Shown: positions 1 through 64,000 of the stretch, one piece after another | How the letters are laid out: every line of letters starts with the position of its first letter | How positions within the stretch are numbered: position 1 is the first letter of the stretch | NCBI GenBank assembly: GCA_052325545.1 | Contig: JBKQUP010000034.1 | Coordinates: forward strand, 33,450 to 97,449 | Direction: 5' to 3' | DNA: 64,000 nt | DNA from: Thermoplasmata archaeon | GTDB lineage: Archaea > Thermoplasmatota > Thermoplasmata > Lutacidiplasmatales > UBA184 | Translations under genes and position numbers: made by a program | The notes under the pieces: model-generated | The model's input: the letters and a program-made list of their open reading frames with translations, nothing else | Told to the model about the DNA's origin: nothing | Database searches by the model: none

Positions 1-1
1 G

Positions 2-283
2 ATCGACGTGCGGCGGAAGCCGATGAAGTCGCGCTGGAAGATCACCTACCTCCCTCCCGAGCGAGCGCGCTGGGAGCTCCTCGAGAGCGAGGGACCCTGG
101 ACGGTGGGAACCTACCTGGACGTCCGCTACGAGGAGGTTCCCGGGGGGACCCGTGTCCTCGCCCGAGGAGAGCTTTCGATCAGCGTCCTACCGTTCTTCC
201 TTTCCCAGAAGCGGACGGTCACGCGGGTCCTGAACGACATCAGTATCGAGGACCAATCGTTCCTCAACCGCTACCGCTTTTAG
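2..283 (+). CDS. Hypothetical protein, possibly SRPBCC/polyketide cyclase-like; 5' end outside window
   Basis: Frame open from window edge (IDVRRKPMKSRWKITY...); beta-rich segment followed by a C-terminal helix. Confidence 0.5.
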   Translation: MDVRRKPMKSRWKITYLPPERARWELLESEGPWTVGTYLDVRYEEVPGGTRVLARGELSISVLPFFLSQKRTVTRVLNDISIEDQSFLNRYRF

Positions 284-335
284 CGGCGTCCGCGAGGGGC
301 GCCTTTAGATAGAACGAGCGATGGCCCCGAACGCT

Positions 336-409
336 GCGGGCATAGTGTAGTCTGGTTATCACATAGGCTTGCCAAGCCTATAACTCGGGTTCAAATCCCG
401 GTGCCCGCA
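336..409 (+). tRNA. tRNA-Gly(GCC)
   Basis: Acceptor GCGGGCA/TGCCCGC, anticodon arm TAGGC-TTGCCAA-GCCTA, T-loop TTCAAAT; TATA-like TTTAGATA at 304-311. Confidence 0.97.
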
Positions 410-460
410 CTTCCCTTCCCGGCGCACGAACTCCTCGTCCGGGGGATTCGCGAGGCAACC

Positions 461-1150
461 TCACGCACTCTTTACGATGGGTCGAGCGACCCCGGTAGAC
501 GTCGAGGCGAAGTGGGGCAGGGAGACGAGTCCTACGAAGATGAAGATGATCCCGATGAACTCGGAGTAGTACAGCGCGACGGGGAAGGATGCGATGTAGA
601 GCGCCCCTCCACCAGCGAGAACGCAGGCCCCCACCCCCATCATGAGCGTGCGCCACTGCCACGATCGGCGCAGGGCGAGCACGACCGCGCCCAGGAGCAC
701 GAACGTCGCCGGAACGGTGACGAGGGACGAGACCACGATCAGGTCCGTAGGGGGATTCCCCGAGATCACCCCTTGCGACACCATCCCGCTCGACAGGGGG
801 GTGGCGAAGCTGAGCCCCGCGACGAGGGCGCACATTCCCAGCGTGTACACGGTGTACACGGACCGGAACCGTTCGCTCCGGATGGCACGGGTGGACCCCA
901 GCGAGAGCACTCCCACGATCGCGGCCGAGAGGAAGACGTATGTCTGGAGAAGGAGGCCGTTAACGAACCCGGCGTACACGACCAGCTCCACCGCCGTGGC
1001 GAGCGAGGCGAGCCCGAGCCCGACGCCCCACATCAGCTGAGCTCGGGACCGGGCCCGGAGGGAGCGGAGGAGACCGCGCGCCGACAGCCCTCCGAGGATC
1101 GCCGTGAGGGCCGCCAGCGATAACGGAACTACGAGCGAGACCGTCTCCAT
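461..1150 (-). CDS. Multi-pass (~7 TM) membrane protein of unknown function
   Basis: Hydrophobic ORF; ATG at 1150 (METVSLVV) preceded by GGAGAGGAGG; directly downstream of 1179-2822. Confidence 0.8.
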   Translation of the reverse strand: METVSLVVPLSLAALTAILGGLSARGLLRSLRARSRAQLMWGVGLGLASLATAVELVVYAGFVNGLLLQTYVFLSAAIVGVLSLGSTRAIRSERFRSVYTVYTLGMCALVAGLSFATPLSSGMVSQGVISGNPPTDLIVVSSLVTVPATFVLLGAVVLALRRSWQWRTLMMGVGACVLAGGGALYIASFPVALYYSEFIGIIFIFVGLVSLPHFASTSTGVARPIVKSA

Positions 1151-1178
1151 CCTCCTCTCCGAGTTCCGCGGGCCCTGG

Positions 1179-2822
1179 CTATGGGGTCGTCTTGCCAACC
1201 TCGGGCGTCGCTTTGGGCTTGGTGTTGCCGCCGCGCCGTACGGGCGGGACGGACTCACCGTCCGAGAACCTCTCGGGCACTCCGAGGATCACGGCCACCA
1301 TCGCCGCGAGGATGAACACCCCCATCAGCACGAAACCGACGTTGAACAACCAGTACGCCCAGGTCCCCTGCTGCCAGTTGAGGAAGATGTAGTAGTACCC
1401 CCCGAGCAGCGCGAGCAAGATCGACAGGATTGCGAGCCCGGCGATCGGTGTCCGGATGCGCCGTTGGTCCACGTAAAAGTCCACGGCGAGGAGGGCCATG
1501 CAGACGGCAGGAATCCCGATGAGGGCGAAGTACTGCAGGGCCCCGAACGTGAGGTCCTGCGGAGCGCCCGAAAGGGCCGACTCATGGAACTCGATGTAGA
1601 ACCCCTCGATCGGTGTCGCGATGAACGTGAAGATCCACGTGACGAGGATCGACGCCCGCACGGGGTCCCGCCACGTCGGGGTTCCGCGCGCCTTCACGAA
1701 CAAGAGGGGAACGAGAACGATCATCGCCCCGACCGCGGCCCACAACATCGTGGTGTCGTCGCTCGCCATACCGTTCGGGGCGGTGTACGAGTAGAGCTGG
1801 ATCGGCCCTCCGGGGTTGCTCGCGAACAGGGCCGGAGGGACTCCGTTCGGGAAAACGGTCGTGTACGCCTCCAGGAAGAACATGATGCTGAGAGCGATCA
1901 CGCCCGTGATGGCGACCCAGAGCCCCACCACGGTGACGGTCCGCTTCCAACCGGTGAGGTGCAGGACCTCGAACCGCTGGACGGTGACGGCCACGATGCC
2001 GAGGATCAGGCACATCACGATCGCGTGGGAGTGGGACCCCATCGCCGTTCCAAGGACGGCCGAGGGCCCGCCGAGCCAGTTGATGTACCCGCCGAGCAAC
2101 CCCGGGGACTGGCCGATATCGATCACGAAGTAGTTCATCCAAAACACGACGAACCCGGTGATCCCCGCGATGAACGCCCCGATCACCGTCACGAACGTGA
2201 GCCAGTACGCCGAGTCCATCTTGCGGAACTGCTTCCACGAGGGGAGGCTCGACCATCGCGGAATCATCCCGAGCCGGTTCGTGTCCGAGTCGTACGTCCC
2301 CTCCATCTTCGCGGGAAGGAGGTAGAGCTCGACGAGCAGGGCACCGCCCACATCGGCGAGAAGGATGAGGCCCAGGAGGATGAGGCCGAGCGGGATCGGA
2401 GCGAGCTCTTGGTTGAACACCGGCCGCAGGTAGAAGAACGCGCCAATCGCGGCGATCACGTTCGCGACGAGCGCGCGGTACGAGAGGGGGAAGTCGATGG
2501 GGGGCTCGTACTTGTCGAGGTCGAACGCCATGAAGACCAAGTAGACCCCGAGCGCCGCAAACCCGATCGCGATCGAATGGAAGTAGAGGTCGGAGGCGCC
2601 GAACGAGAACGCGGGAGGGATCGATCCCTGGGCATCCGGCGAAAGTCCCAGGACGAAGTAGAGAAGGGACATCACTCCGATGATGAGCAGAGTGATCCAG
2701 ACGTAGGTCTTCTGAGGGTGGAGGTACCCTCGCTTGGTCATCAGATACCGGCTCGCCGGCTTCAGCTTCGGTTCGGTCGGCGCCGGGTCCTGCACGGGTG
2801 CGGCTCCGCTCGCCTCTGTCAT
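1179..2822 (-). CDS. Large polytopic membrane protein with intramembrane His motifs, function unknown
   Basis: 547 aa with many hydrophobic helices; LYFHSIA, GSHSH and IEFHE motifs. Confidence 0.85.
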   Translation of the reverse strand: MTEASGAAPVQDPAPTEPKLKPASRYLMTKRGYLHPQKTYVWITLLIIGVMSLLYFVLGLSPDAQGSIPPAFSFGASDLYFHSIAIGFAALGVYLVFMAFDLDKYEPPIDFPLSYRALVANVIAAIGAFFYLRPVFNQELAPIPLGLILLGLILLADVGGALLVELYLLPAKMEGTYDSDTNRLGMIPRWSSLPSWKQFRKMDSAYWLTFVTVIGAFIAGITGFVVFWMNYFVIDIGQSPGLLGGYINWLGGPSAVLGTAMGSHSHAIVMCLILGIVAVTVQRFEVLHLTGWKRTVTVVGLWVAITGVIALSIMFFLEAYTTVFPNGVPPALFASNPGGPIQLYSYTAPNGMASDDTTMLWAAVGAMIVLVPLLFVKARGTPTWRDPVRASILVTWIFTFIATPIEGFYIEFHESALSGAPQDLTFGALQYFALIGIPAVCMALLAVDFYVDQRRIRTPIAGLAILSILLALLGGYYYIFLNWQQGTWAYWLFNVGFVLMGVFILAAMVAVILGVPERFSDGESVPPVRRGGNTKPKATPEVGKTTP

Positions 2823-3016
2823 CGGTTGCCTTAGGTCCGGAGAACGGGGGAGCTCGGTCTCGCGTAGGCCACACGGATTGGGCGTCGCGCCGCCCCGGAA
2901 CCGATGGGTGGATGCCGAAGACGCCCTGAATCGCCGATGCTCACTAGCCCCGACCCTGCTACACCGACACAGGGGGGGTCAAAAGTCGCTCCGTAAAATC
3001 GGCTCGACGGTTCGGG

Positions 3017-3032
3017 GTGAACTTCGGTTCAC
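3017..3032. promoter_or_regulatory. Perfect inverted repeat GTGAAC-TTCG-GTTCAC in a divergent intergenic region
   Basis: 6-bp arms with a TTCG spacer, between the membrane-protein gene and cyoE. Confidence 0.3.
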
Positions 3033-3101
3033 GAGTCATTCTTGACGGGGAGGCCCGACCTGCCTCCCAGCTCGGAGGGGACGCGAGCGTCGGACGGAAC
3101 G

Positions 3102-4052
3102 ATGGGGTTCATCGACGAACCGACCCAGTGGCCTGCCCCGGGCGAGGTGGCCCGGTCGCGGGCGCACCCCGTTCAGCCCTGGTGGGACACGCTGTTGGCG
3201 TACGGTCAGCTCCTGAAGCCGAGGATGGTCGCCCTTCTCGTCTTCACCGCGGTCGTCGGAATGGTCGTAGCCGCGGCCTCCTTCGGGATGGGCCTGAGCC
3301 CGACCACGTACCTCGTGGGTATCATCGCCATCACTGCCGGGACGTCCGGCTGCAACGCCCTGACCGGATACATCGACCGGGACATCGACCGGCTGATGGG
3401 CCGTACGCGGGAGCGACCGTTGTGCACCGGGCGGATCTCCCCCGCCTACCGAGCGGTTGTTCTGGGGGCGGCGCTGCTCGGGGTTGCTCTGGTCCTCTCG
3501 GGACTTCGCAACCCTCTCGCTCTCGCGTTCATGTCCGTCGGAATCCTGGACAACGTGGTCGTCTACAGCCTGTGGCTCAAGCGGACCACCCGATGGAACA
3601 TCGTCCTGGGCGGGATCTCGGGAGGAATGCCCGTAGCGTTCGGCTGGGCGTTCGTGACCGGGTCAATCGGACTCGCCGCGATCCTCCTCGCGGCGCTCGT
3701 CGTCCTCTGGACCCCGACCCACATCTGGAGCCTCGCGCTCCGGTACCGGGACGACTACGCCCGCGCCGGCGTGCCCATGCTTCCCGTCGTGACGAGCGAG
3801 AAGACCGCGCTTCGTTGCATGGTCGTCACCGGCGCACTTCTCGTTCCGTTCAGCCTCGCGCTGCCGTGGACCACCCCGGTCGCGGGCCTCGGGTACGTGG
3901 TCGTCTCGGCCGTCTTCGGAGTGCCGCTTGTCGGCATGAGCATCTGGCTATGGCTCCGCCCGACCCCGTCCGGGGCGTGGACCCTCTTCAAGTTCTCCAG
4001 TCCGTATCTCGCGGTCGTGTTCCTCGCGCTACTGGTGAGCGCTCTTTGGTGA
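3102..4052 (+). CDS. cyoE: Protoheme IX farnesyltransferase (heme O synthase), UbiA family
   Basis: LLKPRMVALLV, YIDRDIDRLMGRTRERPL, LWTPTHIWSLAL and YRDDYARAGVPMLPVV motifs; start could be 3042. Confidence 0.95.
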   Translation: MGFIDEPTQWPAPGEVARSRAHPVQPWWDTLLAYGQLLKPRMVALLVFTAVVGMVVAAASFGMGLSPTTYLVGIIAITAGTSGCNALTGYIDRDIDRLMGRTRERPLCTGRISPAYRAVVLGAALLGVALVLSGLRNPLALAFMSVGILDNVVVYSLWLKRTTRWNIVLGGISGGMPVAFGWAFVTGSIGLAAILLAALVVLWTPTHIWSLALRYRDDYARAGVPMLPVVTSEKTALRCMVVTGALLVPFSLALPWTTPVAGLGYVVVSAVFGVPLVGMSIWLWLRPTPSGAWTLFKFSSPYLAVVFLALLVSALW

Positions 4053-4315
4053 CCGGGGTCTATCCCAGGCCCTTCCTCCGACGGCGTGGGAGGCTCCCGG
4101 CGTACGAGGACCCCCGCCACGGTCTTCGTCTCATCCGTCGACCCCCCGCTGTCGGGGCCGTTCGAGCGACCCTGAGCAACACCATCGAGGACGGAAGGAC
4201 AGCGCTTTCCTCGGGGGACGATCGGGGTCGCGCGCGAAGATGAGAACACCGATGCGCCGAGCAGCGAGTGCGGTTCCACGATCGCCTCGGGACTCGGGGG
4301 CCGTGGACCCACCGC

Positions 4316-4819
4316 TCACTCGGACAGATCAGGAAGGTATGTTTCCGATGCGAACCCGGGGACCTCTCCTCCCTTCCATGCGGAGCGCGGCCAACCGGGA
4401 TCCGGTCCCGCCGCAACCCGGATCGCGAGGCGGGAGAGTTCGGAGATCCACGGAGCCTCGAGGGCTTCGGCGATCGGCACCTCCCGGACCTCCGCGATCT
4501 CGGGCGGGTGGGCGCTCGGCTCTCCCGCGACGTGCTCGAGGGCGAATGCAAAGTAGACATCGCTCTCGACCTCCCGGACCACCTTGTGTCGGGTGAGGAG
4601 GAGACGCCCGCCCCGGACCGTCACCCCGGTTTCCTCCTCGAACTCTCGAACTAACGCTTCCTCGAGGCTCTCGCCGGGTTCGACGTACCCACTCGGGATC
4701 GTGAACCGGGTCCGGTAGACCGCCCGGTTGACGAGAACCCGCCCATGGCGGATCAGGGTCCCACCCACCCCGACCCGGGTGTGCGGAGGAGGGAGCGGAG
4801 GGAACGTCGCGCCGGACAC
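4316..4819 (-). CDS. NUDIX hydrolase
   Basis: Nudix box GYVEPGESLEEALVREFEEETGV. Confidence 0.9.
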   Translation of the reverse strand: MSGATFPPLPPPHTRVGVGGTLIRHGRVLVNRAVYRTRFTIPSGYVEPGESLEEALVREFEEETGVTVRGGRLLLTRHKVVREVESDVYFAFALEHVAGEPSAHPPEIAEVREVPIAEALEAPWISELSRLAIRVAAGPDPGWPRSAWKGGEVPGFASETYLPDLSE

Positions 4820-4837
4820 CGGTTCTCGGGGGGCGCG

Positions 4838-6463
4838 TCAGGCGTCCGCGAGCAACGAGTCGAGGAACCCGATCGGCGGCGCGCCGAAACCCAGCAGCGA
4901 GTCGTGGAACGCCTTCGTGGAGCCGTGGAACTTCGTCACGAGGTGTTTCGACCGTGCGTCGAGGATGGCGAGTTTGCCGAGCGTGTAGCAGAAGTACTCC
5001 GGGTTGTAGGTGCCGCGGACCGCCTCCCGCTGCGCGTGGACGTCCTCGAGGTGCGCCTCGGTGCGGAGCAACCGGGCCGCGTCGGCGACCGACATCCCTT
5101 GGGTGTGCATCCCGATCGATACGATGAGCCGACAGTCCCTAAGCAGCGCGTCGTGCAGTTGGGTCACCTCGGCCGAGGTCGACCGTCCATCGAACCCGGC
5201 CTCGAGCGCGGCCTGCTCGCAGTAGTGCGCCCAGCCCTCGATGAACGAGTACGAGAACCAGGTCTGTCGGGCGAGGGTTTGGCGGGTCATCCGGAAGTGA
5301 AGGGACTGCAGATAGTGCCCCGGCCAGACCTCGTGGACGGTCGTGTTCTTCAGCATCGCGTGGTTCAGGGTCCGCATCCATTCCTCGGCCTGCGCGGGGG
5401 TCCACGCCGGGTCCACTCCCGTCACCCAATAGATCCCGTCCACGGGCTTCTCGAACGGGCCGGGCGGGCTCATCGCGGCGGTCCACAGGTCCCGGGCCCA
5501 GGGCGGTGTCTCGCGGACGTGGACGACCTCGGGCTGGGGGACGGTGGCGACCCCCTGGGTGCGGACGAACTCCCGGATCTCGTCGGTGAGGCGGCGGGCG
5601 AGCGGTAGCAGCTCCTCCGGCGAAGGGTGGTTCTCGTAGAGCCGGGCGATGAGCTGGTCGACCGACAGCCGCTCGCGGCGCGCGATCTCCGTCAGGCGGT
5701 CCCGGTTGCGCTTCAGGTCGTCATGCCCGCGCCGCAGCACCTCCTCGACCGGTAGGCGGAGACCCTCGCGGACCCAGAGGAGGCGCTGGAACCGCTCGCG
5801 GCCGAGCGCGAAATCGTCCGTGGCCCGGGGCAACCGTTGGGTTTGCAGCCATTCGGCGAACGACCGGACCGCGCCGTCGGCGCCCTCCCGCGCCTTCCGC
5901 ACTTCGTCCCGGAGCGACACGGAGCCGGTCGCTGCGAACGACTCGCCCTCCTCGAAGTGGGAGGGTAACCCGGCGGCGATCTGGATGGAGAGGGTGACGA
6001 ACGGGCGCGGGAGGACCGGTTCGAGCCGGTGCTTCGCGGCATCGAGCAGGGACGGGACCGAGGTCAGTACCCGCACGATTGCCGCCACGCGGTCGGCGAC
6101 GGGCGCGTAGTCCCGGGAGATGTAGTTCGTGAGGTCCGGCTGGAACAGGTAGCTCATCGGGTTCCGGTCGAGCTCGCGCGTCTCGTCCAAGTCGAAGAGG
6201 GTCCCTTCGAGGGAGAGTTGTAGGAGGTTCCGGTCGTGCCGGCGGGCGGCGGTGAGGTCGGACTCGGGGACCTCGGCCAGCCGGCGCAGGAGCTCCTTCG
6301 CGGTCGTCCTCCACCGGTTGGTGCTATCGACGGAAAGGTCGGGGAGGAGACCGTCGTACTCGTGGAGCCCCAGGTAGGACGCCAGGGTAGGTCGGGCTAC
6401 GAACAGATGGGCGACGGTCTCTTTCTCGAGGAGCGACAGCCGGTCGGTGGACTCCGCGGCCAT
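4838..6463 (-). CDS. DUF885 family protein
   Basis: HEVWPGHYLQ, FIEGWAHYCE and YTLGKLAI motifs; ATG at 6463. Confidence 0.9.
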   Translation of the reverse strand: MAAESTDRLSLLEKETVAHLFVARPTLASYLGLHEYDGLLPDLSVDSTNRWRTTAKELLRRLAEVPESDLTAARRHDRNLLQLSLEGTLFDLDETRELDRNPMSYLFQPDLTNYISRDYAPVADRVAAIVRVLTSVPSLLDAAKHRLEPVLPRPFVTLSIQIAAGLPSHFEEGESFAATGSVSLRDEVRKAREGADGAVRSFAEWLQTQRLPRATDDFALGRERFQRLLWVREGLRLPVEEVLRRGHDDLKRNRDRLTEIARRERLSVDQLIARLYENHPSPEELLPLARRLTDEIREFVRTQGVATVPQPEVVHVRETPPWARDLWTAAMSPPGPFEKPVDGIYWVTGVDPAWTPAQAEEWMRTLNHAMLKNTTVHEVWPGHYLQSLHFRMTRQTLARQTWFSYSFIEGWAHYCEQAALEAGFDGRSTSAEVTQLHDALLRDCRLIVSIGMHTQGMSVADAARLLRTEAHLEDVHAQREAVRGTYNPEYFCYTLGKLAILDARSKHLVTKFHGSTKAFHDSLLGFGAPPIGFLDSLLADA

Positions 6464-6599
6464 GGGTACGGTCCGTTGCACCGACCCCGCAGATAGGGCT
6501 TGCGGCAATCGCGCGCACGGTTCCGGGCGACCGAGCCGTTGCTCCGGTCTCCCGGTACGGCGTCCCTCGAGGGCCCTCTCGTGAATTCGGGGAACGAGC

Positions 6600-7718
6600 C
6601 TAGGCCGGCCAGGGGGCGACGAGGGACCGGTCGACCTCCGCAAGAGCGCTCCGGCCGGTGAGCACCATCGCCGACGCGAGGTCGGAGGTGAGGAGCGAGA
6701 GGTAGCGGGCCACTCCGGACTCGCCATCGGCGGCGAGCGCCCACAAGAGCGGGCGCCCGACCCCCACGGCCCGCGCCCCGAGCGCGAGCGCAATCAGTAC
6801 GTCGCTCCCGCGGCGGACCCCGCCGTCGAGGTAGACCTCGGCCCGGTCACCGACCGCGGCGACGACTTCGGGGAGCATGGCCAGGGAGGCAGGAGCGCGG
6901 TGGAGCTGCCGGCCTCCGTGGTTCGAGACGATGACCGCTCGGGCCCCGTGCTCGACCGATGACCGAGCGTCGGCCGCCGAGAGCACGCCCTTCACGACGA
7001 TGGGCAGGCGGGTCGCCTCTCGAAGGCGGTCGATGACCTCCCAGCTCTCGCCCGAATCCCTCCCCACGGAGTAAGTCTCGCCCACCGGCTCGGGTCCCCG
7101 GGACGGGGGGACGACCCCCGGCCCACTTCCGAGCGGGATGGACGAATCGATCGCGAACCCGGTCCGAAGCTGGCCGTCGCGCACCCCCAGCACTGGGGTG
7201 TCGGCGGTGAGGACCACGGCCGAGAACCCCGCCCGCTCGACCCGCTGAACGAGGCGTTCGGTCGCCTTCCACTCGGGCTGGAGGTAGAGTTGGAACCAGC
7301 GGGGTCCGCGGGGGCGAGCGCTCGCGATCTTCTCGAGCGACCACGAGGAGAGCGTGCTGAACATCGCGAGGAGGCCGGCTCGACCGGCCGCGCGGGCGAT
7401 CCCACCCTCCCCGTCGGGATGGACCAGACCCTGGTAGGCGGTCGGGGCGACGTAGACCGGCGCGCGGACCGCTTCGCCGAGGAGGTGGGTCCTTAGGTCG
7501 ACCTCGCGGACGCCGGAAAGGATGCGCGGTTTCACCACCCAACGGTCGAACGCCTGCTGGTTCGCACGGTCGGTCCAGCCCGTGGCCGCGGTGGCCTCGA
7601 TGTACGACCAGATCTTCGGCGTGACCTTCCGGGCCCCCGCCTCCTCCACTTCGCTCAGCGAGGCGAATCCGACCTTCGACCGCTTTGCCACGACCCCGGG
7701 CACCCCCCCGGCCGACAC
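6600..7718 (-). CDS. FMN-dependent alpha-hydroxy acid oxidase/dehydrogenase
   Basis: WFQLY, VVKGV, SNHGGRQL and DGGVRRGSDV motifs; start uncertain. Confidence 0.95.
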   Translation of the reverse strand: MSAGGVPGVVAKRSKVGFASLSEVEEAGARKVTPKIWSYIEATAATGWTDRANQQAFDRWVVKPRILSGVREVDLRTHLLGEAVRAPVYVAPTAYQGLVHPDGEGGIARAAGRAGLLAMFSTLSSWSLEKIASARPRGPRWFQLYLQPEWKATERLVQRVERAGFSAVVLTADTPVLGVRDGQLRTGFAIDSSIPLGSGPGVVPPSRGPEPVGETYSVGRDSGESWEVIDRLREATRLPIVVKGVLSAADARSSVEHGARAVIVSNHGGRQLHRAPASLAMLPEVVAAVGDRAEVYLDGGVRRGSDVLIALALGARAVGVGRPLLWALAADGESGVARYLSLLTSDLASAMVLTGRSALAEVDRSLVAPWPA

Positions 7719-7857
7719 GGTCGGGGGGTTAAAGTTCGGTCTCCTCGCCCCTGCGCGGCGCGCCCCGCAAGGAGGGGGTATATGGTGGTTTTCCCCGCGG
7801 GTCGCTCATCGGACCCGGCAACGTGACGCTTTTGTGAGGGAGGTGGTACGTGTTCGC

Positions 7858-8730
7858 ATGGCTCGCGTGAGGCGCGTGACCGTATCGGGACACCGGTCGT
7901 TCGAGTACGTCTCCCAAGGAGAGGGCCCGGCAACCCTCCTCGTCCACCCGGGCGGTCCGGGCTGGACGTATCACTACCTTCGGGGACTCCTCCGCCTCTC
8001 GAACGCGAACCTCCGGGTCGTCCTCTTCAACCCGCGCGGGGTCGGTCACAGCTGGGCCCCGAAGCGTCCGGCCGATTACACGATCGCCAACATGGCCGAG
8101 GACGTGGAGGCGATACGACGCGCCCTCAAGATCACCGAGCTCCATCTTCTCGGGTACTCGACCGGCGGATTCGTGGCGCTCGAGTACGCCCACCGGTACG
8201 AGACCCCGCTCACGTCGCTCCTCCTCTGTGCGACCGCCGGCAGCGAAGAGGAGATCCACGCCGCGTTCCGGTTGATGCTCGGCTGCGCCAGCCCCCACCA
8301 GCGCCACCGCCTGAGGGACCTTGCCAAGGCGAAGGCGTTCGACACCACGGAGTACAAGCAGCTCGCGGAGGCGGTCTACCAACCGTTCCAGACCCGATTC
8401 GTGCGGGAGACCTCCAAGGACTGGAAGGCGACCAAGGTGAGCGAGCGGGTGTACCGGGCGATGCTGACCCGGACCGGGAACGAGTTCATGTGTGACGGCA
8501 CGATCGCGGGTTGGGACGGCCGGAAGTACTACTCCAAGATCGAGGTCCCCACGGTCGTCGTCGCGGGTCGGTACGACTACTTCCTCGGACCGTCGGTCGA
8601 GATGGCGGACCGGATCGAGCCCGCGCACCTGCGGGTGCTCGCGCGGAGCAGTCACATGGCGATCCTCGAACAGCCCAAGGAGTTCCTCGGAACGATCCGG
8701 GAGTTCCTGAGCGACGTCACGGGCGGATAG
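7858..8730 (+). CDS. Alpha/beta hydrolase, proline iminopeptidase-like
   Basis: HPGGPG, GYSTGG nucleophile elbow, GRYD, SSHM; GGAGGTG RBS. Confidence 0.85.
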   Translation: MARVRRVTVSGHRSFEYVSQGEGPATLLVHPGGPGWTYHYLRGLLRLSNANLRVVLFNPRGVGHSWAPKRPADYTIANMAEDVEAIRRALKITELHLLGYSTGGFVALEYAHRYETPLTSLLLCATAGSEEEIHAAFRLMLGCASPHQRHRLRDLAKAKAFDTTEYKQLAEAVYQPFQTRFVRETSKDWKATKVSERVYRAMLTRTGNEFMCDGTIAGWDGRKYYSKIEVPTVVVAGRYDYFLGPSVEMADRIEPAHLRVLARSSHMAILEQPKEFLGTIREFLSDVTGG

Positions 8731-8793
8731 ACCCGCGGACGGGGCCGATAGAGGTAAACCCGCGCGGGGTCACAGGGTGCCGGCAGGCACCCG

Positions 8794-9519
8794 ATGACCC
8801 CCGACCATTCCCAAGGCAGCGGACCGGCTCCCGAGACTCCCCCGGTCCGGCTCAAGGTCACGCCCGAGGCTCGCGAGGCATTGGCCGCGGCGCTCGTCGG
8901 CCGTCCGTCGGGCTCGGGCATCCGGCTCTGGGTCGAGCGCGGCATGCGACCCCACGCCCAGATGATGATCGACCACGCGTCCGTTCGGGACGTGCCGGTC
9001 ACGATCGACGGGCTGCCGCTCCTCCTGGATGAGAGCAGCTTGAAGTTCCTCCTGGACGCCGAGGTCCGCTACCACTCCGACCCGGCTCGCGCGGGGTTCG
9101 AGGTCGTCGGCCCGTTCCTTCCCTCGGCCACACCCCCGGCCTCGGCCGCGTCGCCGTCGGTCCCAGCTCCTTCGGCGGCCTCCGCCGCCCCGGGGTCGGG
9201 CAAGGCTCCGGCCCGCCCCGAGCTCGAGCAGAAGGTGCACGACGCGCTCCGCAACATCTACGACCCCGAGATCCCGATGAACATCATCGACCTCGGGCTC
9301 ATCTACGGCATGGACTGGGACGATTCCGGCGGCCTCACCATCCGCATGACGATGACGAGCGCCGGGTGCCCCGCGATCGAGGAGCTCACTCAAGAGGTGG
9401 CGAAGACCGCCCGCAGCGCGAGCGGCGTCGACAAGGTCCAAGTCGAGGTCGTCTGGGAACCGCCCTGGGGACCGGACCGGATGACGGACTTCGCCCGGCG
9501 CCAGTTCGGCTACGAGTAG
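8794..9519 (+). CDS. Fe-S assembly protein: Cys-free HesB/IscA-like domain fused to DUF59 (SufT/MIP18)
   Basis: C-terminal IYDPEIPMNIIDLGLIY, MTMTSAGCP and VWEPPWGPDRM; N-terminal LKVTPEAREAL...GIRLWV...DGLPLLLDESSLKFL. Confidence 0.85.
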   Translation: MTPDHSQGSGPAPETPPVRLKVTPEAREALAAALVGRPSGSGIRLWVERGMRPHAQMMIDHASVRDVPVTIDGLPLLLDESSLKFLLDAEVRYHSDPARAGFEVVGPFLPSATPPASAASPSVPAPSAASAAPGSGKAPARPELEQKVHDALRNIYDPEIPMNIIDLGLIYGMDWDDSGGLTIRMTMTSAGCPAIEELTQEVAKTARSASGVDKVQVEVVWEPPWGPDRMTDFARRQFGYE

Positions 9520-9530
9520 GCACCGAACGG

Positions 9531-10301
9531 TCAGCGACGGGCGAAGAGCACCCGGTTCGAGAGGTCCTGCCAGACGACGCCCACGTCGCGGAACCCCGCG
9601 CGTCGGAGCGCATCCTCGTGGACCTCGAGGGGAAGGATGACCTGCTTGGGGTGTTCCGCGGTCCGCCGCTTGCGCTCGTCGAAGTACGGGCGGAGGGCGG
9701 GGATCCGCTCGGCCTTCTCCCACCACCGGGTCCACGCGGTCCACTCCTCGCCGATCTGACCGCCTCCGAACCGCTGCCGTCGGACCTTCTCGACGAGTCG
9801 GGTGAGTCCCTTCGCCCCGGGCCCCCACGGGAGATGGTCACCGTCCAGGAATACGCCGCCGCGCCGGAGGAGGCGGCCGAGGTCCCGGTAGAGCGAACGC
9901 AGGTCGGCCTCGGGGAGCCAGTGAAGGGCGGTCGTGCTGAGCGCGGCATCGACCCGCCGACGAGGAAGCGCGTCGGTCCATCCTCGGGCACCGAGCTTCG
10001 CATCGACCCAGGCCAACCGGCCGCGGAAGCTCCCGAGGGCGCCCCGACCGACCCGAAGCGACACGGGGTCGTAGTCAACGGCGATGACCCGGGCTGCGGG
10101 GAACCGTCGGAGAAGACGGACGCTGAGCGACCCGGGTCCGGACCCTAGGTCGAGGGCCGTGAACCGTTTGGGAACGGACGCCCCGAGAACGTCGAACATC
10201 GCGGAGAAGCGACGTTCCCGGTCCGGGTTGAAGCTCTCCTGCTGGGCGTCCCAGCTCCTCAGCATGGCTCGCCAGTTCGGCTCGTGTGAACCTCGTCCCA
10301 T
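9531..10301 (-). CDS. Class I SAM-dependent methyltransferase
   Basis: LDLGSGPG motif I; STTALHWL; LRRGGVFL. Confidence 0.9.
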   Translation of the reverse strand: MGRGSHEPNWRAMLRSWDAQQESFNPDRERRFSAMFDVLGASVPKRFTALDLGSGPGSLSVRLLRRFPAARVIAVDYDPVSLRVGRGALGSFRGRLAWVDAKLGARGWTDALPRRRVDAALSTTALHWLPEADLRSLYRDLGRLLRRGGVFLDGDHLPWGPGAKGLTRLVEKVRRQRFGGGQIGEEWTAWTRWWEKAERIPALRPYFDERKRRTAEHPKQVILPLEVHEDALRRAGFRDVGVVWQDLSNRVLFARR

Positions 10302-10465
10302 CGGTCGACCTGTGGTACGCCCGAACGGCGGTCCCTCAAAAAGCCCTCGCGTGCCCCGCCCGGGGCTTCCCGCGGAGGGAACTCCCCGACCGTTCGGAAC
10401 CTACGTTCGCGTCAGGCACGCGGCAGGTAGTTTTTTATTCCGGTCGACCGGCTTTGGACCAATCG

Positions 10466-11182
10466 ATGGTACCGTCCCGGTCCCCGGGGATTTCCCCTCC
10501 CCTCCGGGCGGTTGGCAAAGGACCGTGGGGGACCTTCATCTACGGGCAGTCAAGACCGGTCGTCCAATGGCTCGCCCAAGCGATGGCCGCGGCGTGTGAA
10601 CCCAATCCTGTGTGGGTCGATTTCCGGGTCGCCGACACCGCCCCCGACGAATCGGGGCCGGTCGCCGGTGGAGTGGTACCGAAAGACCATCTCTACGTCG
10701 TGACGAAGTCGGAGGCGAAGCCCGGCCCTGCGGTAACCGACCGCGCTCTCTGGACCGTGATCCGGTCGGACGAGCCGAAGGACACCATCGCCGAGCTCAC
10801 CGATTTCCTTCGCCTTCCTCCCCGGGCGCAGGAGATCGTCGGCCGTGCCGGTGGACAGGGCCGGCGGCTTTCGCTCGTGGTCGCGAACTCCGACCGCATC
10901 CGAGAGTTCTATCCGGGCTATGCCCAACTGATCCGGGCGCTGATCGACACGACGGTCCGAGCCAACATGGTCCCCATCTTCGCCTCCCTTCCCCCCACGG
11001 ACCCCGGATACCTCGCGTTCGACCTGGTCTTCGAGGTCCGGGCCCAGGGACTGGCCCAGTGGCGAGAGGGGACCTTGCGCTGTGAGAAGGCGCCGGCGGG
11101 GTCCGAGTTCGTCGCCGGTCGGTCGACCCCCTTGAGCGCGTTCCCCGAGCTGGCCTCGCTGCTCGACGGCCGTCGTGCCTGA
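10466..11182 (+). CDS. Hypothetical protein, possibly a degenerate RecA/KaiC-like fold
   Basis: Plausible globular ORF; GTFIYGQSR and LSLVVANSD fall where Walker A/B would be; start uncertain. Confidence 0.6.
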   Translation: MVPSRSPGISPPLRAVGKGPWGTFIYGQSRPVVQWLAQAMAAACEPNPVWVDFRVADTAPDESGPVAGGVVPKDHLYVVTKSEAKPGPAVTDRALWTVIRSDEPKDTIAELTDFLRLPPRAQEIVGRAGGQGRRLSLVVANSDRIREFYPGYAQLIRALIDTTVRANMVPIFASLPPTDPGYLAFDLVFEVRAQGLAQWREGTLRCEKAPAGSEFVAGRSTPLSAFPELASLLDGRRA

Positions 11183-11364
11183 GCGGACCGGCGGCCGGCG
11201 ACCCGGGCGGGCGATTTCGGGAAACCGTGGGTGGGCCGAGAAACCCCCGCGCGAAGACCCGCTCTCGGGCAAAGCCCTGACCGGGGCAAATGGTAAATAG
11301 GGTGCCCTAGGTGGCCGGGCCCTTGACGGCCGCCGCGCTATCGGTGGCCGGGGGAAGCGACCGC

Positions 11365-11580
11365 GTGACCGACCATCCGACGCATCGCCCCCTCGGTGCT
11401 GCAGAGTACACCCGATTCGAGCGGGCGCGCATCCTCGGCGCCCGGGCGCTCCAGATCTCGCTCGGCGCCCCGATCCTGACCGACGTGCCGCCGACGCTCG
11501 TCGACCCGGTCGAGATCGCGGAGCTCGAGTTCGCGGCCGGTCGGATCCCGATCACCGTTCGGCGGGGCCCGGCCGCATAG
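11365..11580 (+). CDS. rpoK: DNA-directed RNA polymerase subunit K (Rpo6)
   Basis: [22 protein letters not shown]...IPITVRR signature; start could be 11311. Confidence 0.96.
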
Positions 11581-11601
11581 GCCGCCGGACGAGACTGTCC
11601 C

Positions 11602-12393
11602 CTATACTCCCGCGTCGTCCAATGCGTGGGCGCAGCCGCACGTCGGCGGCGTCGCGACGCGCGGAAGCAGCGCGGTGAGCACCCGATGCATCCGGTCGGC
11701 GTTCCGGTGCATCGTCTCGAGGATCTCCTTCGTCTCGACGGGACGCTCCGCCCACACGTCGTAGTCGGTGACCATCGCCAAGCACGCGTAGCAGACCGCC
11801 CGCTCGCGGGCGAGCGTCACCTCGGGCACGAGGGTCATGCCGATGATGTCGGCGAACGACCGGAAGAACTTCGACTCCGCACGCGTGCTGAACCGGGGTC
11901 CCTCGACGCAGACGTACGTTATCCCTTCCGCGAACGGGCTTTCGACCTCCCGGCCGGCCGTCGCGGCGGCCTTCGTGAGGTCGGGGCAGAACGGGTCCGC
12001 GAGGGAGACGTGGTAGACCCGGCCGCCGTCGAAGAAGGTCGTGGGGCGCTGTTTCGTGAGGTCGACGAACTGGTTCGGGAGGACGAACGTCCCGGGAGCG
12101 AGCTCCTCCCGGAGCGACCCGACCGAGCTCACGGTCAGGATGGCCTCCGCGCCGAGGGACCGGAGGGCGTCGACGTTCGCTCGGTAGTTCACCCGGTGGG
12201 GAGGGATCGTGTGGCCCGGTCCGTGCCGCGCGAGGAAGAGGGTCCGGACCCCGGCCACGGTACCCTCTTCGATCGGTCCCGACGGTGCGCCCCAGGGTGT
12301 CGAGACCTTGTGGCTCTGGGTCGTCCCGGGTTCGAAGATCCCTGAGATCCCCGAGCCTCCGATGACCGCGACCGTCCTTCGGGGGGCGCTCAT
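11602..12393 (-). CDS. mtnP: S-methyl-5'-thioadenosine phosphorylase
   Basis: IGGSG, FLARHG, VNYRAN, EGPRFSTRAES, GMTLVPE and VTDYD motifs. Confidence 0.95.
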   Translation of the reverse strand: MSAPRRTVAVIGGSGISGIFEPGTTQSHKVSTPWGAPSGPIEEGTVAGVRTLFLARHGPGHTIPPHRVNYRANVDALRSLGAEAILTVSSVGSLREELAPGTFVLPNQFVDLTKQRPTTFFDGGRVYHVSLADPFCPDLTKAAATAGREVESPFAEGITYVCVEGPRFSTRAESKFFRSFADIIGMTLVPEVTLARERAVCYACLAMVTDYDVWAERPVETKEILETMHRNADRMHRVLTALLPRVATPPTCGCAHALDDAGV

Positions 12394-13055
12394 CGACCCT
12401 CCCGCGCCGCGGGGGCGCTCGGGACGTGCGCTCGGAGGTGAAGGCGGGCCATGACGACCTCGCCTCGGGTGCGTTCGAGAAGCGAGCGGGCGGTGTCCTG
12501 CTTCGGCTTCAGCTGCACGATCGCTCGCGTCGTGTCGAACCGGAGGAGGTCGCGGGTGAGCGCGTCCATGAGGGCAAGGTGGGCCTCGGCGCCCGCGAGG
12601 TCGTCGTGCGCGAGGCGGTCGAGGACCAGGCGGCGGACCTCGCCGACCACGTCCCCGAGGCCGAGCAGGTACGGCTCGGGGTCGACCCCGAGGTCGGACG
12701 GGCCCGGGAGGGGGGTCCCCGCGACGATCGCGGCGAGCAGGACCCCTTCGACGCCCTCCTGGAGCGCGTCGAACGCAAGCCCCTCGTCGCCCCGCCCTTC
12801 CCGACGCAGCCAGTCCGCGAGCTCGAGGAGCTCTCGGCGGACGTCCGCGACCGCGGGCGGGACGGTGTGCTCGGCATGGATGCGGGACATGGTCGATTGG
12901 GCGAGCCGGCGGAGGCGGCGCGCGCGCTGGTAGAGCTCCTCGCGCCGTAGCTCGCGCTGGCGCAGGTGGGCCTCGATGCCCGTGAGGGCGACCTCGGGAA
13001 CCCCGACAGGCCCCGGGGAACGGTCGCTATCGGAAGAGGGTGAACCGTTGGTCAT
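12390..13055 (-). CDS. Translin/Trax family protein
   Basis: QEGVE, YLLGLGDVVGEVRR and LKPKQDTARSLLE motifs. Confidence 0.85.
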   Translation of the reverse strand: MTNGSPSSDSDRSPGPVGVPEVALTGIEAHLRQRELRREELYQRARRLRRLAQSTMSRIHAEHTVPPAVADVRRELLELADWLRREGRGDEGLAFDALQEGVEGVLLAAIVAGTPLPGPSDLGVDPEPYLLGLGDVVGEVRRLVLDRLAHDDLAGAEAHLALMDALTRDLLRFDTTRAIVQLKPKQDTARSLLERTRGEVVMARLHLRAHVPSAPAAREGR

Positions 13056-13314
13056 CGTTCCCTCCGTCCAGTAGTCCGAGCCGCACACCCGCGTCGAGCC
13101 AGCCGTGGGCGTAGCTCGCGGCGGCCAGGGCCCGGTCCCGGTCGCCCGCGGTCGCGAAATGCTCCGCGTCGGCGAGGTAGGCGCGGGCCATCGCCAGGAT
13201 ATCGTCCGAAGCTCCCCGGAGGAACGACCGCTCGGGCGGAGCGGGCGTCACCTTTGCGAGCGCCTCGCGGGTGAGGCGGAGGTACTTCTCGAGGAGCGGG
13301 GGTTCGGTCGTCAC
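13027..13314 (-). CDS. DUF357 family protein
   Basis: MARAYLADAEHF...ASYAHGWLDAGVRLGL. Confidence 0.9.
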   Translation of the reverse strand: MTTEPPLLEKYLRLTREALAKVTPAPPERSFLRGASDDILAMARAYLADAEHFATAGDRDRALAAASYAHGWLDAGVRLGLLDGGNDDQRFTLFR

Positions 13315-13371
13315 GCGCGACCTTACGTAGCGAGGCGTCCGATATAATCCGTCGGTCGGCGCGTGCGGTGC

Positions 13372-14019
13372 TCAGCCCTTCGGGACCTTCTCCCAATCCT
13401 TGAGGAACCGGGCGAGTCCGAGGTCCGTGAGGGGGTGCTGGACGAGCTTCTCCATCACGGCGTACGGCATGGTCACGATGTCGGCCCCGATCTTCGCGGC
13501 CTCCATCACGTGGATGGGGTGTCGGACGCTCGCGACCAGTACCTTCGTCGCGAACGAGTAGTTCCGGTAGATCTGGACGATGTCCCGGATCAGGTCCATC
13601 CCGACGTCGCCCTGGTCGTCGAGCCGCCCGATGAACGGGCTCACGTACGCCGCCCCCACCTTCGCGGCGAGGAGCGCCTGGTTGGCGCTGAACACGAGGG
13701 TCATGTTCACGCGGGTGCCCTCCTTCGCGAGGACCTTCGTCGCGGTGAGACCCGCGGCCGTCATCGGGACCTTGACGTAGATCGCGGGGTGGAGCTCGCG
13801 CAGGTGGCGGCCCTCCCGGAGCATCCCCTCGGTGTCGGTGGCGACGACCTCGGCGGAGACCGAAGGGACTCCGAGGGCGCAGACCTCGCGGAGGACCTCC
13901 TCGAACTTTCGGCCTTCCTTCGCGACCAGGGTCGGGTTGGTCGTGACCCCGTCTAGGATCCCGATCTCCCACATCGTCCGGATCTCTTTCACGCTCGCGG
14001 TATCGAGGAACAGCTGCAT
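13372..14019 (-). CDS. tal: Transaldolase (short TalC/FSA type)
   Basis: [28 protein letters not shown] and VASVR motifs. Confidence 0.95.
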
Positions 14020-14044
14020 CGTCGTACCTCCCAACGCGCTCGGG

Positions 14045-15001
14045 CTACTGAACCTTGCCCCGGCCTCGCAGGAGCTCCCAGGCCTCGCTCCGGATCCGCT
14101 CCTTCGACATCCCGAAGCGGTCCAAGAGCGCCCACGGCTCGCCGGATTCGCCGAACACATCCGGCACCCCGACGCGGCGCACGGGTACCGGGTAGTTCTC
14201 TGAGGTCGTGGAGGCGACGAGGGCGCCGACCCCGGTGAGCACGGTGTGTTCCTCTAGGACCAGGATCGCGCCCGTCTCCCGCGCCGCGCGCAACAGCGCG
14301 GGCTCGTCGAACGGCTTCACGGAGGCGAAGTCGAGCACGCGCGTCGACACGCCGACCTTCCCGAGATCCTCGGCGACCTCGAGCGCGCGCGCGACGAGGG
14401 CGCCGACGGCGACGATCGTGAGGTCGCTCCCGCTCCTCAGTTCGGCGGCCTTCCCGATCCGGAACGAGCCGTCGGTGACCGTGGGGAGGTTCTCGCGCGT
14501 CAGTCGGACGTACGCGGGGCCGGCGCGCTCCGCGATCGCGAACGTCGCGGCGCGGGTGGTCGGAGCGTCGGCCGGGACGATGACCGTCATGCCGGGGAGC
14601 CCCCGCATCAACCCGATGTCCTCGACAATCTGGTGCGTCCCCCCGTCGGCGCCGACCAGGAGGCCGCCGTGGGTCGCGACGATCTTCACGTTGGCGCGGT
14701 TGTAGCAGACCGACTGGCGGACGAAGTTGTACGCCTGGCCGGCGGCGAAGACGGCGAAGGTGCTCGCGAAGACGGTCCGGCCCTGGAGCGCGAGGCCCGC
14801 GGCGATCGACATCATCGTCGGTTCCATCACCCCGACGTCGAAGAACCGGTCCGGGAACCTCTGGCCGAAGAGGACGGTCCGGGTGGAGCCGGAGAGGTCC
14901 GCGTCCATCGCGACCAGGGTCGGGTCCTTCTCCCCGAGCTCGAGAAGGGCCTGGCCGTAGGCGTCCCGCAAGCTCGCCCCCTTGCCGATGACCGCGGTCA
15001 T
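14045..15001 (-). CDS. Transketolase, C-terminal subunit
   Basis: [16 protein letters not shown] and LEEH motifs; overlaps stop of the N-terminal subunit. Confidence 0.95.
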
Positions 15002-15849
15002 GGTCGCGCCTCGCTGGGGCGCGCGAGCTCCGCGAGCGCCCGCTCGGCCTCGGCCGTGTTGGGAGGCTTCCCGTGGTACTGGTGCTTTCCTTCCATGAAG
15101 GAGACACCTTTCCCTTTCACCGTCCGCGCGACGATCGCGGTCGGACCGTCGGTCGTCCGACGCGCCTCCGCGAGCGCCCCCAGGATCTGGGGGAAGTCGT
15201 GGCCATCGATCTCGACCGTATGGTACCGGAAGGCGCGGAACTTCTCGGCGATCGGCTCGATCCCCATGATCGATTCGGTCGGGCCGTCGGTCTCGAGCCC
15301 GTTGCGGTCGAGGATCACGACGAGGTTGGACAGTCGGTAGTGCCCGCCGGCCATCAGCGCCTCCCAGGTCGGGCCGGCCTGGCATTCCCCGTCCCCGATG
15401 ATGGCGTAGGTCCGGTAGCTGGCCTTTCGGAGCCGGGCGTCCAGGGCCATCCCGACCGCCATCCCGATCCCCTGGCCGAGGCAACCGGTCGATGCCTCGA
15501 TGCACGGGAGCTTCACACGGTCCACGTGCCCCTGGAGACGGCTCCCGAACTGACGGAACGAGGCCAGTTCCTCGCGCGGCAAGAACCCCCGCAGCGCGAG
15601 CGCCGCGTAGAGCGCCGGGGACGCATGGCCCTTCGACAGGACGAGCCGGTCGCGGTCCGGCCAATCGACCCGAGCGGGGTCGATCTTGAGCTCGTGGAAG
15701 AGGAGGGCGGTGACGAGGTCGGTGACGGAAAGGCTCCCGCCGGGGTGGCCGCTCTGGGCCGCGTAGGTCATCCGGATGACCTCCCGGCGGATCTCTCGGG
15801 CCGTCGCTTCCAGCGAACGAACGAGCTCGACCGGCGTCCCTTCCGGCAT
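14998..15849 (-). CDS. Transketolase, N-terminal subunit
   Basis: SGHPGGSLS, DRLVLSKGH, GDGE (TPP motif) and TVKGKG. Confidence 0.95.
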   Translation of the reverse strand: MPEGTPVELVRSLEATAREIRREVIRMTYAAQSGHPGGSLSVTDLVTALLFHELKIDPARVDWPDRDRLVLSKGHASPALYAALALRGFLPREELASFRQFGSRLQGHVDRVKLPCIEASTGCLGQGIGMAVGMALDARLRKASYRTYAIIGDGECQAGPTWEALMAGGHYRLSNLVVILDRNGLETDGPTESIMGIEPIAEKFRAFRYHTVEIDGHDFPQILGALAEARRTTDGPTAIVARTVKGKGVSFMEGKHQYHGKPPNTAEAERALAELARPSEARP

Positions 15850-15874
15850 CGTCGGCGCGCGGAGGCCGGGCACG

Positions 15875-16792
15875 CTATTTGACTGTTGACCCGCGCGCGG
15901 CGCTCCGCCGGGCCGTCGGGCGCGGCGCCGGGCCGCCGGCCGAAGGTGGGACGAGCGAGCGGAGCGTGCGCAGGTCCGCTTCGTAGAGGGAGTACCCCTG
16001 GTCGTCGAGCGGGGTTTCGAGGTACCCCGGGGTCTCCTGCCAGCGGCGGTCGGAGACGAGGTGCCGGAACCCCTCCGCTCCGATCTCGCCCCTGCCGATG
16101 TTCTCGTGTCGGTCGAGGTGCGAGCCGAGAGCCGCCTTCGCGTCGTTGAGGTGGAACGCGCGGACCGTCTCGCGCCCGAGGATGCGCTCGAGCTGGTCCA
16201 TCAGCTCGCCGTACCCGGTCTCGTCCCGGAAGTCGAATCCGGCCGCGAAGAGGTGGCAGGTGTCGAGCGTCACACCAAGCCGGTCCCGACGGTCGACCTG
16301 GGACAGGACCGAGGCGAGCTCCTCGAACTTCGACCCCAGGGTCGTTCCCTGCCCGGCCGCGTTCTCGAGCAGGAGGCGGACCCGGCTCTCGGGCGCCTCT
16401 TCGAGGATGAACCGTAGGCTCTCGGCGATGGTGCGGAGGCCGGCCTCGACCCCGCTCCCGAGATGGGCCCCGGGATGGAAGATGAGCGCGTCCACGCCGA
16501 GCAGGTCCGCGCGATGCACCTCGTCCACGAACGCGGCGCAGGAGCGTTTCCGCCCGAACGCCTTCGGGCTCCCAAGGTTCGCGAGGTAGCCATGGTGGAC
16601 CGCGGTCGCCCGGAGACCTTCCGCCCGCACCGCCGCGCGGAACGCCTCGGCGGCGTCCGGGGCGATCGGCGGGCCGCTCCACATCTGGGGGCTCTTCGAG
16701 AACAGCTGCATCGACTCGCAACCGATCCGTCGGGCCTCGTGGACGGCCTCGGCGAGGCCTCCCGAGATCCCGAGGTGGGCTCCGAGCCGCAT
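15875..16792 (-). CDS. nfo: Endonuclease IV
   Basis: FHPG, LLENAAG, LDTCHLFAAG, HLND, DRHENIG and LETP motifs. Confidence 0.95.
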   Translation of the reverse strand: MRLGAHLGISGGLAEAVHEARRIGCESMQLFSKSPQMWSGPPIAPDAAEAFRAAVRAEGLRATAVHHGYLANLGSPKAFGRKRSCAAFVDEVHRADLLGVDALIFHPGAHLGSGVEAGLRTIAESLRFILEEAPESRVRLLLENAAGQGTTLGSKFEELASVLSQVDRRDRLGVTLDTCHLFAAGFDFRDETGYGELMDQLERILGRETVRAFHLNDAKAALGSHLDRHENIGRGEIGAEGFRHLVSDRRWQETPGYLETPLDDQGYSLYEADLRTLRSLVPPSAGGPAPRPTARRSAARGSTVK

Positions 16793-16851
16793 CCTCCCGG
16801 GGACGGGCGACCGGGGATTAAGTTATCCCGGGCGGGACCAAGAAGGAAGGA

Positions 16852-16974
16852 GGCTGACAGCTTTCCGCGTTTCCCGTAGGCTCGCGCACTTCAGTACCGC
16901 GCGGAACGCCAGTGGGCTTAACTTCCGGGTTCGGAATGGGACCGGGTGTTTCCCCACCGCTTTGGCCGTCAGCC
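16852..16974 (-). rRNA. rrf: 5S rRNA (stand-alone)
   Basis: Minus strand GGCTGACGGCCAAAGC...CCCATTCCGAACCCGGAAGTTAAG...GCTGTCAGCC with complementary ends; TTAAATA box at 16997-17003. Confidence 0.97.
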
Positions 16975-16999
16975 GAGCGGTCGGACCGAAACCTCGTAT

Positions 17000-17512
17000 T
17001 TAACGTTGAGCGGGACGCTTCGGCGCCGCCCGCGAGCGGCGGCGCTTCGGGGCCGGGCCGGCCGGTTCGCGGGCCCAGATGTACCACGTCCCGCGCGCCT
17101 GGCTCAAGCGGTGGCCGTCCTCGTCGTAGAGGTCCCCCTCGGCGAACACGAAATGGCGGCCGCGTCGTAGCACCTCTCCCCGGGCCGTGAGAGTGTCGCC
17201 CTGGCGGGCCGCGCGCAGGAACTCGACGTAGAGCGAGGTGGTCGCGGCGGTCTCGCCCGGCCTTAGCATCGAGATCACGGCCCCTCCCATCGCGGTGTCG
17301 AGGATCGTCGCGTAGACCCCTCCGTGCACGACCGAGTTGATGTTCAGGTGGCGCGACTCGACCCGGCCCGTGACCGTGCAGGTGCCGCGGCCGCTGCGCG
17401 CGAGGTCGACCTTGAACCCCACTTCGTGGTGGAACCCGCGGCGCACGGCGCGAGCGAGGTCCGGCAGCGGCGGTGTCGGGCGCGGCTCGGGGAGGTTCCG
17501 TACGCGGGACAC
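17000..17512 (-). CDS. PaaI family thioesterase
   Basis: HLNINSVVHGGVYATILD hot-dog-fold motif. Confidence 0.9.
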   Translation of the reverse strand: MSRVRNLPEPRPTPPLPDLARAVRRGFHHEVGFKVDLARSGRGTCTVTGRVESRHLNINSVVHGGVYATILDTAMGGAVISMLRPGETAATTSLYVEFLRAARQGDTLTARGEVLRRGRHFVFAEGDLYDEDGHRLSQARGTWYIWAREPAGPAPKRRRSRAAPKRPAQR

Positions 17513-17571
17513 GCCCGGTGCGAGCGGTCGTCGCGGATAAGTACTCCGCGGAGTCGTGCCGCCCCGGTCGA

Positions 17572-18579
17572 ATGGCGCGGGGACCCCGACTCGAAGCCAC
17601 CTACGAAGCCCCGCCGAACATCGCGCTCGTGAAGTACTGGGGGGACCGCGACCGCGAGCGGGCGCTCCCGTGCAACTCCTCGATCTCGGTGACCCTCGAC
17701 CGGCTTCGGTCGCGGACCACCGTACGGTTCGATTCGGACCTCGCGGACGACCGGGTCGAGCTGAACGGGGAGGTCGCGACCGGCGGCCCCCGGGAGGGCG
17801 TCGTCCGCTTCCTCGACCGGGTACGCGACATGGCCCGCGTGACGGACCGAGCGGAGGTCCGCTCTCGCAACAACTTCCCGACGGCGAGCGGGCTCGCCTC
17901 GAGCGCGAGCGGCTTCGCCGCCCTCGCCGGAGCCTCGACGACCGCCCTCGGGCTCAACCTCTCGGGCCGGGAGCTGTCCCGACTGGCCCGGTTCGGCTCC
18001 GGCAGCGCCTCTCGCTCGGTGTTCGGTGGGTTCGTGGAGTGGCGGGCCGGCGTTCGGCCCGACGGCGGGGACTGTGACGCCCGGCCCCTCTACGGCCCCG
18101 ACCATTGGCCGGCCCTGATGGACCTCGTCCTGATCGTGAAGGCCGCGCCGGTGAAGGCGGTACGTTCCGCGGATGCGATGCAGGCCACGGTCGCGACGAG
18201 CCCCACGTATGCCCGTCGGCTCGCGGAGCTCCCGGGCCGAATCCGTCGGATCCGCGCCGCGATCGGGGCTCGGGACCCCCGCCGGCTCTTCCCGCTCGTC
18301 ATGGAGGAATGCGACAGCTTCCGTGAGGTCTGCGAGACGACCCGACCGTCGCTCGATTACCTCACGACGACCTCGCGCGCGCTCCTCGCCGAGGTCCGCA
18401 CGATCAATCGGGAAGCCGGCCGTCCCGTCGCGGCGTACACCCACGACGCCGGGGCCCACCTCCACATCTTCACCCTGGCCCGGGACGCCGCGAAGGTCCG
18501 GAGGCGACTCTCCCGCGTACCGGGAGTGGAACGAACGATGCTGCTCCATCCCGGCCCGGGCGGGCGGCTCGTCGGATAG
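17572..18579 (+). CDS. mvaD: (Di)phosphomevalonate decarboxylase family (GHMP)
   Basis: NIALVKYWG, NNFPTASGLASSASGFAAL, GSGSASRS and THDAG motifs. Confidence 0.92.
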   Translation: MARGPRLEATYEAPPNIALVKYWGDRDRERALPCNSSISVTLDRLRSRTTVRFDSDLADDRVELNGEVATGGPREGVVRFLDRVRDMARVTDRAEVRSRNNFPTASGLASSASGFAALAGASTTALGLNLSGRELSRLARFGSGSASRSVFGGFVEWRAGVRPDGGDCDARPLYGPDHWPALMDLVLIVKAAPVKAVRSADAMQATVATSPTYARRLAELPGRIRRIRAAIGARDPRRLFPLVMEECDSFREVCETTRPSLDYLTTTSRALLAEVRTINREAGRPVAAYTHDAGAHLHIFTLARDAAKVRRRLSRVPGVERTMLLHPGPGGRLVG

Positions 18580-18593
18580 ACGGGACCCGGCGT

Positions 18594-19304
18594 TCAGACC
18601 CGGCGGGCGACGCTCGGTCGGCGCTCTTCGACACGACCGTCCGGGTACCCGACGATGACGAGATTCGTGAGGCCCGCGAAGATGCCGGTCTCGACCACCC
18701 CCGTGTGGCGGCGGATCGCCTCGTCCGCCGCGGCCGGCTCGTGGATCGGCTCTCGCGGGGAGAGGTCGAGTATCTCGTTGCCGTTGTCCGTGGTGAACGG
18801 GCGGCCGTCGGGACCCACCCGGAGGCGCACCCGGTAGCCCTCGGCAGCGAGCTCCCGTTCGAGGATGGGGCGACCGAACGGCACCACCTCAATCGGGATC
18901 GAAGCCCGCTCCCCGAGCGCGCCGACGATCTTGGAGGGGTCCACCATGATCACGACCGAGCTCGAGAGGTGCGCGAGGAGCTTCTCGCGGAAGAGGGCCC
19001 CGCCTCCGCCCTTCGTCATGTCGAGGGCGGGAGAGACCTCGTCGGCGCCGTCCAGCATCAGGTCGAACCGGTCGTCGCCCCGAAGGGGACGGACCGGGAT
19101 CCGAAGCTCCCGGGCGAGCGCTTCGGTGGTACGGGAGCTCGCGACGCAGTCGAACTTCCCGTCCGGGAACCGCTCGGCGATCGCCCGGACCGCCTGCGCC
19201 GCCGTGGAGCCCGTTCCCAATGCGAGGCGAAGGCCGGGGCGCACGTGGTGCTCCACCGCGTAGCGAGCGGCGACCGCCTTCGCCCGTTCCAGGTCCTCGG
19301 GCAC
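18594..19304 (-). CDS. rpiA: Ribose-5-phosphate isomerase A
   Basis: LGTGST, DGADEV, KGGGGALFREK and TDNGN motifs. Confidence 0.97.
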   Translation of the reverse strand: MPEDLERAKAVAARYAVEHHVRPGLRLALGTGSTAAQAVRAIAERFPDGKFDCVASSRTTEALARELRIPVRPLRGDDRFDLMLDGADEVSPALDMTKGGGGALFREKLLAHLSSSVVIMVDPSKIVGALGERASIPIEVVPFGRPILERELAAEGYRVRLRVGPDGRPFTTDNGNEILDLSPREPIHEPAAADEAIRRHTGVVETGIFAGLTNLVIVGYPDGRVEERRPSVARRV

Positions 19305-19388
19305 ATTCCCCCGAACCCGCCCCCCTATTCAACCCGGCGGCGTCGCGGGCCCATTAGTGATAAACCCGAGGGGCCTTCCCGGGCCCGA

Positions 19389-20120
19389 ATGGTTTCCACT
19401 CCCCCGACCGACCGGATCCCTGTCGTCGTCTCGATCGGAGGCTCCGTCCTCATCACCGGGAACGACGACCCGGAGTACTTCGAACGGCTGGCCAACCTTC
19501 TCCGCCGGCTCGGGGCCGAACGGCCGCTGGTCGTCACGACCGGCGGGGGCCGGACGGCTCGAGAGTACATCCGCCTCGGTCGGGCGCTCGGGCTCACCGA
19601 GGTCGAGCTGGACGAGGTGGGGATCGAGGTCACCCGTCTCCACGCTCGGATCCTCGCCGCCCGCGTCGGCCCGCCGGCTCCCGCTCATCCTCCGACGACG
19701 GTCGCGGCCGTGGTCGAACAGCTACGGACCGGGTCCCCCGTCATCCTCGGCGGGACCGAACCCGGGCACACGACCGACGGCGTGGCAGGGCTCGTGGCCG
19801 TGCGGGTCCGCGCCGCGCGGGTCGTGAACGCGACCGACGTGGACAGCGTCTACGACCGGAACCCGCGGACGAACCCCGACGCGCGCCGCATCGACCGGCT
19901 GACCTGGCCGGAGTTCCGGGCGATGGTCCACGCGGAGACCTCGGGCACGGCCGGGCAGAACTTCCTGTTCGACCGCCTCGGTGCCGACGCGCTCGCCCGC
20001 GCCGAGATCCCGCTCATCATCGTCCCCGGCCGCGACCTCGCGAACCTCGAGGAGGCGATCGCCGGGCGACCGTGCCGGGGAAGCCGGATCGGCGAGACGC
20101 GACCCGAGAAAACCCCTTAG
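19389..20120 (+). CDS. pyrH: UMP kinase (archaeal type)
   Basis: SIGGS, TGGGRTAREYI, GGTEPGHTTD and ATDVD motifs. Confidence 0.95.
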   Translation: MVSTPPTDRIPVVVSIGGSVLITGNDDPEYFERLANLLRRLGAERPLVVTTGGGRTAREYIRLGRALGLTEVELDEVGIEVTRLHARILAARVGPPAPAHPPTTVAAVVEQLRTGSPVILGGTEPGHTTDGVAGLVAVRVRAARVVNATDVDSVYDRNPRTNPDARRIDRLTWPEFRAMVHAETSGTAGQNFLFDRLGADALARAEIPLIIVPGRDLANLEEAIAGRPCRGSRIGETRPEKTP

Positions 20121-20143
20121 TAGCCGCGGCGGGTCGGACGGGC

Positions 20144-20776
20144 ATGATGCACCGCGTCGTCTTCTTGGGACCGCCCGGCGCCGGTAAAGGAACCCAGGCC
20201 GCTCAGGTCGCCCGCGACCTCGGCGTCCCCCACCTCTCGACCGGGGACCTCCTTCGAGCCGCCGTGGCCGCTCGAACCCCCCTCGGCCTCGAGGCCGAGG
20301 GCCACATGCGTTCCGGGGGCCTCGTACCGGACGACCTCGTCCTCCGGATCCTCCACGAGCGTCTCGAACAGCCCGACGCCCGGGCCGGCTACCTGCTCGA
20401 CGGGTTCCCCCGCAACCTCGCCCAGGCCGAGGCGCTTCAGAAGTTCGCCGAGGTTGATGGGGTGATCTCGTTCGACGTCGCTCCCGAGCAGCTCGTGCAC
20501 CGGCTCTCGGAGCGCCGGGTCTGCCCGAAGTGCCAGGCGGTCTACAACCTCTCGACGAAGCCCCCCGCGACGGCCGAGAAGTGCGACCATGACGGGACCC
20601 CGCTCGTCCAGCGCCCGGACGACCGACCCGAGGCCGTCACGACGCGGCTCCGGGTCTACGCCGAGCAGACCGCACCTTTGCTCGAGTACTACCGGAAGCG
20701 CCGGCTCCTTCGGCCGGTCGACGCGAGCGGCACTCCCGACGAGGTCGCGGCGCGGGTACGGCGGGTCCTCTCGTAG
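20144..20776 (+). CDS. adk: Adenylate kinase (LID-containing type)
   Basis: GPPGAGKGTQA, STGDLLR, LDGFPR, CPKC...CDHD LID and QRPDD. Confidence 0.97.
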   Translation: MMHRVVFLGPPGAGKGTQAAQVARDLGVPHLSTGDLLRAAVAARTPLGLEAEGHMRSGGLVPDDLVLRILHERLEQPDARAGYLLDGFPRNLAQAEALQKFAEVDGVISFDVAPEQLVHRLSERRVCPKCQAVYNLSTKPPATAEKCDHDGTPLVQRPDDRPEAVTTRLRVYAEQTAPLLEYYRKRRLLRPVDASGTPDEVAARVRRVLS

Positions 20777-20791
20777 ACGCCCGGCCGGGGT

Positions 20792-21319
20792 TCACTTCGG
20801 GACCCGGAGGACCTCGCCCCGGACCCACGCTCCGTGGTCGAGGAAGAGGCGGACCCCTTCGAGGTATCCGGCCGGCGGGCCGAACGAGAGGGCGTCCTGG
20901 GGACGGGACGCGGCCGCGCCGAACTCGATGACCCCCCCGTGGGAGACCATGAGGAGCCGACCTCCCTCGGGGAGCCGCTCGAGCTCCTCGCGCATCCGCG
21001 TGGCCTGGCGGAGGGCGTACTCCGCCATCGCCTCGCTGCGCCCGATCACGTGAACGTAGTCCGCGAACGAACGCGGGTTGAGCTCGTCGATCGGGAGGCC
21101 GACGTCGTCGGGCATCACGCCGAGGTCCGGGAGCACGGCATCGACCGGGAACCCGAGCGCCTGGGCGGTCTCGACGGCGCGGGGCTTGGGCGACGTCACC
21201 ACCCGGTCGAACCGAACGAGCGTCCGGGCGACGCGGCGCGCGAGCGCGACCCCCTCGCGGCTGAGGTGGATGTTGGCCGGGTCCCGACGACTGTGACGAC
21301 GATGCTCGACAACGCGCAT
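20792..21319 (-). CDS. Histidine phosphatase (phosphoglycerate mutase-like) family protein
   Basis: RRHS, TSPKPRAVETA and VSHGG motifs. Confidence 0.85.
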   Translation of the reverse strand: MRVVEHRRHSRRDPANIHLSREGVALARRVARTLVRFDRVVTSPKPRAVETAQALGFPVDAVLPDLGVMPDDVGLPIDELNPRSFADYVHVIGRSEAMAEYALRQATRMREELERLPEGGRLLMVSHGGVIEFGAAASRPQDALSFGPPAGYLEGVRLFLDHGAWVRGEVLRVPK

Positions 21320-21383
21320 GACGTGACGGCGAGCAGCAAGGCTAACGGAGAGTTTATAGGTCGTCCGCCGCTCCTCAGGCCGT

Positions 21384-21490
21384 CCCGGCTTAGCTCAGAG
21401 GTAGAGCGGGGGACTGTAGGCGTGACTGCCGGGAATCCGGCAGCCCCCGTAGAGATCCTCAGGTCGCCTGTTCGAGTCAGGCAGCCGGGA
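21384..21490 (+). tRNA. tRNA-Tyr(GTA) with a 35-nt intron at 37/38 (21420-21454)
   Basis: C1-G72 acceptor CCCGGCT/AGCCGGG; anticodon GTA; hairpin intron; TTTATA box at 21353-21358. Confidence 0.96.
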
Positions 21491-21630
21491 CCTGAGGACT
21501 GGGCCGTCCGTGGCGTCCCGGGTCCCAAAGTTTCCCGGACCTCGAATGGTCGGAGCGGGACGTCGGTCTCTCGGTCCGCCTCGATGCCCATGGGCGTGGG
21601 GGAGGGATGCGTCCGACCCGGGCAGGGAAG

Positions 21631-21702
21631 TGCGGTTGTCGGGATTTGAACCCGAGTAGGTAGCTTGGGAAGCTACCGTCCTAACCGCTAGACCACAACC
21701 GC
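21631..21702 (-). tRNA. tRNA-Gly(CCC)
   Basis: GCGGTTG/CAACCGC acceptor, GTAGC-TTCCCAA-GCTAC anticodon arm, GGTTCAAATCC. Confidence 0.97.
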
Positions 21703-21903
21703 GCGGCTTTTCCCGGAGGGTCGAACCCTCATACGGTTTGTGCGCGCGGGGTCGGAGCCGCAGACCGGCCGTCGGGGAGCGGGGGCGGTAGCGACCGGCA
21801 CTTAAGCGGTTACTTCCCCGGCGTGCGCCGCGCACCTATTTATACACGAATCGGGCCTAATTCACGCTGCCCGGAGTTTGTGCTCGGGGCCGCGGTCCAT
21901 CGG

Positions 21904-23001
21904 ATGGGGGGAACGGCAGCGACTCGGTCGAGGCGACGCTATCGCCGGGCGCGACGCCTCTGCTCGGAGAAGCGGGGAGTCGTCGCCGTCATCGGCACCC
22001 TGCTCGCCCTGCTGGTCTTCTTCGCGCTCTTCGGGATCTTCCTCACGCAGTACGTTCCCCTCTGGATGACCGACAACGAGGCCCAGTTCTCGAACCAGGC
22101 GGCGACGTCGTTCGCCCAGTTCAAGGGAAGCATCGACACCCAGTACGAGCTCGGCCTTCCTCCGAGCATCGGCACCCCCTTCACAATCAGCTCCGGTTCG
22201 GTCCCCCTCATCGCGCAGCCGACGGAGGCGATCTTGAGCTTCCTTCCGCAGACGTGCCCCGGCGGATTCATCGTGAAGGGCGCCGGGGCGGGCCAGCCGG
22301 TGAACCCTGCGTACTGTATCTTCCAGAACCAAACGCTCTCGACCGGCCCGGGCGGTTCCGCGGCGCTCCACCTGAGCGCCGCCACGGGAGTCCTGCAGAT
22401 GCAGCTGCCGAACCGCTACTACTCTGGCCAGACGTTCTACTACGAGGATGACGGAGTGATCCAGGTCCAGTCGCTCGGCCACCAGATCATGGCGTACGCG
22501 CCCCCGTTCAACGTGACGCGTATCGGCGGCAACGCGACCACGCACCTGGGCGGCAACACCACCATTTCCTCGAGCTTCCTCCAGCTCTACGGCAACGCCA
22601 CCACCGTGGTCGGTCAGGGCACCGAGGAGGTCTACAGCGAGCTGCGCTACGCTCAGCCGCTCACGTCGAACGGAAAGGCGGTCTCCTCGACCAACTCGAC
22701 GTTGCAGCCGTTCAACTACACCTTCGAGCTGGGCACGCAGTACCCGTGCGCCTGGTCGACGTTCCTCGGGGCGCAGATGAACTCGAGCGGCGTTCCGTAC
22801 GCGGCGACCCCGACGCCCGGCCACACGAGCTACAACTTCACGACCACGGCCGCTCCCCACGGCACGAACGTCGCCTATACGGGCACGTGCTACAACCCCA
22901 CGAGCGCCACGACCGTGATCATCCTCAACGTGTACTCGGTCAACTATGCGAACTTGTTCTATGCCGGGGTCGAAGTGCAAATCGGCATAGGAGGAGTCTG
23001 A
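21904..23001 (+). CDS. Large archaeal type IV pilin-like protein (class III signal peptide)
   Basis: Basic leader ending KRG followed by hydrophobic VVAVIGTLLALLVFF; Thr/Asn-rich body with several N-x-T sequons; AT-rich TATA-like tract near 21837-21845. Confidence 0.8.
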   Translation: MGGTAATRSRRRYRRARRLCSEKRGVVAVIGTLLALLVFFALFGIFLTQYVPLWMTDNEAQFSNQAATSFAQFKGSIDTQYELGLPPSIGTPFTISSGSVPLIAQPTEAILSFLPQTCPGGFIVKGAGAGQPVNPAYCIFQNQTLSTGPGGSAALHLSAATGVLQMQLPNRYYSGQTFYYEDDGVIQVQSLGHQIMAYAPPFNVTRIGGNATTHLGGNTTISSSFLQLYGNATTVVGQGTEEVYSELRYAQPLTSNGKAVSSTNSTLQPFNYTFELGTQYPCAWSTFLGAQMNSSGVPYAATPTPGHTSYNFTTTAAPHGTNVAYTGTCYNPTSATTVIILNVYSVNYANLFYAGVEVQIGIGGV

Positions 23002-23005
23002 CCCT

Positions 23006-24679
23006 ATGGCCGCCGGAACGTTCCGAGTCAAGATCCCGCGAACCGCCGCGCCCGGAGCGGAAACGTCGCCCCTCGCCCCGGCGCCGTCGCCCGAAGCCCC
23101 CGCCGCGCTCCCTGGGACGTTCATCACCGCGATGCCGCCCCTGATCGAGCCGACGATGAAGGAGCTCGAGGTGAGCGCGGTCAACCCGCCCTACTCCTAC
23201 TCTCGGATCACCTACAACGACCGGAACAAGGAGTACCTCTACGAGGTCATCGAGCCCCAGCTCTCCGCGCACGAGAAGCAGCTCGTCGAGCACCTCAAGG
23301 CGACGCTGACCCGGATCCTGGGGGCGGATGTCGGGGCCCTCAGCCTCGCCGACAAGCGGACGTACCTGCGGGAGGAGGCCCGGGAGTACTTCCGCAGCCG
23401 CAAGATCACGCTGAGCCCCATCTCGATGGAGCGGATCATCTACTACACGCTCCGGGACTTCGTCGGCTACGGGCCGGTGGACGCCCTCATCCTCGACCCC
23501 GAGGTCGAGGACATCTCGTGTGACGGCGTCGACGTGCCGCTGTTCATCTTCCACGGGAAGTACGAATCGGTGAAGACGAACGTCACGTTCTCCGACGAGG
23601 AGGCGCTCGACTCGTTCATCGTGATGCTCGGCCAGCGCTGCCTCAAAGCCGTCAGCGTCTCCGCGCCCATCCTGGACGGCACGACCCCCGAGGGCCACCG
23701 GGTCCAGGCGACGTACGGCCGGGAGGTGACGACCCGCGGGGCGAGCTTCACCATCCGTCGGTTCAAGGAACGCCCGTTCACCCCCGTCGACCTCGTCGCT
23801 ATGGGGACCGCGAGCGAGGAGATGGTCGCCTACTTCTGGCTCGCCGCGGAGCAGGGAGAGTCGGTCATCGTCTGCGGTGGCCCCGCCGCCGGCAAGACGA
23901 GCACCCTCAACGCGATCGCGCTTTTCATCCCGCCGACGGCCAAGATCGTCTCGATCGAGGACACGCGGGAAGTGAACCTGCCCCACGAGAACTGGATCCC
24001 GGGAGCGACTCGGAGCGGGACCGGGGACCGGGGCTCGGACGGGAAAGCGGCCGGGGAGGTCGACATGTTCGACCTCGTGCGCGCCGCGCTTCGGCAGCGG
24101 CCGAACTACATCATCGTGGGAGAGGTCCGCGGCAAGGAGACGTACACGATGTTCCAGGCGATGGCGACGGGCCACACGACCTACTCGACCATGCACGCCG
24201 ACAGCGTGAAGTCGATGGTGAACCGGCTCGAGAACCCACCGATCAACACCCCGCGGATCCTGCTCTCGGCGCTCAACAACGTCATCATCCAGATCCAGAC
24301 CCGGATCGACAAGGGGGTCGTCCGGCGGCTGAAGCAGGTCCTCGAGATCGTCGGGTTCGAGCCCGAGACGAACGAGCTGATCACGAACACCGTCTACGAA
24401 TGGGACCCCTCGACCGATAAGTTCGTCTTTAAGGGTCACTCGTTCCTTTTTGACAAGATCATGGAACTGAAGAACTTCACCACGGACGAGATGGACGCGG
24501 AGTTCCAGCGGCGCACGGCGGTCATCCGGTGGCTCGTGGAGAGCAAGACGACCGACTACCGCCAGCTCTGGCGGACGATCGCGCAATACTACAAGGACCC
24601 GGCCGAGGTCATGGGACGCGTCCAGGCGGCGCAGGCGGCCCAGGCCGCGAAAGCGGACGCGGCGCCGGGGAAGGTGTGA
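23006..24679 (+). CDS. Type II/IV secretion (PilB/ArlI/CpaF-like) ATPase 1
   Basis: EDISCDG, GGPAAGKTS, SIEDTRE, ALRQRPNYIIVGEVRG and TGH motifs. Confidence 0.95.
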   Translation: MAAGTFRVKIPRTAAPGAETSPLAPAPSPEAPAALPGTFITAMPPLIEPTMKELEVSAVNPPYSYSRITYNDRNKEYLYEVIEPQLSAHEKQLVEHLKATLTRILGADVGALSLADKRTYLREEAREYFRSRKITLSPISMERIIYYTLRDFVGYGPVDALILDPEVEDISCDGVDVPLFIFHGKYESVKTNVTFSDEEALDSFIVMLGQRCLKAVSVSAPILDGTTPEGHRVQATYGREVTTRGASFTIRRFKERPFTPVDLVAMGTASEEMVAYFWLAAEQGESVIVCGGPAAGKTSTLNAIALFIPPTAKIVSIEDTREVNLPHENWIPGATRSGTGDRGSDGKAAGEVDMFDLVRAALRQRPNYIIVGEVRGKETYTMFQAMATGHTTYSTMHADSVKSMVNRLENPPINTPRILLSALNNVIIQIQTRIDKGVVRRLKQVLEIVGFEPETNELITNTVYEWDPSTDKFVFKGHSFLFDKIMELKNFTTDEMDAEFQRRTAVIRWLVESKTTDYRQLWRTIAQYYKDPAEVMGRVQAAQAAQAAKADAAPGKV

Positions 24680-25662
24680 GCGCCGTGCCGGCGACTCCTA
24701 CGGCCCGAGCCGGCGTCACCGGCCCGCCGACGAACGCCCCGAGCCGCGCGGTGCGACTGAAGCGCGGCGCGCAACCGACGCACTCCGGCATGTCCGGGTT
24801 CCAGCGGTGGGCCTGGAGCACGTTCCGATCCCGAGTCCTCGCCCGCCCCCCGGACCCCGTCCTGGACGAGAACCTCGTCAAGGCCCACATCCGGATGCGC
24901 TCGGACGAGTACCTGGCCGTGGTCTACGCGACCACGATGGTCGTCGGTATCGCGACCGCGGTCGCGGGGATCGTCGTCGGCTATCTCTTCGTCTCCGCGG
25001 GGGTCGCCTTCCTCGGCATCCTCATCGGGGTCCTGCTCCCGGTCTTCGGGACGATCGGGTCGTACTTCGTGCTCAAGGGCACCCCGGCCTCGAAGGCCAA
25101 GGACCGGGGCCGCAAGATCGACCGGAAGATCTCCCCCTCGATGAGCTTCATCTCGGCGATGAGCTCGGCCGATGTGAACATCGATGCGATCTTCCGCGAG
25201 CTCGGCCGCCAGAAGGTGTACGGGGAGGTCGCCGAGGAAGCGGCGTGGATCACCCGGGACACCGAGCTCCTCGGGGTCGACATCCTGACCGCCATCCGCA
25301 ACGGCGCGACCCGGACTCCCTCGAAACGGTTCCAGGACTTCCTGCAGGGCGTCGTGACGACCGCCACGAGCGGCGGGCAGCTGAAGCCGTACTTCCTGCT
25401 CAAGGCCGAGCAGTTCGAGCGGGAGAACAAGCTCGAGCAGCTCCAGCGCGTGGAGACGATGGGGCTCCTCGCCGAGACGTTCGTGACGGTCGTCGTCGCG
25501 TTCCCGCTGTTCCTGATCATCATCATCGCCATCTTCGCGGTCATCGGCGGGGGCGGGGCGTTCATGATCGACATGCTCTGGGGGATCGTCGGGGCGATGA
25601 TCCCGCTGGCCCAGTTCGGGTTCATCTTCTTCATGTGGTCGATCGCGCAGGAGATGAACTAG
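24676..25662 (+). CDS. T2SS-F/TadC/PilC-like membrane platform protein
   Basis: YGEVAEEAAWITRDTELLGVD and TPSKRFQDFLQG; TM helices; GTG overlaps ATPase stop. Confidence 0.9.
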   Translation: MSAVPATPTARAGVTGPPTNAPSRAVRLKRGAQPTHSGMSGFQRWAWSTFRSRVLARPPDPVLDENLVKAHIRMRSDEYLAVVYATTMVVGIATAVAGIVVGYLFVSAGVAFLGILIGVLLPVFGTIGSYFVLKGTPASKAKDRGRKIDRKISPSMSFISAMSSADVNIDAIFRELGRQKVYGEVAEEAAWITRDTELLGVDILTAIRNGATRTPSKRFQDFLQGVVTTATSGGQLKPYFLLKAEQFERENKLEQLQRVETMGLLAETFVTVVVAFPLFLIIIIAIFAVIGGGGAFMIDMLWGIVGAMIPLAQFGFIFFMWSIAQEMN

Positions 25663-25663
25663 G

Positions 25664-26641
25664 ATGGCGAACGCGCTTCCGTCGGCATCGGCGGCCCGCA
25701 CCGTGCGGTCGACCTCGGTCGCCCCGACCGAGGCCGAGTCCGGGCTGCTCACCCGCGAGATTTGGCTCCTGATCGCGGGGGGCATCGTCGCGGCCGTCCT
25801 CTGGGCCGTCGCGATCATGAACTACTTCGGCACGGTGACCATCACGCTCGCTCCGGGCGAGGCCACGGGCGCCAACCCCGCGATCGACTTCTTCGTCCTC
25901 GGGCTGCTCTGCCTGATCGCGCCGTACGGCTTCGCGATGACCGCGAAGCTCCGGAGGATCGGGAAGGTCGAGGAGCGCCTCCCGGATTTCCTGCGCGACG
26001 TCTCCGAGGCGGGACGGTTCGGAATGACGCTCCCGGACGCGATCGTGGTCGCCAGCACCGGGCGCTACGGCCTCCTCACGGACGAGATCAAGAAGATGGC
26101 GAGCCAGATCGAGTGGGGAGTCCCCGTCGCCCAGGCGCTCGACCTCTTCGAGAAGCGGGTCCCGACCCCGCTCGTCCAGCGCGTCGTGTCGATCGTCACC
26201 CGGGCGAACGATGCGGGCGGGAACGTCGCGGACGTGCTATCGATGGTGGCGCACGACACCCGCGAGGCCCAGCTCTCGCAGCAGGCGCGCCAGATCTCGA
26301 TGATGACGTACGTGACGGTGATCTACATCGCGTTCTTCGTGTTCCTCGTCACGATCTACATCATGTGCGCGACGTTCCTGCCCCAGATGATCACCGCGGG
26401 CCAGGGCGTCTCGTCGTCCGGGCTCTCGTCGTCGGGCGGCGTCAATCTCGCGTTCGGGTTCGTGCCGGCCCTCTTCCTCGCGTTCCTCGTGGCGGTGATC
26501 GCCCACGCGGTCGGGGACGGCATCATGGCGGGCGTCCTGGTCAACGGGCGCATCGCCGAGGGCCTCCAGCACGCCACGATCATGCTCGCGGTCGGCTGGC
26601 TCATCATGCGGTTCGTCGTTCCGCCGCTGAACGTGGGATAG
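25664..26641 (+). CDS. T2SS-F/TadB/PilC-like membrane platform protein
   Basis: RLPDFLRDVSEAGRFGMTL, YGLLTDEI and AGGNVADVL. Confidence 0.9.
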   Translation: MANALPSASAARTVRSTSVAPTEAESGLLTREIWLLIAGGIVAAVLWAVAIMNYFGTVTITLAPGEATGANPAIDFFVLGLLCLIAPYGFAMTAKLRRIGKVEERLPDFLRDVSEAGRFGMTLPDAIVVASTGRYGLLTDEIKKMASQIEWGVPVAQALDLFEKRVPTPLVQRVVSIVTRANDAGGNVADVLSMVAHDTREAQLSQQARQISMMTYVTVIYIAFFVFLVTIYIMCATFLPQMITAGQGVSSSGLSSSGGVNLAFGFVPALFLAFLVAVIAHAVGDGIMAGVLVNGRIAEGLQHATIMLAVGWLIMRFVVPPLNVG

Positions 26642-26665
26642 TGGACGGAGGAAGGTAGGTAGCTC

Positions 26666-28429
26666 ATGGCAGGCGAATCGATCGAAGCACCGCCCCCCGA
26701 GCAAGAAGGGACCGCGATCCCGACCGCCCAGGCGCGGAAGAAGCGGTCCTCCGCGTTCCTGCGGATGGGGGCCTCGCTCCGTCGGGGCTCGTCCGAGCCG
26801 CGGCCGGTGAAGCTCGCCCGTCTCGGGATCTCGGGTCAGGGGTCCGAAGCCGAAGTGACGGTCGTCCCCTCGCTCTCCGACCCGGCGCTCAAGGAGCTCG
26901 ACCTCGCGCCGATCCGTCCGGGCCTCTCCTACATCCGCATCACGTACCACAACGTCCGCAACGAGTACAACTACGAGGTCATCGAGCCGCCCCTCTCCCG
27001 GATCGAGCGGGACCTCCTCGAACGCCTCCGGGTCATCCTCGTGAACCAGTTCGAGCCGCTCGCCGAGCACGACCCCGAGTCGAAGCGGCGCGAGCTCCGC
27101 CTCATGGTTGACCGCCAGCTCCAGGAGTGGGAGCTCGCCCCGAGCCCGGTCACGAAGGGCCGGATCCTCTACTACCTCGAACGGGACTTCATCGGCTACG
27201 GGGTCATCGAGGTCCCGATGACCGACGTCGATGTCGAGGACATCTCGTGCGACGGTCAGGGGATCCCGATCTACATCTACCACCGCAAGTACGGCTCGAT
27301 CCGCTCGAACATGAAGTTCCAGACCGCGGAGGAGCTCGACGACTTCGTCGTCTGGCTCGCCCAGCGCTCGGGAAAGCACATCTCGGTCGCGAGCCCGGTC
27401 CTCGACGCGACGACGCCGGACGGCTCCCGGCTCCAGGCGACGCTGGGAAAGCACGTCACGAAGCACGGTAGCACGTTCACGGTCCGTCGGTTCCGCGACA
27501 ACCCGTTCACGCCCGTCGACCTGCTCAAGTTCCGGACGATGAGCCCGGAGATGATGGCGTACCTCTGGATCGCCATCGAGAACGGACAATCGATGATGGT
27601 CTGCGGGGGCACGGCGAGCGGGAAGACGACCACCCTCAACGCGACGCTCCTGTTCATCCCGCCCCAGATGAAGATCGTCTCGATCGAGGACACCCGGGAG
27701 CTCAACCTCCCGCACGAGAACTGGGTCCCGTCGCTCACGAAGGCCGGGTTCGGGGCGAAGAACCTCGTGAGCGGCAAGGCCGCAGGCGAGATCGACATGT
27801 TCGACCTCCTCGCCGCGGCGCTCCGCCAGCGCCCGCAGTACCTGATGGTCGGAGAGGTGCGCGGCGCCGAGGCGTTCATCGTCTTCCAGGCGATGGCGAC
27901 CGGGAAGACCTGCTACACCACGTTCCACGCGGAGAGCGTGAGCGCGATGGTGCACCGGATGGAGAACCCGCCGATCACGCTCCCGCGCTCGCTCGTCTCC
28001 GCGCTCAACCTCGTCCTCCTCCAGCGGCAGGTGAAGGTCGGCACGAAGATGACGCGCCGCGTCCAGTCGCTCACCGAGATCGTCGGTCTCGACCCCGAGA
28101 CGAACGAGCTGATCACGAACTCGGTCTACTCCTGGAACCCGGCGGACGACACGTTCCTCTACTCGGGCCACTCGTACATCTACGAGCGGGTCGCGCTGAT
28201 GAAGAACCTCACGATGAAGGAGATGGAACGCGAGGTGCGCAACCGCGTCGAGATCCTCGACTTCATGATGGCGAAGGACGCCCAGGCGACGCGGCAGAAG
28301 CCGTACACCCACCGCGACGTCGGTCAGCTGGTCGCCTTCTACTACAAGGAGCCGCAGAAGGCGCTCGCCGAGGCCCGCGCGGAGCTCCAGCGCGTCAAGG
28401 CCGCCGCGGCGGCGACCCCCCGCCCGTGA
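26666..28429 (+). CDS. Type II/IV secretion ATPase 2 (paralog of 23006-24679)
   Basis: EDISCDG, GGTASGKTT, SIEDTRE and ALRQRPQYLMVGEVRG. Confidence 0.95.
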   Translation: MAGESIEAPPPEQEGTAIPTAQARKKRSSAFLRMGASLRRGSSEPRPVKLARLGISGQGSEAEVTVVPSLSDPALKELDLAPIRPGLSYIRITYHNVRNEYNYEVIEPPLSRIERDLLERLRVILVNQFEPLAEHDPESKRRELRLMVDRQLQEWELAPSPVTKGRILYYLERDFIGYGVIEVPMTDVDVEDISCDGQGIPIYIYHRKYGSIRSNMKFQTAEELDDFVVWLAQRSGKHISVASPVLDATTPDGSRLQATLGKHVTKHGSTFTVRRFRDNPFTPVDLLKFRTMSPEMMAYLWIAIENGQSMMVCGGTASGKTTTLNATLLFIPPQMKIVSIEDTRELNLPHENWVPSLTKAGFGAKNLVSGKAAGEIDMFDLLAAALRQRPQYLMVGEVRGAEAFIVFQAMATGKTCYTTFHAESVSAMVHRMENPPITLPRSLVSALNLVLLQRQVKVGTKMTRRVQSLTEIVGLDPETNELITNSVYSWNPADDTFLYSGHSYIYERVALMKNLTMKEMEREVRNRVEILDFMMAKDAQATRQKPYTHRDVGQLVAFYYKEPQKALAEARAELQRVKAAAAATPRP

Positions 28430-28501
28430 GTTAGCGAACGAACCCAGCTCGGCTCGAAGGTCAGCCCTTTTCCGCCCGGGTGCCTCCCCTCGACCGGAGG
28501 C

Positions 28502-29449
28502 GTGCCGCTGCCGCTCTTCGACGAGGTCCCTCTCGGCCGGGGCCGTTCGGTCCGCCTCTACTGCGAGGACGCCGTCCCCGGGCTCCGCTCCCGGCTGGGG
28601 CGCGCCCGCGCCGACGTGGTCGTCACGAGCCCACCCTACAACCTCGGGGTCCGCTACTCGACGTACCGGGACGACCGGCCGCGCGAGGAGTACCTCCGCT
28701 GGACGGGCCGCGTGCGGGACGCCGTGCGGGAGGTCCTCTCCGAGCGGGGCTCGTTCTTCCTCAACATCGGGGGCCCCCCGTCCGACCCCTGGCTCCCGTG
28801 GGACGTCGCGCGGGAGGTCGCCCGGGGGTTCGTCCTCCAGAACGTCCTCCACTGGGTGAAGTCGATCGCCATCGACCGCGCCTCCGCCGGCCGCGCGGCC
28901 GGCCTGGACCGGGACCTCGCGCTCGGCCACTACAAGCCCGTCCGCTCGGTCCGGTACGTGCACGGGGCCCAGGAGTACGTCTTCCACTTCACGCGGCGCG
29001 GGGACGTCCCCCTCGACCGGCTCGCGGTGGGGGTCCCGTACGGCGACAAGTCGAACGTGACGCGCTGGCGGGCCGCGGGGGCAGCGGACCGGCGATGCCG
29101 CGGCAACACCTGGTTCCTACCGTACCCCACGATCCGCATCCGCGCGCGCGACCGGCCCCACCCGGCGACGTTCCCGCCCGAGCTCCCCGAGTGGTGCGTC
29201 CGCCTTCACGGCCTCGCCCGCACCCGTCTCGTGGTCGACCCGTTCGTCGGGATCGGGTCGAGCGCGGTCGCGGCGGCCCGCCTCGGGGTGTCGTTCGTCG
29301 GCTTCGACCTCGACGCGGAGTACCTGCGCGTCGCCGCGCAGCGGGTCCGTCGGGAGGTCGTGGACGGAGGCCGAAAGCCGCGGCGGGCGGTCCCGAAGGG
29401 CCGACGCCGGACGGTTACGTCTGGTCGGGCGGCGGGGACTCTTCCGTAG
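28502..29449 (+). CDS. Site-specific DNA methyltransferase (N4-C/N6-A, beta class)
   Basis: VTSPPY catalytic motif precedes HPATFP and DPFVGIGS SAM motif. Confidence 0.92.
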   Translation: MPLPLFDEVPLGRGRSVRLYCEDAVPGLRSRLGRARADVVVTSPPYNLGVRYSTYRDDRPREEYLRWTGRVRDAVREVLSERGSFFLNIGGPPSDPWLPWDVAREVARGFVLQNVLHWVKSIAIDRASAGRAAGLDRDLALGHYKPVRSVRYVHGAQEYVFHFTRRGDVPLDRLAVGVPYGDKSNVTRWRAAGAADRRCRGNTWFLPYPTIRIRARDRPHPATFPPELPEWCVRLHGLARTRLVVDPFVGIGSSAVAAARLGVSFVGFDLDAEYLRVAAQRVRREVVDGGRKPRRAVPKGRRRTVTSGRAAGTLP

Positions 29450-29849
29450 CGGGGGCAGACCACTCGCGCATCGGGGTCCGCTTCACGCCGGCCGCGGTGG
29501 CGAGGGCGTTCTTCGTGCCCGTCTTCGCGGCCTTGCCCGCGGCGACGACCGCGTCCCGGGCCGCGCCCGCGGCGCGGACGGTCCCGGACCCGATCGCGGC
29601 GCCCGCGTCCGAGATGCGCTGGGGGATGCGCCGCATCTCCGCATCCATCGTCTTGCCGAGGTAGGCCAGGTCGTCCTGGATCTCGAGGCCGAGGTACTTG
29701 GCCTCTTTCGCGGTCGCGTTCCCGAACCGCTCGATCTTCCGGTCGAGGTCGGAGAACTCGTGCGCGAAATCGGTGCCCAAGCCGCTGGCCGCACGCCGCA
29801 TTTCGGTGAGATGCTCCCGGAACTGGGCCTGTTGGCGGGGGTCGGACAT
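29415..29849 (-). CDS. Small alpha-helical hypothetical protein (paralog at 43762-43974)
   Basis: Ala-rich amphipathic ORF; both ends shared with the island copy. Confidence 0.8.
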   Translation of the reverse strand: MSDPRQQAQFREHLTEMRRAASGLGTDFAHEFSDLDRKIERFGNATAKEAKYLGLEIQDDLAYLGKTMDAEMRRIPQRISDAGAAIGSGTVRAAGAARDAVVAAGKAAKTGTKNALATAAGVKRTPMREWSAPATEESPPPDQT

Positions 29850-29911
29850 GGTCGTTCGGTCGGTCAGCGTCGGGTCGGAAGATAAAGGTTGACGGGCATC
29901 CGCAACGCCGG

Positions 29912-31474
29912 TCAGCCGCCCATCCGGCGGTCGGACTTACGTCGGCGGGCGCGGGCGGGGGTCTTCGCCGGCGCGGGCGGGGCCACGGGTCCCGTTGTGA
30001 CGAGGTGGCGCTCGGTCTCTTCGCCATGCGCCCAGCGCACGAGAAGCTCGACCCCGAGGTGCGCGGGGTCGGTCACGACCATCTCTCCGCGGAGCGTCCG
30101 GGCGATCGCCCGGGCCGCCGGCTCGTACTCGGGATGCTCGGACTTGAGGAGGAGGACCGTGCTCTTGAGGGAAGTGACGGTCGAGAGCTCCCGGGCCCGC
30201 TCGAGGGCGTGCTCCATCGCGACATCGAGTTGCCCGCTGCGGACGCGACCGTCGTCGTCCGTGTACGCCTCGGGAAGACCGTCCGTGAGGAGGTAGAGCT
30301 CCCGGCGGGTCGCGCGGGAGGCCCGCAGGAGCAGGTGCGCCGCCCGGAGCGCCTCCGCCGTGTTCGTGAAGGCGCCGGCCCGGCACTCCCACAGCTCGAC
30401 CAGGTCGAGGACCTGGACGTCGTTGTCGAACGCGAGCACGTCGATCGTGGCGTCGGGATACCGGCGGCGGATGGCGACGTAGAGCGCGAGCAGGGCCTTC
30501 TTCGCCGCGTCGAGCTTCCCCTCCTCCGACATACTGCCCGACCGGTCGAAGGCGAGGACGACGTGGACCCGCTCGCTCGTGACCTCCCGGAACACGTAGC
30601 TCGTCGATTCCTCGATGTGCTTCGAGCCGGTGAGGCGGGCGGCGAGCAGGGACCCCGGTACGTCTAGGTGGGCGATCTCCTCGGGACGTTGGAGACGCGC
30701 CTTCTCGTAGACGCCGGTCGACCCCCCTCCCCGGAGCGACATCCGCATGTCCCCCGGTAGGCGCTGACTCTCCTCCTCGAGCAGGAGACGGGCGAACCGC
30801 TCGACGAGGCCGTAGGTGACCACCAGCTCTCCCCGGTGCTCGGCGACGAACCCCCGTTCCTTGAGCTCCCGCTCGAGGCGGCGTTCCTCGGCCTCTCGGA
30901 CCTGGGACTCGGCCTGTGCCTCGGCCCGCCCCTGTGCCTCGGCGCGCTCCTCCTCGAGGCGTCGTCGTTGGGCCTCCGCCTGGCGCCGCTTCTCCTCGGC
31001 CTCCTTCTCGATCCCGCGCTCGCGGGACTTCAGGGCACCCGTGACGGTGTTGGCGAGCTCCTGCCGCTCCGGGCCGGAGAGCTGCGCGAGCGCGTTCCCG
31101 AGCTCGGACGGACCGATCGACCGACCGTCGGCCGCGGCGGTGGCGAACGCCATGCGACGGCCCTTCGAGGGGGTGGGACGGGGGGCGCGTCGACGGGAGA
31201 AGAGGCCCTTTAGCCAAGCGAAGAAGCGAGCGATCGCCGCTCGTAGGCGGGCGAAGACCCCCGGCGGCGGAGGAGGGCGGTTCCACGACGCGCTGGGGAG
31301 CAGGAGGGCGCTACGGACGTCATTCAGGAGGTCGGCGGAGGGCAAGCGGGACCAATCGGTCGCGCGCGCCGCGCGCAGTCGCTCCTCGAGCTCGGCGATC
31401 TGCTGGGCCACCTCGGCGTCGGTGCGGTGACGGACCTCGTCGAGGGCGACGACCTGCTGGTCGTACTCCTCCAC
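29912..31474 (-). CDS. vWA domain protein with coiled-coil N-region; coding frame extends upstream of first canonical start
   Basis: MIDAS DRSGS...T...LTDG; frame open back to TGA at 32012-32014. Confidence 0.9.
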   Translation of the reverse strand: MEEYDQQVVALDEVRHRTDAEVAQQIAELEERLRAARATDWSRLPSADLLNDVRSALLLPSASWNRPPPPPGVFARLRAAIARFFAWLKGLFSRRRAPRPTPSKGRRMAFATAAADGRSIGPSELGNALAQLSGPERQELANTVTGALKSRERGIEKEAEEKRRQAEAQRRRLEEERAEAQGRAEAQAESQVREAEERRLERELKERGFVAEHRGELVVTYGLVERFARLLLEEESQRLPGDMRMSLRGGGSTGVYEKARLQRPEEIAHLDVPGSLLAARLTGSKHIEESTSYVFREVTSERVHVVLAFDRSGSMSEEGKLDAAKKALLALYVAIRRRYPDATIDVLAFDNDVQVLDLVELWECRAGAFTNTAEALRAAHLLLRASRATRRELYLLTDGLPEAYTDDDGRVRSGQLDVAMEHALERARELSTVTSLKSTVLLLKSEHPEYEPAARAIARTLRGEMVVTDPAHLGVELLVRWAHGEETERHLVTTGPVAPPAPAKTPARARRRKSDRRMGG

Positions 31475-31706
31475 GACCCGTTCGACCCGCCGACGGCCCT
31501 GGCGGCGGAGATGGTCCCGCAGCCGCTCGAGCCGCTCCCGGAGCGCTCGGTCGTCGCTCGAACGCTCGCGCAGGAGACGGCGCGCGCCCTCGACCCCTTC
31601 CTCCGCGAGCGCCCGGACGAGCGCCGCGGAATCGACCGCGTCGAGCAGGTCGTCCGATACGACGTCGTCCGCGTACTTGGTACAGTCGGGGAGGCGGAAC
31701 GCGTCG

Positions 31707-33242
31707 CTAGAGGGGGGCGTCGTCGCCTTCGTCCTCCTTGCAGGAGAAGAGCGAGAACTCCTCGAGGAGACGGAAGACGCTCGCCGCGGCGTCGGCGGAT
31801 GCGACCGTCGGCCCGGGCCGCTCGCGTTCCTCGACGTATCGGACGAACGTCCGGAACTTGGGGAAGATCTCCGGGTTCGTGGCGAGTTGGGCGCGGAGGC
31901 CCGCGTCGTCCTTGAGCCGCCGACCCTCGCCGACCAGCGCTTCGGCCTCGCCGGAGTTCTCCTTGAGCACTCCCCGGTAGAATCGGCACCAGTAGACGCC
32001 GGCGCTCCGCTTCAGGGACGCGGTGAGGTACTGGTCGACGAACTCCGCCACGCGCTTCTCGTTCTGGCGGAACGAGTCGCCGCTGCGGGCCCGGATGCGA
32101 CCCCGCATGGCATGGAGCAGGCCGGCCTTCAGGTCGGCGCTCGTCGGAGGGACGCGCCCGCCCAGGGTCGCGATGGCGGCCGTCCGGGCGGCGACATCGA
32201 TCAGCGTTCGGTTCGAGCCGACCTCCCCGATATCGGGGTTGTCCTCGCTCGTCTTGAGACGCCACGCCTCGACGACCCGCACCCCGGCATCGATGAGGAC
32301 CTCGGGCACGTACACGATAGGGAGGTCGGTCCGGGCGAGGTTCACAATCTGCCGGTTGTCGGCATGGCGGGCGTTGTATCCGACGTGCAGGCTGGTGAGA
32401 CGGTCGGAAAGTGGGTCGTTGATGTTATCGAGGTCGGAAAGGTTCGAGGTGCTCACCGCGACGAACGAACCGGGGAAGCTCTCCCGGGACTTCGACGGCG
32501 TGACGGTGCCCTCCTGAAGCGCCTGCAGGAGGACGTTCTGCGTGCCGAGCGGCAGCTTCCCGATCTCGTCCACGAGGAGGAAGCCGCGGTTCGCCTGGAG
32601 GAGCTTTCCGGGCTCGAGGACGAGCGGGCTCATCGGGTCGCCGATCTCCTCGAGCTTCCGCAGGTTGATGTTGCCCGTCAGGTGGTCGGGGAACACCTCC
32701 GAGCTCCCCTGGAGCCGGGCGAACCCGAACCCTTCGCGCAGGAGGATGAACTCGGCGGGGACCTTCGCCGGGTCGACCGTGCCCGGGTCGAAGCGGGCCG
32801 GGTCACCCCCGGAGGCGAACCGGCGGGTACAGATCGGGCAGGGCGGGAACCGCGCGACGGCCGCGCGGTCGACGAGTGAGAGCGGATGGTCGAGGACCGG
32901 ACACCCCTCTACGACCCAAACCCCCTTCGGGAAGAGGTTCCAGAGCTCCTTCGCGAGGCTGGTCTTCCCCGCTCCGGAAGGACCGAAGAAGAGGAGGTGC
33001 GCGCCGGAGACGATCGAGGTGACGACGTCCTCGTAGGTCGTCTCGGTGAGCACGGTGCGCGGGAAGAGCGCCGCCAGCGCCTCGGAGCGGTCGAGCCCCT
33101 TCTGGCGAAGCCCGTCGATCGTACGAAGGACCTCGTCGCGGAACCGTTCGGCCGGGCTCTCGACCGGCGCCCCGGCGGCCTTCAGGTCCGCGGCGGTCGC
33201 TCGGGTTCCCGGTGAGACCGAAGTTCGTGGCGTGGCCGCCAT
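31707..33242 (-). CDS. AAA+ ATPase, Mg-chelatase subunit I/MoxR-like
   Basis: GPSGAGKT Walker A, PGKLLQANRGFLLVDE Walker B, QNVLLQALQEG. Confidence 0.92.
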   Translation of the reverse strand: MAATPRTSVSPGTRATAADLKAAGAPVESPAERFRDEVLRTIDGLRQKGLDRSEALAALFPRTVLTETTYEDVVTSIVSGAHLLFFGPSGAGKTSLAKELWNLFPKGVWVVEGCPVLDHPLSLVDRAAVARFPPCPICTRRFASGGDPARFDPGTVDPAKVPAEFILLREGFGFARLQGSSEVFPDHLTGNINLRKLEEIGDPMSPLVLEPGKLLQANRGFLLVDEIGKLPLGTQNVLLQALQEGTVTPSKSRESFPGSFVAVSTSNLSDLDNINDPLSDRLTSLHVGYNARHADNRQIVNLARTDLPIVYVPEVLIDAGVRVVEAWRLKTSEDNPDIGEVGSNRTLIDVAARTAAIATLGGRVPPTSADLKAGLLHAMRGRIRARSGDSFRQNEKRVAEFVDQYLTASLKRSAGVYWCRFYRGVLKENSGEAEALVGEGRRLKDDAGLRAQLATNPEIFPKFRTFVRYVEERERPGPTVASADAAASVFRLLEEFSLFSCKEDEGDDAPL

Positions 33243-33398
33243 GGCGCGCGGAGTCGGGGTCGGGTTAATTAGCTTGCCGAAACGGATGCTCTCCCCGCTC
33301 GGGCCGCGCCCCTCGGCGGTCGCGGGCGCGAGATCGGGCGCGGGTGCGACTGGGCGGCACTTTTAAGTAGCGTTCCCCGGTCCGCGCCCCCGCGAGCG

Positions 33399-34121
33399 AT
33401 GGCCGAGAAGGAGTCCGGAGCGAAGAAGCCCGCCTTGGCCCGTACGGTCAAGGACAAGTGGCGCTCGAAGCACTGGTACAAGGTTCGGGCCCCTGGGCTC
33501 TTCCAACATGTCGAGCTCGGCGAGACGGTCGCGACCGAGCCCGAGCAGGTCGTCGGTCGGACCCTCGAGGCCACGCTGCCCGAGCTGTCGGGGTCGGGAG
33601 ATTCCGGCAAGGCCCACGTGAAGCTGCGCTTCCGTATCGAGCGGATCTCGGGCGAAGGGATCGCCGAGGCGAGGTTCGTCGGTCATGACCTCACGAGCGA
33701 TTACGTCCGGAGGCTCGCCCGCCGCAAGCGCTCGAAGATCGACCTCGCCCTCACGGTGACGACGAAGGACGGCGTCCAGATCATCCTGAAGCCGGTCGCG
33801 GTCGGGGAGCAGCGCCTCCAGACCCGCCTGCGCGCCGAGCTTCGCCACAAGATGGTCCAGATCCTCCTCGAAGAGGCCCAGCTGCGGACCTCTCCCGAGT
33901 TCGTCCGAGAGATGATCCAGGGGGACCTTTCGAAGGTCCTGGCCCACGGGGTGAAGACCCTCTACCCGCTCAAGAAGATCGAGATCCGGCGGTCGGAGGT
34001 CCTCGGAATGATCTCGGAAGAGATCCCGGTACCGGAGCCGACCGCGCTCCCCGAGCCGTCAACGCCACCCGAAGAGGCCACTGCCTCCGTGGTCGACGCG
34101 GGCGCGGGCCCGGCGGCGTAG
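33399..34121 (+). CDS. rps3ae: 30S ribosomal protein S3Ae (eS1)
   Basis: KDKWRSKHWYKVRAP, GHDLTSDYVRRL and LYPLKKIEIRR; TTTTAAG box near 33361. Confidence 0.96.
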   Translation: MAEKESGAKKPALARTVKDKWRSKHWYKVRAPGLFQHVELGETVATEPEQVVGRTLEATLPELSGSGDSGKAHVKLRFRIERISGEGIAEARFVGHDLTSDYVRRLARRKRSKIDLALTVTTKDGVQIILKPVAVGEQRLQTRLRAELRHKMVQILLEEAQLRTSPEFVREMIQGDLSKVLAHGVKTLYPLKKIEIRRSEVLGMISEEIPVPEPTALPEPSTPPEEATASVVDAGAGPAA

Positions 34122-34155
34122 TTCCGAAGGGCGCGAGATGACGCGTCCAATCCCT

Positions 34156-34257
34156 GTCGGAGTGGCTCAGCCCGGTAGAGCACGGGACTCATAGCGGGAC
34201 GCGTGTCGCGTCCCGGGAGATATCCTGGGGCCGGGGGTTCAAATCCCCCCTCCGACA
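34156..34257 (+). tRNA. tRNA-Met(CAT), probably elongator, with a 28-nt intron (34194-34221)
   Basis: GTCGGAG/CTCCGAC acceptor; CGGGA-CTCATA..A-TCCTG; GGGGG-TTCAAAT-CCCCC T-arm; intron hairpin CGGGACGCG-TGT-CGCGTCCCG. Confidence 0.95.
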
Positions 34258-34304
34258 TTTTGCGCCGATCTTTCGCCGAGAATTTGGGTCTCTTCCTTGC
34301 CCCG

Positions 34305-34346
34305 CCGGAAGACTTGAACTCTAGGGGTTCGCATCTTCCCTCCGGA
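34305..34346 (+). repeat. tRNA-Met-derived palindromic site, type B (R1)
   Basis: CCGGAAGACTTGAACTCTAGGGGTTCGCATCTTCCCTCCGGA. Confidence 0.6.
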
Positions 34347-34630
34347 AAGGGGTCCCTCGCGTGCACTGGGAACGGCATGCCACATGCAGAAACGAGGCGA
34401 GCTCATGCCGCCCGTGAGCCCACCGTCGTCACCCTGGGGAATCTTTCCCGTTTCGGACCGCGACGAGGTCTCTATCGGAATCGGGGAGTCTGTCCGCGCT
34501 GGACGGGAGAACCCACCCAGTTGTCCGAGCACGAGATACGGTGCCGTCGCGCCGGGGATTTACCGAGAGTCGGTTAAGCGAATGTAAAAGACTCTTGATT
34601 GCGTGTTCAGAGGATTGCTAAGGGGGTTGT

Positions 34631-35761
34631 ATGGAGCGAAGGCAGGGAGGATACTACGTCCGGCCGCTTGGCGAGCTTTGGGAGATGTGGAAGCCACGAG
34701 TGAAGGCGAACGGATGGCCATTCCCATACGCCAGGTACGAGGACGTGGAGAGAGTAATGGTCAGCCTCAGATCCTACGACAGGGACGAGTGGGCCACGGC
34801 CTTCAGCGCGGTCGCCAAGCCGTACGAGGAGAGGGCCACCGAGGCGGAGAAGAGAGGGGAGGCGAAGTTCGCGAAGGAGAACTACCTTCTTGCCTACCAG
34901 TACTACTACTTGGCCCGGTACCCCACCATCAACTCCGAGGGGAAGAGAGCCGCGTACAGGAAGTCGCAGGAGATGTTCCTGAAAGCCGCGCGCTACTTCG
35001 ACGTGCCCGTCGAGAGAGTGGAGATTCCGTTCAGCGGCAAACCGGGAGAAGGCAGCACCGTAGTCGGATACCTCAGAGTACCCAAGGTCGATTCGGCGCC
35101 CTTCCCTCTAATCTTGAGCTGGGGAGGCATAGACGGCTACAAGGAGGAGCACCTCAACGACTACGCACTGAAGAACGGGATTGCGACTCTCGCGATAGAC
35201 GGTCCGGGCGTGGGAGACTCGCCGCTCAAGGGTTCTGAGGACGCCGAGCGGCTGTTCGGCGCGGTGCTGGACTGGCTTGCGGTGAGAAAGGGGATCGATG
35301 CTCGGAGGCTTGGAGTATGGGGAATGAGCACGGGAGGGTACTGGGCGGTCAAGGTAGCGCACGTCTTCAAAGACCAGATCGCATGTGCGGTTAGCCAAGG
35401 CGGGCCCGTGCACTACGGGTTCCAGCCCGAGTGGTTCCCACAGCAGGAGCGCGGGGAGTATGCCTTCGAGGTGTTCGACACGCTCGCGTTCGCGTTCGGG
35501 AAGTCCTCCCCCGAGGAGTATCTGGAGTTCGCCCCCAGGCTATCGCTCCTCACTCAGGGCATGCTCGATAGGCCATGCGCGCCCCTACTGCTGGTGAACG
35601 GGCTGCACGACACACTGTTCCCAATAAAGGACTACTACCTGTTGCTCGAGCATGGGAGCCCAAAGTGCGCGAGGTTCTATGACGTGGGGCACATGGGCTT
35701 TACCCGCGAGACGTTCGCTATGATCATGGGTTGGATGATAGACCGGCTGAAAGCGAAATAA
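34631..35761 (+). CDS. Alpha/beta hydrolase, FrsA/2,6-dihydroxypseudooxynicotine hydrolase-like
   Basis: GGIDGYKEE, IDGPGVG, GMSTGGY, NGLHD and GHMG motifs. Confidence 0.88.
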   Translation: MERRQGGYYVRPLGELWEMWKPRVKANGWPFPYARYEDVERVMVSLRSYDRDEWATAFSAVAKPYEERATEAEKRGEAKFAKENYLLAYQYYYLARYPTINSEGKRAAYRKSQEMFLKAARYFDVPVERVEIPFSGKPGEGSTVVGYLRVPKVDSAPFPLILSWGGIDGYKEEHLNDYALKNGIATLAIDGPGVGDSPLKGSEDAERLFGAVLDWLAVRKGIDARRLGVWGMSTGGYWAVKVAHVFKDQIACAVSQGGPVHYGFQPEWFPQQERGEYAFEVFDTLAFAFGKSSPEEYLEFAPRLSLLTQGMLDRPCAPLLLVNGLHDTLFPIKDYYLLLEHGSPKCARFYDVGHMGFTRETFAMIMGWMIDRLKAK

Positions 35762-36036
35762 GTAGGGTTCGAGGCGCTGAACCCTCTTGTTACGGCGGCC
35801 GGGGATAACTAAGCTCCCTACGACACGGGAGAATGCGCAACGGCTCCTCGGCGACGGGGCTGGTGCCTTGGCTCTCGGCCCGGAGTGTGAGCTTTTCGGG
35901 ACATTTCCTGAAATAGGGCGGGTTCTGTAATCCAAGGAGTTGGTCCGACTACTTGGACCGATTCCTGCCGCCGGGGTTGTGTAATGGGAAGGGTTCCCCG
36001 TCGGTCCTGACGAGGCGCTGGAACCCCGAAATTGTT

Positions 36037-36077
36037 GATACTTGAACCCTGGGAGGGTTCGAATACCCCCTCCGACA
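36037..36077 (+). repeat. tRNA-Met-derived site, type B (R2), closest copy of the tRNA 3' end
   Basis: 36053-36077 GAGGGTTCGAATACCCCCTCCGACA matches 34233-34257 at 22 of 25 positions; hairpin TTGAACCCT-GGG-AGGGTTCGA. Confidence 0.85.
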
Positions 36078-36126
36078 CTCGGTCCGGACGAAGCCGGCCA
36101 ATTCGGGCCAAGAACAGGATGGAACC

Positions 36127-36534
36127 GTGAGGAAAGTCACCCCAAAATCGACGGCCGACGTGGATTCTTACATCGCTCGATGTCCCGCCAAGGTCCGTGG
36201 CAAGCTCGTCCGGGTCCGCAACGCCATCCGTGCCGCCGCACCGGATGCAACGGAGGTGATCAGCTACCAGATTCCCGGATACGCCTACCCCGGCCACGAG
36301 CACAACGGGATGTTCGCGGGGGTTGGCCTTCAGAGCAACCACATCGGCCTGTACGTCCGACCGCCTACGATCGAGAATCACCGGAGGGAGCTGGCCGGCT
36401 ACAAGACCACCAAGTCGGCGGTCCATCTTCCGCTGGATCGTGAGATTCCGACCCGACTTATTCAGATGCTGGTTCGAGCGAGCGTGCGGGTGATGAAGGA
36501 GAGGGGCCGCAAACGCTCGCCCGGGCTCGCATGA
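36127..36534 (+). CDS. DUF1801 (YdhG-like) protein
   Basis: DVDSYIA, IRAAAPDATEVISYQIP, HIGLY and YKTTKSAV. Confidence 0.88.
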   Translation: MRKVTPKSTADVDSYIARCPAKVRGKLVRVRNAIRAAAPDATEVISYQIPGYAYPGHEHNGMFAGVGLQSNHIGLYVRPPTIENHRRELAGYKTTKSAVHLPLDREIPTRLIQMLVRASVRVMKERGRKRSPGLA

Positions 36535-36646
36535 GAAGCGGCAACGAAGGCGCTTGACGGGGATTGGAGGATCCTAGGAAGGTTCCCCTTCGACGCCTTC
36601 CGCCGAATTACCGCCCAGGAGTGACGACGGGTGGCCCCTCACATCC

Positions 36647-36661
36647 GGGGAATTTGAACCC
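36647..36661 (+). repeat. Partial site: inverted T-arm half (R3)
   Basis: GGGGAATTTGAACCC, reverse complement GGGTTCAAATTCCCC. Confidence 0.55.
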
Positions 36662-36726
36662 GCAGGCACCCCTCGCCGAGAGGATGTTCTAGCGTACCTA
36701 AGAGAAGGGCGGCGGAGAGAACGGAC

Positions 36727-36975
36727 TCACCCCTGGTGGACTTCGTGGATCTCGTCGGCGACGAGACCGTGGGCTTCCTTATGCACGCGAGCCGCGGCCT
36801 CCGGGTTTGGCGCCTCAACTAGGCAGAAGATCGTCTCGGTCTTCTCGTCGACCCAGTAGCTCCGATAATTCACACCGTGCTTGCCCTGTACCTTGAGGTC
36901 CTTCGCGTGGGCTTCAGCGACGCCCTTCGCGGTAACGCCTTTCACGTTGCGGTGCACATCCATGTAGACGGGCAT
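36727..36975 (-). CDS. DUF4242 / SCO4226-like metal-binding protein
   Basis: MPVYMDVH...AEAHAKDL...YWVD...FCLVEAP...VHKEAHG. Confidence 0.9.
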   Translation of the reverse strand: MPVYMDVHRNVKGVTAKGVAEAHAKDLKVQGKHGVNYRSYWVDEKTETIFCLVEAPNPEAAARVHKEAHGLVADEIHEVHQG

Positions 36976-37136
36976 AGCGGCCGCAAACTGCGTTCGAAAG
37001 AAAAACCTTCCGATTTCATGAAGCCGGCTCGTTGTCCGATAAGATGGCGTGAAGTCGCCGACTGGAGCGATTTCTAACGAAGAGGACGTGCGGGGGGACG
37101 CTGCTCCGCGGCCCGAGATCGCCTCGCGGCCGCCCT

Positions 37137-37201
37137 GTGGGGGGTTTGAAGAGTTCAGTAGTTCCCCCTCCGACTCCTCCTCGGGGGGTTCAAATCCTCC
37201 C
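37137..37201 (+). repeat. Type A palindromic site (R4) followed by a second T-arm copy
   Basis: GTGGGGGGTTTGAAGAGTTCAGTAGTTCCCCCTCCGAC, then GGGGGTTCAAATCC (exact 14-bp tRNA match) at 37184-37197. Confidence 0.85.
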
Positions 37202-37354
37202 AAGATCCGCGCTTTCGGCGTCCGACCGCTTCCGATGCCAAACCCACCCCTTACTCATCCCCGTCGTTAGAAATCCGTCCGAACCGTCGGGCCATAGACT
37301 CCCGTCGCACAAAGCGCGGTTTGTGAGGTGCGGTCGCAACCTGTCAAGGAGGCA

Positions 37355-38527
37355 CTACTGCGCGCATTGGTCATCGACGTCGGCGGTCAGAGAGGAACCG
37401 GACCCGGTGGGTGCCCTACTGGTGTTACCAGGCGTCGGCCCCGGTCGGCGGTCAAACCAACGTCGACTCCACAGGGCAACATAGACGAGCGAAAGGAGCA
37501 CCGGGACCTCAACCAGGGGTCCGATGACCGAGGCGAAGGCGACCTGCGAGGCCACCCCGAAGACTACTACCGCCACCGCGATCGCGAGCTCGAAGTCGTT
37601 GCTTGCCGCAGTGAACGCAACGGTCACCGACTTCTCGTACCCGAAGTTGAGCCAGCGGCTGCCCAGGAATGCCAGCGCCCACATACCGAGGAAGTACGCG
37701 AGGAGCGGCGCGACCACTCGAAGGACCGTGAAGGGAAGGGTAGTGATGGAGAGACCTTGGATTGCAAACATCACTACGATCGTGAAGAGAAGCCCCCAAA
37801 GCGTCAGCCGACTCACGGAGGGAGCGAACCGCTCGTCGTACCACGCTCGTCCCTTCCATCGGGCGAGACCAAGCCGGCTGACCAAGGCAGCCGCCAGTGG
37901 AACTCCGAGGAAGACGAGCACGCTGAGCGCCACTGTGGTGGTGTCTACCGAGATTGCTTGCGAGGGCAGGTGGAGCCACGCGGGCAGGTAGACCAGGTAG
38001 AAGACCGCGAGCCCGGCGTAGGCTAGGATTTGGAACACGGCGTTCAGCGCGACCAGCACGGTCGCGTACTCCGCGTCCCCACCCGCGAGTTGGTTCCAGA
38101 CCAGTACCATGGCGATGCACCGGGCCAATCCGACTAGGATGACTCCCGTCCTTAGGAGCGGCGCGTCGGGGAGGAGCGTCCACGCTAGCGCGAACATAAA
38201 CGCTGGGCCCACGACCCAGTTCAGAACAAGCGGGAAGACCGTCGATCGCCACCCTCGGGTGACCTCGCGAATCCGGCCGTACCTCACTCGAGCCAGAATC
38301 GGATACATCATCAGAAGCAGGCCGATGGCGATCGGTACAGAGACCGACTGGATTTGCCAGAGGCCGAGCGCGGTGCCGATTCCCGGCCACAGACGACCCA
38401 AGGCAAGTCCGGCGACCATAGCCGAAATGACCCAGACGGGAAGGTATCGGTCCACGACGTCGAGCTGCTGGCTCGGGCGAGGGGCCGTCGAAAGAGGTCC
38501 TTCCAGTGATTCTGTGGCCACGCTCAC
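37355..38527 (-). CDS. acr3: Arsenite efflux transporter Acr3
   Basis: AIGLLLMMYP, LNWVVGP, GLARCIAMV, SNDFELAIAVA and GPLVEVP motifs. Confidence 0.96.
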   Translation of the reverse strand: MSVATESLEGPLSTAPRPSQQLDVVDRYLPVWVISAMVAGLALGRLWPGIGTALGLWQIQSVSVPIAIGLLLMMYPILARVRYGRIREVTRGWRSTVFPLVLNWVVGPAFMFALAWTLLPDAPLLRTGVILVGLARCIAMVLVWNQLAGGDAEYATVLVALNAVFQILAYAGLAVFYLVYLPAWLHLPSQAISVDTTTVALSVLVFLGVPLAAALVSRLGLARWKGRAWYDERFAPSVSRLTLWGLLFTIVVMFAIQGLSITTLPFTVLRVVAPLLAYFLGMWALAFLGSRWLNFGYEKSVTVAFTAASNDFELAIAVAVVVFGVASQVAFASVIGPLVEVPVLLSLVYVALWSRRWFDRRPGPTPGNTSRAPTGSGSSLTADVDDQCAQ

Positions 38528-38575
38528 CTCAAGCTACGACTTCGAGCGGAGAGGCGTGGGTGACGCGGGAGGCAC

Positions 38576-39037
38576 TCATGCCGATCTCGCGGAGAGGTCC
38601 TCGGCTACCCCTTTCCGGCGGCGGTCCGACACGACGAGCTCGGTCCGGAGGCGCTTCACGTTCCCAGCGATTCGGTCGCGAACCTGTCGGAACCCGTCGT
38701 CGTCCAAGGACACAGGGTCGGGGAGCGACCAGTCCCTGAGTTCCAGGGTCTTGAGCCGGGCCGGACAGGCCGCGTCATCAAGACACCCCATTGTTACCCG
38801 GACCCGGGCGATGTCCATCATCTCAGGGGTTAACAGCTGAGGCGGGTGCGGGGGGAGGTCCAACCCTATCTCGCGGAGCATCGGTCCGGTCCGTGGATTC
38901 GCAGACGTTGCTGGACTCGTTCCAGCTGAGATCGCGGTCCACCCCTCCGGGGAATTGGCGTTGAACATTGCCTCGGCCATCAGCGAACGGCCGGAGTTCC
39001 CGACGCAGATGAACAGAACGACCTTGGATTCCGTCAT
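38576..39037 (-). CDS. arsC: Arsenate reductase, LMW-PTP family
   Basis: CVGNSGRS P-loop, MGC....CP and DWSLPDP; ars operon context. Confidence 0.9.
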   Translation of the reverse strand: MTESKVVLFICVGNSGRSLMAEAMFNANSPEGWTAISAGTSPATSANPRTGPMLREIGLDLPPHPPQLLTPEMMDIARVRVTMGCLDDAACPARLKTLELRDWSLPDPVSLDDDGFRQVRDRIAGNVKRLRTELVVSDRRRKGVAEDLSARSA

Positions 39038-39858
39038 GGATGGGGACCTCTGGGTTTCGTTGCACGAACCTCGCCCGGCACGACCCCGATCTCATCCTGG
39101 GCGCGCAGAGACTCCACTGAGGGACCCCCTCCGAGAACCGAGACCTCGATGAACTCGAACCCTGCCGAGCGCAAACGGTCCGTCACCTCGTCCACGGTCA
39201 ACGCTCCTGAAGAACAGGAGGCCCACCGCTCTGGGTCCTTCCGCATTTCTTCGGAAATGGGACGTGTCGCGAGAACGTCCGCGACCGCGAGCCGCCCGCC
39301 GGGCCGTAGGACCCGAAACGCCTCACGATAGACCTGTCCCTTGTCGGGAACGAGGTTAATCACACAGTTCGAAAGGACGACATCGACCGAAGCGTCCGCC
39401 ACCGGGAGGTGTTCGATCTCGCCCAATCGAAACTCAACGTTACTTCGGCCGCTCGACCGGGCGAGGTCGCAGGCCCGGGCGACCATCTCGGGCGTCATGT
39501 CCACTCCGATCACGCGGCCCGTTGGGCCGACATAGCCGGCGGCAAGGAAGCAGTCGACACCCGCACCGCTGCCAAGGTCCAGCACCACTTCGCCCGGGGC
39601 CAGTGGCACGAGTCGCGAGGGATTCCCGCACCCGAGCCCGAGATTCGAGCCTTCCGGGATGGTCGCCAACTCTGAGGGAGTGTAACCAGTGGAGCAGCAA
39701 GCGGCTTCAGCCTCCGGGGATGCTGTGCCCTGCGAGGCACCGGCGCAGGAGGATTCGCTTCCCCCGCAGCAGTTACCGCTTCCCGCGCGGGCAAGTGCGC
39801 CATACCGATCTCTCACAGACTGTCGCATCACCTCTCCGTTTGCTTCGGATTCGCTCAT
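39034..39858 (-). CDS. arsM: Arsenite S-adenosylmethionine methyltransferase
   Basis: N-terminal CC pairs, LGLGCGNP, DLGSGAG and SNCVINL. Confidence 0.95.
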   Translation of the reverse strand: MSESEANGEVMRQSVRDRYGALARAGSGNCCGGSESSCAGASQGTASPEAEAACCSTGYTPSELATIPEGSNLGLGCGNPSRLVPLAPGEVVLDLGSGAGVDCFLAAGYVGPTGRVIGVDMTPEMVARACDLARSSGRSNVEFRLGEIEHLPVADASVDVVLSNCVINLVPDKGQVYREAFRVLRPGGRLAVADVLATRPISEEMRKDPERWASCSSGALTVDEVTDRLRSAGFEFIEVSVLGGGPSVESLRAQDEIGVVPGEVRATKPRGPHP

Positions 39859-40223
39859 GGGACCTCCGCCAGGGCACCCGGCCTGAGCCGGTAGTACATC
39901 CACTTCCCGTGCCGTCGGGTTGTTACGAGGCCAGCGGAAGAGAGTACAGACATGTGGTGGCTCACGGTGGCGTGGGTCACGCCAAGCGCGGCTTGAATCT
40001 CGCAGGCACAGAGCTCTCCTTCTCGACCAAGGATCGCAACGGCCGTCAACCGCTGCGCATCTGAAAGCGCCCGAGCGCGCGCGAGGGCCTTCGCGAACCC
40101 GCTTCCCTTCGCGACCTGCTTGCCCATTCCCTGGTAGCGCGGGAGACAACCAGCACCGTCCGAACCAGTCAGTCTTCCCAACCGGCCGACGAGGCCGGTC
40201 TCGGGCTTGGATGACGCCATCAT
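39855..40223 (-). CDS. arsR: ArsR/SmtB As(III)-responsive repressor
   Basis: ALSDAQRL, ELCACEI and TVSHHMSVL; start at 40223 or 40241. Confidence 0.92.
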   Translation of the reverse strand: MMASSKPETGLVGRLGRLTGSDGAGCLPRYQGMGKQVAKGSGFAKALARARALSDAQRLTAVAILGREGELCACEIQAALGVTHATVSHHMSVLSSAGLVTTRRHGKWMYYRLRPGALAEVP

Positions 40224-40269
40224 GTCGATGCAGGTCGACACAGTATATGTAGATATCCATCGACATATA
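40223..40269. promoter_or_regulatory. Probable ArsR operator(s)
   Basis: TATATGTAGAT-ATCC-ATCGACATATA (40244-40269) and TGTCGA-N6-TCGACA (40223-40240) at the arsR start. Confidence 0.65.
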
Positions 40270-40372
40270 TGCTCAGATTATCCGGAGTTCCGCCGTCGCC
40301 GGGTTGTTCGTAGACAACAGACGGTCGACCCGGGGTGGAGGTTTAAGGTCGAATGAGATGATCGAGGATCGA

Positions 40373-41230
40373 ATGATTTCGCAAGCGGAGAAGGCCGAAG
40401 CGTTCCGCGCCCTGCATCATGGAGGCCGTGCGCTCATCCTTCCGAATGCGTGGGACGTCCCCAGCGCGCGGGTATTCGAGGAGGCCGGTTTCCCCGCGGT
40501 TGCGACCTCCAGTGCGGGACTCATGGTTTCCCTGGGATATCGGGACGGAGAGGAGATGCCCCGACGCGAATTGGCGGCGGCGGTTTGGCGAATTGCGACG
40601 AAGCTCTCCGTTCCCCTGAGCGCCGACGTGGTCGCGGGGTACGGCCGCACTCCTCGCGAAGTGACCGCAACGGTTCGGATGATGCTCGCTTCCGGGGCGG
40701 TTGGCATCAACTTAGAGGATCGGGTTCCCTCGGGCCAGGGAATGTATCCCGATACGGTCCAGGTCCGGAAGATCGTGGCAATTCACCGCCTTGGAAGATC
40801 GGTGGGAATCCCTCTGGTGATCAACGCTCGGACCGACGCGCTTCGGCTCGCCCCCGGTGATGACGAGGAACGGCTTCGCGAGGCCATACGTCGTTCGATC
40901 GCGTACCGTGACGCGGGAGCGGATTGTGTCTACCCTATGGGCTTGACCGACCCCCAATCCATCTCGACGTTTGTCGGTGCTCTCCGGTGCCCGGTCAATG
41001 TGATGGTCCGGAAGGGACTCCCTCCGATCGCGGAGCTGGAGAAGCTGGGCGTGAAGCGAGTGAGCTTTGGCCCTTCCGCATCGTATGCGGCTATGGGACT
41101 GTTAAGACGAGCAAGCCTCGAGATCATCGCGCACGGCACGTACGGTTCGTTGCTGGACGGCGCAATCACTTTCGATGAGCTCAACCGTCTTGCCGCGCCG
41201 AAGGACTCCGAAAGCGACCCTCACAGTTAG
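40373..41230 (+). CDS. Isocitrate lyase/PEP mutase family protein
   Basis: PNAWD, ATSSAG, GINLED, INARTD and AGADCVY; TTTAAG box near 40342. Confidence 0.92.
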   Translation: MISQAEKAEAFRALHHGGRALILPNAWDVPSARVFEEAGFPAVATSSAGLMVSLGYRDGEEMPRRELAAAVWRIATKLSVPLSADVVAGYGRTPREVTATVRMMLASGAVGINLEDRVPSGQGMYPDTVQVRKIVAIHRLGRSVGIPLVINARTDALRLAPGDDEERLREAIRRSIAYRDAGADCVYPMGLTDPQSISTFVGALRCPVNVMVRKGLPPIAELEKLGVKRVSFGPSASYAAMGLLRRASLEIIAHGTYGSLLDGAITFDELNRLAAPKDSESDPHS

Positions 41231-41249
41231 CGGTGGATCTACCGCCGCC

Positions 41250-41291
41250 GTGGGGGATTTGAAGATTTCAATAGTTCCCCCTTCCGACATT
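41250..41291 (+). repeat. Type A palindromic site (R5)
   Basis: GTGGGGGATTTGAAGATTTCAATAGTTCCCCCTTCCGACATT; extra half-site GGGATTTGAAACC at 41343-41355. Confidence 0.85.
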
Positions 41292-41403
41292 CTTAGGTGA
41301 CTTGTCACCGAGAAGCGGCGACGTCTGACCATTTGTGTGCTAGGGATTTGAAACCGAAAACGCTCCGGTGATAGACGAGGGCGGCTCTTTCCCTCGGCAG
41401 CGG

Positions 41404-42096
41404 TTACCTCGAAGGTCGTTGGGCCCCAGAGGCTGTTGGATTGTCGGGGATGGGAGTAGCCCGACGAGGGGGCCACCCGGGCCCGAAGACACCGGCGATC
41501 TGGAGTAGTAGGTAGGCGACCACGAACAGCACGGTCGCGACCAGAAGGATGTCGATATAGCGGAAGTACGAAGAGACGGCCGTCCAATTGGAACGGAGTA
41601 TCATCCCGGCGTACACCAAGGCGAGGGTGAAGGGAATCGAACCGAGCAACGTGTACGCCCCGAAGCGGACAGGCTTCATCCGGGCCGTCCCCGCAGGGTA
41701 GGAGATGTAGGCACGCACAACGGGTACGAGACGCGCGACGGCGACCGTGAGTTCCCCCCGGCGGGCAAAAAATCGGTCCATCCGTTCGAGATGGCGGGCT
41801 TCCAGTCGAAGACGGCCGATGCCGAACCCCGTGATGCGCTCGCGCCACAAGCGGCCGACGGCGTACGCGGCGAAAGAGCCGACCAGTCCGCCGGCCAAAG
41901 CGGCCAAGAGCGATCCTCCGAGCGAGAACGTCCCTTCCGCCACCAGAAAGCCGGTGAACGGAAGGATGATCTCGGAGGGTATGGGAGGTAACCCGAAGCT
42001 TTCGACCACCATCAAGGCGAAGAGGCCCGGTAAGCCGACCGTGGTTAGGACGGTGGTGATGAACTCGGCCACGCTGCCGATGAGCGAGAACGTCAC
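41404..42096 (-). CDS. DedA family membrane protein
   Basis: ESFGLPPIPSEIILPFTG and ARLVPVVRAYISYPAG. Confidence 0.93.
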   Translation of the reverse strand: MTFSLIGSVAEFITTVLTTVGLPGLFALMVVESFGLPPIPSEIILPFTGFLVAEGTFSLGGSLLAALAGGLVGSFAAYAVGRLWRERITGFGIGRLRLEARHLERMDRFFARRGELTVAVARLVPVVRAYISYPAGTARMKPVRFGAYTLLGSIPFTLALVYAGMILRSNWTAVSSYFRYIDILLVATVLFVVAYLLLQIAGVFGPGWPPRRATPIPDNPTASGAQRPSR

Positions 42097-42193
42097 AGTG
42101 GAGCCCCTGGTCGCGACGACCCGCTCTACGACGTTTGGCTTAAAGACTCCAACCCGCGGCTTTGGGGGGGCCTCGGTCGTCCCACTCGGTGGT

Positions 42194-42276
42194 GCGGGGG
42201 ATTTGAAGAACTCAGTAGTCCCCCCTCCGGCGTTCGATTTGGGAACCCTCAGGGGAATCGGATTCCCCCTCCGGAA
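42194..42276 (+). repeat. Type A site (R6) immediately followed by a type B site (R7)
   Basis: GCGGGGGATTTGAAGAACTCAGTAGTCCCCCCTCCGGC, then GATTTGGGAACCCTCAGGGGAATCGGATTCCCCCTCCGGAA. Confidence 0.8.
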
Positions 42277-42493
42277 GAGGGTGGGTTTCCCGACGGGAGA
42301 GGTCGGTCTCAGCGATCTACTCCGAGGCGCTCCGGCCCACGGTCCTGCTCCTGTCGATGGTCAGGACGCCGCCTTACTGGGAGCGAAATGCACGCGGCCT
42401 AGGACCTGATAACGCGGACGTTAGCAGACCCGCGGACGACCACTCCTCTGTTATATCCCCCCGGTCCGCTCACATCGATGCGAAGGGTGCATT

Positions 42494-42886
42494 ATGACCG
42501 GATGGCACAAGGCAGCGGACGCGAAGGAGTTGCCCCAAGGAACGATGAAAGGAATCGAGGTCGCGGGAGCGAAGGTCCTGTTGGTGCACGGGTCTTCGGG
42601 AATCCGTGCGTTCGAGGACCGGTGTGGTCATATGTCTGCCCCCGTCAGCATCGGTACTTTCAAGAGCGGCGTACTCAAGTGTGCGCTCCATGCCGCGGTG
42701 TTCGACGCCGAGACCGGGGCGGTTCGTGGACCGCCCCAGATGCACGCACCGCCGGCCGGGCAACTTCCTCCGGAACTAATGGAAATGATGGCCGCCATGG
42801 GACAAATCATGGCCCAAATCCGCTGCGACCCACTTCGGCCTTTTCCGGTCGCGGTTGAAGGTGGCCAGATCATGGTCTACGTCTGA
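42494..42886 (+). CDS. Rieske [2Fe-2S] ferredoxin
   Basis: CGH...CALH ligand motifs. Confidence 0.9.
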   Translation: MTGWHKAADAKELPQGTMKGIEVAGAKVLLVHGSSGIRAFEDRCGHMSAPVSIGTFKSGVLKCALHAAVFDAETGAVRGPPQMHAPPAGQLPPELMEMMAAMGQIMAQIRCDPLRPFPVAVEGGQIMVYV

Positions 42887-43076
42887 AGGACCGGTGCCTA
42901 CCTTTGGTTTTGAAGGGAGCGCCGAACGCGCTCTGGACTCGGATCGTTGATCCCGGATTCGGATGGAGGGGGGAATCTCGAGTTTTCAGCGGGGGCGAGC
43001 TCCCTTCGCCCAGGACACCGCCGATTCCGGTACCTGCTTTACGATCCGCCGAGCCCGATAGACATGGAGGTGTAAA

Positions 43077-43481
43077 TTGGCCAAAAAAGTGACGCCCAGC
43101 TGGGACAGCGCCGGAGCTGAGGTGCTCCGAACGAACGACTTCGAGGGTACGCGTCTCAAGCGCGACGGGACCTACGCGGTTTGCTTTGGGGCCACGTGGT
43201 GCCCCCCGACTCGAGCCTTCGTCCCTAAGTTCGTCGCCCGAAATGGACGTCTCCCAGCCAACCTCGCCATCGCGGATATCACGGAGATGAATGACCCACT
43301 GTGGGACTCGTTCCGGATCAAGATCACTCCTACAATCCTCGTTTTTCGGGATGGGGGAACGGTAGGCCGGTTCGATGGCCGGCGGTTCGTAGGTCTCCGG
43401 GATTCGGACTTGGACCGGCTGACGGACCTGCTGGGAAGGCTAGGCGGTCCGGTGCGCCCCGAGGCGGTCTCCCCTCCCTAG
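43077..43481 (+). CDS. Thioredoxin-like protein (WCPPT)
   Basis: FGATWCPPT and cis-Pro TPTILVFRDG; TTG start after GGAGGTG. Confidence 0.82.
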   Translation: MAKKVTPSWDSAGAEVLRTNDFEGTRLKRDGTYAVCFGATWCPPTRAFVPKFVARNGRLPANLAIADITEMNDPLWDSFRIKITPTILVFRDGGTVGRFDGRRFVGLRDSDLDRLTDLLGRLGGPVRPEAVSPP

Positions 43482-43761
43482 GAACCGAACGCCCCGATGC
43501 GGCGGGTACTCCCCCCGCAGCCGGTTCGAGACGGACCGGTGCTGAGGCGGGAGACCCGTAAGTCGAGGGTTCGAGTCGATTTCCAACCGAGGGCGGTCCG
43601 GTCGGGAGAGCCTCTGCCGAAGGATTCGATGGTTCACGCCGAGAGATAGGAGAGTTAACCAGTGAGGCTGGCCGTTCCGGAGAGACCTTTCGATTCGGGG
43701 ACGGTCGGAGTGATCGGTCGCGACCCCACCGAGCGGCGGCTCCCCGGAGGCGGGGTGGAGG

Positions 43762-43974
43762 CTACTTGGGGTCCTCAGTTGGTGGTTCGGTCCACTCTCG
43801 CATCGGTGTCCGCCGGATCCCCGCAGCCCGCGCAAGGGCGTTCTTCGTCCCTTCCTTGGCCACGTGGGGCGCGTCGGCGACATCAATCTTGACGTCCGTG
43901 CCAATCCCCCCCAATGCCCTTCGCATCTCGTGTAGGTGCTCTCGGAATCGCGGTCGGTCAGCTTCGTCGGTCAT
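43762..43974 (-). CDS. Small hypothetical protein, short paralog of 29415-29849
   Basis: FREHLHEMRRA...GTKNALARAAGIRRTPMREW. Confidence 0.8.
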   Translation of the reverse strand: MTDEADRPRFREHLHEMRRALGGIGTDVKIDVADAPHVAKEGTKNALARAAGIRRTPMREWTEPPTEDPK

Positions 43975-44204
43975 GGTTCCGGGCCGGTGGGTCCGAGCTT
44001 CTGGTCCAAAAACCTTGAGGTGGACGGGAAGCAAGCGAGCGGGAGCTCTTCGCGGTCGGCACGGGTCCTGGTATGAGTCGGTGCGAGGGTCTGGATCTCG
44101 AACCCCCCAAAGTAGAGACGCGGCAAGTTCCGCCTAGAGTTCAATGGCGCGCGGTTCGGTCCGCTTCAAGAGCTCGCATACATTTCCTCACCTCCCGGAA
44201 TAGG

Positions 44205-45211
44205 GTGAACGAAGTTTCAACTCCGGCCGTCGGCCCCACCCGTACGGGGAAGGCATGGGTCTTTGAACGCTACGGATCCCCCGAGGTCCTCGAACTCCGA
44301 GATGTCCCGGTTCCAGCGTTCCGGGACGAGGACGAGGTACTGGTGCGGGTGCACGCCGCCTCCGTAAACCCTAGCGATCGGCATTCGCTGAAACCCCCTT
44401 TCATCTTCCGGAGAGGACAGGGATTCCTCCGACCGAAAATAGGACGACCCGGGGGCGACCTGGCCGGGCGAATCGAGGTGGTCGCCAAGAACGTAACGAA
44501 GCTACACGTTGGGGACGAGGTCTTCGGCGTGGGCCGTGGCGCCTTTGCGGAGTATGCGGTCGCCGACCAGACCCAGGTGGTCCTGAAACCCGCCCCGCTG
44601 ACGTTCGAGCACGCCGCCGCCGTGCCCATCGCCGCCGTTACGGCCCTCCAGGGCCTCCGCGATACGGCTCAGGTCCGGCCGGGCCAGCGGGTCTTGATCA
44701 ATGGTGCGTCGGGCGGCGTCGGCACCTTCGCGGTTCAAATCGCCAAGTCGCTCGGTGCTAAGGTAGACGGGGTCTGCAGCACCCGGAACGTGGATTTGGT
44801 CAAGTCCCTCGGAGCCGACCGGGTCTTCGATTACTCGCGAGAGGACTTCACCAAGAGCGGCCAGCGCTACGATGTCATCTTCGATACTCAGCTTAACCCT
44901 CCTTGGCGGCGTACCGGGGTATCCTTACTCCCCACGGACTGCTCGTGGTAGTCGGCGCAGGTTCAGGGGAGATCGGCCCAGCGCTCCGCCGACTCTTCAA
45001 GACCCTGGTCTGGACGCGCATTGTCGGGCCGAGAACGAAGTTCTTCATCGCGTCGATCAAGGAGGGAGACCTGGTCGTCCTCAGGGAGCTGCTCGAGGCC
45101 GGTAAGGTGACCCCGGTGATCGACCGGCGCTATCCCTTGAACCAGGTCCCGGACGCGATCCGGTATCTGGCGGAAGGACACGCTCGAGGAAAGATCGTCG
45201 TAACGGTCTAA
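44205..45211 (+). pseudogene. Zinc-independent MDR/quinone oxidoreductase-like gene with a 1-nt frameshift near 44898
   Basis: VRVHAASVNP and NGASGGVG in one frame; GKVTPVIDRRYPL...GHARGKIVV in another. Confidence 0.8.
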
Positions 45212-45322
45212 CGCGGGCCTCGCGTCGCGCCGTACGCGTATCCGCAACGACAGAGCCCCTACGCATCCGGCTCCGGATGCGCGTGTTGTGGACCCTTTGC
45301 GCCGCCGTCAGGATGCCCGACG

Positions 45323-45829
45323 TCAACCGAGAGGGTTCCCGCAGGATGCGCAGAACCTCACGTCCGGAGCCACCGCCCGGCCGCACTTCGGACAGATCCG
45401 CTGCGGCTGCACATACACGACGGTGGGAACGGGGGGAGTAGGTTTGTGGGCGATTCCAAGAATCCCCCCGATGAGAGCCAGGATGAACCCGATGAGGAGT
45501 CCCCCCAATCCGACCAGGCTGACGATCGAGAAGACCAGGACCAGCACCCCGAACATGGTGTGCTGTTGTGGATTCACATAGAGGAGGATCCCGGCGATCA
45601 TGATGATGAGACCGGAGAGGATCTCGACCCCCCCGATGATGAGAACGCCCCCGCCGAAGACGAAGCTCGATATCGCGACCCCGACCGCGAAGAGCACCAG
45701 CCCCCAGAGGAGGATGAAGATCCCTCCGAGGAGAGAGAGAATAAACGCCGCGGTGGGTTTCACCAAGGGGGCGGGCGGAGGGACCATGGGCGGGACACCA
45801 AACTGGGACCCATACGGAGGGGCTGCCAT
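45323..45829 (-). CDS. Four-TM membrane protein (DUF6114-like) with C-terminal zinc ribbon
   Basis: AAFILSLLGGIFIL...; CPKCG...FCASCG. Confidence 0.85.
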   Translation of the reverse strand: MAAPPYGSQFGVPPMVPPPAPLVKPTAAFILSLLGGIFILLWGLVLFAVGVAISSFVFGGGVLIIGGVEILSGLIIMIAGILLYVNPQQHTMFGVLVLVFSIVSLVGLGGLLIGFILALIGGILGIAHKPTPPVPTVVYVQPQRICPKCGRAVAPDVRFCASCGNPLG

Positions 45830-45968
45830 GCCCTGCCTTACAACCGCTCCACTATGACTGCCTTGCGTCGGAGGTCAGTATCCGCCATCCCGAACCCGGT
45901 GCGTTGGGGACCGACTCTCCCGAGGAGCGAGAACAAGGTCGATAGAGTGAAGTCGGGCTGACTGAGAG

Positions 45969-46007
45969 TATTAACCCCCCTTCTTGCATCATTGCATCAT
46001 CCTGCAA
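45969..46007 (+). promoter_or_regulatory. Promoter with probable repressor operator for the dsrE-hdr operon
   Basis: TATTAA at 45969, then TTGCATCA twice and palindrome TTGCA-N6-TGCAA (45992-46007). Confidence 0.55.
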
Positions 46008-46050
46008 GTGAGCAACTGCGGGGGAATGGAACCAACCTAGGAGTCAGAAG

Positions 46051-46617
46051 ATGTCGGGAGCAATCGCAGCCACAACCAAGTCCGCCTTGCCCAAAGACCT
46101 CGGGCTTCCCACGGAACTCACGGTCCCGTCCGGGTCGGCCCCGAGCGGTCTGTCGATGGTGGTCTTCTCGGGGGACCTCGACAAGGTCCTCGCGGCGATG
46201 ATCATCGCGAACGGCGCCGCGGCGATGGACCTGCCCGTGAACATTTTCTTCACGTTCTGGGGACTCAACGTCCTCCGCATCGGAGGGCCGGTCCAGGTCC
46301 AGGGAAAGAAGACGATGACCGAGGGAATGTTCGGCCGCATGATGCCCCGCGGACCGGACCACCTCCAGATCTCGAAGATGAAGATGGGGGGTCTCGGGAC
46401 CCGGATGATCAAGAAGGAGATGGGAAAGAAGCACGTCATGAGCCTTCCGAATCTGATCCGCTCGGCTCAGGAACAGGGCGTGCGATTCATCGCGTGCACG
46501 ATGTCGATGGACCTCATGGGGATCCACAAGGAAGAGCTCATCCCGGGGATCGACTACGGGAACGTGGGCTCGTTCATCGACGCGGCCGACCGAAGCCGGA
46601 TGACACTGTTCATCTGA
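46051..46617 (+). CDS. DsrE/DsrF/DrsH-like (DsrE2) sulfur-transfer protein
   Basis: FSGDLDK, FFTFWGL and ACTMSMDLMGI. Confidence 0.92.
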   Translation: MSGAIAATTKSALPKDLGLPTELTVPSGSAPSGLSMVVFSGDLDKVLAAMIIANGAAAMDLPVNIFFTFWGLNVLRIGGPVQVQGKKTMTEGMFGRMMPRGPDHLQISKMKMGGLGTRMIKKEMGKKHVMSLPNLIRSAQEQGVRFIACTMSMDLMGIHKEELIPGIDYGNVGSFIDAADRSRMTLFI

Positions 46618-46632
46618 GCACAACGGACGTCA

Positions 46633-47061
46633 ATGACGGTTCGACGACGGGTCCCGATCCGGGGGCTCGACCTCGAAGGCTTCGAGCTCGAAGCCGACAC
46701 GATCCGCGTGCTTGCCAACCCGAAACGGCTCATGATCGTGGACCTGCTCGGGCGGGGCCCGAGCACGGTCACCGAGATCGCCGATGGGTTGAACCTCTCC
46801 CTACAGAACGCCTCGCAGCACCTGCGCGTGATGAAGGATCGAGGCATCGTCCGGGCGCGTCGGGACGGCCGTGAGGTCCGCTACGCGCTCCGGAGCCCCG
46901 TTCTCTCGGAGAGCTGCCAGCTGGTCCGGCGAGCGCTGCTCGCGGAGACACGGTTCCGACCGGGCCGCTTCGGCGACGCCGACGAGCCGACAACCCCTTC
47001 GAACCCGCGTCGGACCCGCGAATCCCGACGGGTCCGCATTCCTGTCTCAGTCGCCGGTTGA
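46633..47061 (+). CDS. ArsR/SmtB family regulator
   Basis: LANPKRLMI and SQHLRVM; single C-terminal Cys. Confidence 0.9.
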   Translation: MTVRRRVPIRGLDLEGFELEADTIRVLANPKRLMIVDLLGRGPSTVTEIADGLNLSLQNASQHLRVMKDRGIVRARRDGREVRYALRSPVLSESCQLVRRALLAETRFRPGRFGDADEPTTPSNPRRTRESRRVRIPVSVAG

Positions 47062-47079
47062 ATCACGGAGGAAGGAAGA

Positions 47080-47334
47080 ATGAATGTAGACGAGTTGAAA
47101 GGTCTGAAGGTGGACAAGGTCGTAGACGCGCGCGGGACCGCGTGCCCGGGCCCGCTCTTGGATGCCAAACGGGCGATGGGAAGTGTCCCGATGGCCGGGG
47201 TCATGGAAGTGATCTCGTCCGACGTCGGCACCACGCTGGACATACCGCTCTGGGCCTCCAAGGTCGGGCACGAGTACCTCGGCATGCTCACCGAGCCCGG
47301 CCTCTGGCGGATGTACGTAAAGCGCGGCAAGTGA
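47080..47334 (+). CDS. tusA: TusA family sulfurtransferase
   Basis: VDARGTACPGP motif. Confidence 0.93.
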   Translation: MNVDELKGLKVDKVVDARGTACPGPLLDAKRAMGSVPMAGVMEVISSDVGTTLDIPLWASKVGHEYLGMLTEPGLWRMYVKRGK

Positions 47335-47768
47335 GGGTCTCGGTGCCCGTCCCCCCCGACCGCCGGCCACCGCCGAGGATCCTCGTCTTCTCGACGAACG
47401 CGATCTCGGACATGGCCATCGACCTGGCCGGCAGTTCGCACCTCGATTACTCGCCGACCGTGCAGGTGATCGCCCTGCCGTGTTCGAGCGGGATCAACCC
47501 GACGTGGATTGCCCACGCTATTACCGCGGGGTTCGAGGGGGTATTCGTCGCGGCGGACGGGGGCGAATGCGCCTACATACCGGATTGCACGGCCCGCACG
47601 GGACGTCTCGTCGAGCAGGCCCAGAGCCTGCTCACCAAGAACGGGTCCGATGCGCGGCGCGTCAAGATGGGGGCCCTCTGTTCCGTCTGCTCCGACGCGT
47701 TCGTCAACCACATGAAACAGTTTGGTCGGGAGCTCGAGGAACTTCGAGCCCCCGTCGCGGCGGCGTAG
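47331..47768 (+). CDS. mvhD: MvhD/FlpD-like Fe-S subunit (variant Cys pattern)
   Basis: ILVFST...IDLAG, LPCSS, DGGECAY and CSVC. Confidence 0.85.
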   Translation: MRVSVPVPPDRRPPPRILVFSTNAISDMAIDLAGSSHLDYSPTVQVIALPCSSGINPTWIAHAITAGFEGVFVAADGGECAYIPDCTARTGRLVEQAQSLLTKNGSDARRVKMGALCSVCSDAFVNHMKQFGRELEELRAPVAAA

Positions 47769-50501
47769 ATGAGCGGCCCGAAACCCCCCGCCGACTACGA
47801 CGTGTTGGTAGTCGGGGCCGGGGTCGGGGGGATGGAGTCCGCCCTCTCCCTCGGCGACATGGGGTTCCGGGTATTGCTGGTCGAGCAGGAGGCCAGCGTC
47901 GGCGGGCGGATGATCCTCCTCAGCAAGGTCTTCCCGACGCTCGACTGCGCCAGCTGCATCTCCACTCCCAAGATGGCGGGAGTGAACAACCACCCCAACA
48001 TCCGGACCCTGGTCTACTCCGAGGTCGACGACATCGTTCCGAAGGAGGGGGGCGGGTTCCAGGTCCACCTGACCCGCAAGCCCACATTCGTGGATGCGGC
48101 AAAGTGTACGGGCTGCGCGCTCTGCGAAGTGGCCTGCACGGTCGCGTACCCCGACGAGTTCAACTACGACCTCGCCGCCCGCCGCGCCGCCCACATCGCA
48201 TTCCCGCAGGCCGTACCCAAGAAGGCGGTGATCACGCGGCACGGCACCTCTCCCTGCTCGTTCGCCTGCCCCGCCGGGGTGAAACCGCACGGTTACGTCT
48301 CCCTCGTCCGCGCCGGAAAGCACGACGCGGCGTTCCGTCAGCACCTCGAGGACGCCCCGCTCGTGGGAGTCCTGAGCCGGGCGTGCTACGCTCCGTGCGA
48401 GGAGCAGTGCTCCCGCGCCGACCTCGAGGGTTCGGTCTCGATCCGCGGGATCAAGCGGTTCATGGCGGACCGCTACTACGGCGCGCACTCCGACCCGGAG
48501 TACGGGCCTCCCTCGAACCGCACCGGAAAGAAGGTCGCGGTCGTCGGGTCCGGACCGACCGGACTCTCCGCGGCGTTCTTCCTGGCCCGTTCGGGCCACG
48601 ACGTTACTGTGTTCGAGGGCGACAGCGAGCCCGGAGGGATTATGCGGTGGGGAATCCCGTCCTACCGTCTCCCGAAGGATGTCCTCGCTCGGGACCTGAA
48701 GAACATCACGGCCCTCGGCGTCCGAATCGAGACGAACCACCGCGTCACGTCCCTCGCTTCTCTCAAGGAAAGCGGGTTCGGCGCCGTCTTCCTGGCCACC
48801 GGCGACAAGGGCGGTCGCAAGCTCTCGGTCCCCGGAGAGGATTTCGCCGGCGTGCTCGACTCGATGGAGTTCCTGCATGCCACCAACGCCGGCCATCCCA
48901 CGGACCTCCGCGGAAAAGCGGTGGTCGTCATCGGGGGCGGCAACGTGGCGATCGACTCGGCGCGAAGCGCCCTCCGGCTCGGGGCCCGGTCGGTCAAGCT
49001 GTTCTGCCTCGAGTCCGCCCGCGAGATGCCCGCCCATCACTGGGAGGTCCAAGAAGCGGAGGACGAGGGGGTCGTCGTGACCACCTCCTGGGGCGTTCAC
49101 GAGATTCATGGGGAGGAAAGGAAGGTCCGCCGCATCGAGCTCGTTCGATGCACGTCGGTCTTCGACTCGGAGCATCGCTTCCGCCCGACGTTCGATGAGA
49201 CGGTGAAGGAGACCGTGCCCACCGACGTGGTGATCACCGCAATCGGGTTGATGGCGGACACCGCTCCCTTCGCGTCGCAGCTCGAGCTGAACCGCAACGG
49301 GACCATCCGGGTCAACCCCGAGACGCTCCAGACCTCCTCCTCCTACGTCTTCGCCGGGGGCGACGCGGTGACCGGTCCCTCGATGATCGTCGCCGCCGTC
49401 GGCCAGGGAAAGCGGGCGGCGTACTACATCGACCGCCAGCTCACCGGACAGGACCTGGAGGGGGTGCGGTTCGACGAGCGGCTTCCGGTCTCCGACCGGG
49501 CGAAGGTCATCGCCCAGGCCCGCGACCACGTCACGCCCCGGGAGCCCGTGAAGCCAAAGCGCCGCACAATCGCCGAGCGGGTCGCCTCGTTCGCGGAGTA
49601 TGAGGAAGGCCCGACCGAGGCCGAAGCCCGGCTCGGCGCCAACCGTTGTCTCGACTGCGGCGTCTGCTGCGAATGCCGGGAATGCGTGGCCGCCTGCCCG
49701 GCGTTCGCGATCGACCTCGACCAGCGTGCACGCCACGAGACGGTCACCGTCGGCTCGGTGGCGCTGGCCACGGGATTCCATCCGTTCGACGCGCGCCAGA
49801 AGCCCGCCTACGGGTTCGGCCGGTTCCCGAACGTCATCACGGGGACCCAGATGGACCGGATCCTCGCGCCGACCCGGCCGTTCAACGCCGTGGTCCGCCC
49901 CTCGGACGGGAAAGCGCCGTCCAACGTGGCGTTCGTGCTCTGCACCGGGTCGCGCGACGAGCAGGCCGGGAACCGGCTCTGCTCGCGCGTCTGTTGCATG
50001 TACTCGATGAAGCAGGCCCAGCTGGCCCTCGGGGCGCTTCCGCTCGCGGACGTGACGATCTACTACATCGACATCCGAGCGTTCGGCAAGGGGTACGAGG
50101 AGTTCTTCCAGCAGACCCGGTCGATGAGCGCCAACTTCGTCAAGGGGAAGGTCTCCCGCATCGAAGGGACCGACGACGACGACCTGATCGTGCAGTACGA
50201 GGACATCGAAGGCGGAGGGGGGGTGAAGACCGCGCGACACGACATGGTCGTGCTCGCCGTCGGCCTCCAGCCGAATCAGGGGGCGTTCCGACTGTTCCCG
50301 GAGGGGAACCTGGCGCGGGACGAGTACTCCTACGTAAAAGAGACGGACGAAGAGCTCGAGCCCGGCCGGACCAACATCCCGGGCGTCTTCGTGATCGGCT
50401 CCGCCGCCGCGGTCCGGGACATCCCTGATACGATCCTGCACTCCGAGGCCGCCTCGGCCCAGGTCGCTGCCTATCTGAAGCGACCGGGGGCGAGGAGATG
50501 A
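47769..50501 (+). CDS. HdrA-like flavoprotein with inserted GltD/NAD(P)H oxidoreductase module (HdrL-like)
   Basis: GAGVGG, KVFPTLDC, ferredoxin CxxCxxC, GSGPTG, GGGNVAID and CSRVCCMY. Confidence 0.92.
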   Translation: MSGPKPPADYDVLVVGAGVGGMESALSLGDMGFRVLLVEQEASVGGRMILLSKVFPTLDCASCISTPKMAGVNNHPNIRTLVYSEVDDIVPKEGGGFQVHLTRKPTFVDAAKCTGCALCEVACTVAYPDEFNYDLAARRAAHIAFPQAVPKKAVITRHGTSPCSFACPAGVKPHGYVSLVRAGKHDAAFRQHLEDAPLVGVLSRACYAPCEEQCSRADLEGSVSIRGIKRFMADRYYGAHSDPEYGPPSNRTGKKVAVVGSGPTGLSAAFFLARSGHDVTVFEGDSEPGGIMRWGIPSYRLPKDVLARDLKNITALGVRIETNHRVTSLASLKESGFGAVFLATGDKGGRKLSVPGEDFAGVLDSMEFLHATNAGHPTDLRGKAVVVIGGGNVAIDSARSALRLGARSVKLFCLESAREMPAHHWEVQEAEDEGVVVTTSWGVHEIHGEERKVRRIELVRCTSVFDSEHRFRPTFDETVKETVPTDVVITAIGLMADTAPFASQLELNRNGTIRVNPETLQTSSSYVFAGGDAVTGPSMIVAAVGQGKRAAYYIDRQLTGQDLEGVRFDERLPVSDRAKVIAQARDHVTPREPVKPKRRTIAERVASFAEYEEGPTEAEARLGANRCLDCGVCCECRECVAACPAFAIDLDQRARHETVTVGSVALATGFHPFDARQKPAYGFGRFPNVITGTQMDRILAPTRPFNAVVRPSDGKAPSNVAFVLCTGSRDEQAGNRLCSRVCCMYSMKQAQLALGALPLADVTIYYIDIRAFGKGYEEFFQQTRSMSANFVKGKVSRIEGTDDDDLIVQYEDIEGGGGVKTARHDMVVLAVGLQPNQGAFRLFPEGNLARDEYSYVKETDEELEPGRTNIPGVFVIGSAAAVRDIPDTILHSEAASAQVAAYLKRPGARR

Positions 50502-52231
50502 CGGAGGAAACGCCGCGCCGCATCGGAGTGATGGTCTGCCAATGTGGCGGCAACATCAGCGACTACGTGGACACGGAGAAGGTCCGCGCCGAGGTGGCCA
50601 AGCAGGGAGAGGTCGTCGCGACCCGGGTGGAGATGTTCGCGTGCTCGGATTCCGCCCAGGAATCGATGGTGCAGATGATCCGTGAGAAGAAGCTCGATGG
50701 GATCGTCGTCTGCTCCTGCTCCCCGAAGCTGCACCTCTCCACGTTCCGGGCGATGGCCCAGCGGGGCGGCCTCAACCCGTACGAGTACACCCAGGTCAAC
50801 ATCCGGGAGCAGTGCTCCTGGGCGCACACCCACGACAAGCCCGCCGCCACCGAGAAGGCGCTCCGCCTCGTGCGCGCCGGGGTCGCGAAGACCGCCCTGT
50901 CGACGCCGCTCGAGCGGATGCGGGTCGAGACGACCTCCCAGGTCCTCGTAGTCGGGGCGGGGATCGCCGGACTGCGGGCGGCGCTCGCACTCTCCGACCT
51001 TGGGATCTCCGTGCACCTCATCGAGAAGGCGTCCGAGCCGGGCGGCCATGTCGCCCGGTGGGGCAAGGTCTTCCCGAACAACAAGGACGGCCGAGAGCTC
51101 ATCGAGACCCTCCTCCGCGAGCTCCGGGCCCGCGAGAACATCGTTCTGTACCTTGGGACCGAGCTGACCGAGATGAGCGGACGCATCGGCTCCTTCACGG
51201 TCAAGGTTCGGACTCCGACCGCGGAGACGGTCTCGTTGAAGGTCGGGAGCATCGTGGTCGCGACCGGGTTCGAGACCTACGCTCCGAAGCCCGGAGAGCT
51301 CGGCTTTGGGTTGGAGGGAGTGGTCACGCTTCCGGAGCTCAAGGAGCTCCTCGCGAAGAGCCCGGGCCGCCTCGAACACCACGGCAAGGCGGTCCGCTCG
51401 ATCGCCTACGTGTACTGCGTCGGTTCGCGCGAGGAGGGGTCGGAGACGAACCCTCGCACCTACTGCTCACGCTACTGTTGCAGCGCCACCTCGCACATCG
51501 CCACCGTCGTCACCGGGATCGACCCGACGATCCGCCAGTTCCACCTCTTCCGCGATATTCGGACGTACGGCAAGTACGAGGCGATCTACGAGCGGGCCCT
51601 CCGGGGTGGCTCGGTCTTCCTCCGTTTCGGAGAAGAGGCGCCACCCACCGTCACCTCCGAGAACGGCCAGCTCGTCGTCAAGGTGAAGGACCGATTGATG
51701 GGGGGCGAGGAGGTAGAGCTCCGTCCGGACCTCGTCGTCCTCGTCACCGGGATGGTCCCCCGGGAGGACGGGGGGGTCGCCCGCGTACTCAAGATTCCCA
51801 TCGGCAAGGACGGGTTCTTCCACGAGGTTCACGTTAAACTGCGACCCGTGGAGACGGTTGTCGACGGGGTCTTCATCGCCGGCGCCGCCCAAGGACCGAA
51901 GAACCTCGCGGAGAGCGTCACGAGCTCGATGGCCGCGGTCTCGAAGGCCGCTGCCCTCTTGCTGAAGGGGTACGTCGACCTCGACCCGATGGTAGCGGAG
52001 GTCAACCCGGACCTCTGCGTCTGGTGCGACGCGTGCACCCTCGCGTGCCCCTACGGGGCCGTGGAGAAGGTCGACCACGGGGGCACGGCGGTCGCGCGGA
52101 TCAGCGGCATCCTCTGCAAGGGGGAGGGCGCGTGCGTGCCGGTCTGCCCGAAGCAGGCGGTCTCGGTCAAGGGATACACGAACGACCAGGTACGCTCGAT
52201 GATCGACGCCCTGGCCCAGGAGGTCACGTGA
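50498..52231 (+). CDS. hdrA: Heterodisulfide reductase subunit A-like protein
   Basis: CQCGGNI, CSPKLH, NIREQCSW, CSRYCC, HVKLRPV and C-terminal ferredoxin motifs. Confidence 0.93.
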   Translation: MTEETPRRIGVMVCQCGGNISDYVDTEKVRAEVAKQGEVVATRVEMFACSDSAQESMVQMIREKKLDGIVVCSCSPKLHLSTFRAMAQRGGLNPYEYTQVNIREQCSWAHTHDKPAATEKALRLVRAGVAKTALSTPLERMRVETTSQVLVVGAGIAGLRAALALSDLGISVHLIEKASEPGGHVARWGKVFPNNKDGRELIETLLRELRARENIVLYLGTELTEMSGRIGSFTVKVRTPTAETVSLKVGSIVVATGFETYAPKPGELGFGLEGVVTLPELKELLAKSPGRLEHHGKAVRSIAYVYCVGSREEGSETNPRTYCSRYCCSATSHIATVVTGIDPTIRQFHLFRDIRTYGKYEAIYERALRGGSVFLRFGEEAPPTVTSENGQLVVKVKDRLMGGEEVELRPDLVVLVTGMVPREDGGVARVLKIPIGKDGFFHEVHVKLRPVETVVDGVFIAGAAQGPKNLAESVTSSMAAVSKAAALLLKGYVDLDPMVAEVNPDLCVWCDACTLACPYGAVEKVDHGGTAVARISGILCKGEGACVPVCPKQAVSVKGYTNDQVRSMIDALAQEVT

Positions 52232-52479
52232 CGGGAAAGGCGGACCTTCGGGACCTCGGGGAGGTCCTGAGGGACGAGCTCGTCGAGCAGGACCGTATCG
52301 TGGAGGTGCTTCGCGCCGGTCCAAAGACGCTGCCCGAGATCGCTGAAGCGCTCGGCCGCCCGCCCTATGAGGTCACGAAGTGGGTGATGGCGATGCGCCG
52401 GTACGGACGGGTCCGGGACCTGCCCAAGTCCCGGACGGACGACTACTACCCGTACGAGCTCGTGGAGGACTCCCGATGA
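52228..52479 (+). CDS. Small winged-helix protein
   Basis: GPKTLPEIAEALG...MRRYGRV; GTGA/ATGA overlaps with both neighbours. Confidence 0.8.
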   Translation: MTGKADLRDLGEVLRDELVEQDRIVEVLRAGPKTLPEIAEALGRPPYEVTKWVMAMRRYGRVRDLPKSRTDDYYPYELVEDSR

Positions 52480-52784
52480 GGGTGGACCCGGAGTTCCTAG
52501 ACCGCGTCCGCCGTGCCGGCGAGTTCGACGCGAGCGTCTGCATGAACTGCGGCGTCTGCACCGCCCTCTGTCCGCTGGGGATCGAACTGCTTCCCCGACG
52601 TCTCTTCCGCTACGTCCTCCTCGGGAATCCCACCGCCGTCCGGGAGCAGACGGAGACTATCTTCTCCTGTCTCCTCTGCCGGATGTGCGAATCGAATTGC
52701 CCGGCGGGGGTCCACATCACGGAGAACGTGCGCACGCTGCGCACCCTCCTCAACCGCGAGCAGTTCCACCTGGCGGAGGCCTGA
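52476..52784 (+). CDS. HdrC-like 4Fe-4S dicluster protein
   Basis: CMNCGVCTALCP and CLLCRMCESNCP. Confidence 0.9.
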   Translation: MRVDPEFLDRVRRAGEFDASVCMNCGVCTALCPLGIELLPRRLFRYVLLGNPTAVREQTETIFSCLLCRMCESNCPAGVHITENVRTLRTLLNREQFHLAEA

Positions 52785-52797
52785 CCTCGGAGGGGCC

Positions 52798-53772
52798 ATG
52801 TCGTCGGTACCTATCGGAAGCACCCTCGGGATCCTCGGCGACAACCTCCGCAAGCGACGGAGCGCGCTCCCGCTCTCGCGGCGCGCCGCTACGGCCTGGG
52901 CGAAGGGGCTCGCCCTCCCTCGGGGGGGCGAGACCGTGCTCTACACGGGCCAGATGTGGCAGATGGTCCCGTCGATCAACGCGATGAGCCGGCAGCTCGG
53001 GAAATACGAGGGGCGGGGAGCGCGGCTCTTCGGGTTCGCTCGATCGATGAACAAGGTCGTCAACCTTACCCCGTTCCTGGCCCGGACCCGTCCCGACGAG
53101 CGGAGGGCGTACAACGAACGGCTGCGGAACATCGTTCGCCTCCTCCGGGCCGCCGGCGTCACGTTCGGGTATCTCTACGAGAAGGACCTCTACCCGGGCA
53201 CGTTGGCGTATGACGAAGGCCTCGACCAAGGGTTCGCGGCCCACGCCCGCTACGTGGCGAAGACCCTGCGCGAGAGCGGGGCGAAGCGGTTGATCACCGT
53301 CGACCCCCACACGACCAACATCCTCCGCAGCGTCTACCCGAAGGTGGTGGGGGGCTTCGACCTGGCCGTCCAGAGCTACCTCGAGGTCCTCACGGAGCGC
53401 CGGCTCGCGGCGACCGGAGCGCTACACGAGTCGGTCACGATGCACGATTCCTGCGTCTACGCGAGGTACGAGGGGGTCGTCGAGCAGCCGCGCCTCCTCT
53501 TGGCCCGCGGCGGGGTCGACGTGGTCGAGCCCGAGCTGTCGGGTCGGATGACGTTCTGTTGCGGAGGCCCGCTCGAGACCCTCTTCCCGGGGAAGTCGTC
53601 GGAGATCGCGCGCCGGAGAGTCGAGCAGCTCTCCGCGTTGAGCCCGAAGCTTGTCACGGCGTGTCCACTCTGCCTCGCGAACCTACAACGGGTCGCCCCG
53701 GCGGGCGTGGAGGTCCGGGACATCTCGGACTACCTGGTACGCGCCTATTGCCCGGCGGCCGTCCCTGCCTAA
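52798..53772 (+). CDS. CCG-domain (HdrB/HdrD-like) Fe-S protein
   Basis: HDSC, CCGGP and TACPLC motifs. Confidence 0.9.
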   Translation: MSSVPIGSTLGILGDNLRKRRSALPLSRRAATAWAKGLALPRGGETVLYTGQMWQMVPSINAMSRQLGKYEGRGARLFGFARSMNKVVNLTPFLARTRPDERRAYNERLRNIVRLLRAAGVTFGYLYEKDLYPGTLAYDEGLDQGFAAHARYVAKTLRESGAKRLITVDPHTTNILRSVYPKVVGGFDLAVQSYLEVLTERRLAATGALHESVTMHDSCVYARYEGVVEQPRLLLARGGVDVVEPELSGRMTFCCGGPLETLFPGKSSEIARRRVEQLSALSPKLVTACPLCLANLQRVAPAGVEVRDISDYLVRAYCPAAVPA

Positions 53773-53794
53773 CATTGCCCTCCCCACCGGGGGC

Positions 53795-56182
53795 TTAGGT
53801 GGCGGTCCCGGTGCCGTTCTTTTCGGCGAGCGAGGCCTTGAGCTGGTTCAACTCTCCCAATAGATCCGGCCGGAGGAGGGCCAGGTTCTGACCCTCGAGC
53901 GCGGCGACGTACCCTTGGGCGGTCGCGCGGTCTCCCCGGAGCTGGGCCAGCTGGGCGAGCCGAAGGACCACGTCGATCTCCTCGAGCGTATGCTTCAGCC
54001 CCTGGAGCAATCGGTGCGCTTCGGTGAGGTCGGTCTCCGCGCGGTCGTAGGCACCCTGGTCCATCGCGATCTGCGCCCGAGCCTTCAACGACACGCCCAG
54101 TCCGACCTGGTCCCCGACCCGGGCGAGCAGCTCGCACGCCTGCCGCACCGTCTCGAGCGCTTCCTCGTACCGCCCCGCCTCGCGGAGGAGTTCCGTGGTC
54201 TTGTAAAGCGCATAGCCGACCCGGCGGGGGTCCTCTGCCCTCTGGGCGAACCGGATCGCCTCCGCGTATTCGGCGATCGCCTCCTTTCGCTGGGAAGCGG
54301 TGCATCGGGCGTCGGCCAGGATGTCCCCGAGGTAGAGGTGCCCCTGGGCGGATTCCCGGACCGACCCCAATCGATCCCGCGCGACGGTGACCTCGCGCGC
54401 CTCGGCGACCGCCTCCTCCATCTGGCCCATCATCGCGAGGGTGGCCGCTCGCCAGAACTGGGCTTCCAGAATGACCCGCTCGTTCCCGACCTCGCGCGCG
54501 AGCCGAAGTCCCTCCGTATGATGGCCGAGAGCCTCCGCGTAGCGTCCCTGGTAGTAGAACCCCAGGCCCAGCTGATGGTGGGCTCCGATGCGGACGAGCA
54601 ACTGGTCCTCTAGTCCCGGGGAATCGAGCACTTGTTGCGCGAGCTCCGACGCGGTCGGCGAGTCCCCTCGGCCGTGCAGGACCCGGGCGAGGAACAGCTC
54701 GAGGGTCGCCCGACTGCCCGCGGATAGGCTCGGGTCGGCCCTCGCCGAGTCGAGGAAGTCACGCAGGATCGTTTCCGCGTCCTGCAGGAGACCCAGCTCC
54801 TCCGTGATGCGCGCCAGCTCGAGGACCAGTTCCGCCTCTCCGTCCAGGTCCTCCGGGGTCAGTTCGCGCTGGCTCTCGAGGGCTCGAGAGTAATGCTCCC
54901 AGGCCGTGTCCAGCGCCACCGCACGCTCGGCGATCTCGGCGGCGATGCGATTGTAGCTCACCGATTTCGGTCCGTCATGACCGAGGTAGAAATGGCGCGC
55001 GAGCGAATAGATCCCCGAGACGTCCACCTCTCCCACCGCCTCCAGGGCCTCTCCGGCCCGGCGGTGGAGGAAACGGCGTCGCTTCTCGGGGAGAGCATTG
55101 TACGTTTCTTCCCGCAGTCGGTCCTCCGGGAATTCGAGAACCTCCCCCGGGCGCTCGAAGAGAAGGCCGTGACCCACCAGGCGGTCGACGATCTCCGTGA
55201 GCCGCTCCTCATCGACCTCGCCGCTCGCCTGGAGGAGAAGGCCGAAGGTGAACGCCGGGCCGAGCACCGCCGCGACATCGAGCGTTGCCTGGGCTCCCTC
55301 TTCGACGAGAGGATGGCCGGCGCGCGGAGAGTCCGCCCCCTCTCTCGACGAGGAGATACGGTGGTCGAGCTGGTCGAGGAGGAGCGGGTTCCCGCCGGTC
55401 TCGGAGTAGAGCCGCGCGACCTCGTCGGGCGAGAATTGCCGAGACGGTTCGTTCATGCGGAGGTAGTCGACGATCTCTTCGGAGGTCATCGGACGAAGGA
55501 CCGTCGGTCGGGCGTGGGTCGCGTTCTCGAACCGCTCAAGACGCGACCGCGCCGACTCGGAGAGCGATGCGTACGGCCGGCTGGTCCCGAGTACCCACAG
55601 TGCCTCGTTCTGCAGATGCGTCGCCAGGTACTCCACCGCGGCTAGGGACAGATCGTCCGCGCGGTGGAGGTCCTCGAGGATGAGCACGGTGGGGCCCCGT
55701 CGCGTGAACTCGAGGAACTGGTCGGCGATCCCCTCCAGGACCCGTTCCCGGGACATCTCGCTCCGCTCGGCGGTCCCGCCGAGCGCTTCGAGAAGCCGCG
55801 TCTCGATGCTGACGGGAGCGGGGAACGCCCCTTCGCCCATGCGCGGAGCAAAGCCGATGATCACCTGGTCGCCTCCGAGCGGGCCAGCATCGTCGGTCGT
55901 GAGGGACGGGTCGTCGTGCGCGCTCTCGAGCGCGGAACGCATTAGCGAGAACGGGGGCGGGTCATCGAGCGCGAGCGCCCGTCCGACGAGCACGAGGGTC
56001 CGGAGCGCGCGGATGTCTCGGACGAGCTGGGTGATCAGCGCCGATTTTCCCACCCCCGTGTCGCCCAGGAGGAGTGTGACCCCACCGGTGCCCGCTCGTG
56101 CATCCTCGAACCGACGGTGGAGCGCCTCCACCGTCTCGACCCGGCCGACGAACGGGGGACCGGACCCGACTTCGGCCGGCAT
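53795..56182 (-). CDS. AAA (STAND-like) ATPase with TPR repeats
   Basis: FVGR, GDTGVGKS, ILEDLH and TGGNPL; helical repeat C-terminus. Confidence 0.88.
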   Translation of the reverse strand: MPAEVGSGPPFVGRVETVEALHRRFEDARAGTGGVTLLLGDTGVGKSALITQLVRDIRALRTLVLVGRALALDDPPPFSLMRSALESAHDDPSLTTDDAGPLGGDQVIIGFAPRMGEGAFPAPVSIETRLLEALGGTAERSEMSRERVLEGIADQFLEFTRRGPTVLILEDLHRADDLSLAAVEYLATHLQNEALWVLGTSRPYASLSESARSRLERFENATHARPTVLRPMTSEEIVDYLRMNEPSRQFSPDEVARLYSETGGNPLLLDQLDHRISSSREGADSPRAGHPLVEEGAQATLDVAAVLGPAFTFGLLLQASGEVDEERLTEIVDRLVGHGLLFERPGEVLEFPEDRLREETYNALPEKRRRFLHRRAGEALEAVGEVDVSGIYSLARHFYLGHDGPKSVSYNRIAAEIAERAVALDTAWEHYSRALESQRELTPEDLDGEAELVLELARITEELGLLQDAETILRDFLDSARADPSLSAGSRATLELFLARVLHGRGDSPTASELAQQVLDSPGLEDQLLVRIGAHHQLGLGFYYQGRYAEALGHHTEGLRLAREVGNERVILEAQFWRAATLAMMGQMEEAVAEAREVTVARDRLGSVRESAQGHLYLGDILADARCTASQRKEAIAEYAEAIRFAQRAEDPRRVGYALYKTTELLREAGRYEEALETVRQACELLARVGDQVGLGVSLKARAQIAMDQGAYDRAETDLTEAHRLLQGLKHTLEEIDVVLRLAQLAQLRGDRATAQGYVAALEGQNLALLRPDLLGELNQLKASLAEKNGTGTAT

Positions 56183-56362
56183 CGCTTCTGCCGGGCTATG
56201 TGGTGGGTCCGGCTATTTAGGCGCGCGGCCGAACCACCTTGAGGGCGGTTCCGCGGTACTGACCCCAGGGACTATCGGGGCACCCATGCGGGGCTCCGTG
56301 CCCCGTGGTCCGCTTCCGAGACCCCACGAGGACCGACCGAGCCCGGTCCTTCGACCCAAAAA

Positions 56363-56485
56363 CTACGCTTGCTCGATGTGGACCAGGGGGTGGTCCTGGT
56401 GGTTCGCCATTTCGGCTTCGTCGGTCGAGGCGAACTCCGTTCCGCACGTAGTGCACCGCACCTGTGTGGTAGGCTGGTCTGCCAT
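56363..56485 (-). CDS. Tiny C2H2-like zinc-finger protein (40 aa)
   Basis: MADQPTTQVRCTTCGTEF...NHQDH; TTTATA box about 22 nt upstream of ATG. Confidence 0.6.
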   Translation of the reverse strand: MADQPTTQVRCTTCGTEFASTDEAEMANHQDHPLVHIEQA

Positions 56486-56872
56486 ACGGCCCGCACTGCG
56501 GCTCAGTATAAACAAACTTCGCGAGACACGAAGAGGTAGGATCTCCTTCGACTCAGTGGGAGCGACTACGGTGCTTCTGCAGACCCCAACCCCAAAACCA
56601 CCGAACGAATCACGTCGTCGGTTACGCCGCGGGGGATGGCGGGTAACGGGTGAACCCGGTCGTATTCCGCTCTTTCCGGGTCTGCATGAGGCCCTGCAAC
56701 TCAGCACCTCGTTCATCGCCTATTATGGGCGGTACTACTGCTACGCCTGCAAACAATCCACCTAGCCACTGATCGACCCCGATTGATCCGTTTGCCGAAG
56801 TATGGGTCAGCAACCTTGCATCCACGATGGTGATGGGTCGCGCCGTGCATCCGGCCAGCAGGCCGCCTCTCG

Positions 56873-58099
56873 TCAGCGACTGGACGAGATCTCGCCTCCG
56901 GGTGGGCGAATCGGGACGGACCCGTTCGGAGAACGTGAGCTCAGCGCGCCGAGGTAGCTCACGGCATACAGGGAGAGCAGCGGAAGGATTAGGATGAGGT
57001 CTACTGGGTTCCGGATCAGGTACGTCGAGATGACGATCGTCGCGCCCAGTACGACGGCGCGTCCCACCCCGAGATAGAACTCCCGGTCCGCCCAGACCCG
57101 TACCCGGTCCAGGTCGCCCGTTCGATCGATCCGGTCCATGAAGTCGACCGTCACCATATTGCTGAGCGGCGTCGAGAGGAGCGTGTAGATGCCGACGAAC
57201 GCGAACGCGTCGAGCGGAGGGTCCCACCGCACCAGGAGGAGAACGGAAGAGGCGATGATCGCCAGGACCGCAACGAGCGGGAATCGACCCTCCCGACGGA
57301 ACCCGTTGCGCCACCAGACGTTGGCGACGACCGAGACGAGGATCGTGTAGCTGGCGAAGAACCCGGTCACCACGTAGCTTCCCGTGACCTCGAAAACGTA
57401 GATCGGGAGGATGATCCCGACGGGGATCACGAACAGCTGGGAGACCGCGAAGTATATCCGGAACCTCGCGAACTCCCTCCCCGGACGTCGACGAGCCGTC
57501 TCGTTCGGGTCCCGCATCGGACGGTCGGTCTCGCCCCGGGTTCGCAGGATCACGACGGCCGACACGACGAGCAGCACGGCCGTGATGGCGAAGTCCCAAA
57601 GGTACCGGAGCACCCCGCTGAAGTCGGAGAACTGGATCAGGGCCCCGGCCGAGACCGGCGCGACGAGGGTCACGACCCCGCTCAGGAAGCCGTTCGTCGC
57701 CACGAAGGGGGTGCGGTCGGCGCGGCGGGTAATGTCGTGCATCATGGGGTTGTTCCCGGCCCAGAACACCCCCATCGCGGCCCCCCACAGGACGCCGAAG
57801 AAGAACGCGTTCGAGACGATCTGGCTCGCGGCAAGCAGGTCGACCAGGACGAACGCCGACAACGCGACTCCGAGCACGTAGAGGTGCTTCGGCCGCCACC
57901 TCGGGAGGAGGTAGCTCGACAGGAGGTAGGCCGTCAGCTCGGTCGCGTAAGTGGCGATCTGGAAGTAGAGGACGGCGAGGAAGCTATAGTTCGAAAGGAA
58001 GAACAGGTTGAGGAAGACCCCCACGAGGCCGGTGGCGAACGCGTAGAGGTTGTAGGAGAGGAAGTAGGACCCTACGGTCCCCATCCGGCGCGCGACCAT
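56873..58099 (-). CDS. MFS-type transporter
   Basis: About 12 hydrophobic helices in two halves separated by a central charged loop. Confidence 0.82.
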   Translation of the reverse strand: MVARRMGTVGSYFLSYNLYAFATGLVGVFLNLFFLSNYSFLAVLYFQIATYATELTAYLLSSYLLPRWRPKHLYVLGVALSAFVLVDLLAASQIVSNAFFFGVLWGAAMGVFWAGNNPMMHDITRRADRTPFVATNGFLSGVVTLVAPVSAGALIQFSDFSGVLRYLWDFAITAVLLVVSAVVILRTRGETDRPMRDPNETARRRPGREFARFRIYFAVSQLFVIPVGIILPIYVFEVTGSYVVTGFFASYTILVSVVANVWWRNGFRREGRFPLVAVLAIIASSVLLLVRWDPPLDAFAFVGIYTLLSTPLSNMVTVDFMDRIDRTGDLDRVRVWADREFYLGVGRAVVLGATIVISTYLIRNPVDLILILPLLSLYAVSYLGALSSRSPNGSVPIRPPGGEISSSR

Positions 58100-58245
58100 G
58101 CTACGCGTCCCCTCGTCCGGTTCAGCCGAAAAAGATGGTGGTCCGGTCGGCTACGGCGTGGGAGGATTCATGACCGTCGGGCGTCGTCGTGCGGTTCCGC
58201 CGACTACGGGAAAGGGGACTGCGCCCGGCGCGCGGGCCTGGTTCC

Positions 58246-59040
58246 TCAGCTCCGGGCCAGACCGGCGCGGTCGATCTCGGCCTTAATCCGCGACGCGGCC
58301 TCGTCCGGGGTTACGGTGACCGTTTCGCGACGGCGACCGGCCTTCCTGACTTCCCGTAGCCCGGCCACCGCCGTAGGGGAGCCCTTGAGCCCCAGGTACT
58401 GCGGGTCGCCGCCCAGCTCCTTCTCGTTCCAGACCTGCACCTTCGCGCTCTGGGCGAACGCCCACCGGTCGTAGTCGATGAACCGGGGTTCGTTGGAGCC
58501 GACGACCATGGAGATGACCGCGGGGACCGAAAGCTCGACGGTCTCCTTCCCGTCCTCGAGGACCCGCGTCGCGTGGACGGTCCCGTGCTTTCCCGCGACG
58601 AGACGCTCCACGTACGTCGCCTGGGACGCGTTGAGCCATTCGGCGATGCTGGGGGGGACCTGGCTCGTCCCGCCGTCCGACGACTCCTCTCCGCAGAGGA
58701 CCAGGTCGACCTTGCCGATCTTCCGGATACCGGCCGCGAGCGTGTAGGAGGTGGCGAGAGTATCCGCTCCGCCGAAAGTCCGGTCGCTCAGCAGGATCGC
58801 CTCGTCCGCGCCGACGGCGAGGGCCACCCGCAGGTACGGCTCGAACGGGGGAGGTCCCATCGAGAGGACGGTCACCTTGCCGCCGTGGGCGTCGCGGAAG
58901 GCGAGCGCGGTCTCGAGGGCGTTCATGTCCGAGGAGTTGATTACCGACCGGGCCCCGGCGCGGTCGAGCATCTTCGTCGCGAGGTCGACCTTGACCTCCT
59001 CGGGCCGGGGAACGACCTTCATGCAGACGACAATGTGCAT
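58246..59040 (-). CDS. etfB: Electron transfer flavoprotein beta subunit
   Basis: IVVCMKVVP, SMGPP, GADTLAT, DGGTSQV and GLKGSPT. Confidence 0.95.
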   Translation of the reverse strand: MHIVVCMKVVPRPEEVKVDLATKMLDRAGARSVINSSDMNALETALAFRDAHGGKVTVLSMGPPPFEPYLRVALAVGADEAILLSDRTFGGADTLATSYTLAAGIRKIGKVDLVLCGEESSDGGTSQVPPSIAEWLNASQATYVERLVAGKHGTVHATRVLEDGKETVELSVPAVISMVVGSNEPRFIDYDRWAFAQSAKVQVWNEKELGGDPQYLGLKGSPTAVAGLREVRKAGRRRETVTVTPDEAASRIKAEIDRAGLARS

Positions 59041-59042
59041 CG

Positions 59043-60023
59043 TCAGGCCTCCCCGAGCGACCGGAGCAACGATTCGACGACGGGACCGAGGTCCCCCACG
59101 ATGCCGAGGTCGGCGTGCTCGAAGATCGGAGCCTGGGGGTCCCGGTTCACCGCGACCACCGTTCCCGCTCCCTCGATGCCGACGGTGAACTGCACCGCGC
59201 CGCTGACGCCGAGCACGAGGACGAGCTTCGGCCGCGTGATGACCCCCGTCTGACCGATCATCCGGTCCCGGTCGACCCACCCGGCGTCCGTGGCCACGCG
59301 CGTCGCGCCGACCTCGCCGCCGAGGAGGCGCGCCAGCTCCTCGATCCGGGAGAAGTTCCCGTCCGTTCCCCGTCCGCCGACGACGATGACGTCGGCCCGG
59401 GTAAGGTCGATGGAGGACCCCTTCGGCTCGAAGGAGACCCGACGCGAGCCCAGGTCCTCCTCCGAGAGGTCGACCTTCACGGTCTCCACGTCCCCGACGG
59501 AGGGCCCTTCGGGCGGCGCCTCGAAGACCCCGGGCCGGACCGTGACCATCTGGGGCCGCTTCTCGGGGCAGGTGATCCCGGCCTCGATCCCCCCGCCGAA
59601 CCCGGGCACCCAGCCGACGAGCTGACCGCTTCCATCGAGCTCGAGCGACGTGACGTGTGCGGTGAGGCCGGTGCGCAGCCGCACGGCCAGCCTCCCGGCG
59701 AGGTCCTGGCCGTTCCTCGTCGCGCCGAGGAGGAGCGTCGAGGGATGGGCCTTCTGGATGGCGGTGCCGATCGCTTTCGTGTAGGCCTTCCCGTCGTGAC
59801 GGGTCAGCAGCGGGTGGACGAGTTCGAGAACGTGGTCCGGACCGTATCGACGGAGCTCGGCCGCCGCTCCGCCGTCGTTCCCCACGGTCACGGCCGTCAG
59901 CTCGACGGAGAGCTGGCGCGAGAGCTCCTTCGCCTTCCCGAGGATCTCGAGGCTCACCGGGGTGAACGACGACCCCCGCCGCTCGGCGTAGACCCAGAGG
60001 CCGTCCTTGTCCTTGGCCCCCAT
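59043..60023 (-). CDS. etfA: Electron transfer flavoprotein alpha subunit
   Basis: RPQMVTVRP, IGQTG, GVSGAVQF and NRDPQAPIF. Confidence 0.95.
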   Translation of the reverse strand: MGAKDKDGLWVYAERRGSSFTPVSLEILGKAKELSRQLSVELTAVTVGNDGGAAAELRRYGPDHVLELVHPLLTRHDGKAYTKAIGTAIQKAHPSTLLLGATRNGQDLAGRLAVRLRTGLTAHVTSLELDGSGQLVGWVPGFGGGIEAGITCPEKRPQMVTVRPGVFEAPPEGPSVGDVETVKVDLSEEDLGSRRVSFEPKGSSIDLTRADVIVVGGRGTDGNFSRIEELARLLGGEVGATRVATDAGWVDRDRMIGQTGVITRPKLVLVLGVSGAVQFTVGIEGAGTVVAVNRDPQAPIFEHADLGIVGDLGPVVESLLRSLGEA

Positions 60024-60027
60024 GGTA

Positions 60028-61152
60028 TCAAGCCTTCGCGCGTCGGGCGATCAGTTCGGCCACGTCCGTGACGGGGATCGTCTCGGAACCCCGCTCGGAC
60101 TCGAAGACGCTGATGCAGTACGGGCATGCCGTCGCGAGCAGCTCCGCGCCGGTCCCCGCGGCCTCGTGGACGCGCCGGGACCCCGGCCGTTCGACCGGGG
60201 CGGTCTCCATCCACATCCGTCCCCCGCCCCCCCCACAGCAGAGCGCTTGGGCGCGGCTGTTCCCCATCTCGACCACCTTGAGCCCCGAGAGCTCGAGCAG
60301 CCGGCGGGGGGACTCGTAGACCCCGTTGTGGCGCCCGAGGTAGCACGGGTCGTGATAGGTGACCGTGCCCTTCGCAGAGTCTTTCCCGAGCTTCCCGGAG
60401 TCGAGGAGCTCCTCGATCGCCTGGGTGTAGTGGACCACCTGCGGCCCGCCGTTCGCCGCCTGCCCCGCCTTCAAGGCATCAAAGGAGTGCGGCGAGATCG
60501 CGATCACTCGCTCGACCCCCCGCTTCCGGAACGACTCCGTGTTCCGTTGCTGGAGGTCCTGGAACAGTGCGTCGTGCCCGACCGACCGGGCCGCCTCGCC
60601 GCAACAGACCTCCTCGTTGCCCATGACCTGGTACTCGACGCCCGCGAGGTTCAGGAGCGCGGCGACCGAGCGGGCGATGCGCTGGGCCCGCGGGTCGTAG
60701 GAGGCCGCGCAGCCGACGTAGAGGAGCGTGGAGCCCTTTCCGGGGACCTTCACGTCCTGCAACCAGGAGGCGCGATCCTTCGGCGGGAGGTGGAAGGTGT
60801 TCCCGTCGGAGTACATACCCCACAGGAGCGTCGGGAGCCCCTTGGGCACGTCCCGGGTGTGCCACTGGCGGCCTCGGAGCCCTCGAATGAGGCTGACGAT
60901 GTCGACGCCCCGCGGGCAGGAGGCGTTGCACTCCGCGCACGTCATGCACTTCCAGAGGAACGCGTCGGTCTCTCCGAACTGAGCCTCGCGGACCAGTTGG
61001 CGGACCCGCAGCGGGGTGGTCTCGGCGAGGGGGCACGCCGCGGTGCAGGTGCCGCACTGGAAGCAGAGGTTCGCGTTGGTCGTGGCCGCGAGGGCCTCCC
61101 AGGCGTCGTCGTCGAAGCGGACCGGGGGAAGGTTCTCGGAGGATTGGGCCAT
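60028..61152 (-). CDS. HdrD-like Fe-S oxidoreductase (ferredoxin plus two CCG domains)
   Basis: CFQCGTCTAACP, CMTCAECNASCP, CCGE, YHDPC and CCGGGGG. Confidence 0.92.
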   Translation of the reverse strand: MAQSSENLPPVRFDDDAWEALAATTNANLCFQCGTCTAACPLAETTPLRVRQLVREAQFGETDAFLWKCMTCAECNASCPRGVDIVSLIRGLRGRQWHTRDVPKGLPTLLWGMYSDGNTFHLPPKDRASWLQDVKVPGKGSTLLYVGCAASYDPRAQRIARSVAALLNLAGVEYQVMGNEEVCCGEAARSVGHDALFQDLQQRNTESFRKRGVERVIAISPHSFDALKAGQAANGGPQVVHYTQAIEELLDSGKLGKDSAKGTVTYHDPCYLGRHNGVYESPRRLLELSGLKVVEMGNSRAQALCCGGGGGRMWMETAPVERPGSRRVHEAAGTGAELLATACPYCISVFESERGSETIPVTDVAELIARRAKA

Positions 61153-61171
61153 GGTACCTACCCCACCTCCC

Positions 61172-64000
61172 TCAGCTGGCCCCTACCACCGGGGCCGCCG
61201 GCGGCGACGTGACGTTCTCCCGCGACGCGTTGTAGCGGTCGAGGACCTTCGCCATCTCGCGGACCTTGCGCGCGAACTCCTTTCCCTCCGCGGCCGAGAT
61301 CCACTCGAGCTGGAACCGCTCGGGGACGATCCCCTTGCGCTCCAGCATCCGGGACCAGGTCTTGAACCGCTTCTCGGTCCACGAGTTGGCGTTGATGTAG
61401 TGACAGTCCCCGGGATGGCAGCCGGTCAACAGGACGGCGCCGGCGCCCTTCTCGAACGCGTGCTTGACGAAGTCCTCCGAGACGCGGCCGGAGCACATCG
61501 TGCGCACGGTGCGCGCGACGGCCGGGTACTGGATCTTCTCGATCCCGGCCTGGTCCGCCCCGGCGTAGCTGCACCAGTTGCACGCGAAGACCACTACCTT
61601 GTGCTGGGGGTCGTCCTCGAGGGCGGCGTCGACCTGCGCCAGGATCTGGTCGTCGGTGAACCCGGGGTTCGTGATGGCGTCGCGGTAACAGTCCGCGCCG
61701 CAGGTCCCGCACCCCATGCATGCCGCTCCGACCACCCGGACCTTCTTCTTGCCGTCCACGACGATCGGTTCGATCGCCCCGTACGGGCAGACCGGCACGC
61801 ACCGGCCGCAGCCGTTGCACCGCTCGGAGTCGACGAGCGCGATGAGCGGTTCCTTCTCGATAATCTCGTGCGAGAGGAGGCCGCTCGCTTTCGCCGCCGT
61901 CGCCATGCCCTGGGCGATCGCCTCGGTCACGTCCTTGGGACCCTGGGCGCTGCCGCACAGGAAGATCCCGGCGCTGGCCGCCTCGACCGGCCCGAGCTTC
62001 GGGTGGCGCTCGAGGAGGAAACCGGCGGAGTCGCGCGAGACCTTGAGCATCTGGGAGAGCTCTGGCTCGGTCGGTTCGATCGCGCTCATCAGGACCAAGA
62101 GGTCCGTGGGCAGCTCTACCTCCCTTCCCAGGAGCTCGTCATGGAAGACCACGCATCCGTCCCGAATGTGGAGCGCGCTCTCGGGCATCGTGTCCGGATA
62201 CTGGAAGAACGCGACCCCCGCCTGGGCGGCCTCCCGGTAGAGGTCCTCGGCGCCACGGGCGTAGGCGCGCATGTCCCGGTAGAGGACCCGCACCTTCTTG
62301 CCCATCCGCCGTAGCCGCAGGGCCTGGCCGACCATCGAGCCGCAGCAGTACCGGGAACACTCGAGCTTCCCGTTCCTCGAACCGACGCAGCCCACGAACG
62401 TGACCCGTTCCCCGGGCACGTGGCCCTCGCGGATCATCTCGTGCAGCCGCTCGTTGGTGATGCTGAGAGGCGCATTCGCGCTCGCGAGCGGGCCTTCGGA
62501 GGCCGCCTGGGTCGAGGTCTTGCCGCCCGTGGCGAGGATCACGGTCCCGACGTCGATGACCTCCCCGGTGGACAGGTGGGCCCGGAACTCGCCCACGTGG
62601 CCCTCGATCTGGGCGACGACCGAGGAGAGGTGCACGCGGGCCCCGGACGACTCCACCTCATGGACCATCGCCTCGAGCAACGGGCCGGCCTCGACGCCGG
62701 ACGGGTCGATGTGGGACATGAAGCGCAGGGCTCCGCCGAGCCGGTCGCTCTTCTCGACGAGATGGACCTCGTAGCCCATCCGGGCCAGGCTGGAGGCCGA
62801 GGACATACCCGCTGGCCCGCCGCCAATCACGAGGGCCGCACGTACGACGGTCTGTTCCAGAGGGATCAATGGCTTGAGGCGAACGGCCTTTTCGACGCCC
62901 ATCCGGAGGAGGTCCTCGGCCTTGGACGTGGCCTGCTCCTTCTCGTTCTTGTGAACCCAGGAGTCCATGTTCCGGACGTTGGCCATCTCGAGGAGGTACG
63001 GATTGAGACCCGCGCGCAGGCAGACGCGCTTGAACGTTCCCTCGTGGGTCTTGGGGGAGCAGGCGGCCACCACGAGGCGGTTGAGCTTGAGGTCGACGAT
63101 CTTCTTCGCCATGTCCGCCTGCGTGTTCGCGGCGCAGGCGAATCGGACCTCCTCCGCGTGCACGACGTGCGGCAGCGACGCCGCGTACAACGCCGTCTTC
63201 GGCACGTTCACGGTCCCGGCGATGTTGCTCCCGCAGTCGCAGAGGAAGACTCCCACGCGGGCCTCGCCGTCGGTCGGGAGCGGCGCCCCGATCTCCGGCT
63301 TCGCCCAGGCGCGCTCGTTTGCCCGCTCCATCGACCGCGCCGCCGCGGCGCCGCCTTCGACCACACTGTCCGGGATGTCCTTCGGCCCGGCCGCGCTGCC
63401 GGCCACGAAGATGCCGGGCGGCGCGCCCTCCCCGGTCATGAAGCCGTCCGTCCCGGTCTTCAGGCCGAGGACCTGGGCCAGCTCCTTGAGGCCCTGGGGG
63501 GGCTTCGCGCCCGTGGCGAGCACGACGAGGTCGGCGCCGACCTCTTGAAAATCACCGGTGACGGTGTCCGCGATGCGGATCTTGAGCTCCTCCCCATCGA
63601 ACCGGACGCGGGAGGGCCGACCGTGGACGAACCGGACCCCCAGGTCCTTGGCCCGCTGGTAGAAGCCGTCGAACCCCTTGCCGTAGCTGCGGATGTCCAT
63701 GTAGAGGATCGACACGTCCTCGACGCCGTGGTCGCGCGCCTGGACGGCCTCCTTGATGGAGTACATGCAACAGAACCGGGAGCATTGCGGGATGTTCCGG
63801 ACGTCCCGGGACCCCGCGCACAGGACGAAGACCACGCGCTTCGCGTGCCGCCCGTCGGAGGGGCAGATGATCTCCCCGCCGCTCGGCCCTGCAGAGGAGA
63901 GCAGCCGCTCGAGCTCCATCGAGGTGAGGATGTCCGGGTGCGTCCCGTACCCGTACTCGGGCAGGAGATGGGGGTCGAGGAGCTCGAACCCGGCCGATAC
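61172..64000 (-). CDS. hdrA: HdrA-MvhD fusion protein, 5' end outside window
   Basis: Frame open to window edge; two HdrA modules (CSRFCC, CSRYCC), ferredoxin, and C-terminal ACNWCSY/MCSGRV/GCHPGDCHY MvhD domain. Confidence 0.93.
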   Translation of the reverse strand, partial: VSAGFELLDPHLLPEYGYGTHPDILTSMELERLLSSAGPSGGEIICPSDGRHAKRVVFVLCAGSRDVRNIPQCSRFCCMYSIKEAVQARDHGVEDVSILYMDIRSYGKGFDGFYQRAKDLGVRFVHGRPSRVRFDGEELKIRIADTVTGDFQEVGADLVVLATGAKPPQGLKELAQVLGLKTGTDGFMTGEGAPPGIFVAGSAAGPKDIPDSVVEGGAAAARSMERANERAWAKPEIGAPLPTDGEARVGVFLCDCGSNIAGTVNVPKTALYAASLPHVVHAEEVRFACAANTQADMAKKIVDLKLNRLVVAACSPKTHEGTFKRVCLRAGLNPYLLEMANVRNMDSWVHKNEKEQATSKAEDLLRMGVEKAVRLKPLIPLEQTVVRAALVIGGGPAGMSSASSLARMGYEVHLVEKSDRLGGALRFMSHIDPSGVEAGPLLEAMVHEVESSGARVHLSSVVAQIEGHVGEFRAHLSTGEVIDVGTVILATGGKTSTQAASEGPLASANAPLSITNERLHEMIREGHVPGERVTFVGCVGSRNGKLECSRYCCGSMVGQALRLRRMGKKVRVLYRDMRAYARGAEDLYREAAQAGVAFFQYPDTMPESALHIRDGCVVFHDELLGREVELPTDLLVLMSAIEPTEPELSQMLKVSRDSAGFLLERHPKLGPVEAASAGIFLCGSAQGPKDVTEAIAQGMATAAKASGLLSHEIIEKEPLIALVDSERCNGCGRCVPVCPYGAIEPIVVDGKKKVRVVGAACMGCGTCGADCYRDAITNPGFTDDQILAQVDAALEDDPQHKVVVFACNWCSYAGADQAGIEKIQYPAVARTVRTMCSGRVSEDFVKHAFEKGAGAVLLTGCHPGDCHYINANSWTEKRFKTWSRMLERKGIVPERFQLEWISAAEGKEFARKVREMAKVLDRYNASRENVTSPPAAPVVGAS

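What the first reader, a model, noticed from the sequence alone, without database searches (positions are those of the whole stretch)
34233..44110. Candidate tRNA-anchored, integron-like cassette array punctuated by tRNA-Met-derived palindromic sites
Seen: downstream of tRNA-Met, at least six ~40-bp sites (34305, 36037, 37137, 41250, 42194, 42236) plus partial ones (36647, 37184, 41343, 42965, 44093) lie only in intergenic spacers. Full sites end in a copy of the tRNA 3' end (CCCCCTCCGAC-like) in the tRNA's orientation and begin with an inverted T-arm. They separate small unrelated cargo units: hydrolase, DUF1801, DUF4242, ars operon plus ICL-like gene, DedA, Rieske, thioredoxin. The other three tRNAs here have no such array. 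Known: tyrosine integrases target tRNA 3' ends and leave one direct repeat per event; integrons stack small cassettes at palindromic attC sites. Inference: repeated site-specific capture of 0.5-4 kb non-autonomous cassettes at this tRNA by a recombinase acting in trans, possibly an undescribed archaeal gene-capture platform.
Basis: partly seen in the sequence, partly recalled or inferred. Interest (0 to 1): 0.88.

Follow-up and report, generated by a model that had tools for sequence, protein, structure and literature searches.

The report
tRNA-Met island of stacked gene cassettes
Downstream of a methionine tRNA gene in a soil archaeon lies a patchwork of small foreign gene blocks, separated by recombination-site scars left by mobile elements that insert at this tRNA: a known kind of genomic island in an unusually cassette-like form.

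Summary
Six roughly 40-nt sites (three sub-types) lie downstream of an intron-bearing tRNA-Met. All have the tRNA's orientation, and none occurs elsewhere in the 1.68-Mb assembly. They punctuate a low-GC island that starts at the tRNA's 3' end.

- **Genus-wide pattern:** 17 of 34 same-genus loci downstream of tRNA-Met carry such sites, 43 of 44 hits on the tRNA's strand. Cargo differs between species.
- **Breakpoints:** homology breaks fall at the tRNA end and at site edges.
- **Integron reading not supported:** there is no integron-type integrase, no covariation for a hairpin, and ORFs face both ways (48+/43-).
- **Likely cognate enzyme:** a roughly 450-aa tyrosine recombinase without a Pfam hit sits directly after tRNA-Met in three relatives and after other tRNAs elsewhere. 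A T-loop-like motif follows each of those tRNAs, and the sites carry look-alikes of it.

Best reading: the array was built by serial site-specific integration at the tRNA, and the sites are junctions between integrated elements. The window's blocks carry no integrase. Whether they still move in trans is open; I found no excision evidence. Closest known are tandem tRNA islands such as tycheposon islands. I rate it a new variant of a known kind.

The parts
34156..34257 (+). tRNA-Met (CAT) gene with an intron. It is the integration target (attB/attL core = its last ~12 nt).
   Evidence: Rfam RF00005, 57 bits. Homology with 8 of 8 compared relatives stops at 34257-34282.
34309..34351 (+). C-type site: inverted plus direct T-arm-like motif ending in TCCGGAAAGG. 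Read as the element-side (P') arm of the tRNA-proximal block.
   Evidence: nhmmer E 4e-9. Homology with G130 and G057 ends at its right edge, 34350/34351.
34631..35761 (+). Cargo: FrsA-like alpha/beta hydrolase.
   Evidence: Pfam PF06500, E 3e-22. An 88%-identical copy lies about 700 bp downstream of tRNA-Trp in G057.
36037..36077 (+). B-type site: palindromic pair of T-loop-like motifs followed by the tRNA's 3' end (attR-like junction).
   Evidence: nhmmer E 3e-9. Only the site itself, not its flanks, matches G003, G130 and G006.
36127..36534 (+). Cargo: DUF1801 protein.
   Evidence: Pfam PF08818.
36727..36975 (-). Cargo: SCO4226-like (DUF4242) protein. The listed ORF runs to 37203; I read the start codon at 36975 from the sequence.
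   Evidence: Pfam PF14026, residues 80-155 of the 158-aa ORF.
37136..37174 (+). A-type site: imperfect palindrome whose right arm runs into the tRNA's 3' end.
   Evidence: nhmmer E 1e-10. 21 A sites from 11 genomes align at 77% mean column identity.
37184..37200 (+). Degenerate direct T-arm motif after the A site, in the position that a C site holds in G130.
   Evidence: Sequence. In G130 the same cargo is preceded by an A+C pair at L050 3450-3580.
37355..41230 (.). Cargo block: ACR3 arsenite carrier (-), LMW-phosphatase-type ArsC (-), ArsM-like methyltransferase (-), and PEP-mutase/isocitrate-lyase-family gene (+).
   Evidence: Pfam. An 83.5%-identical block in G130 ends at the end of the next A site (win 37464-41288).
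41250..41290 (+). A-type site closing the ars/ICL block.
   Evidence: nhmmer E 5e-11. Homology with G130 degrades right after CCGAC.
41343..41356 (+). Partial inverted T-arm motif about 55 nt after the A site. G130 has one at the same offset.
   Evidence: Pairwise alignment.
41404..42096 (-). Cargo: DedA/VTT-domain membrane protein. G130 has a different 736-bp block here.
   Evidence: Pfam PF09335.
42193..42280 (+). Adjacent A site (42193-42234) and C site (42237-42280): an attP-like junction between two integrated blocks.
   Evidence: nhmmer E 4e-11 and 2e-9. The same A+C pairing occurs twice in G130.
42494..43481 (+). Cargo: Rieske protein and thioredoxin-like protein.
   Evidence: Pfam.
43482..47000 (.). 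Rest of the low-GC stretch, with no significant sites. It holds a Zn-ADH in two frames, a DUF6114/zinc-ribbon gene and DsrE/ArsR. The right border of the island is not resolved.
   Evidence: GC 0.60-0.645 from 34001 to about 47000, against 0.67-0.73 outside; Pfam.

Best explanation
The region is a genomic island built by repeated site-specific integration at the 3' end of tRNA-Met.

**How it works.** Elements of one kind carry an attachment site made of three parts: a palindromic arm of T-loop-like motifs, a copy of the last ~12 nt of the tRNA, and a second arm. Each integration restores the tRNA and pushes the earlier insert outward. What remains is a junction made of the new element's arm, the tRNA-end core, and the older element's arm.

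**What the sites are.** Types A and B are arm plus core. Type C is the arm on the far side. A+C pairs are junctions between neighbouring inserts.

**The enzyme.** It is most likely a divergent ~450-aa tyrosine recombinase. This family's genes sit directly after tRNA genes in this class of archaea.

**What is shown and what is inferred.**
- Shown: the sites, their orientation and exclusivity, breakpoints at site edges, the integrase next to tRNA-Met in relatives, and the integrase's fold.
- Inferred: that this integrase made these junctions, that the T-loop-like motif is its binding site, and where the crossover falls.

In this window the inserts are 0.9-4.1 kb, hold only cargo, and carry no integrase. 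They are either stripped remnants or non-autonomous blocks that depend on an integrase supplied in trans.
For: **Island**
- GC falls from 0.69-0.72 to 0.60-0.645 exactly at the tRNA end.
- Arrays in relatives are 3-8 points lower in GC than the upstream DNA.

**Sites**
- The A and B profiles hit only this locus in 1.68 Mb.
- Across 40 loci (751 kb) there are 44 non-tRNA hits: 43 on the tRNA's strand, 0 upstream of the tRNA, and 0 in six control loci totalling 99,971 bases.
- 17 of 34 loci downstream of tRNA-Met have at least one site.
- Of 43 inter-site segments, 8 are 46-103 bp (pairs), 34 are 564-5336 bp, and one is 12.3 kb.

**Breakpoints**
- Homology ends at the tRNA's 3' end in 8 of 8 relatives compared, including the closest (88% nt identity upstream).
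- It ends at the right edge of the C site in G130 and G057.
- It ends at the end of A(41250) in G130, where a different block follows.

**Cargo moves between tRNA islands**
- ars genes lie after tRNA-Ala, tRNA-Thr and tRNA-Cys in three other species.
- The hydrolase/DUF4242 pair lies after tRNA-Trp in G057.

**Integrase**
- The 463-aa ORF right after tRNA-Met in G002 has no Pfam or NCBIfam hit, but it matches PHROG 1 'integrase' at E 1.5e-6.
- Its model (mean pLDDT 73) matches only tyrosine recombinases at the top: XerA, Brujita Int, VchIntIA and Cre, at E 1e-5 to 1e-4.
- R174, K219, R309, H336 and Y344 are invariant in 11 homologues. The catalytic roles are my reading of the motifs.
- Homologues occur in 65 of 120 genus genomes and 49 of 200 class genomes.
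- Full-length copies sit directly after tRNA-Met in G002, G088 and G106. Fragments do so in G086 and G093.
- Other members sit directly after a second tRNA with anticodon CAT and after tRNA-Gly, -Leu, -Arg and -Val. In G000 one sits after the tRNA at C29:15220.
- In the 12 integrase loci of relatives, a GTTCAAATAC-like motif (degenerate in several) follows the tRNA end whichever tRNA is used. B and C sites carry look-alikes of it; G000's own C29 copy lacks it.

**Second array.** tRNA-Gln on C37 shows the same pattern with its own 3' end.
Against: - No integrase of either family lies in or near the window's array. The only homologue in this genome is 36% identical and sits at another tRNA.
- No integrase remnant was found in six-frame translations of the arrays. 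The only hits were G002's intact gene and a fragment at a tRNA-Ala island in G099. A pure decay model therefore has to assume complete loss every time.
- I could not find the far junction of any integrase-bearing tRNA-Met element, because the contigs end or the hits are weak. The link between the integrase and A/B sites rests on position and shared motifs.
- Contigs from four other metagenome runs show the same junctions and no excision or circle joint. They are short contigs and cannot show rare forms.
- 17 of 34 loci have no detectable site. The profiles were built from this window's own sites, so they favour close relatives.
- The 15-nt spacing between the arms of A sites is longer than the 6-8 bp overlap that I recall as usual for tyrosine recombinase core sites.
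- An ADH homologue lies inverted in G130, so other rearrangements also act here.
Confidence: 0.7

Rival explanations
1. Integron-like platform. A dedicated host recombinase captures single-stranded, folded palindromic sites at the tRNA, as IntI does with attC at attI.
For: - The sites are imperfect palindromes with an unpaired 4-nt stretch on one arm.
- The blocks are small and integrase-less.
- No integrase remnants lie in the arrays.
- One of the structural matches of the new integrase is the integron integrase VchIntIA, though not ahead of XerA or phage integrases.
Against: - No tyrosine recombinase lies beside the array in 11 genomes checked.
- Paired cells for the hairpin are 75.2% against 74.8% in shuffles (216 of 500 shuffles as high). 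There is no excess of compensatory changes.
- ORFs face both ways, 48+/43-.
- The integrase, where present, is inside the island next to the tRNA.
Confidence: 0.05
2. The blocks are active non-autonomous cassettes. They are excised and re-inserted one by one by an integrase supplied in trans from an autonomous element of the same specificity, like cis-mobilizable elements or satellites, rather than being dead remnants.
For: - A-site sequence left of the tRNA core is conserved across 11 genomes although the flanks are unalignable.
- One block is swapped between conserved neighbours in G130 compared with the window.
- A+C pairs look like intact attP-type junctions.
- No backbone or integrase debris lies in 17 arrays holding 91 ORFs. 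One search listed only the 25 commonest of 71 Pfam families.
Against: - No circle or empty-site joint was seen.
- No cognate integrase is in this 89%-complete assembly.
- Site conservation could instead reflect recent spread of related elements.
Confidence: 0.15
3. The sites are decayed tRNA pseudogene fragments left by segmental duplication and homologous recombination, with no site-specific recombinase involved.
For: - G020 carries two complete tRNA-Met copies 2.3 kb apart.
- The right halves of the sites are plain tRNA sequence.
Against: - The left halves are not tRNA sequence in tRNA order. They are an inverted T-loop motif plus a conserved spacer, and this is conserved between genomes.
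- The same motif follows other tRNAs next to integrase genes.
- Orientation is strict (43 of 44) and cargo is foreign in composition.
Confidence: 0.05
4. The sites act at the RNA level, as terminators or tRNA-like processing signals for neighbouring mRNAs.
For: They lie only in intergenic spacers and can be drawn as hairpins.
Against: - Their strand follows the tRNA, not the flanking genes, which face both ways.
- There is no covariation.
- They mark homology breakpoints in DNA.
Confidence: 0.03

Closest known systems
Tycheposon islands of Prochlorococcus (bioRxiv 10.1101/2020.12.28.424599; passages read)
   Same: - tRNA-anchored islands.
- Elements stacked by successive integration, with newer ones pushing older ones outward.
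- Partial tRNA copies scattered through the island.
- Niche-related cargo.
- A tyrosine recombinase of a deep-branching kind.
   Different: - Tycheposons are bacterial.
- That paper reports fragmented integrases among the remnants. None was found in these arrays.
- I did not test homology of the integrases.
- The palindromic arm motifs are not mentioned in the passages I read ('palindrom': 0 occurrences).
Tandem integrated elements at archaeal tRNA genes (review PMC8371274; passages read)
   Same: - Tyrosine integrases target tRNA genes.
- Elements integrate in tandem at one locus.
- Integrated elements often lack an integrase.
   Different: - The inserts here are much smaller (0.56-5.3 kb for 34 of 43 segments) and hold only cargo.
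- The host group is soil Thermoplasmata.
- The integrase family gets no Pfam hit.
- The G002 integrase gene is intact after integration, so it is not of the SSV 'suicidal' class.
Integrons, including those reported in Archaea (bioRxiv 10.1101/2022.02.06.479319; search listing and abstract start only)
   Same: Arrays of small promoter-less-looking gene cassettes are separated by imperfect palindromic sites at one fixed chromosomal point.
   Different: - There is no IntI next to the array.
- The sites carry a tRNA 3' end rather than attC consensus ends.
- There is no covariation for folding.
- ORFs are not co-oriented.
- The anchor is a tRNA gene, not attI.
Cis-mobilizable elements and accretion with ICEs in streptococci (recalled from memory; related listing PMC13651849 seen only)
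   Same: Integrase-less DNA flanked by att sites is stacked beside autonomous elements by site-specific accretion and can be moved in trans.
   Different: That system is bacterial and conjugation-linked. Mobility in trans is not shown here.

Membership tests
Integron | Integron-type tyrosine integrase gene adjacent to the cassette array | tested here: not met
   PF00589 hits in G000 lie only on C20 (two) and C2. None lies near tRNA-Met in 10 relatives. The new family is also absent from the window.
Integron | attC-type sites that work as folded single strands (paired arms kept by compensatory change) | tested here: inconclusive
   21 A sites: 75.2% of cells paired against 74.8% in shuffles. 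Pairs with changes on both sides number 3 against 2.6. The alternative pairing gives the same result. The palindromy lies in conserved columns only.
Integron | Cassette ORFs mostly co-oriented behind one promoter | tested here: not met
   48 ORFs on + and 43 on - in 17 arrays. In the window 2 of 8 array ORFs are on +.
tRNA-targeting integrative element / genomic island (tyrosine integrase) | Intact tRNA gene followed by same-strand copies of its 3' end bounding foreign DNA | tested here: met
tRNA-targeting integrative element / genomic island (tyrosine integrase) | Integrase gene at the tRNA-proximal end | tested here: not met
   It is absent from the window. It is present right after tRNA-Met in G002, G088 and G106, with fragments in G086 and G093. 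The feature is therefore met for the locus type, not for this copy.
tRNA-targeting integrative element / genomic island (tyrosine integrase) | Variable presence among relatives, with the breakpoint at the tRNA end, and deviating composition | tested here: met
Tyrosine recombinase superfamily (for the 463-aa ORF of G002) | Two-domain recombinase fold with conserved R-K-(H/Y)xxR-H-Y residues | tested here: met
   Foldseek top 12 hits are all tyrosine recombinases. Invariant residues are R174, K219, R309, H336 and Y344. PHROG 1 integrase at E 1.5e-6. Assigning these residues to catalytic roles is my reading.
SSV-type 'suicidal' integrase elements | Integrase gene split in two by integration | tested here: not met
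   G002's gene after the tRNA is full length and aligns end to end with homologues.
Tycheposon | Tycheposon-clade recombinase and hallmark replication genes | not tested
   No tycheposon sequences were compared. The resemblance is in architecture only.
Dispersed repeat (MITE/REP-like) | Copies scattered over the genome | tested here: not met
   nhmmer --max over all 37 contigs gives no hit below E 2 outside this locus.

The most novel reading that the evidence does not exclude
Soil Thermoplasmata of this genus, and perhaps the class, run an active cassette-exchange system at tRNA genes. Integrase-less blocks of 0.5-5 kb and one to three genes are bounded by conserved palindromic arms. A previously unclassified tyrosine recombinase family, supplied in trans by rarer autonomous elements, excises them, swaps them between tRNA islands and re-inserts them. 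That would be an archaeal functional counterpart of integrons or tycheposon satellites, built on tRNA 3' ends.
Probability: 0.2. Interest if true: 0.75.

Novelty: new variant of a known kind. Interest (0 to 1): 0.52.

Why it matters
- **A fixed hot spot of gene flux.** The work identifies one such locus in an abundant, uncultured soil archaeal genus. The genus search drew 120 genomes evenly from a larger group.
- **Adaptive genes travel as small blocks.** Arsenic resistance, hydrolases and signalling proteins move between islands at different tRNAs.
- **A recombinase family that profile libraries miss.** It has no Pfam or NCBIfam hit, so integrase-based island finders would overlook these islands.
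- **A clean test case.** If the blocks prove mobile in trans, this would show how streamlined archaea exchange single genes without plasmids or viruses in view.
- **A practical point for assembly.** Many assemblies break right at this tRNA, so the flexible genes here are probably under-sampled in genome bins.

Tried and rejected
- **Reads and contigs.** Eleven runs from four studies hold at least half of the sampled words of the stretch. Contigs of four partial holders (X10-X13) were laid on 33000-48000. They are short, repeat the window's junctions (for example across 41250 and across 42194/42236) and give no joint at any site. The single joint listed (33666 to 47407, 21 letters on one side) is too weak to use. 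Contigs cannot show rare excised forms.
- **Hairpin covariation.** None was found.
- **Pfam-type integrases as the cognate enzyme.** The roughly 325-aa recombinases are 72-74% identical at the nucleotide level between genomes, sit in non-syntenic places (two of seven next to other tRNAs), and have no A, B or C sites near them.
- **Far junctions of integrase-bearing elements.** In G088 only weak hits appeared. For G057 tRNA-Val there is one doubtful repeat.
- **Loose 8-mer T-loop motif.** It gave 622 hits outside tRNAs, which is too degenerate to use.
- **13-mer tRNA tails with one mismatch.** These were too noisy in this GC-rich genome and were replaced by 16-mers.
- **ARAGORN with introns.** It gives many false genes with huge introns, so Rfam was used instead.
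- **Right border of the island.** The orthologue of the gene at 47769-50501 lies 62 kb from tRNA-Met on the other strand in G003. The border is not resolved.
- **Phage and plasmid collections.** No tblastn match to the new integrase at E 1e-3.
- **Collection scan.** 11 of 18 exact pattern matches are Thermoplasmata bins and the rest are bacteria, which I take as chance. I used it only to name the group.
- **Literature limits.** I did not search specifically for this integrase family or for the A, B and C sites. My three searches surfaced no description of them, so I claim no more than that. Supplements were not opened.
- **Unpublished genomes.**
  - G018 (L043) contributes one locus and the single minus-strand hit to the counts.
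  - G086 contributes one integrase fragment next to tRNA-Met and one row of alignment A2.
  - G108 contributes one row of A2.
  - No conclusion depends on them alone.

Full report
**What is there**

The window is part of contig C34 of a 1.68-Mb, 37-contig assembly with about 68% GC. Related records are named only as uncultured Thermoplasmata from soil. An intron-bearing tRNA-Met gene lies at 34156-34257, right after the ribosomal protein S3Ae gene. ARAGORN does not see it. At the tRNA's last base, GC drops from 0.69-0.72 to 0.60-0.645, and it stays low to about 47 kb.

- FrsA-like hydrolase, DUF1801 and an SCO4226-like protein;
- ACR3, ArsC and an ArsM-like gene, plus a PEP-mutase/isocitrate-lyase-family gene;
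- DedA, Rieske and thioredoxin.

No recombinase gene lies between 34 and 48 kb.

**The sites**

The six full sites are real and fall into three sub-types.
- Type A (37136-37174, 41250-41290, 42193-42234) is an imperfect palindrome. Its right arm runs into the last bases of the tRNA.
- Type B (36037-36077) is an inverted plus a direct T-arm-like motif followed by the tRNA end.
- Type C (34309-34351, 42237-42280) resembles B but ends in TCCGGAAAGG-like sequence instead of the tRNA end.

Profiles of A and B, run with all filters off over the whole assembly, find only these sites (E 4e-7 to 8e-11). The next hits have E > 2, apart from the tRNA itself. Those at 42965 and 44093 did not reach significance.

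**Relatives**

The S3Ae gene was found in 20 of 24 other genomes of the genus. In all 16 loci first fetched, tRNA-Met follows it.

*Homology stops at the tRNA.* In 8 of 8 relatives compared by blastn, homology to the window stops at the 3' end of the tRNA. This includes the closest relative, which is 88% identical upstream.

*Site counts.* Over 40 loci (751 kb) there are 44 profile hits outside the tRNA at E <= 0.05. Of these, 43 are on the tRNA's strand and none is upstream of the tRNA. None falls in six control loci (99,971 bases) that hold cargo homologues but no tRNA-Met. Seventeen of 34 loci downstream of tRNA-Met have at least one site. Two of the 34 lost their tRNA to trimming of the fetched region, and both have no site.

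*Segment sizes.* Inter-site segments number 43. Eight are 46-103 bp, 34 are 564-5336 bp, and one is 12.3 kb.

*Composition and orientation.* Arrays are lower in GC than the upstream DNA in every locus with an array over 2 kb. ORFs in arrays face both ways (48+/43-).

*Cargo.* Common cargo families are adenylate-cyclase/TPR and STAND-like proteins, hydrolases and the ars genes.

*Assembly breaks.* At least eight of the listed tRNA-Met matches have the tRNA's 3' end within about 80 nt of a contig end. This is what a variable region would do to assemblies.

**Breakpoints**

Three kinds of breakpoint coincide with site edges.
1. The tRNA end.
2. The right edge of the first C site. G130 shares the tRNA-proximal spacer and C site and then diverges at 34350. 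In G057 the hydrolase block begins at 34351, fused to the upstream region of the DUF4242 gene, about 700 bp downstream of tRNA-Trp and 508 kb from that genome's tRNA-Met.
3. The end of A(41250). G130 has the ars/ICL block at 83.5% identity up to the last bases of that site. A different 736-bp block then stands in place of the DedA block, followed again by an A+C pair.

C sites always follow a tRNA end or an A site within a few tens of bases.

Cargo homologues also lie directly after other tRNAs in other species: ars after tRNA-Ala in G099, tRNA-Thr in G024 and tRNA-Cys in G095. In G099 an integrase fragment follows that tRNA-Ala.

**The recombinase**

Pfam's integrase model finds three genes in this genome. 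One is XerA-like, and none is near the array. In ten relatives none lies near tRNA-Met either.

A search of six-frame translations with a home-made profile gave one weak hit: the 463-aa ORF directly after tRNA-Met in G002. The evidence that it is a tyrosine recombinase is as follows.
- It has no Pfam or NCBIfam match and no sequence match to solved structures, but it matches PHROG 1 'integrase'.
- Eleven homologues align at 52-65% identity, with invariant R174, K219, R309, H336 and Y344.
- A model with mean pLDDT 73 matches archaeal XerA, a mycobacteriophage integrase, the Vibrio integron integrase and Cre, and nothing else with confidence.

Its distribution and position are as follows.
- Homologues are found in 65 of 120 genomes of the genus, often several per genome, and in 49 of 200 genomes of the class.
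- None was found in the phage and plasmid collections.
- Full-length copies sit directly after tRNA-Met in G002, G088 and G106. Fragments do so in G086 (unpublished) and G093.
- Other members sit directly after a second CAT tRNA and after tRNA-Gly, -Leu, -Arg and -Val. This genome's single copy (36% identical) sits after the tRNA at C29:15220.

In the 12 integrase loci of relatives the tRNA end is followed by a short CTCC-like stretch and a GTTCAAATAC-like motif (degenerate in several), whichever tRNA is used. This genome's own copy on C29 lacks that motif. B and C sites contain look-alikes of it, in B as an inverted pair.

I therefore read the 'inverted T-arm' as a recombinase-binding motif that happens to look like a T-loop, rather than as tRNA-derived sequence. 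That reading is an inference.

**Mechanism**

The simplest account is serial integration. Each incoming element recombines with the tRNA's 3' end, restores the gene with its own copy, and leaves a junction made of its arm, the core, and the earlier element's arm. A+C pairs then look like attP-type junctions between neighbours, and tRNA+C looks like attL.

What does not fit a plain decay story is that no integrase debris of either family is found in the arrays, and that the blocks are very small. So the blocks may be non-autonomous units moved in trans. I could not show movement: contigs from other soil metagenomes repeat the window's junctions and give no excision joint.

**Against the integron reading**
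- There is no adjacent integrase.
- There is no covariation for a folded site: 75.2% of cells are paired against 74.8% in shuffles.
- ORFs face both ways.
- The integrase, where present, is element-borne.

**What is known**

Tandem integration at archaeal tRNA genes and integrase-less integrated elements are described in the review PMC8371274 (passages). Prochlorococcus tycheposon islands show the same logic of stacked elements and scattered partial tRNAs (10.1101/2020.12.28.424599, passages). Integrons in Archaea have been reported (listing and abstract start only).

My three literature searches did not surface a description of this locus type or of this integrase family in Thermoplasmata. 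I did not search for them by other terms and saw no supplements.

**Verdict**

This is a new variant of the tRNA-anchored tandem island.

Noticed in passing
G000 contig C37:109721-123200 (outside the window): tRNA-Gln(TTG) is followed by four same-strand copies of its last 16-18 nt, at +2685, +8068, +10712 and +13375. GC drops from 0.70 to 0.60-0.64 over about 16 kb. The arms left of the core differ from the tRNA-Met sites. No integrase of either family is on this stretch.
   Followed up: partly
G000 contigs C3 (tRNA at 3807-3881, -) and C11 (tRNA-Lys at 13456-13529, -): Each has one downstream same-strand copy of its own 3' end (+1295 and +932). The tRNA-Lys copy is preceded by an inverted T-loop motif about 12 nt upstream, like the A sites.
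   Followed up: no
G000 contig C29:15220-16599: A tRNA (I read its anticodon as CGC, Ala) is followed after 51 nt by a 426-aa member of the new integrase family, 36% identical to the tRNA-Met type. This is the only copy in this assembly and probably marks an autonomous element. The contig ends 8.6 kb after the tRNA.
   Followed up: partly
window 44073-45211: Two overlapping ORFs in different frames (44073-44951 and 44903-45211) both match zinc alcohol dehydrogenase families, so the gene looks frameshifted. Homologues in G130, G003 and G105 align over about 1.05 kb.
   Followed up: no
L045 (G020:C35) 793-894 and 3204-3305 in my orientation: Two complete tRNA-Met copies lie 2.3 kb apart, with an ADH-like gene between them. 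A C site directly follows the second copy.
   Followed up: no
L037 (G002:C1) 4409-6258: An IS element (DUF772 plus an ISAZ013-type DDE transposase) sits inside the integrase-bearing element next to tRNA-Met.
   Followed up: no
window 37247-37326: An 80-nt intergenic stretch between the A site and the ACR3 gene matches G130 at 82% in the opposite orientation, inside a different block (L050 1385-1464). I have no explanation for it.
   Followed up: no
window 34258-34300: The roughly 45-nt spacer between the tRNA end and the first site is conserved in G130 and G070, though the flanking cargo is not.
   Followed up: no

Follow-up and report, generated by a model that had tools for sequence, protein, structure and literature searches.

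Short repeats behind a tRNA-Met gene of an uncultured soil archaeon are probable joints between swappable accessory-gene cassettes set in a row

What are the three short, partly tRNA-like repeats that separate unrelated genes downstream of a tRNA-Met gene in the archaeal genome G000 (1.68 Mb; other G-numbers denote relatives)? In the window, the stretch of 64,000 nucleotides from a G000 contig analysed here, the original prediction described three ~38-nt copies of a type A site, R, as a propagated element rather than independent tRNA decay, and as an attC-like hairpin. The three copies are present, all on the + strand: R4 (37137..37174; CM R1 38.6 bits, E 1.6e-10), R5 (41250-41288, or 41250..41289; CM R1 45.1 bits), and R6 (42194..42231; CM R1 37.8 bits), with pairwise identities of 84-86% over 37 nt. 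Searching with a 30-nt degenerate pattern (≤3 mismatches) returns exactly these three in the window (mean 0.00 and maximum 0 matches in 100 shuffles), and exactly three in the whole genome, with none for a reversed-pattern control.

All copies finish with the tRNA-Met 3′ end, CCCCCTCCGAC(A), a core that corresponds to the T-stem 3′ strand, the acceptor 3′ strand and the discriminator. Only these last 12–14 nt are shared with the tRNA; R4 is a left arm followed by the tRNA-identical core, and R5 and R6 each differ from the tRNA by one base within the CCCCCTCCGAC stretch (CCGGC in the R6 core). GTAG, containing the TAG that had been noted as lacking from the tRNA, and the rest of the site are common to the copies and not to the tRNA. 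The proposal that the left arm is the reverse complement of the tRNA segment TTCAAATCCCCC (34238-34249) stands in part, for the left arms of R5 and R6.

The tRNA-Met gene's 3′ end, GGGGGTTCAAATCCCCCCTCCGACA, anchors the array and is its attB-like site. This tRNA-Met(CAU) gene (34156..34257, + strand; Rfam RF00005, 57 bits) has an anticodon-loop intron; ARAGORN run with its intron option calls tRNA-Met(cat) at 34156-34257, and a default ARAGORN scan of the window did not call it. Immediately 5′ is a conserved core gene, encoding ribosomal protein S3Ae (33399..34121, + strand; Pfam PF01015, E 2e-54), and S3Ae with a ~102-nt intron-containing tRNA-Met lies upstream on the same strand in all 12 of the 12 arrays whose start is in hand. 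R sites occur away from tRNA-Met at two loci, a solo site in G007 and a second array in G138, the latter beginning with a truncated tRNA-Met copy. At the tRNA 3′ end a low-GC island begins (34258..45900; composition profile, GC 0.60-0.65 vs 0.68-0.72 in the flanking core) whose ORFs have GC3 values of 0.69-0.80 vs ~0.9 in the core, and homology with G043 restarts at ~45.9 kb (HSP at G000 array coordinates 15948-19187).

Between the tRNA and R6 there are three cassettes. Cassette 1, closed by R4, carries genes for an FrsA-like alpha/beta hydrolase (34631..35761, +; PF06500, E 3e-22) and a SCO4226-like small protein (36727..36975, −; PF14026, E 2e-23, at residues 80-155 of ORF 36727-37203), the start of which we place near 36975 although the longest ORF extends to 37203. 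As predicted, R4 and R5 bracket an ars/ICL unit, cassette 2, in which Pfam matches identify an ACR3 arsenite carrier (37355-38527, −), ArsC (38576-39037, −), an ArsM-type methyltransferase (39034-39861, −), ArsR (39855-40241, −), and a PEP-mutase/ICL-family enzyme (40304-41230, +), and R5 and R6 bracket cassette 3 with a DedA/VTT-domain membrane protein gene (41404..42096, −; PF09335). Array cargo in general consists of unrelated, typical accessory genes (ars operon, DedA, cyclase-TPR, GNAT, glyoxalase and others) in units of 0.1-5.3 kb, the spacing between sites ranging from 90 to 5336 nt with a median of 2147. Frequent positions of R are just past a plus-strand gene (PEP mutase) or, for minus-strand genes (SCO4226-like, DedA and cyclase genes), 100-170 nt upstream.

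The R site is larger than 38 nt, and runs on into a ~97-nt flank that is common with the tRNA. This module, F, is conserved 3′ of tRNA-Met (34259..34357, +, G000 array 4260-4358; 13 tRNA flanks aligned, nhmmer E 2.5e-13) and includes, at F positions ~48-96, an R-like site that is degenerate. A partial F (positions 7-71; family D2, 74% identity to the tRNA flank) directly follows R5 at an offset of +1 from the R end and opens cassette 3 (41296..41360, +; nhmmer E 8e-10), and the second half of F (positions 57-98, a B-like site) follows R6 with a weak match (42237..42289, +; nhmmer E 0.035), families D8/D9 matching the tRNA flank there at 71-77%. Cassette 2 opens with a T-arm-like remnant, GGGGGTTCAAATCCTCCC, of a truncated F/B site (37184..37201, +; family D4, 94% identity to the tRNA T-arm), which aligns with the B site found in the flank of the tRNA in G043. 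B-type plain partial copies of the tRNA are also found in arrays; the one in cassette 1 (36053..36077, +; family D4/D9) has a true T-arm, GAGGGTTCGAATACCCCCTCCGACA, and was located by exact core search and by a fuzzy match with 3 substitutions. A third module, U, is a 305-nt non-coding block directly upstream of R at 9 sites. In the window it is represented by a fragment (positions 3-68) 47 nt upstream of R4 (37026..37090, +) and a second, inverted fragment (37237-37313, −; nhmmer U profile, E 2e-5 and 6e-3 for the two), and an inverted repeat, I1, is formed by 37064-37097 and 37247-37280.

Further copies of R are found in relatives. A sequence-model search places the site in 39/149 genomes of the genus, with up to 10 sites in one genome, and in 0/140 genomes of a class sample outside the genus; none was found on viral contigs, and all 22 exact-pattern matches among 185,579 species genomes are in entries titled Thermoplasmata MAGs. 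At E<0.01, 61 of 61 sites from 20 loci in 18 genomes point in the same direction as the tRNA, and none in the opposite direction. Median R identity is 79% (832 pairs) vs 28% in the 100 nt upstream and 26% at +101..+200, and a cyclase cassette shared by G001 and G156 at 73.9% identity has R sites identical at 38/40 positions. The conservation of the non-tRNA part across these sites bears out propagation of an element, as opposed to independent tRNA decay.

Units recur, are absent, or are replaced in relatives precisely at the sites, a point that the prediction had proposed to check. G043 lacks the whole of cassette 1 (34.3-37.2 kb) together with R4, and its ars unit directly follows the tRNA, whereas in G000, G151 and G130 this unit follows an R site. 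In G130 and in G151 (83.5% identity over 3831 nt) cassette 2 is bounded by two R sites, and its homology between G000 and G151 stops at R end −1 in both genomes. In G043 and G130 the DedA unit comes after an R site; between the ars/PEPm and DedA units, G130 carries an additional cyclase cassette and R, and in G151 a DUF4760 unit stands where DedA is found elsewhere. The cassette following the tRNA in G137 is the one following an R site in G138, with homology beginning 11 nt before the tRNA end and the R end. The cores of the tRNA and of R are equivalent: both the ars unit and the G137/G138 cassette follow either the one or the other.

The position of the switch was examined in 1240 inter-genome pairs of 52 sites; the counts here and above are not independent, being drawn from related genomes and paralogous cyclase cassettes. 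No pair (0/1240) is homologous on both sides of R. In the 50 pairs homologous upstream only, identities are 0.89 for R-left, 0.92 for the core, 0.53 for F1 and 0.43 for F2; in the 8 pairs homologous downstream only they are 0.76 (background 0.74), 0.88, 0.70 and 0.77, respectively. Homology thus changes over inside the 13-nt tRNA-identical core, with the non-tRNA left part of R going with the upstream cassette and the ~97-nt F with the downstream one, and junction alignments likewise break at the core. BLAST block ends are ~9-fold enriched at R (131/955 endpoints vs 1.5% of sequence), with 95/494 block ends at 0-29 nt beyond the R end.

The R sites are probably attachment-site joints of serially inserted, integrase-less cassettes behind tRNA-Met. 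Archaeal integrases favour tRNA 3′ ends, and in SNJ2 the core, 14 bp long and with conserved P and P′ arms, lies at the tRNA-Met 3′ end (PMC8371274, PMC5861418); R looks like the element-side arm and core of such a classical site. A cassette comprises, in order, a leader F, cargo, sometimes U, and the ~27-nt conserved R left arm, neighbours being joined at the 12–13-nt core identical to the tRNA gene end. A circular form would carry R-left, core and F as a single attachment site, and presumably cross over, at its core, with either a resident R core or the end of the tRNA gene; insertion would restore the tRNA and move older cassettes outward, and excision with re-insertion could reshuffle the order. 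As far as SNJ2-type and other tRNA-targeting elements are described in PMC5861418 and PMC8371274, they share with the array an intact tRNA gene at one border, a 12–14 nt direct repeat of the tRNA 3′-distal end at the other, conserved element-side arms beside the core (in haloarchaea), and foreign composition of the insert. They differ in being 10-20-kb proviruses or plasmids rather than 0.1-5 kb cargo-only cassettes without integrase or accessory gene, repeated at up to 10 sites per genome; the R left arm is a palindromised T-loop sequence, a feature absent from the available text of those two papers.

Against this reading stands the lack of a recombinase in or near the arrays. Among 180 ORFs in and around them there is no integrase or resolvase match, the sole transposase being an IS630-type DDE enzyme (G140 and G156), and tblastn gave no match with 3 tyrosine recombinases against 20 array loci or with 11 against 11 metagenome loci; across about 30 loci, no recombinase gene or integrase fragment was found. 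In array-rich genomes the non-Xer integrases form a heterogeneous set and are off the array contigs except for one in G160, 11 kb beyond the last R and with R or F sites absent nearby. The integrase family most frequent in the genus is located at tRNA-Thr and tRNA-Leu and shows no association with arrays (22/39 R-positive vs 47/110 R-negative genomes by our count). Direct signs of movement are also lacking: the assembled contigs showed neither a circular form nor an empty site nor an excision joint. Because none is encoded in the array, a recombinase would have to act in trans, as an enzyme of an unbinned plasmid or virus or of the host, or may act no longer. IMEX elements exploit host Xer recombinases at dif, as in the CTX/TLC arrays of Vibrio. 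Like them, the cassettes are integrase-less elements piled up in tandem at one chromosomal site, and a XerA-type enzyme is the only recombinase common to all five array-rich genomes examined; unlike them, the target is a tRNA gene end instead of dif, and no consistent extra R-like (dif-like) site was found elsewhere in the genomes by the G000 pattern search or the genus model search.

The missing recombinase would also fit homologous recombination acting alone, with U, R and F as portable homology blocks that recombine with one another and with the tRNA plus F, whereby cells gain, lose and swap units without a site-specific enzyme. The direct repeats have sufficient length for this (40 nt for R, ~97 nt for F and 305 nt for U; up to ~440 nt of R, F and U), and a review names this route for module exchange between tandem archaeal elements (PMC8371274). 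We nevertheless consider it unlikely: the switch falls in the 13-nt core and is not dispersed over U, R and F, R-left goes with the unit upstream and F with the one downstream, and the core matches the 3′ terminus of the tRNA exactly, the hallmark of integrase attachment sites. Many R sites, moreover, lack U and have only a partial F, and the first placing of unrelated cargo between identical sites is left unexplained.

Alternatively, the sites could be scars, attR leftovers of integrase-bearing plasmids or viruses that integrated serially at tRNA-Met, lost integrase and backbone, and are immobile today. The degenerate R6, some degenerate F modules and the plain B-type copies have this appearance, and Prochlorococcus islands show tandem integration, scattered partial tRNAs and degraded elements (bioRxiv 10.1101/2020.12.28.424599). 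That the joints are such fossils is nonetheless quite improbable, as integrase fragments are absent from about 30 loci, units are small and many have a single cargo gene, R is much better conserved than its surroundings and the cassettes, adjacency is never kept, and some cassettes are far more alike between species than the core; these same features indicate that cassette exchange continues. Cis-mobilisable elements (CIMEs) occur in the accretion arrays of streptococcal ICEs. They and the tycheposon islands of Prochlorococcus (for the latter, 10.1101/2020.12.28.424599) resemble the cassette array in having tandem att-flanked modules without recombination genes at one attachment site, newcomers that push older modules outward, and adaptive accessory cargo. 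In those systems, however, an integrase-bearing partner occupies the site in some genomes, in contrast to the about 30 loci searched here, and the repeats are plain partial copies of the target, whereas R is a distinct conserved site type.

An integron-like attC, a 38-nt imperfect hairpin with extrahelical bases recombined as folded single-stranded DNA, has the consensus in its favour, an imperfect palindrome where GTAG would bulge. The hairpin is present only as that palindrome, and the proposed folded strand did not hold up. Single-stranded folds of R4, R5 and R6 are weak (−4.1 to −6.7 kcal/mol). Their z-scores are −2.2 to −2.4 in R5 and −0.3 to −0.6 in R4 and R6, two copies whose folding does not surpass that of shuffles. 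The stem retained by RNAalifold is limited to 4 bp, GGGG/CCCC, and has 0 compensatory pairs, and 67 sites show no covariation in the hairpin (0.066 vs 0.067 in shuffles, 260/500 shuffles scoring at least as high). By eye, attC-type terminal motifs were not seen in R. Integrase-less integron arrays (CALINs), whose cassettes are movable in trans, are common, Archaea included, and share with the arrays small co-oriented cassettes each closed by a conserved recombination site, spacing mostly <4 kb, and cargo types such as GNAT, glyoxalase, DinB or SnoaL (PMC9668308). The arrays differ in lacking IntI and attI, in being anchored on a tRNA gene end, in a conserved unit that reaches ~97 nt past the palindrome, and in cassettes whose genes lie on either strand, frequently together with an upstream region belonging to them, some cassettes holding whole operons, and the attC reading is thus very hard to sustain. 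That R is instead an RNA or regulatory element (a terminator, tRNA-like processing signal or operator) duplicated with genes is barely credible: R is often near gene ends or starts and resembles a T-arm, but it has no fixed relation to gene ends, the Rfam tRNA model gives no match on it, it lacks the 5′ half and, as read from the sequence, no splice yields a T-loop with A58, and neither the switch at the core, the tRNA anchoring, nor the insertion/deletion breakpoints already seen at R would be explained.

The R sites connect units whose history is separate from that of the core genome. Between G138 and other species, identity is 70-74% in the adjacent core (AAA-ATPase, S3Ae, tRNA) and 85-95% in shared cassettes, and for the ars cassette of G000 it is 80-86%, against 90-92% in the core of the genomes compared. 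Anchored at the tRNA-Met gene, the R repeats are probably the joints in a row of swappable accessory-gene cassettes in this uncultured soil archaeon, in which site-specific recombination through a circular intermediate may be active at present.

Three copies of the type A site (R), in which a left arm (R-left) is followed by a 13-nt core identical to tRNA sequence, lie on the forward strand of the window at 37137-37174 (R4), 41250-41288 (R5) and 42194-42231 (R6), and a read-out of the sequence returned the positions and sequences of the original prediction unchanged. A 30-nt degenerate pattern allowing up to three mismatches matches exactly these three sites in the window and has no match in 100 dinucleotide shuffles of it. 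Across the entire genome to which the window belongs (G000, an archaeal MAG of 68% G+C; 1.68 Mb in 37 contigs) there are again three matches, all in the array, and a reversed-pattern control over the same genome gives none. Pairwise identity among R4, R5 and R6 is 84-86%.

The array starts immediately 3' of a tRNA-Met(CAT) gene with an anticodon-loop intron (34156-34257, forward strand), which is found by the Rfam tRNA model at 57 bits and by ARAGORN with its intron option; a default ARAGORN scan of the window reports two tRNA-Gly genes and nothing else, and the Rfam model adds two further tRNAs to this pair, making four in the window. R4, R5 and R6 all end with the last 12-14 nt of tRNA-Met, with one base changed in R5 and one in R6. 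The tRNA-Met 3' end reads GGGGGTTCAAATCCCCCCTCCGACA and the R4 terminus CCCCCTCCGAC, which corresponds to the 3' strand of the T-stem together with the 3' strand of the acceptor stem, and the R5 and R6 termini are one-base variants of it. Reverse complementing the T-loop and T-stem of tRNA-Met gives the left arm, GGGGGATTTGAA, as had been claimed from inspection of the sequence. Base composition changes at the same place, with G+C falling from 0.68-0.72 to 0.60-0.65 exactly at the tRNA-Met end and going back up near 46-47 kb, and the third-position G+C of ORFs dropping from about 0.9 to 0.69-0.80 in the array. Elsewhere in the window the Rfam model places a 107-nt tRNA at 21384-21490 (forward strand, 52.9 bits) that ARAGORN overlooked; it adjoins tRNA-Gly(CCC) (21631-21702, reverse strand) and is probably intron-bearing, like tRNA-Met. 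A 5S rRNA gene is present at 16852-16973 on the reverse strand (Rfam, 102 bits).

A sequence-only covariance model built from 11 sites identifies R (E<=0.01) in 39 of 149 genomes of the genus, a count that, like the other genus-wide tallies, includes the unpublished genome G148, itself without a match; the further copies in relatives on which the original prediction depended thus exist. The same model finds none in 140 class-sample genomes outside the genus, and there are no matches on viral contigs. The exact pattern has 22 matches over 185,579 species genomes, all in entries titled Thermoplasmata MAGs, and metagenome contigs provide 12 entries forming 11 loci with 21 R sites, all arrays of one kind. 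The set used for comparison comprises 20 loci from 18 genomes, all MAGs of related species, in which all 61 R sites (E<0.01) lie on the tRNA strand at spacings of 90-5336 nt (median 2147). At each of the 12 loci with the upstream end in hand, a ~102-nt intron-containing tRNA is located upstream on the same strand and is itself preceded by the ribosomal S3Ae gene; six of the remaining eight loci open at the edge of a contig, are continuations of another locus, or were extracted over too short a stretch.

The conserved site extends beyond 38 nt, with recurrent neighbors on both sides. The ~97 nt that follow the tRNA (the flank module F, with segments F1 and F2) are conserved across the genus, contain a degenerate R-like site, and are found again, offset by +1, behind at least 20 R sites, among them R5 (partial copy) and R4 and R6 (remnants). 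Upstream of R is a 305-nt non-coding block (U) that ends exactly at the R start at nine sites and is partly present at others including R4, with up to three copies per array (loci L048:153-455, 7815-8115 and 10230-10534; L046:989-1293 and 3253-3558; L052:6976-7280); a U fragment is located at 37026-37090 in the window. U was rejected as a gene, having no consistent ORF, and as a known RNA, as it matches no Rfam family at E<=0.1 and gives one chance-level match at E 0.37. U shows no covariation, with three of its 102 predicted pairs compensatory and an unfavorable covariation term. Possible roles are an extended arm of the attachment site or a gene for a small RNA. R4 together with a T-arm remnant is enclosed by a 34-nt inverted repeat (37064-37097 / 37247-37280; 74% complementary) with a perfect 12-nt core (GATTTCTAACGA / TCGTTAGAAATC). 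This repeat consists of two inverted U fragments, an indication that inversion or rearrangement has taken place locally at that joint.

Homology between loci switches at R. In all-against-all BLAST comparisons of the loci, 131 of 955 block endpoints fall at R, in a span amounting to 1.5% of the sequence; of 494 block ends, 95 lie 0-29 nt beyond the R end. We compared segment identities over 1240 inter-genome pairs of 52 sites, taken from related genomes and with counts inflated by cyclase paralogues, and no pair is homologous on both sides of R. Where the upstream unit is shared (50 pairs), homology continues through R-left (0.89) and the core (0.92) and then falls in F1 (0.53) and F2 (0.43). 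Where the downstream unit is shared (8 pairs), homology extends back through F2 (0.77) and F1 (0.70) to the core (0.88), and R-left (0.76) is at the background level, given by 594 pairs with neither side shared (R-left 0.74, core 0.85, F1 0.45, F2 0.42). R-left thus tracks the upstream unit and F the downstream unit, and the switch is therefore within the 13-nt core, where junction alignments also reveal it directly. The arrangement is that predicted for a crossover inside the common core flanked by the two element arms P and P'. R occurs as two sequence subtypes, and the C-run of subtype 1 is one C shorter than that of the tRNA, yet all tRNAs seen are intact; exchange would therefore have to occur to the right of the C-run. 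The exchange point would lie in or near CTCCGAC.

The tRNA end and the R core are interchangeable. The unit with arsenic (ars) genes follows the tRNA in one relative (G043) and follows an R in G000 and in two others (G151 and G130), and the unit after the tRNA in G137 is that after an R in G138; the homology sets in 11 nt ahead of the tRNA or R end. The precise absence of units in relatives, proposed as a check on the original prediction, is also observed, with units missing, added or replaced at the sites. G043 is without the first G000 unit and without R4, in G130 the ars/PEP-mutase and DedA units are separated by an additional cyclase unit plus an R, and G151 carries a DUF4760 unit at the position of DedA in G000. 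Between G138 and the other genomes, the core beside the tRNA (AAA-ATPase, S3Ae and tRNA; about 2.5 kb) has 70-74% identity, and the cassettes (the units delimited by the sites) held in common with G138 have 85-95%. Conversely, the ars unit of G000 has 80-86% identity to its counterparts in genomes whose core is 90-92% identical. With such discordance between cassette and core identities, the cassettes have their own histories. Assembled contigs of four DNA runs cover the window in fragments and show no joint at the level of cassettes. In run X11, one contig connects 33666 to 47407, skipping 13.7 kb, roughly the whole island; this joint is probably an artefact or from another organism, and is unreliable because there are 21 letters on its short side and it starts inside the S3Ae gene.

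Sites are also found away from the usual position. A second array in G138 (L047:5026-9047; contig C31, about 73-77 kb) is ectopic, situated ~4 kb downstream of tRNA-Leu(CAG) and beginning with a truncated tRNA-Met 3' copy plus F, followed by three R sites. G007 has a solo R (L010:17566-17602) far from its tRNA-Met and with no tRNA in the 40-kb stretch around it. Otherwise, no consistent extra R-like site was found outside the arrays in G000 and the genus genomes. Two genomes lacking R, G002 and G005, have T-arm-like remnants immediately after tRNA-Met, and G005 has in addition a plain partial copy of the tRNA located 2.4 kb downstream; the positions are L066:1494-1560 in G002 and, on the reverse strand of L067, about 1519-1640 and 3958-3977 in G005. 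As genomes without R have remnants or a partial copy at tRNA-Met, the locus is a genus-wide insertion hot spot with more than one type of site. A plain partial copy of the tRNA-Met 3' end (B-type) is present in the window at 36053-36077.

The gene order in G000 is tRNA, FrsA-like hydrolase, an unassigned stretch, SCO4226-like gene, R4, ars unit, R5, DedA, R6 (ORFs throughout were called with a simple GC3 filter). R4 and R5 enclose ACR3, ArsC, ArsM, ArsR and a PEP-mutase/ICL-family gene, and ORF annotation agrees with the earlier description of R4-R5 as bracketing an ars/ICL unit and R5-R6 as bracketing DedA. Cassettes in other genomes include cyclase-TPR and cyclase-AAA16-TPR paralogues, GNAT, glyoxalase, DinB, SnoaL, SRPBCC, CMD, DUF1801, DUF1330, DUF4760, methyltransferases, ChrB plus MFS, hydrolases and others, with genes on both strands. 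In many arrays the predominant genes are adenylate/guanylate cyclase-TPR and cyclase-AAA16(STAND)-TPR paralogues of 640-1100 aa, each cassette holding a single one that is read in the direction of the tRNA; these cyclase-rich arrays are L008:83-19229 and L053, both in G001 and together with at least seven such paralogues, and L046, L048, L050, L052, L056, L057 and L059. The cyclase-TPR genes are a large signaling or defence-like family, almost wholly housed in the tRNA-Met array.

The original prediction interpreted R as an attC-like hairpin, and here it fares less well. R is an imperfect palindrome, but the folds of R4-R6 are weak (-4.1 to -6.7 kcal/mol, z -0.3 to -2.4), and RNAalifold retains four G-C pairs with no compensatory pairs. 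Over 67 sites the covariation score of the proposed hairpin is 0.066 versus 0.067 when shuffled, with 260 of 500 shuffles scoring at least as high. Median identity of R is 79% (832 pairs) versus 26-28% in flanks 100 nt off, and R sites can be 38/40 identical while their cassettes are 74% identical. What is conserved in R is its sequence rather than its pairing, a pattern that would fit a protein-binding site.

A dispersed repeat of the REP or MITE type is rejected, as G000 has just three copies, all confined to the array, and those of other genomes are clustered and co-oriented. R was likewise rejected as a tRNA 3' half, a pseudogene or a T-arm with a T-loop intron on three counts: the Rfam model that matches four tRNAs in the window does not match R4-R6, no GTCGGAG 5' strand and no tRNA 5' half is present upstream of R, and on sequence inspection no excision of the extra bases restores TTCRA at positions 54-58. 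The arrays are integron-like in being co-oriented short cassettes each closed by one site (61/61; median 2147 nt), and are functionally like integron arrays without the integrase (PMC9668308). Nonetheless, membership among integrons is rejected, as there is no structure-conserved attC, and neither the 180 ORFs in and around the arrays nor tBLASTn over the genome and metagenome loci yielded an IntI-type integrase with attI.

The arrays also resemble a tRNA-targeting element, in that the foreign DNA has an intact tRNA at one border and, at the opposite border, a direct repeat of the tRNA 3' segment. Archaeal integrases favor tRNA 3' ends, according to PMC8371274, and the SNJ2 core is described in PMC5861418 as 14 bp at a tRNA-Met 3' end with conserved arms. 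Unlike an SNJ2-like element, the arrays have no integrase of their own near the site at about 30 loci. A cognate integrase-bearing element at the site was likewise not found in the 20 genome and 11 metagenome loci, although MAG binning may hide plasmids or viruses. CIMEs grow by tandem accretion of integrase-less modules. The arrays resemble a CIME or tycheposon-type island in having integrase-less, site-flanked modules in tandem at one attachment site, and tandem accretion of this type is described for tycheposon islands in bioRxiv 10.1101/2020.12.28.424599. An element of the IMEX type would have an attachment site imitating the host dif site and recombined by the host Xer enzyme; the lack of a consistent extra R-like site outside the arrays bears on such a reading indirectly. 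In the literature examined we came across no account of arrays of this kind in Thermoplasmata, which does not prove that there is none in print.

No integrase or resolvase (PF00589 included) is encoded among the 180 ORFs in and around the arrays, and the sole transposase is of IS630 type, in two genomes. G000 has three tyrosine recombinases, all off the array contig; tBLASTn gave no match for these three in the 20 array loci, nor for 11 tyrosine recombinases in the 11 metagenome loci. A XerA-type enzyme is the only recombinase common to all five array-rich genomes examined. Their other integrases are mutually non-orthologous and on non-array contigs except for one in G160, a serine recombinase is present in two of the five, and a Y1 transposase in none. 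Candidates were set aside as follows: the G160 integrase is 11 kb beyond the last R with R and F absent nearby, an integrase on contig C20 of G000 has orthologues in just two other genomes, and a tyrosine integrase family of ~320 aa, represented in 69 of the 149 genus genomes (G148 included), has no R, F or U sites nearby. Members of this last family are directly beside tRNA-Thr(TGT) or tRNA-Leu(CAA), often at contig ends (L118:1017-1990 on G130 contig C15; L119:628-1600 on G150 contig C4; L113:136-2186 on G151 contig C9), and are not associated with the arrays (22 of 39 R-positive versus 47 of 110 R-negative genomes). They represent ordinary integrative elements located at other tRNA genes; elements of the integrase-plus-tRNA kind therefore exist and assemble in this genus, and the tRNA-Met arrays differ from them.

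By anatomy, the R sites are probable attachment-site joints, with R-left, with or without U, as the element-side arm, the tRNA-end core between, and F as the other arm. Such joints were probably left as cargo-only cassettes were inserted one after another at the tRNA-Met 3' end, the exchange taking place in the core, in agreement with both the tRNA 3'-end preference of archaeal integrases and the tRNA-Met core of SNJ2. A bolder proposal, which we offer tentatively and consider rather doubtful, is that this is a native archaeal system of integron-like gene capture lacking an integron integrase, in which cargo-only cassettes are caught, excised and reshuffled by a recombinase encoded off the array. 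Each cassette would then have a dedicated site of ~140-440 nt (U, R-left, core and F), candidates for the recombinase would be the host XerA and an integrase carried by a plasmid or virus that was not binned, and cassettes would move among species of this soil Thermoplasmata genus.

More speculatively, the palindromised T-loop arm seen in R may be relevant to the suggested connection of attachment sites with disrupted tRNA genes. To our knowledge, studies of archaeal gene flow have so far concerned bacterial-type integrons, plasmids and proviruses. An additional route would be provided by a cassette array that is anchored at a tRNA and free of integrase, and the question would become which enzyme recognises R. 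The combination of S3Ae, tRNA-Met and R sites is a marker with which the flexible gene pool of these archaea can be retrieved from metagenomes. If the cassettes are still mobile, this uncultured soil genus keeps accessory genes, including those for arsenic resistance and methylation, membrane proteins, the cyclase-TPR family and detoxification enzymes, in a single ordered exchange locus.
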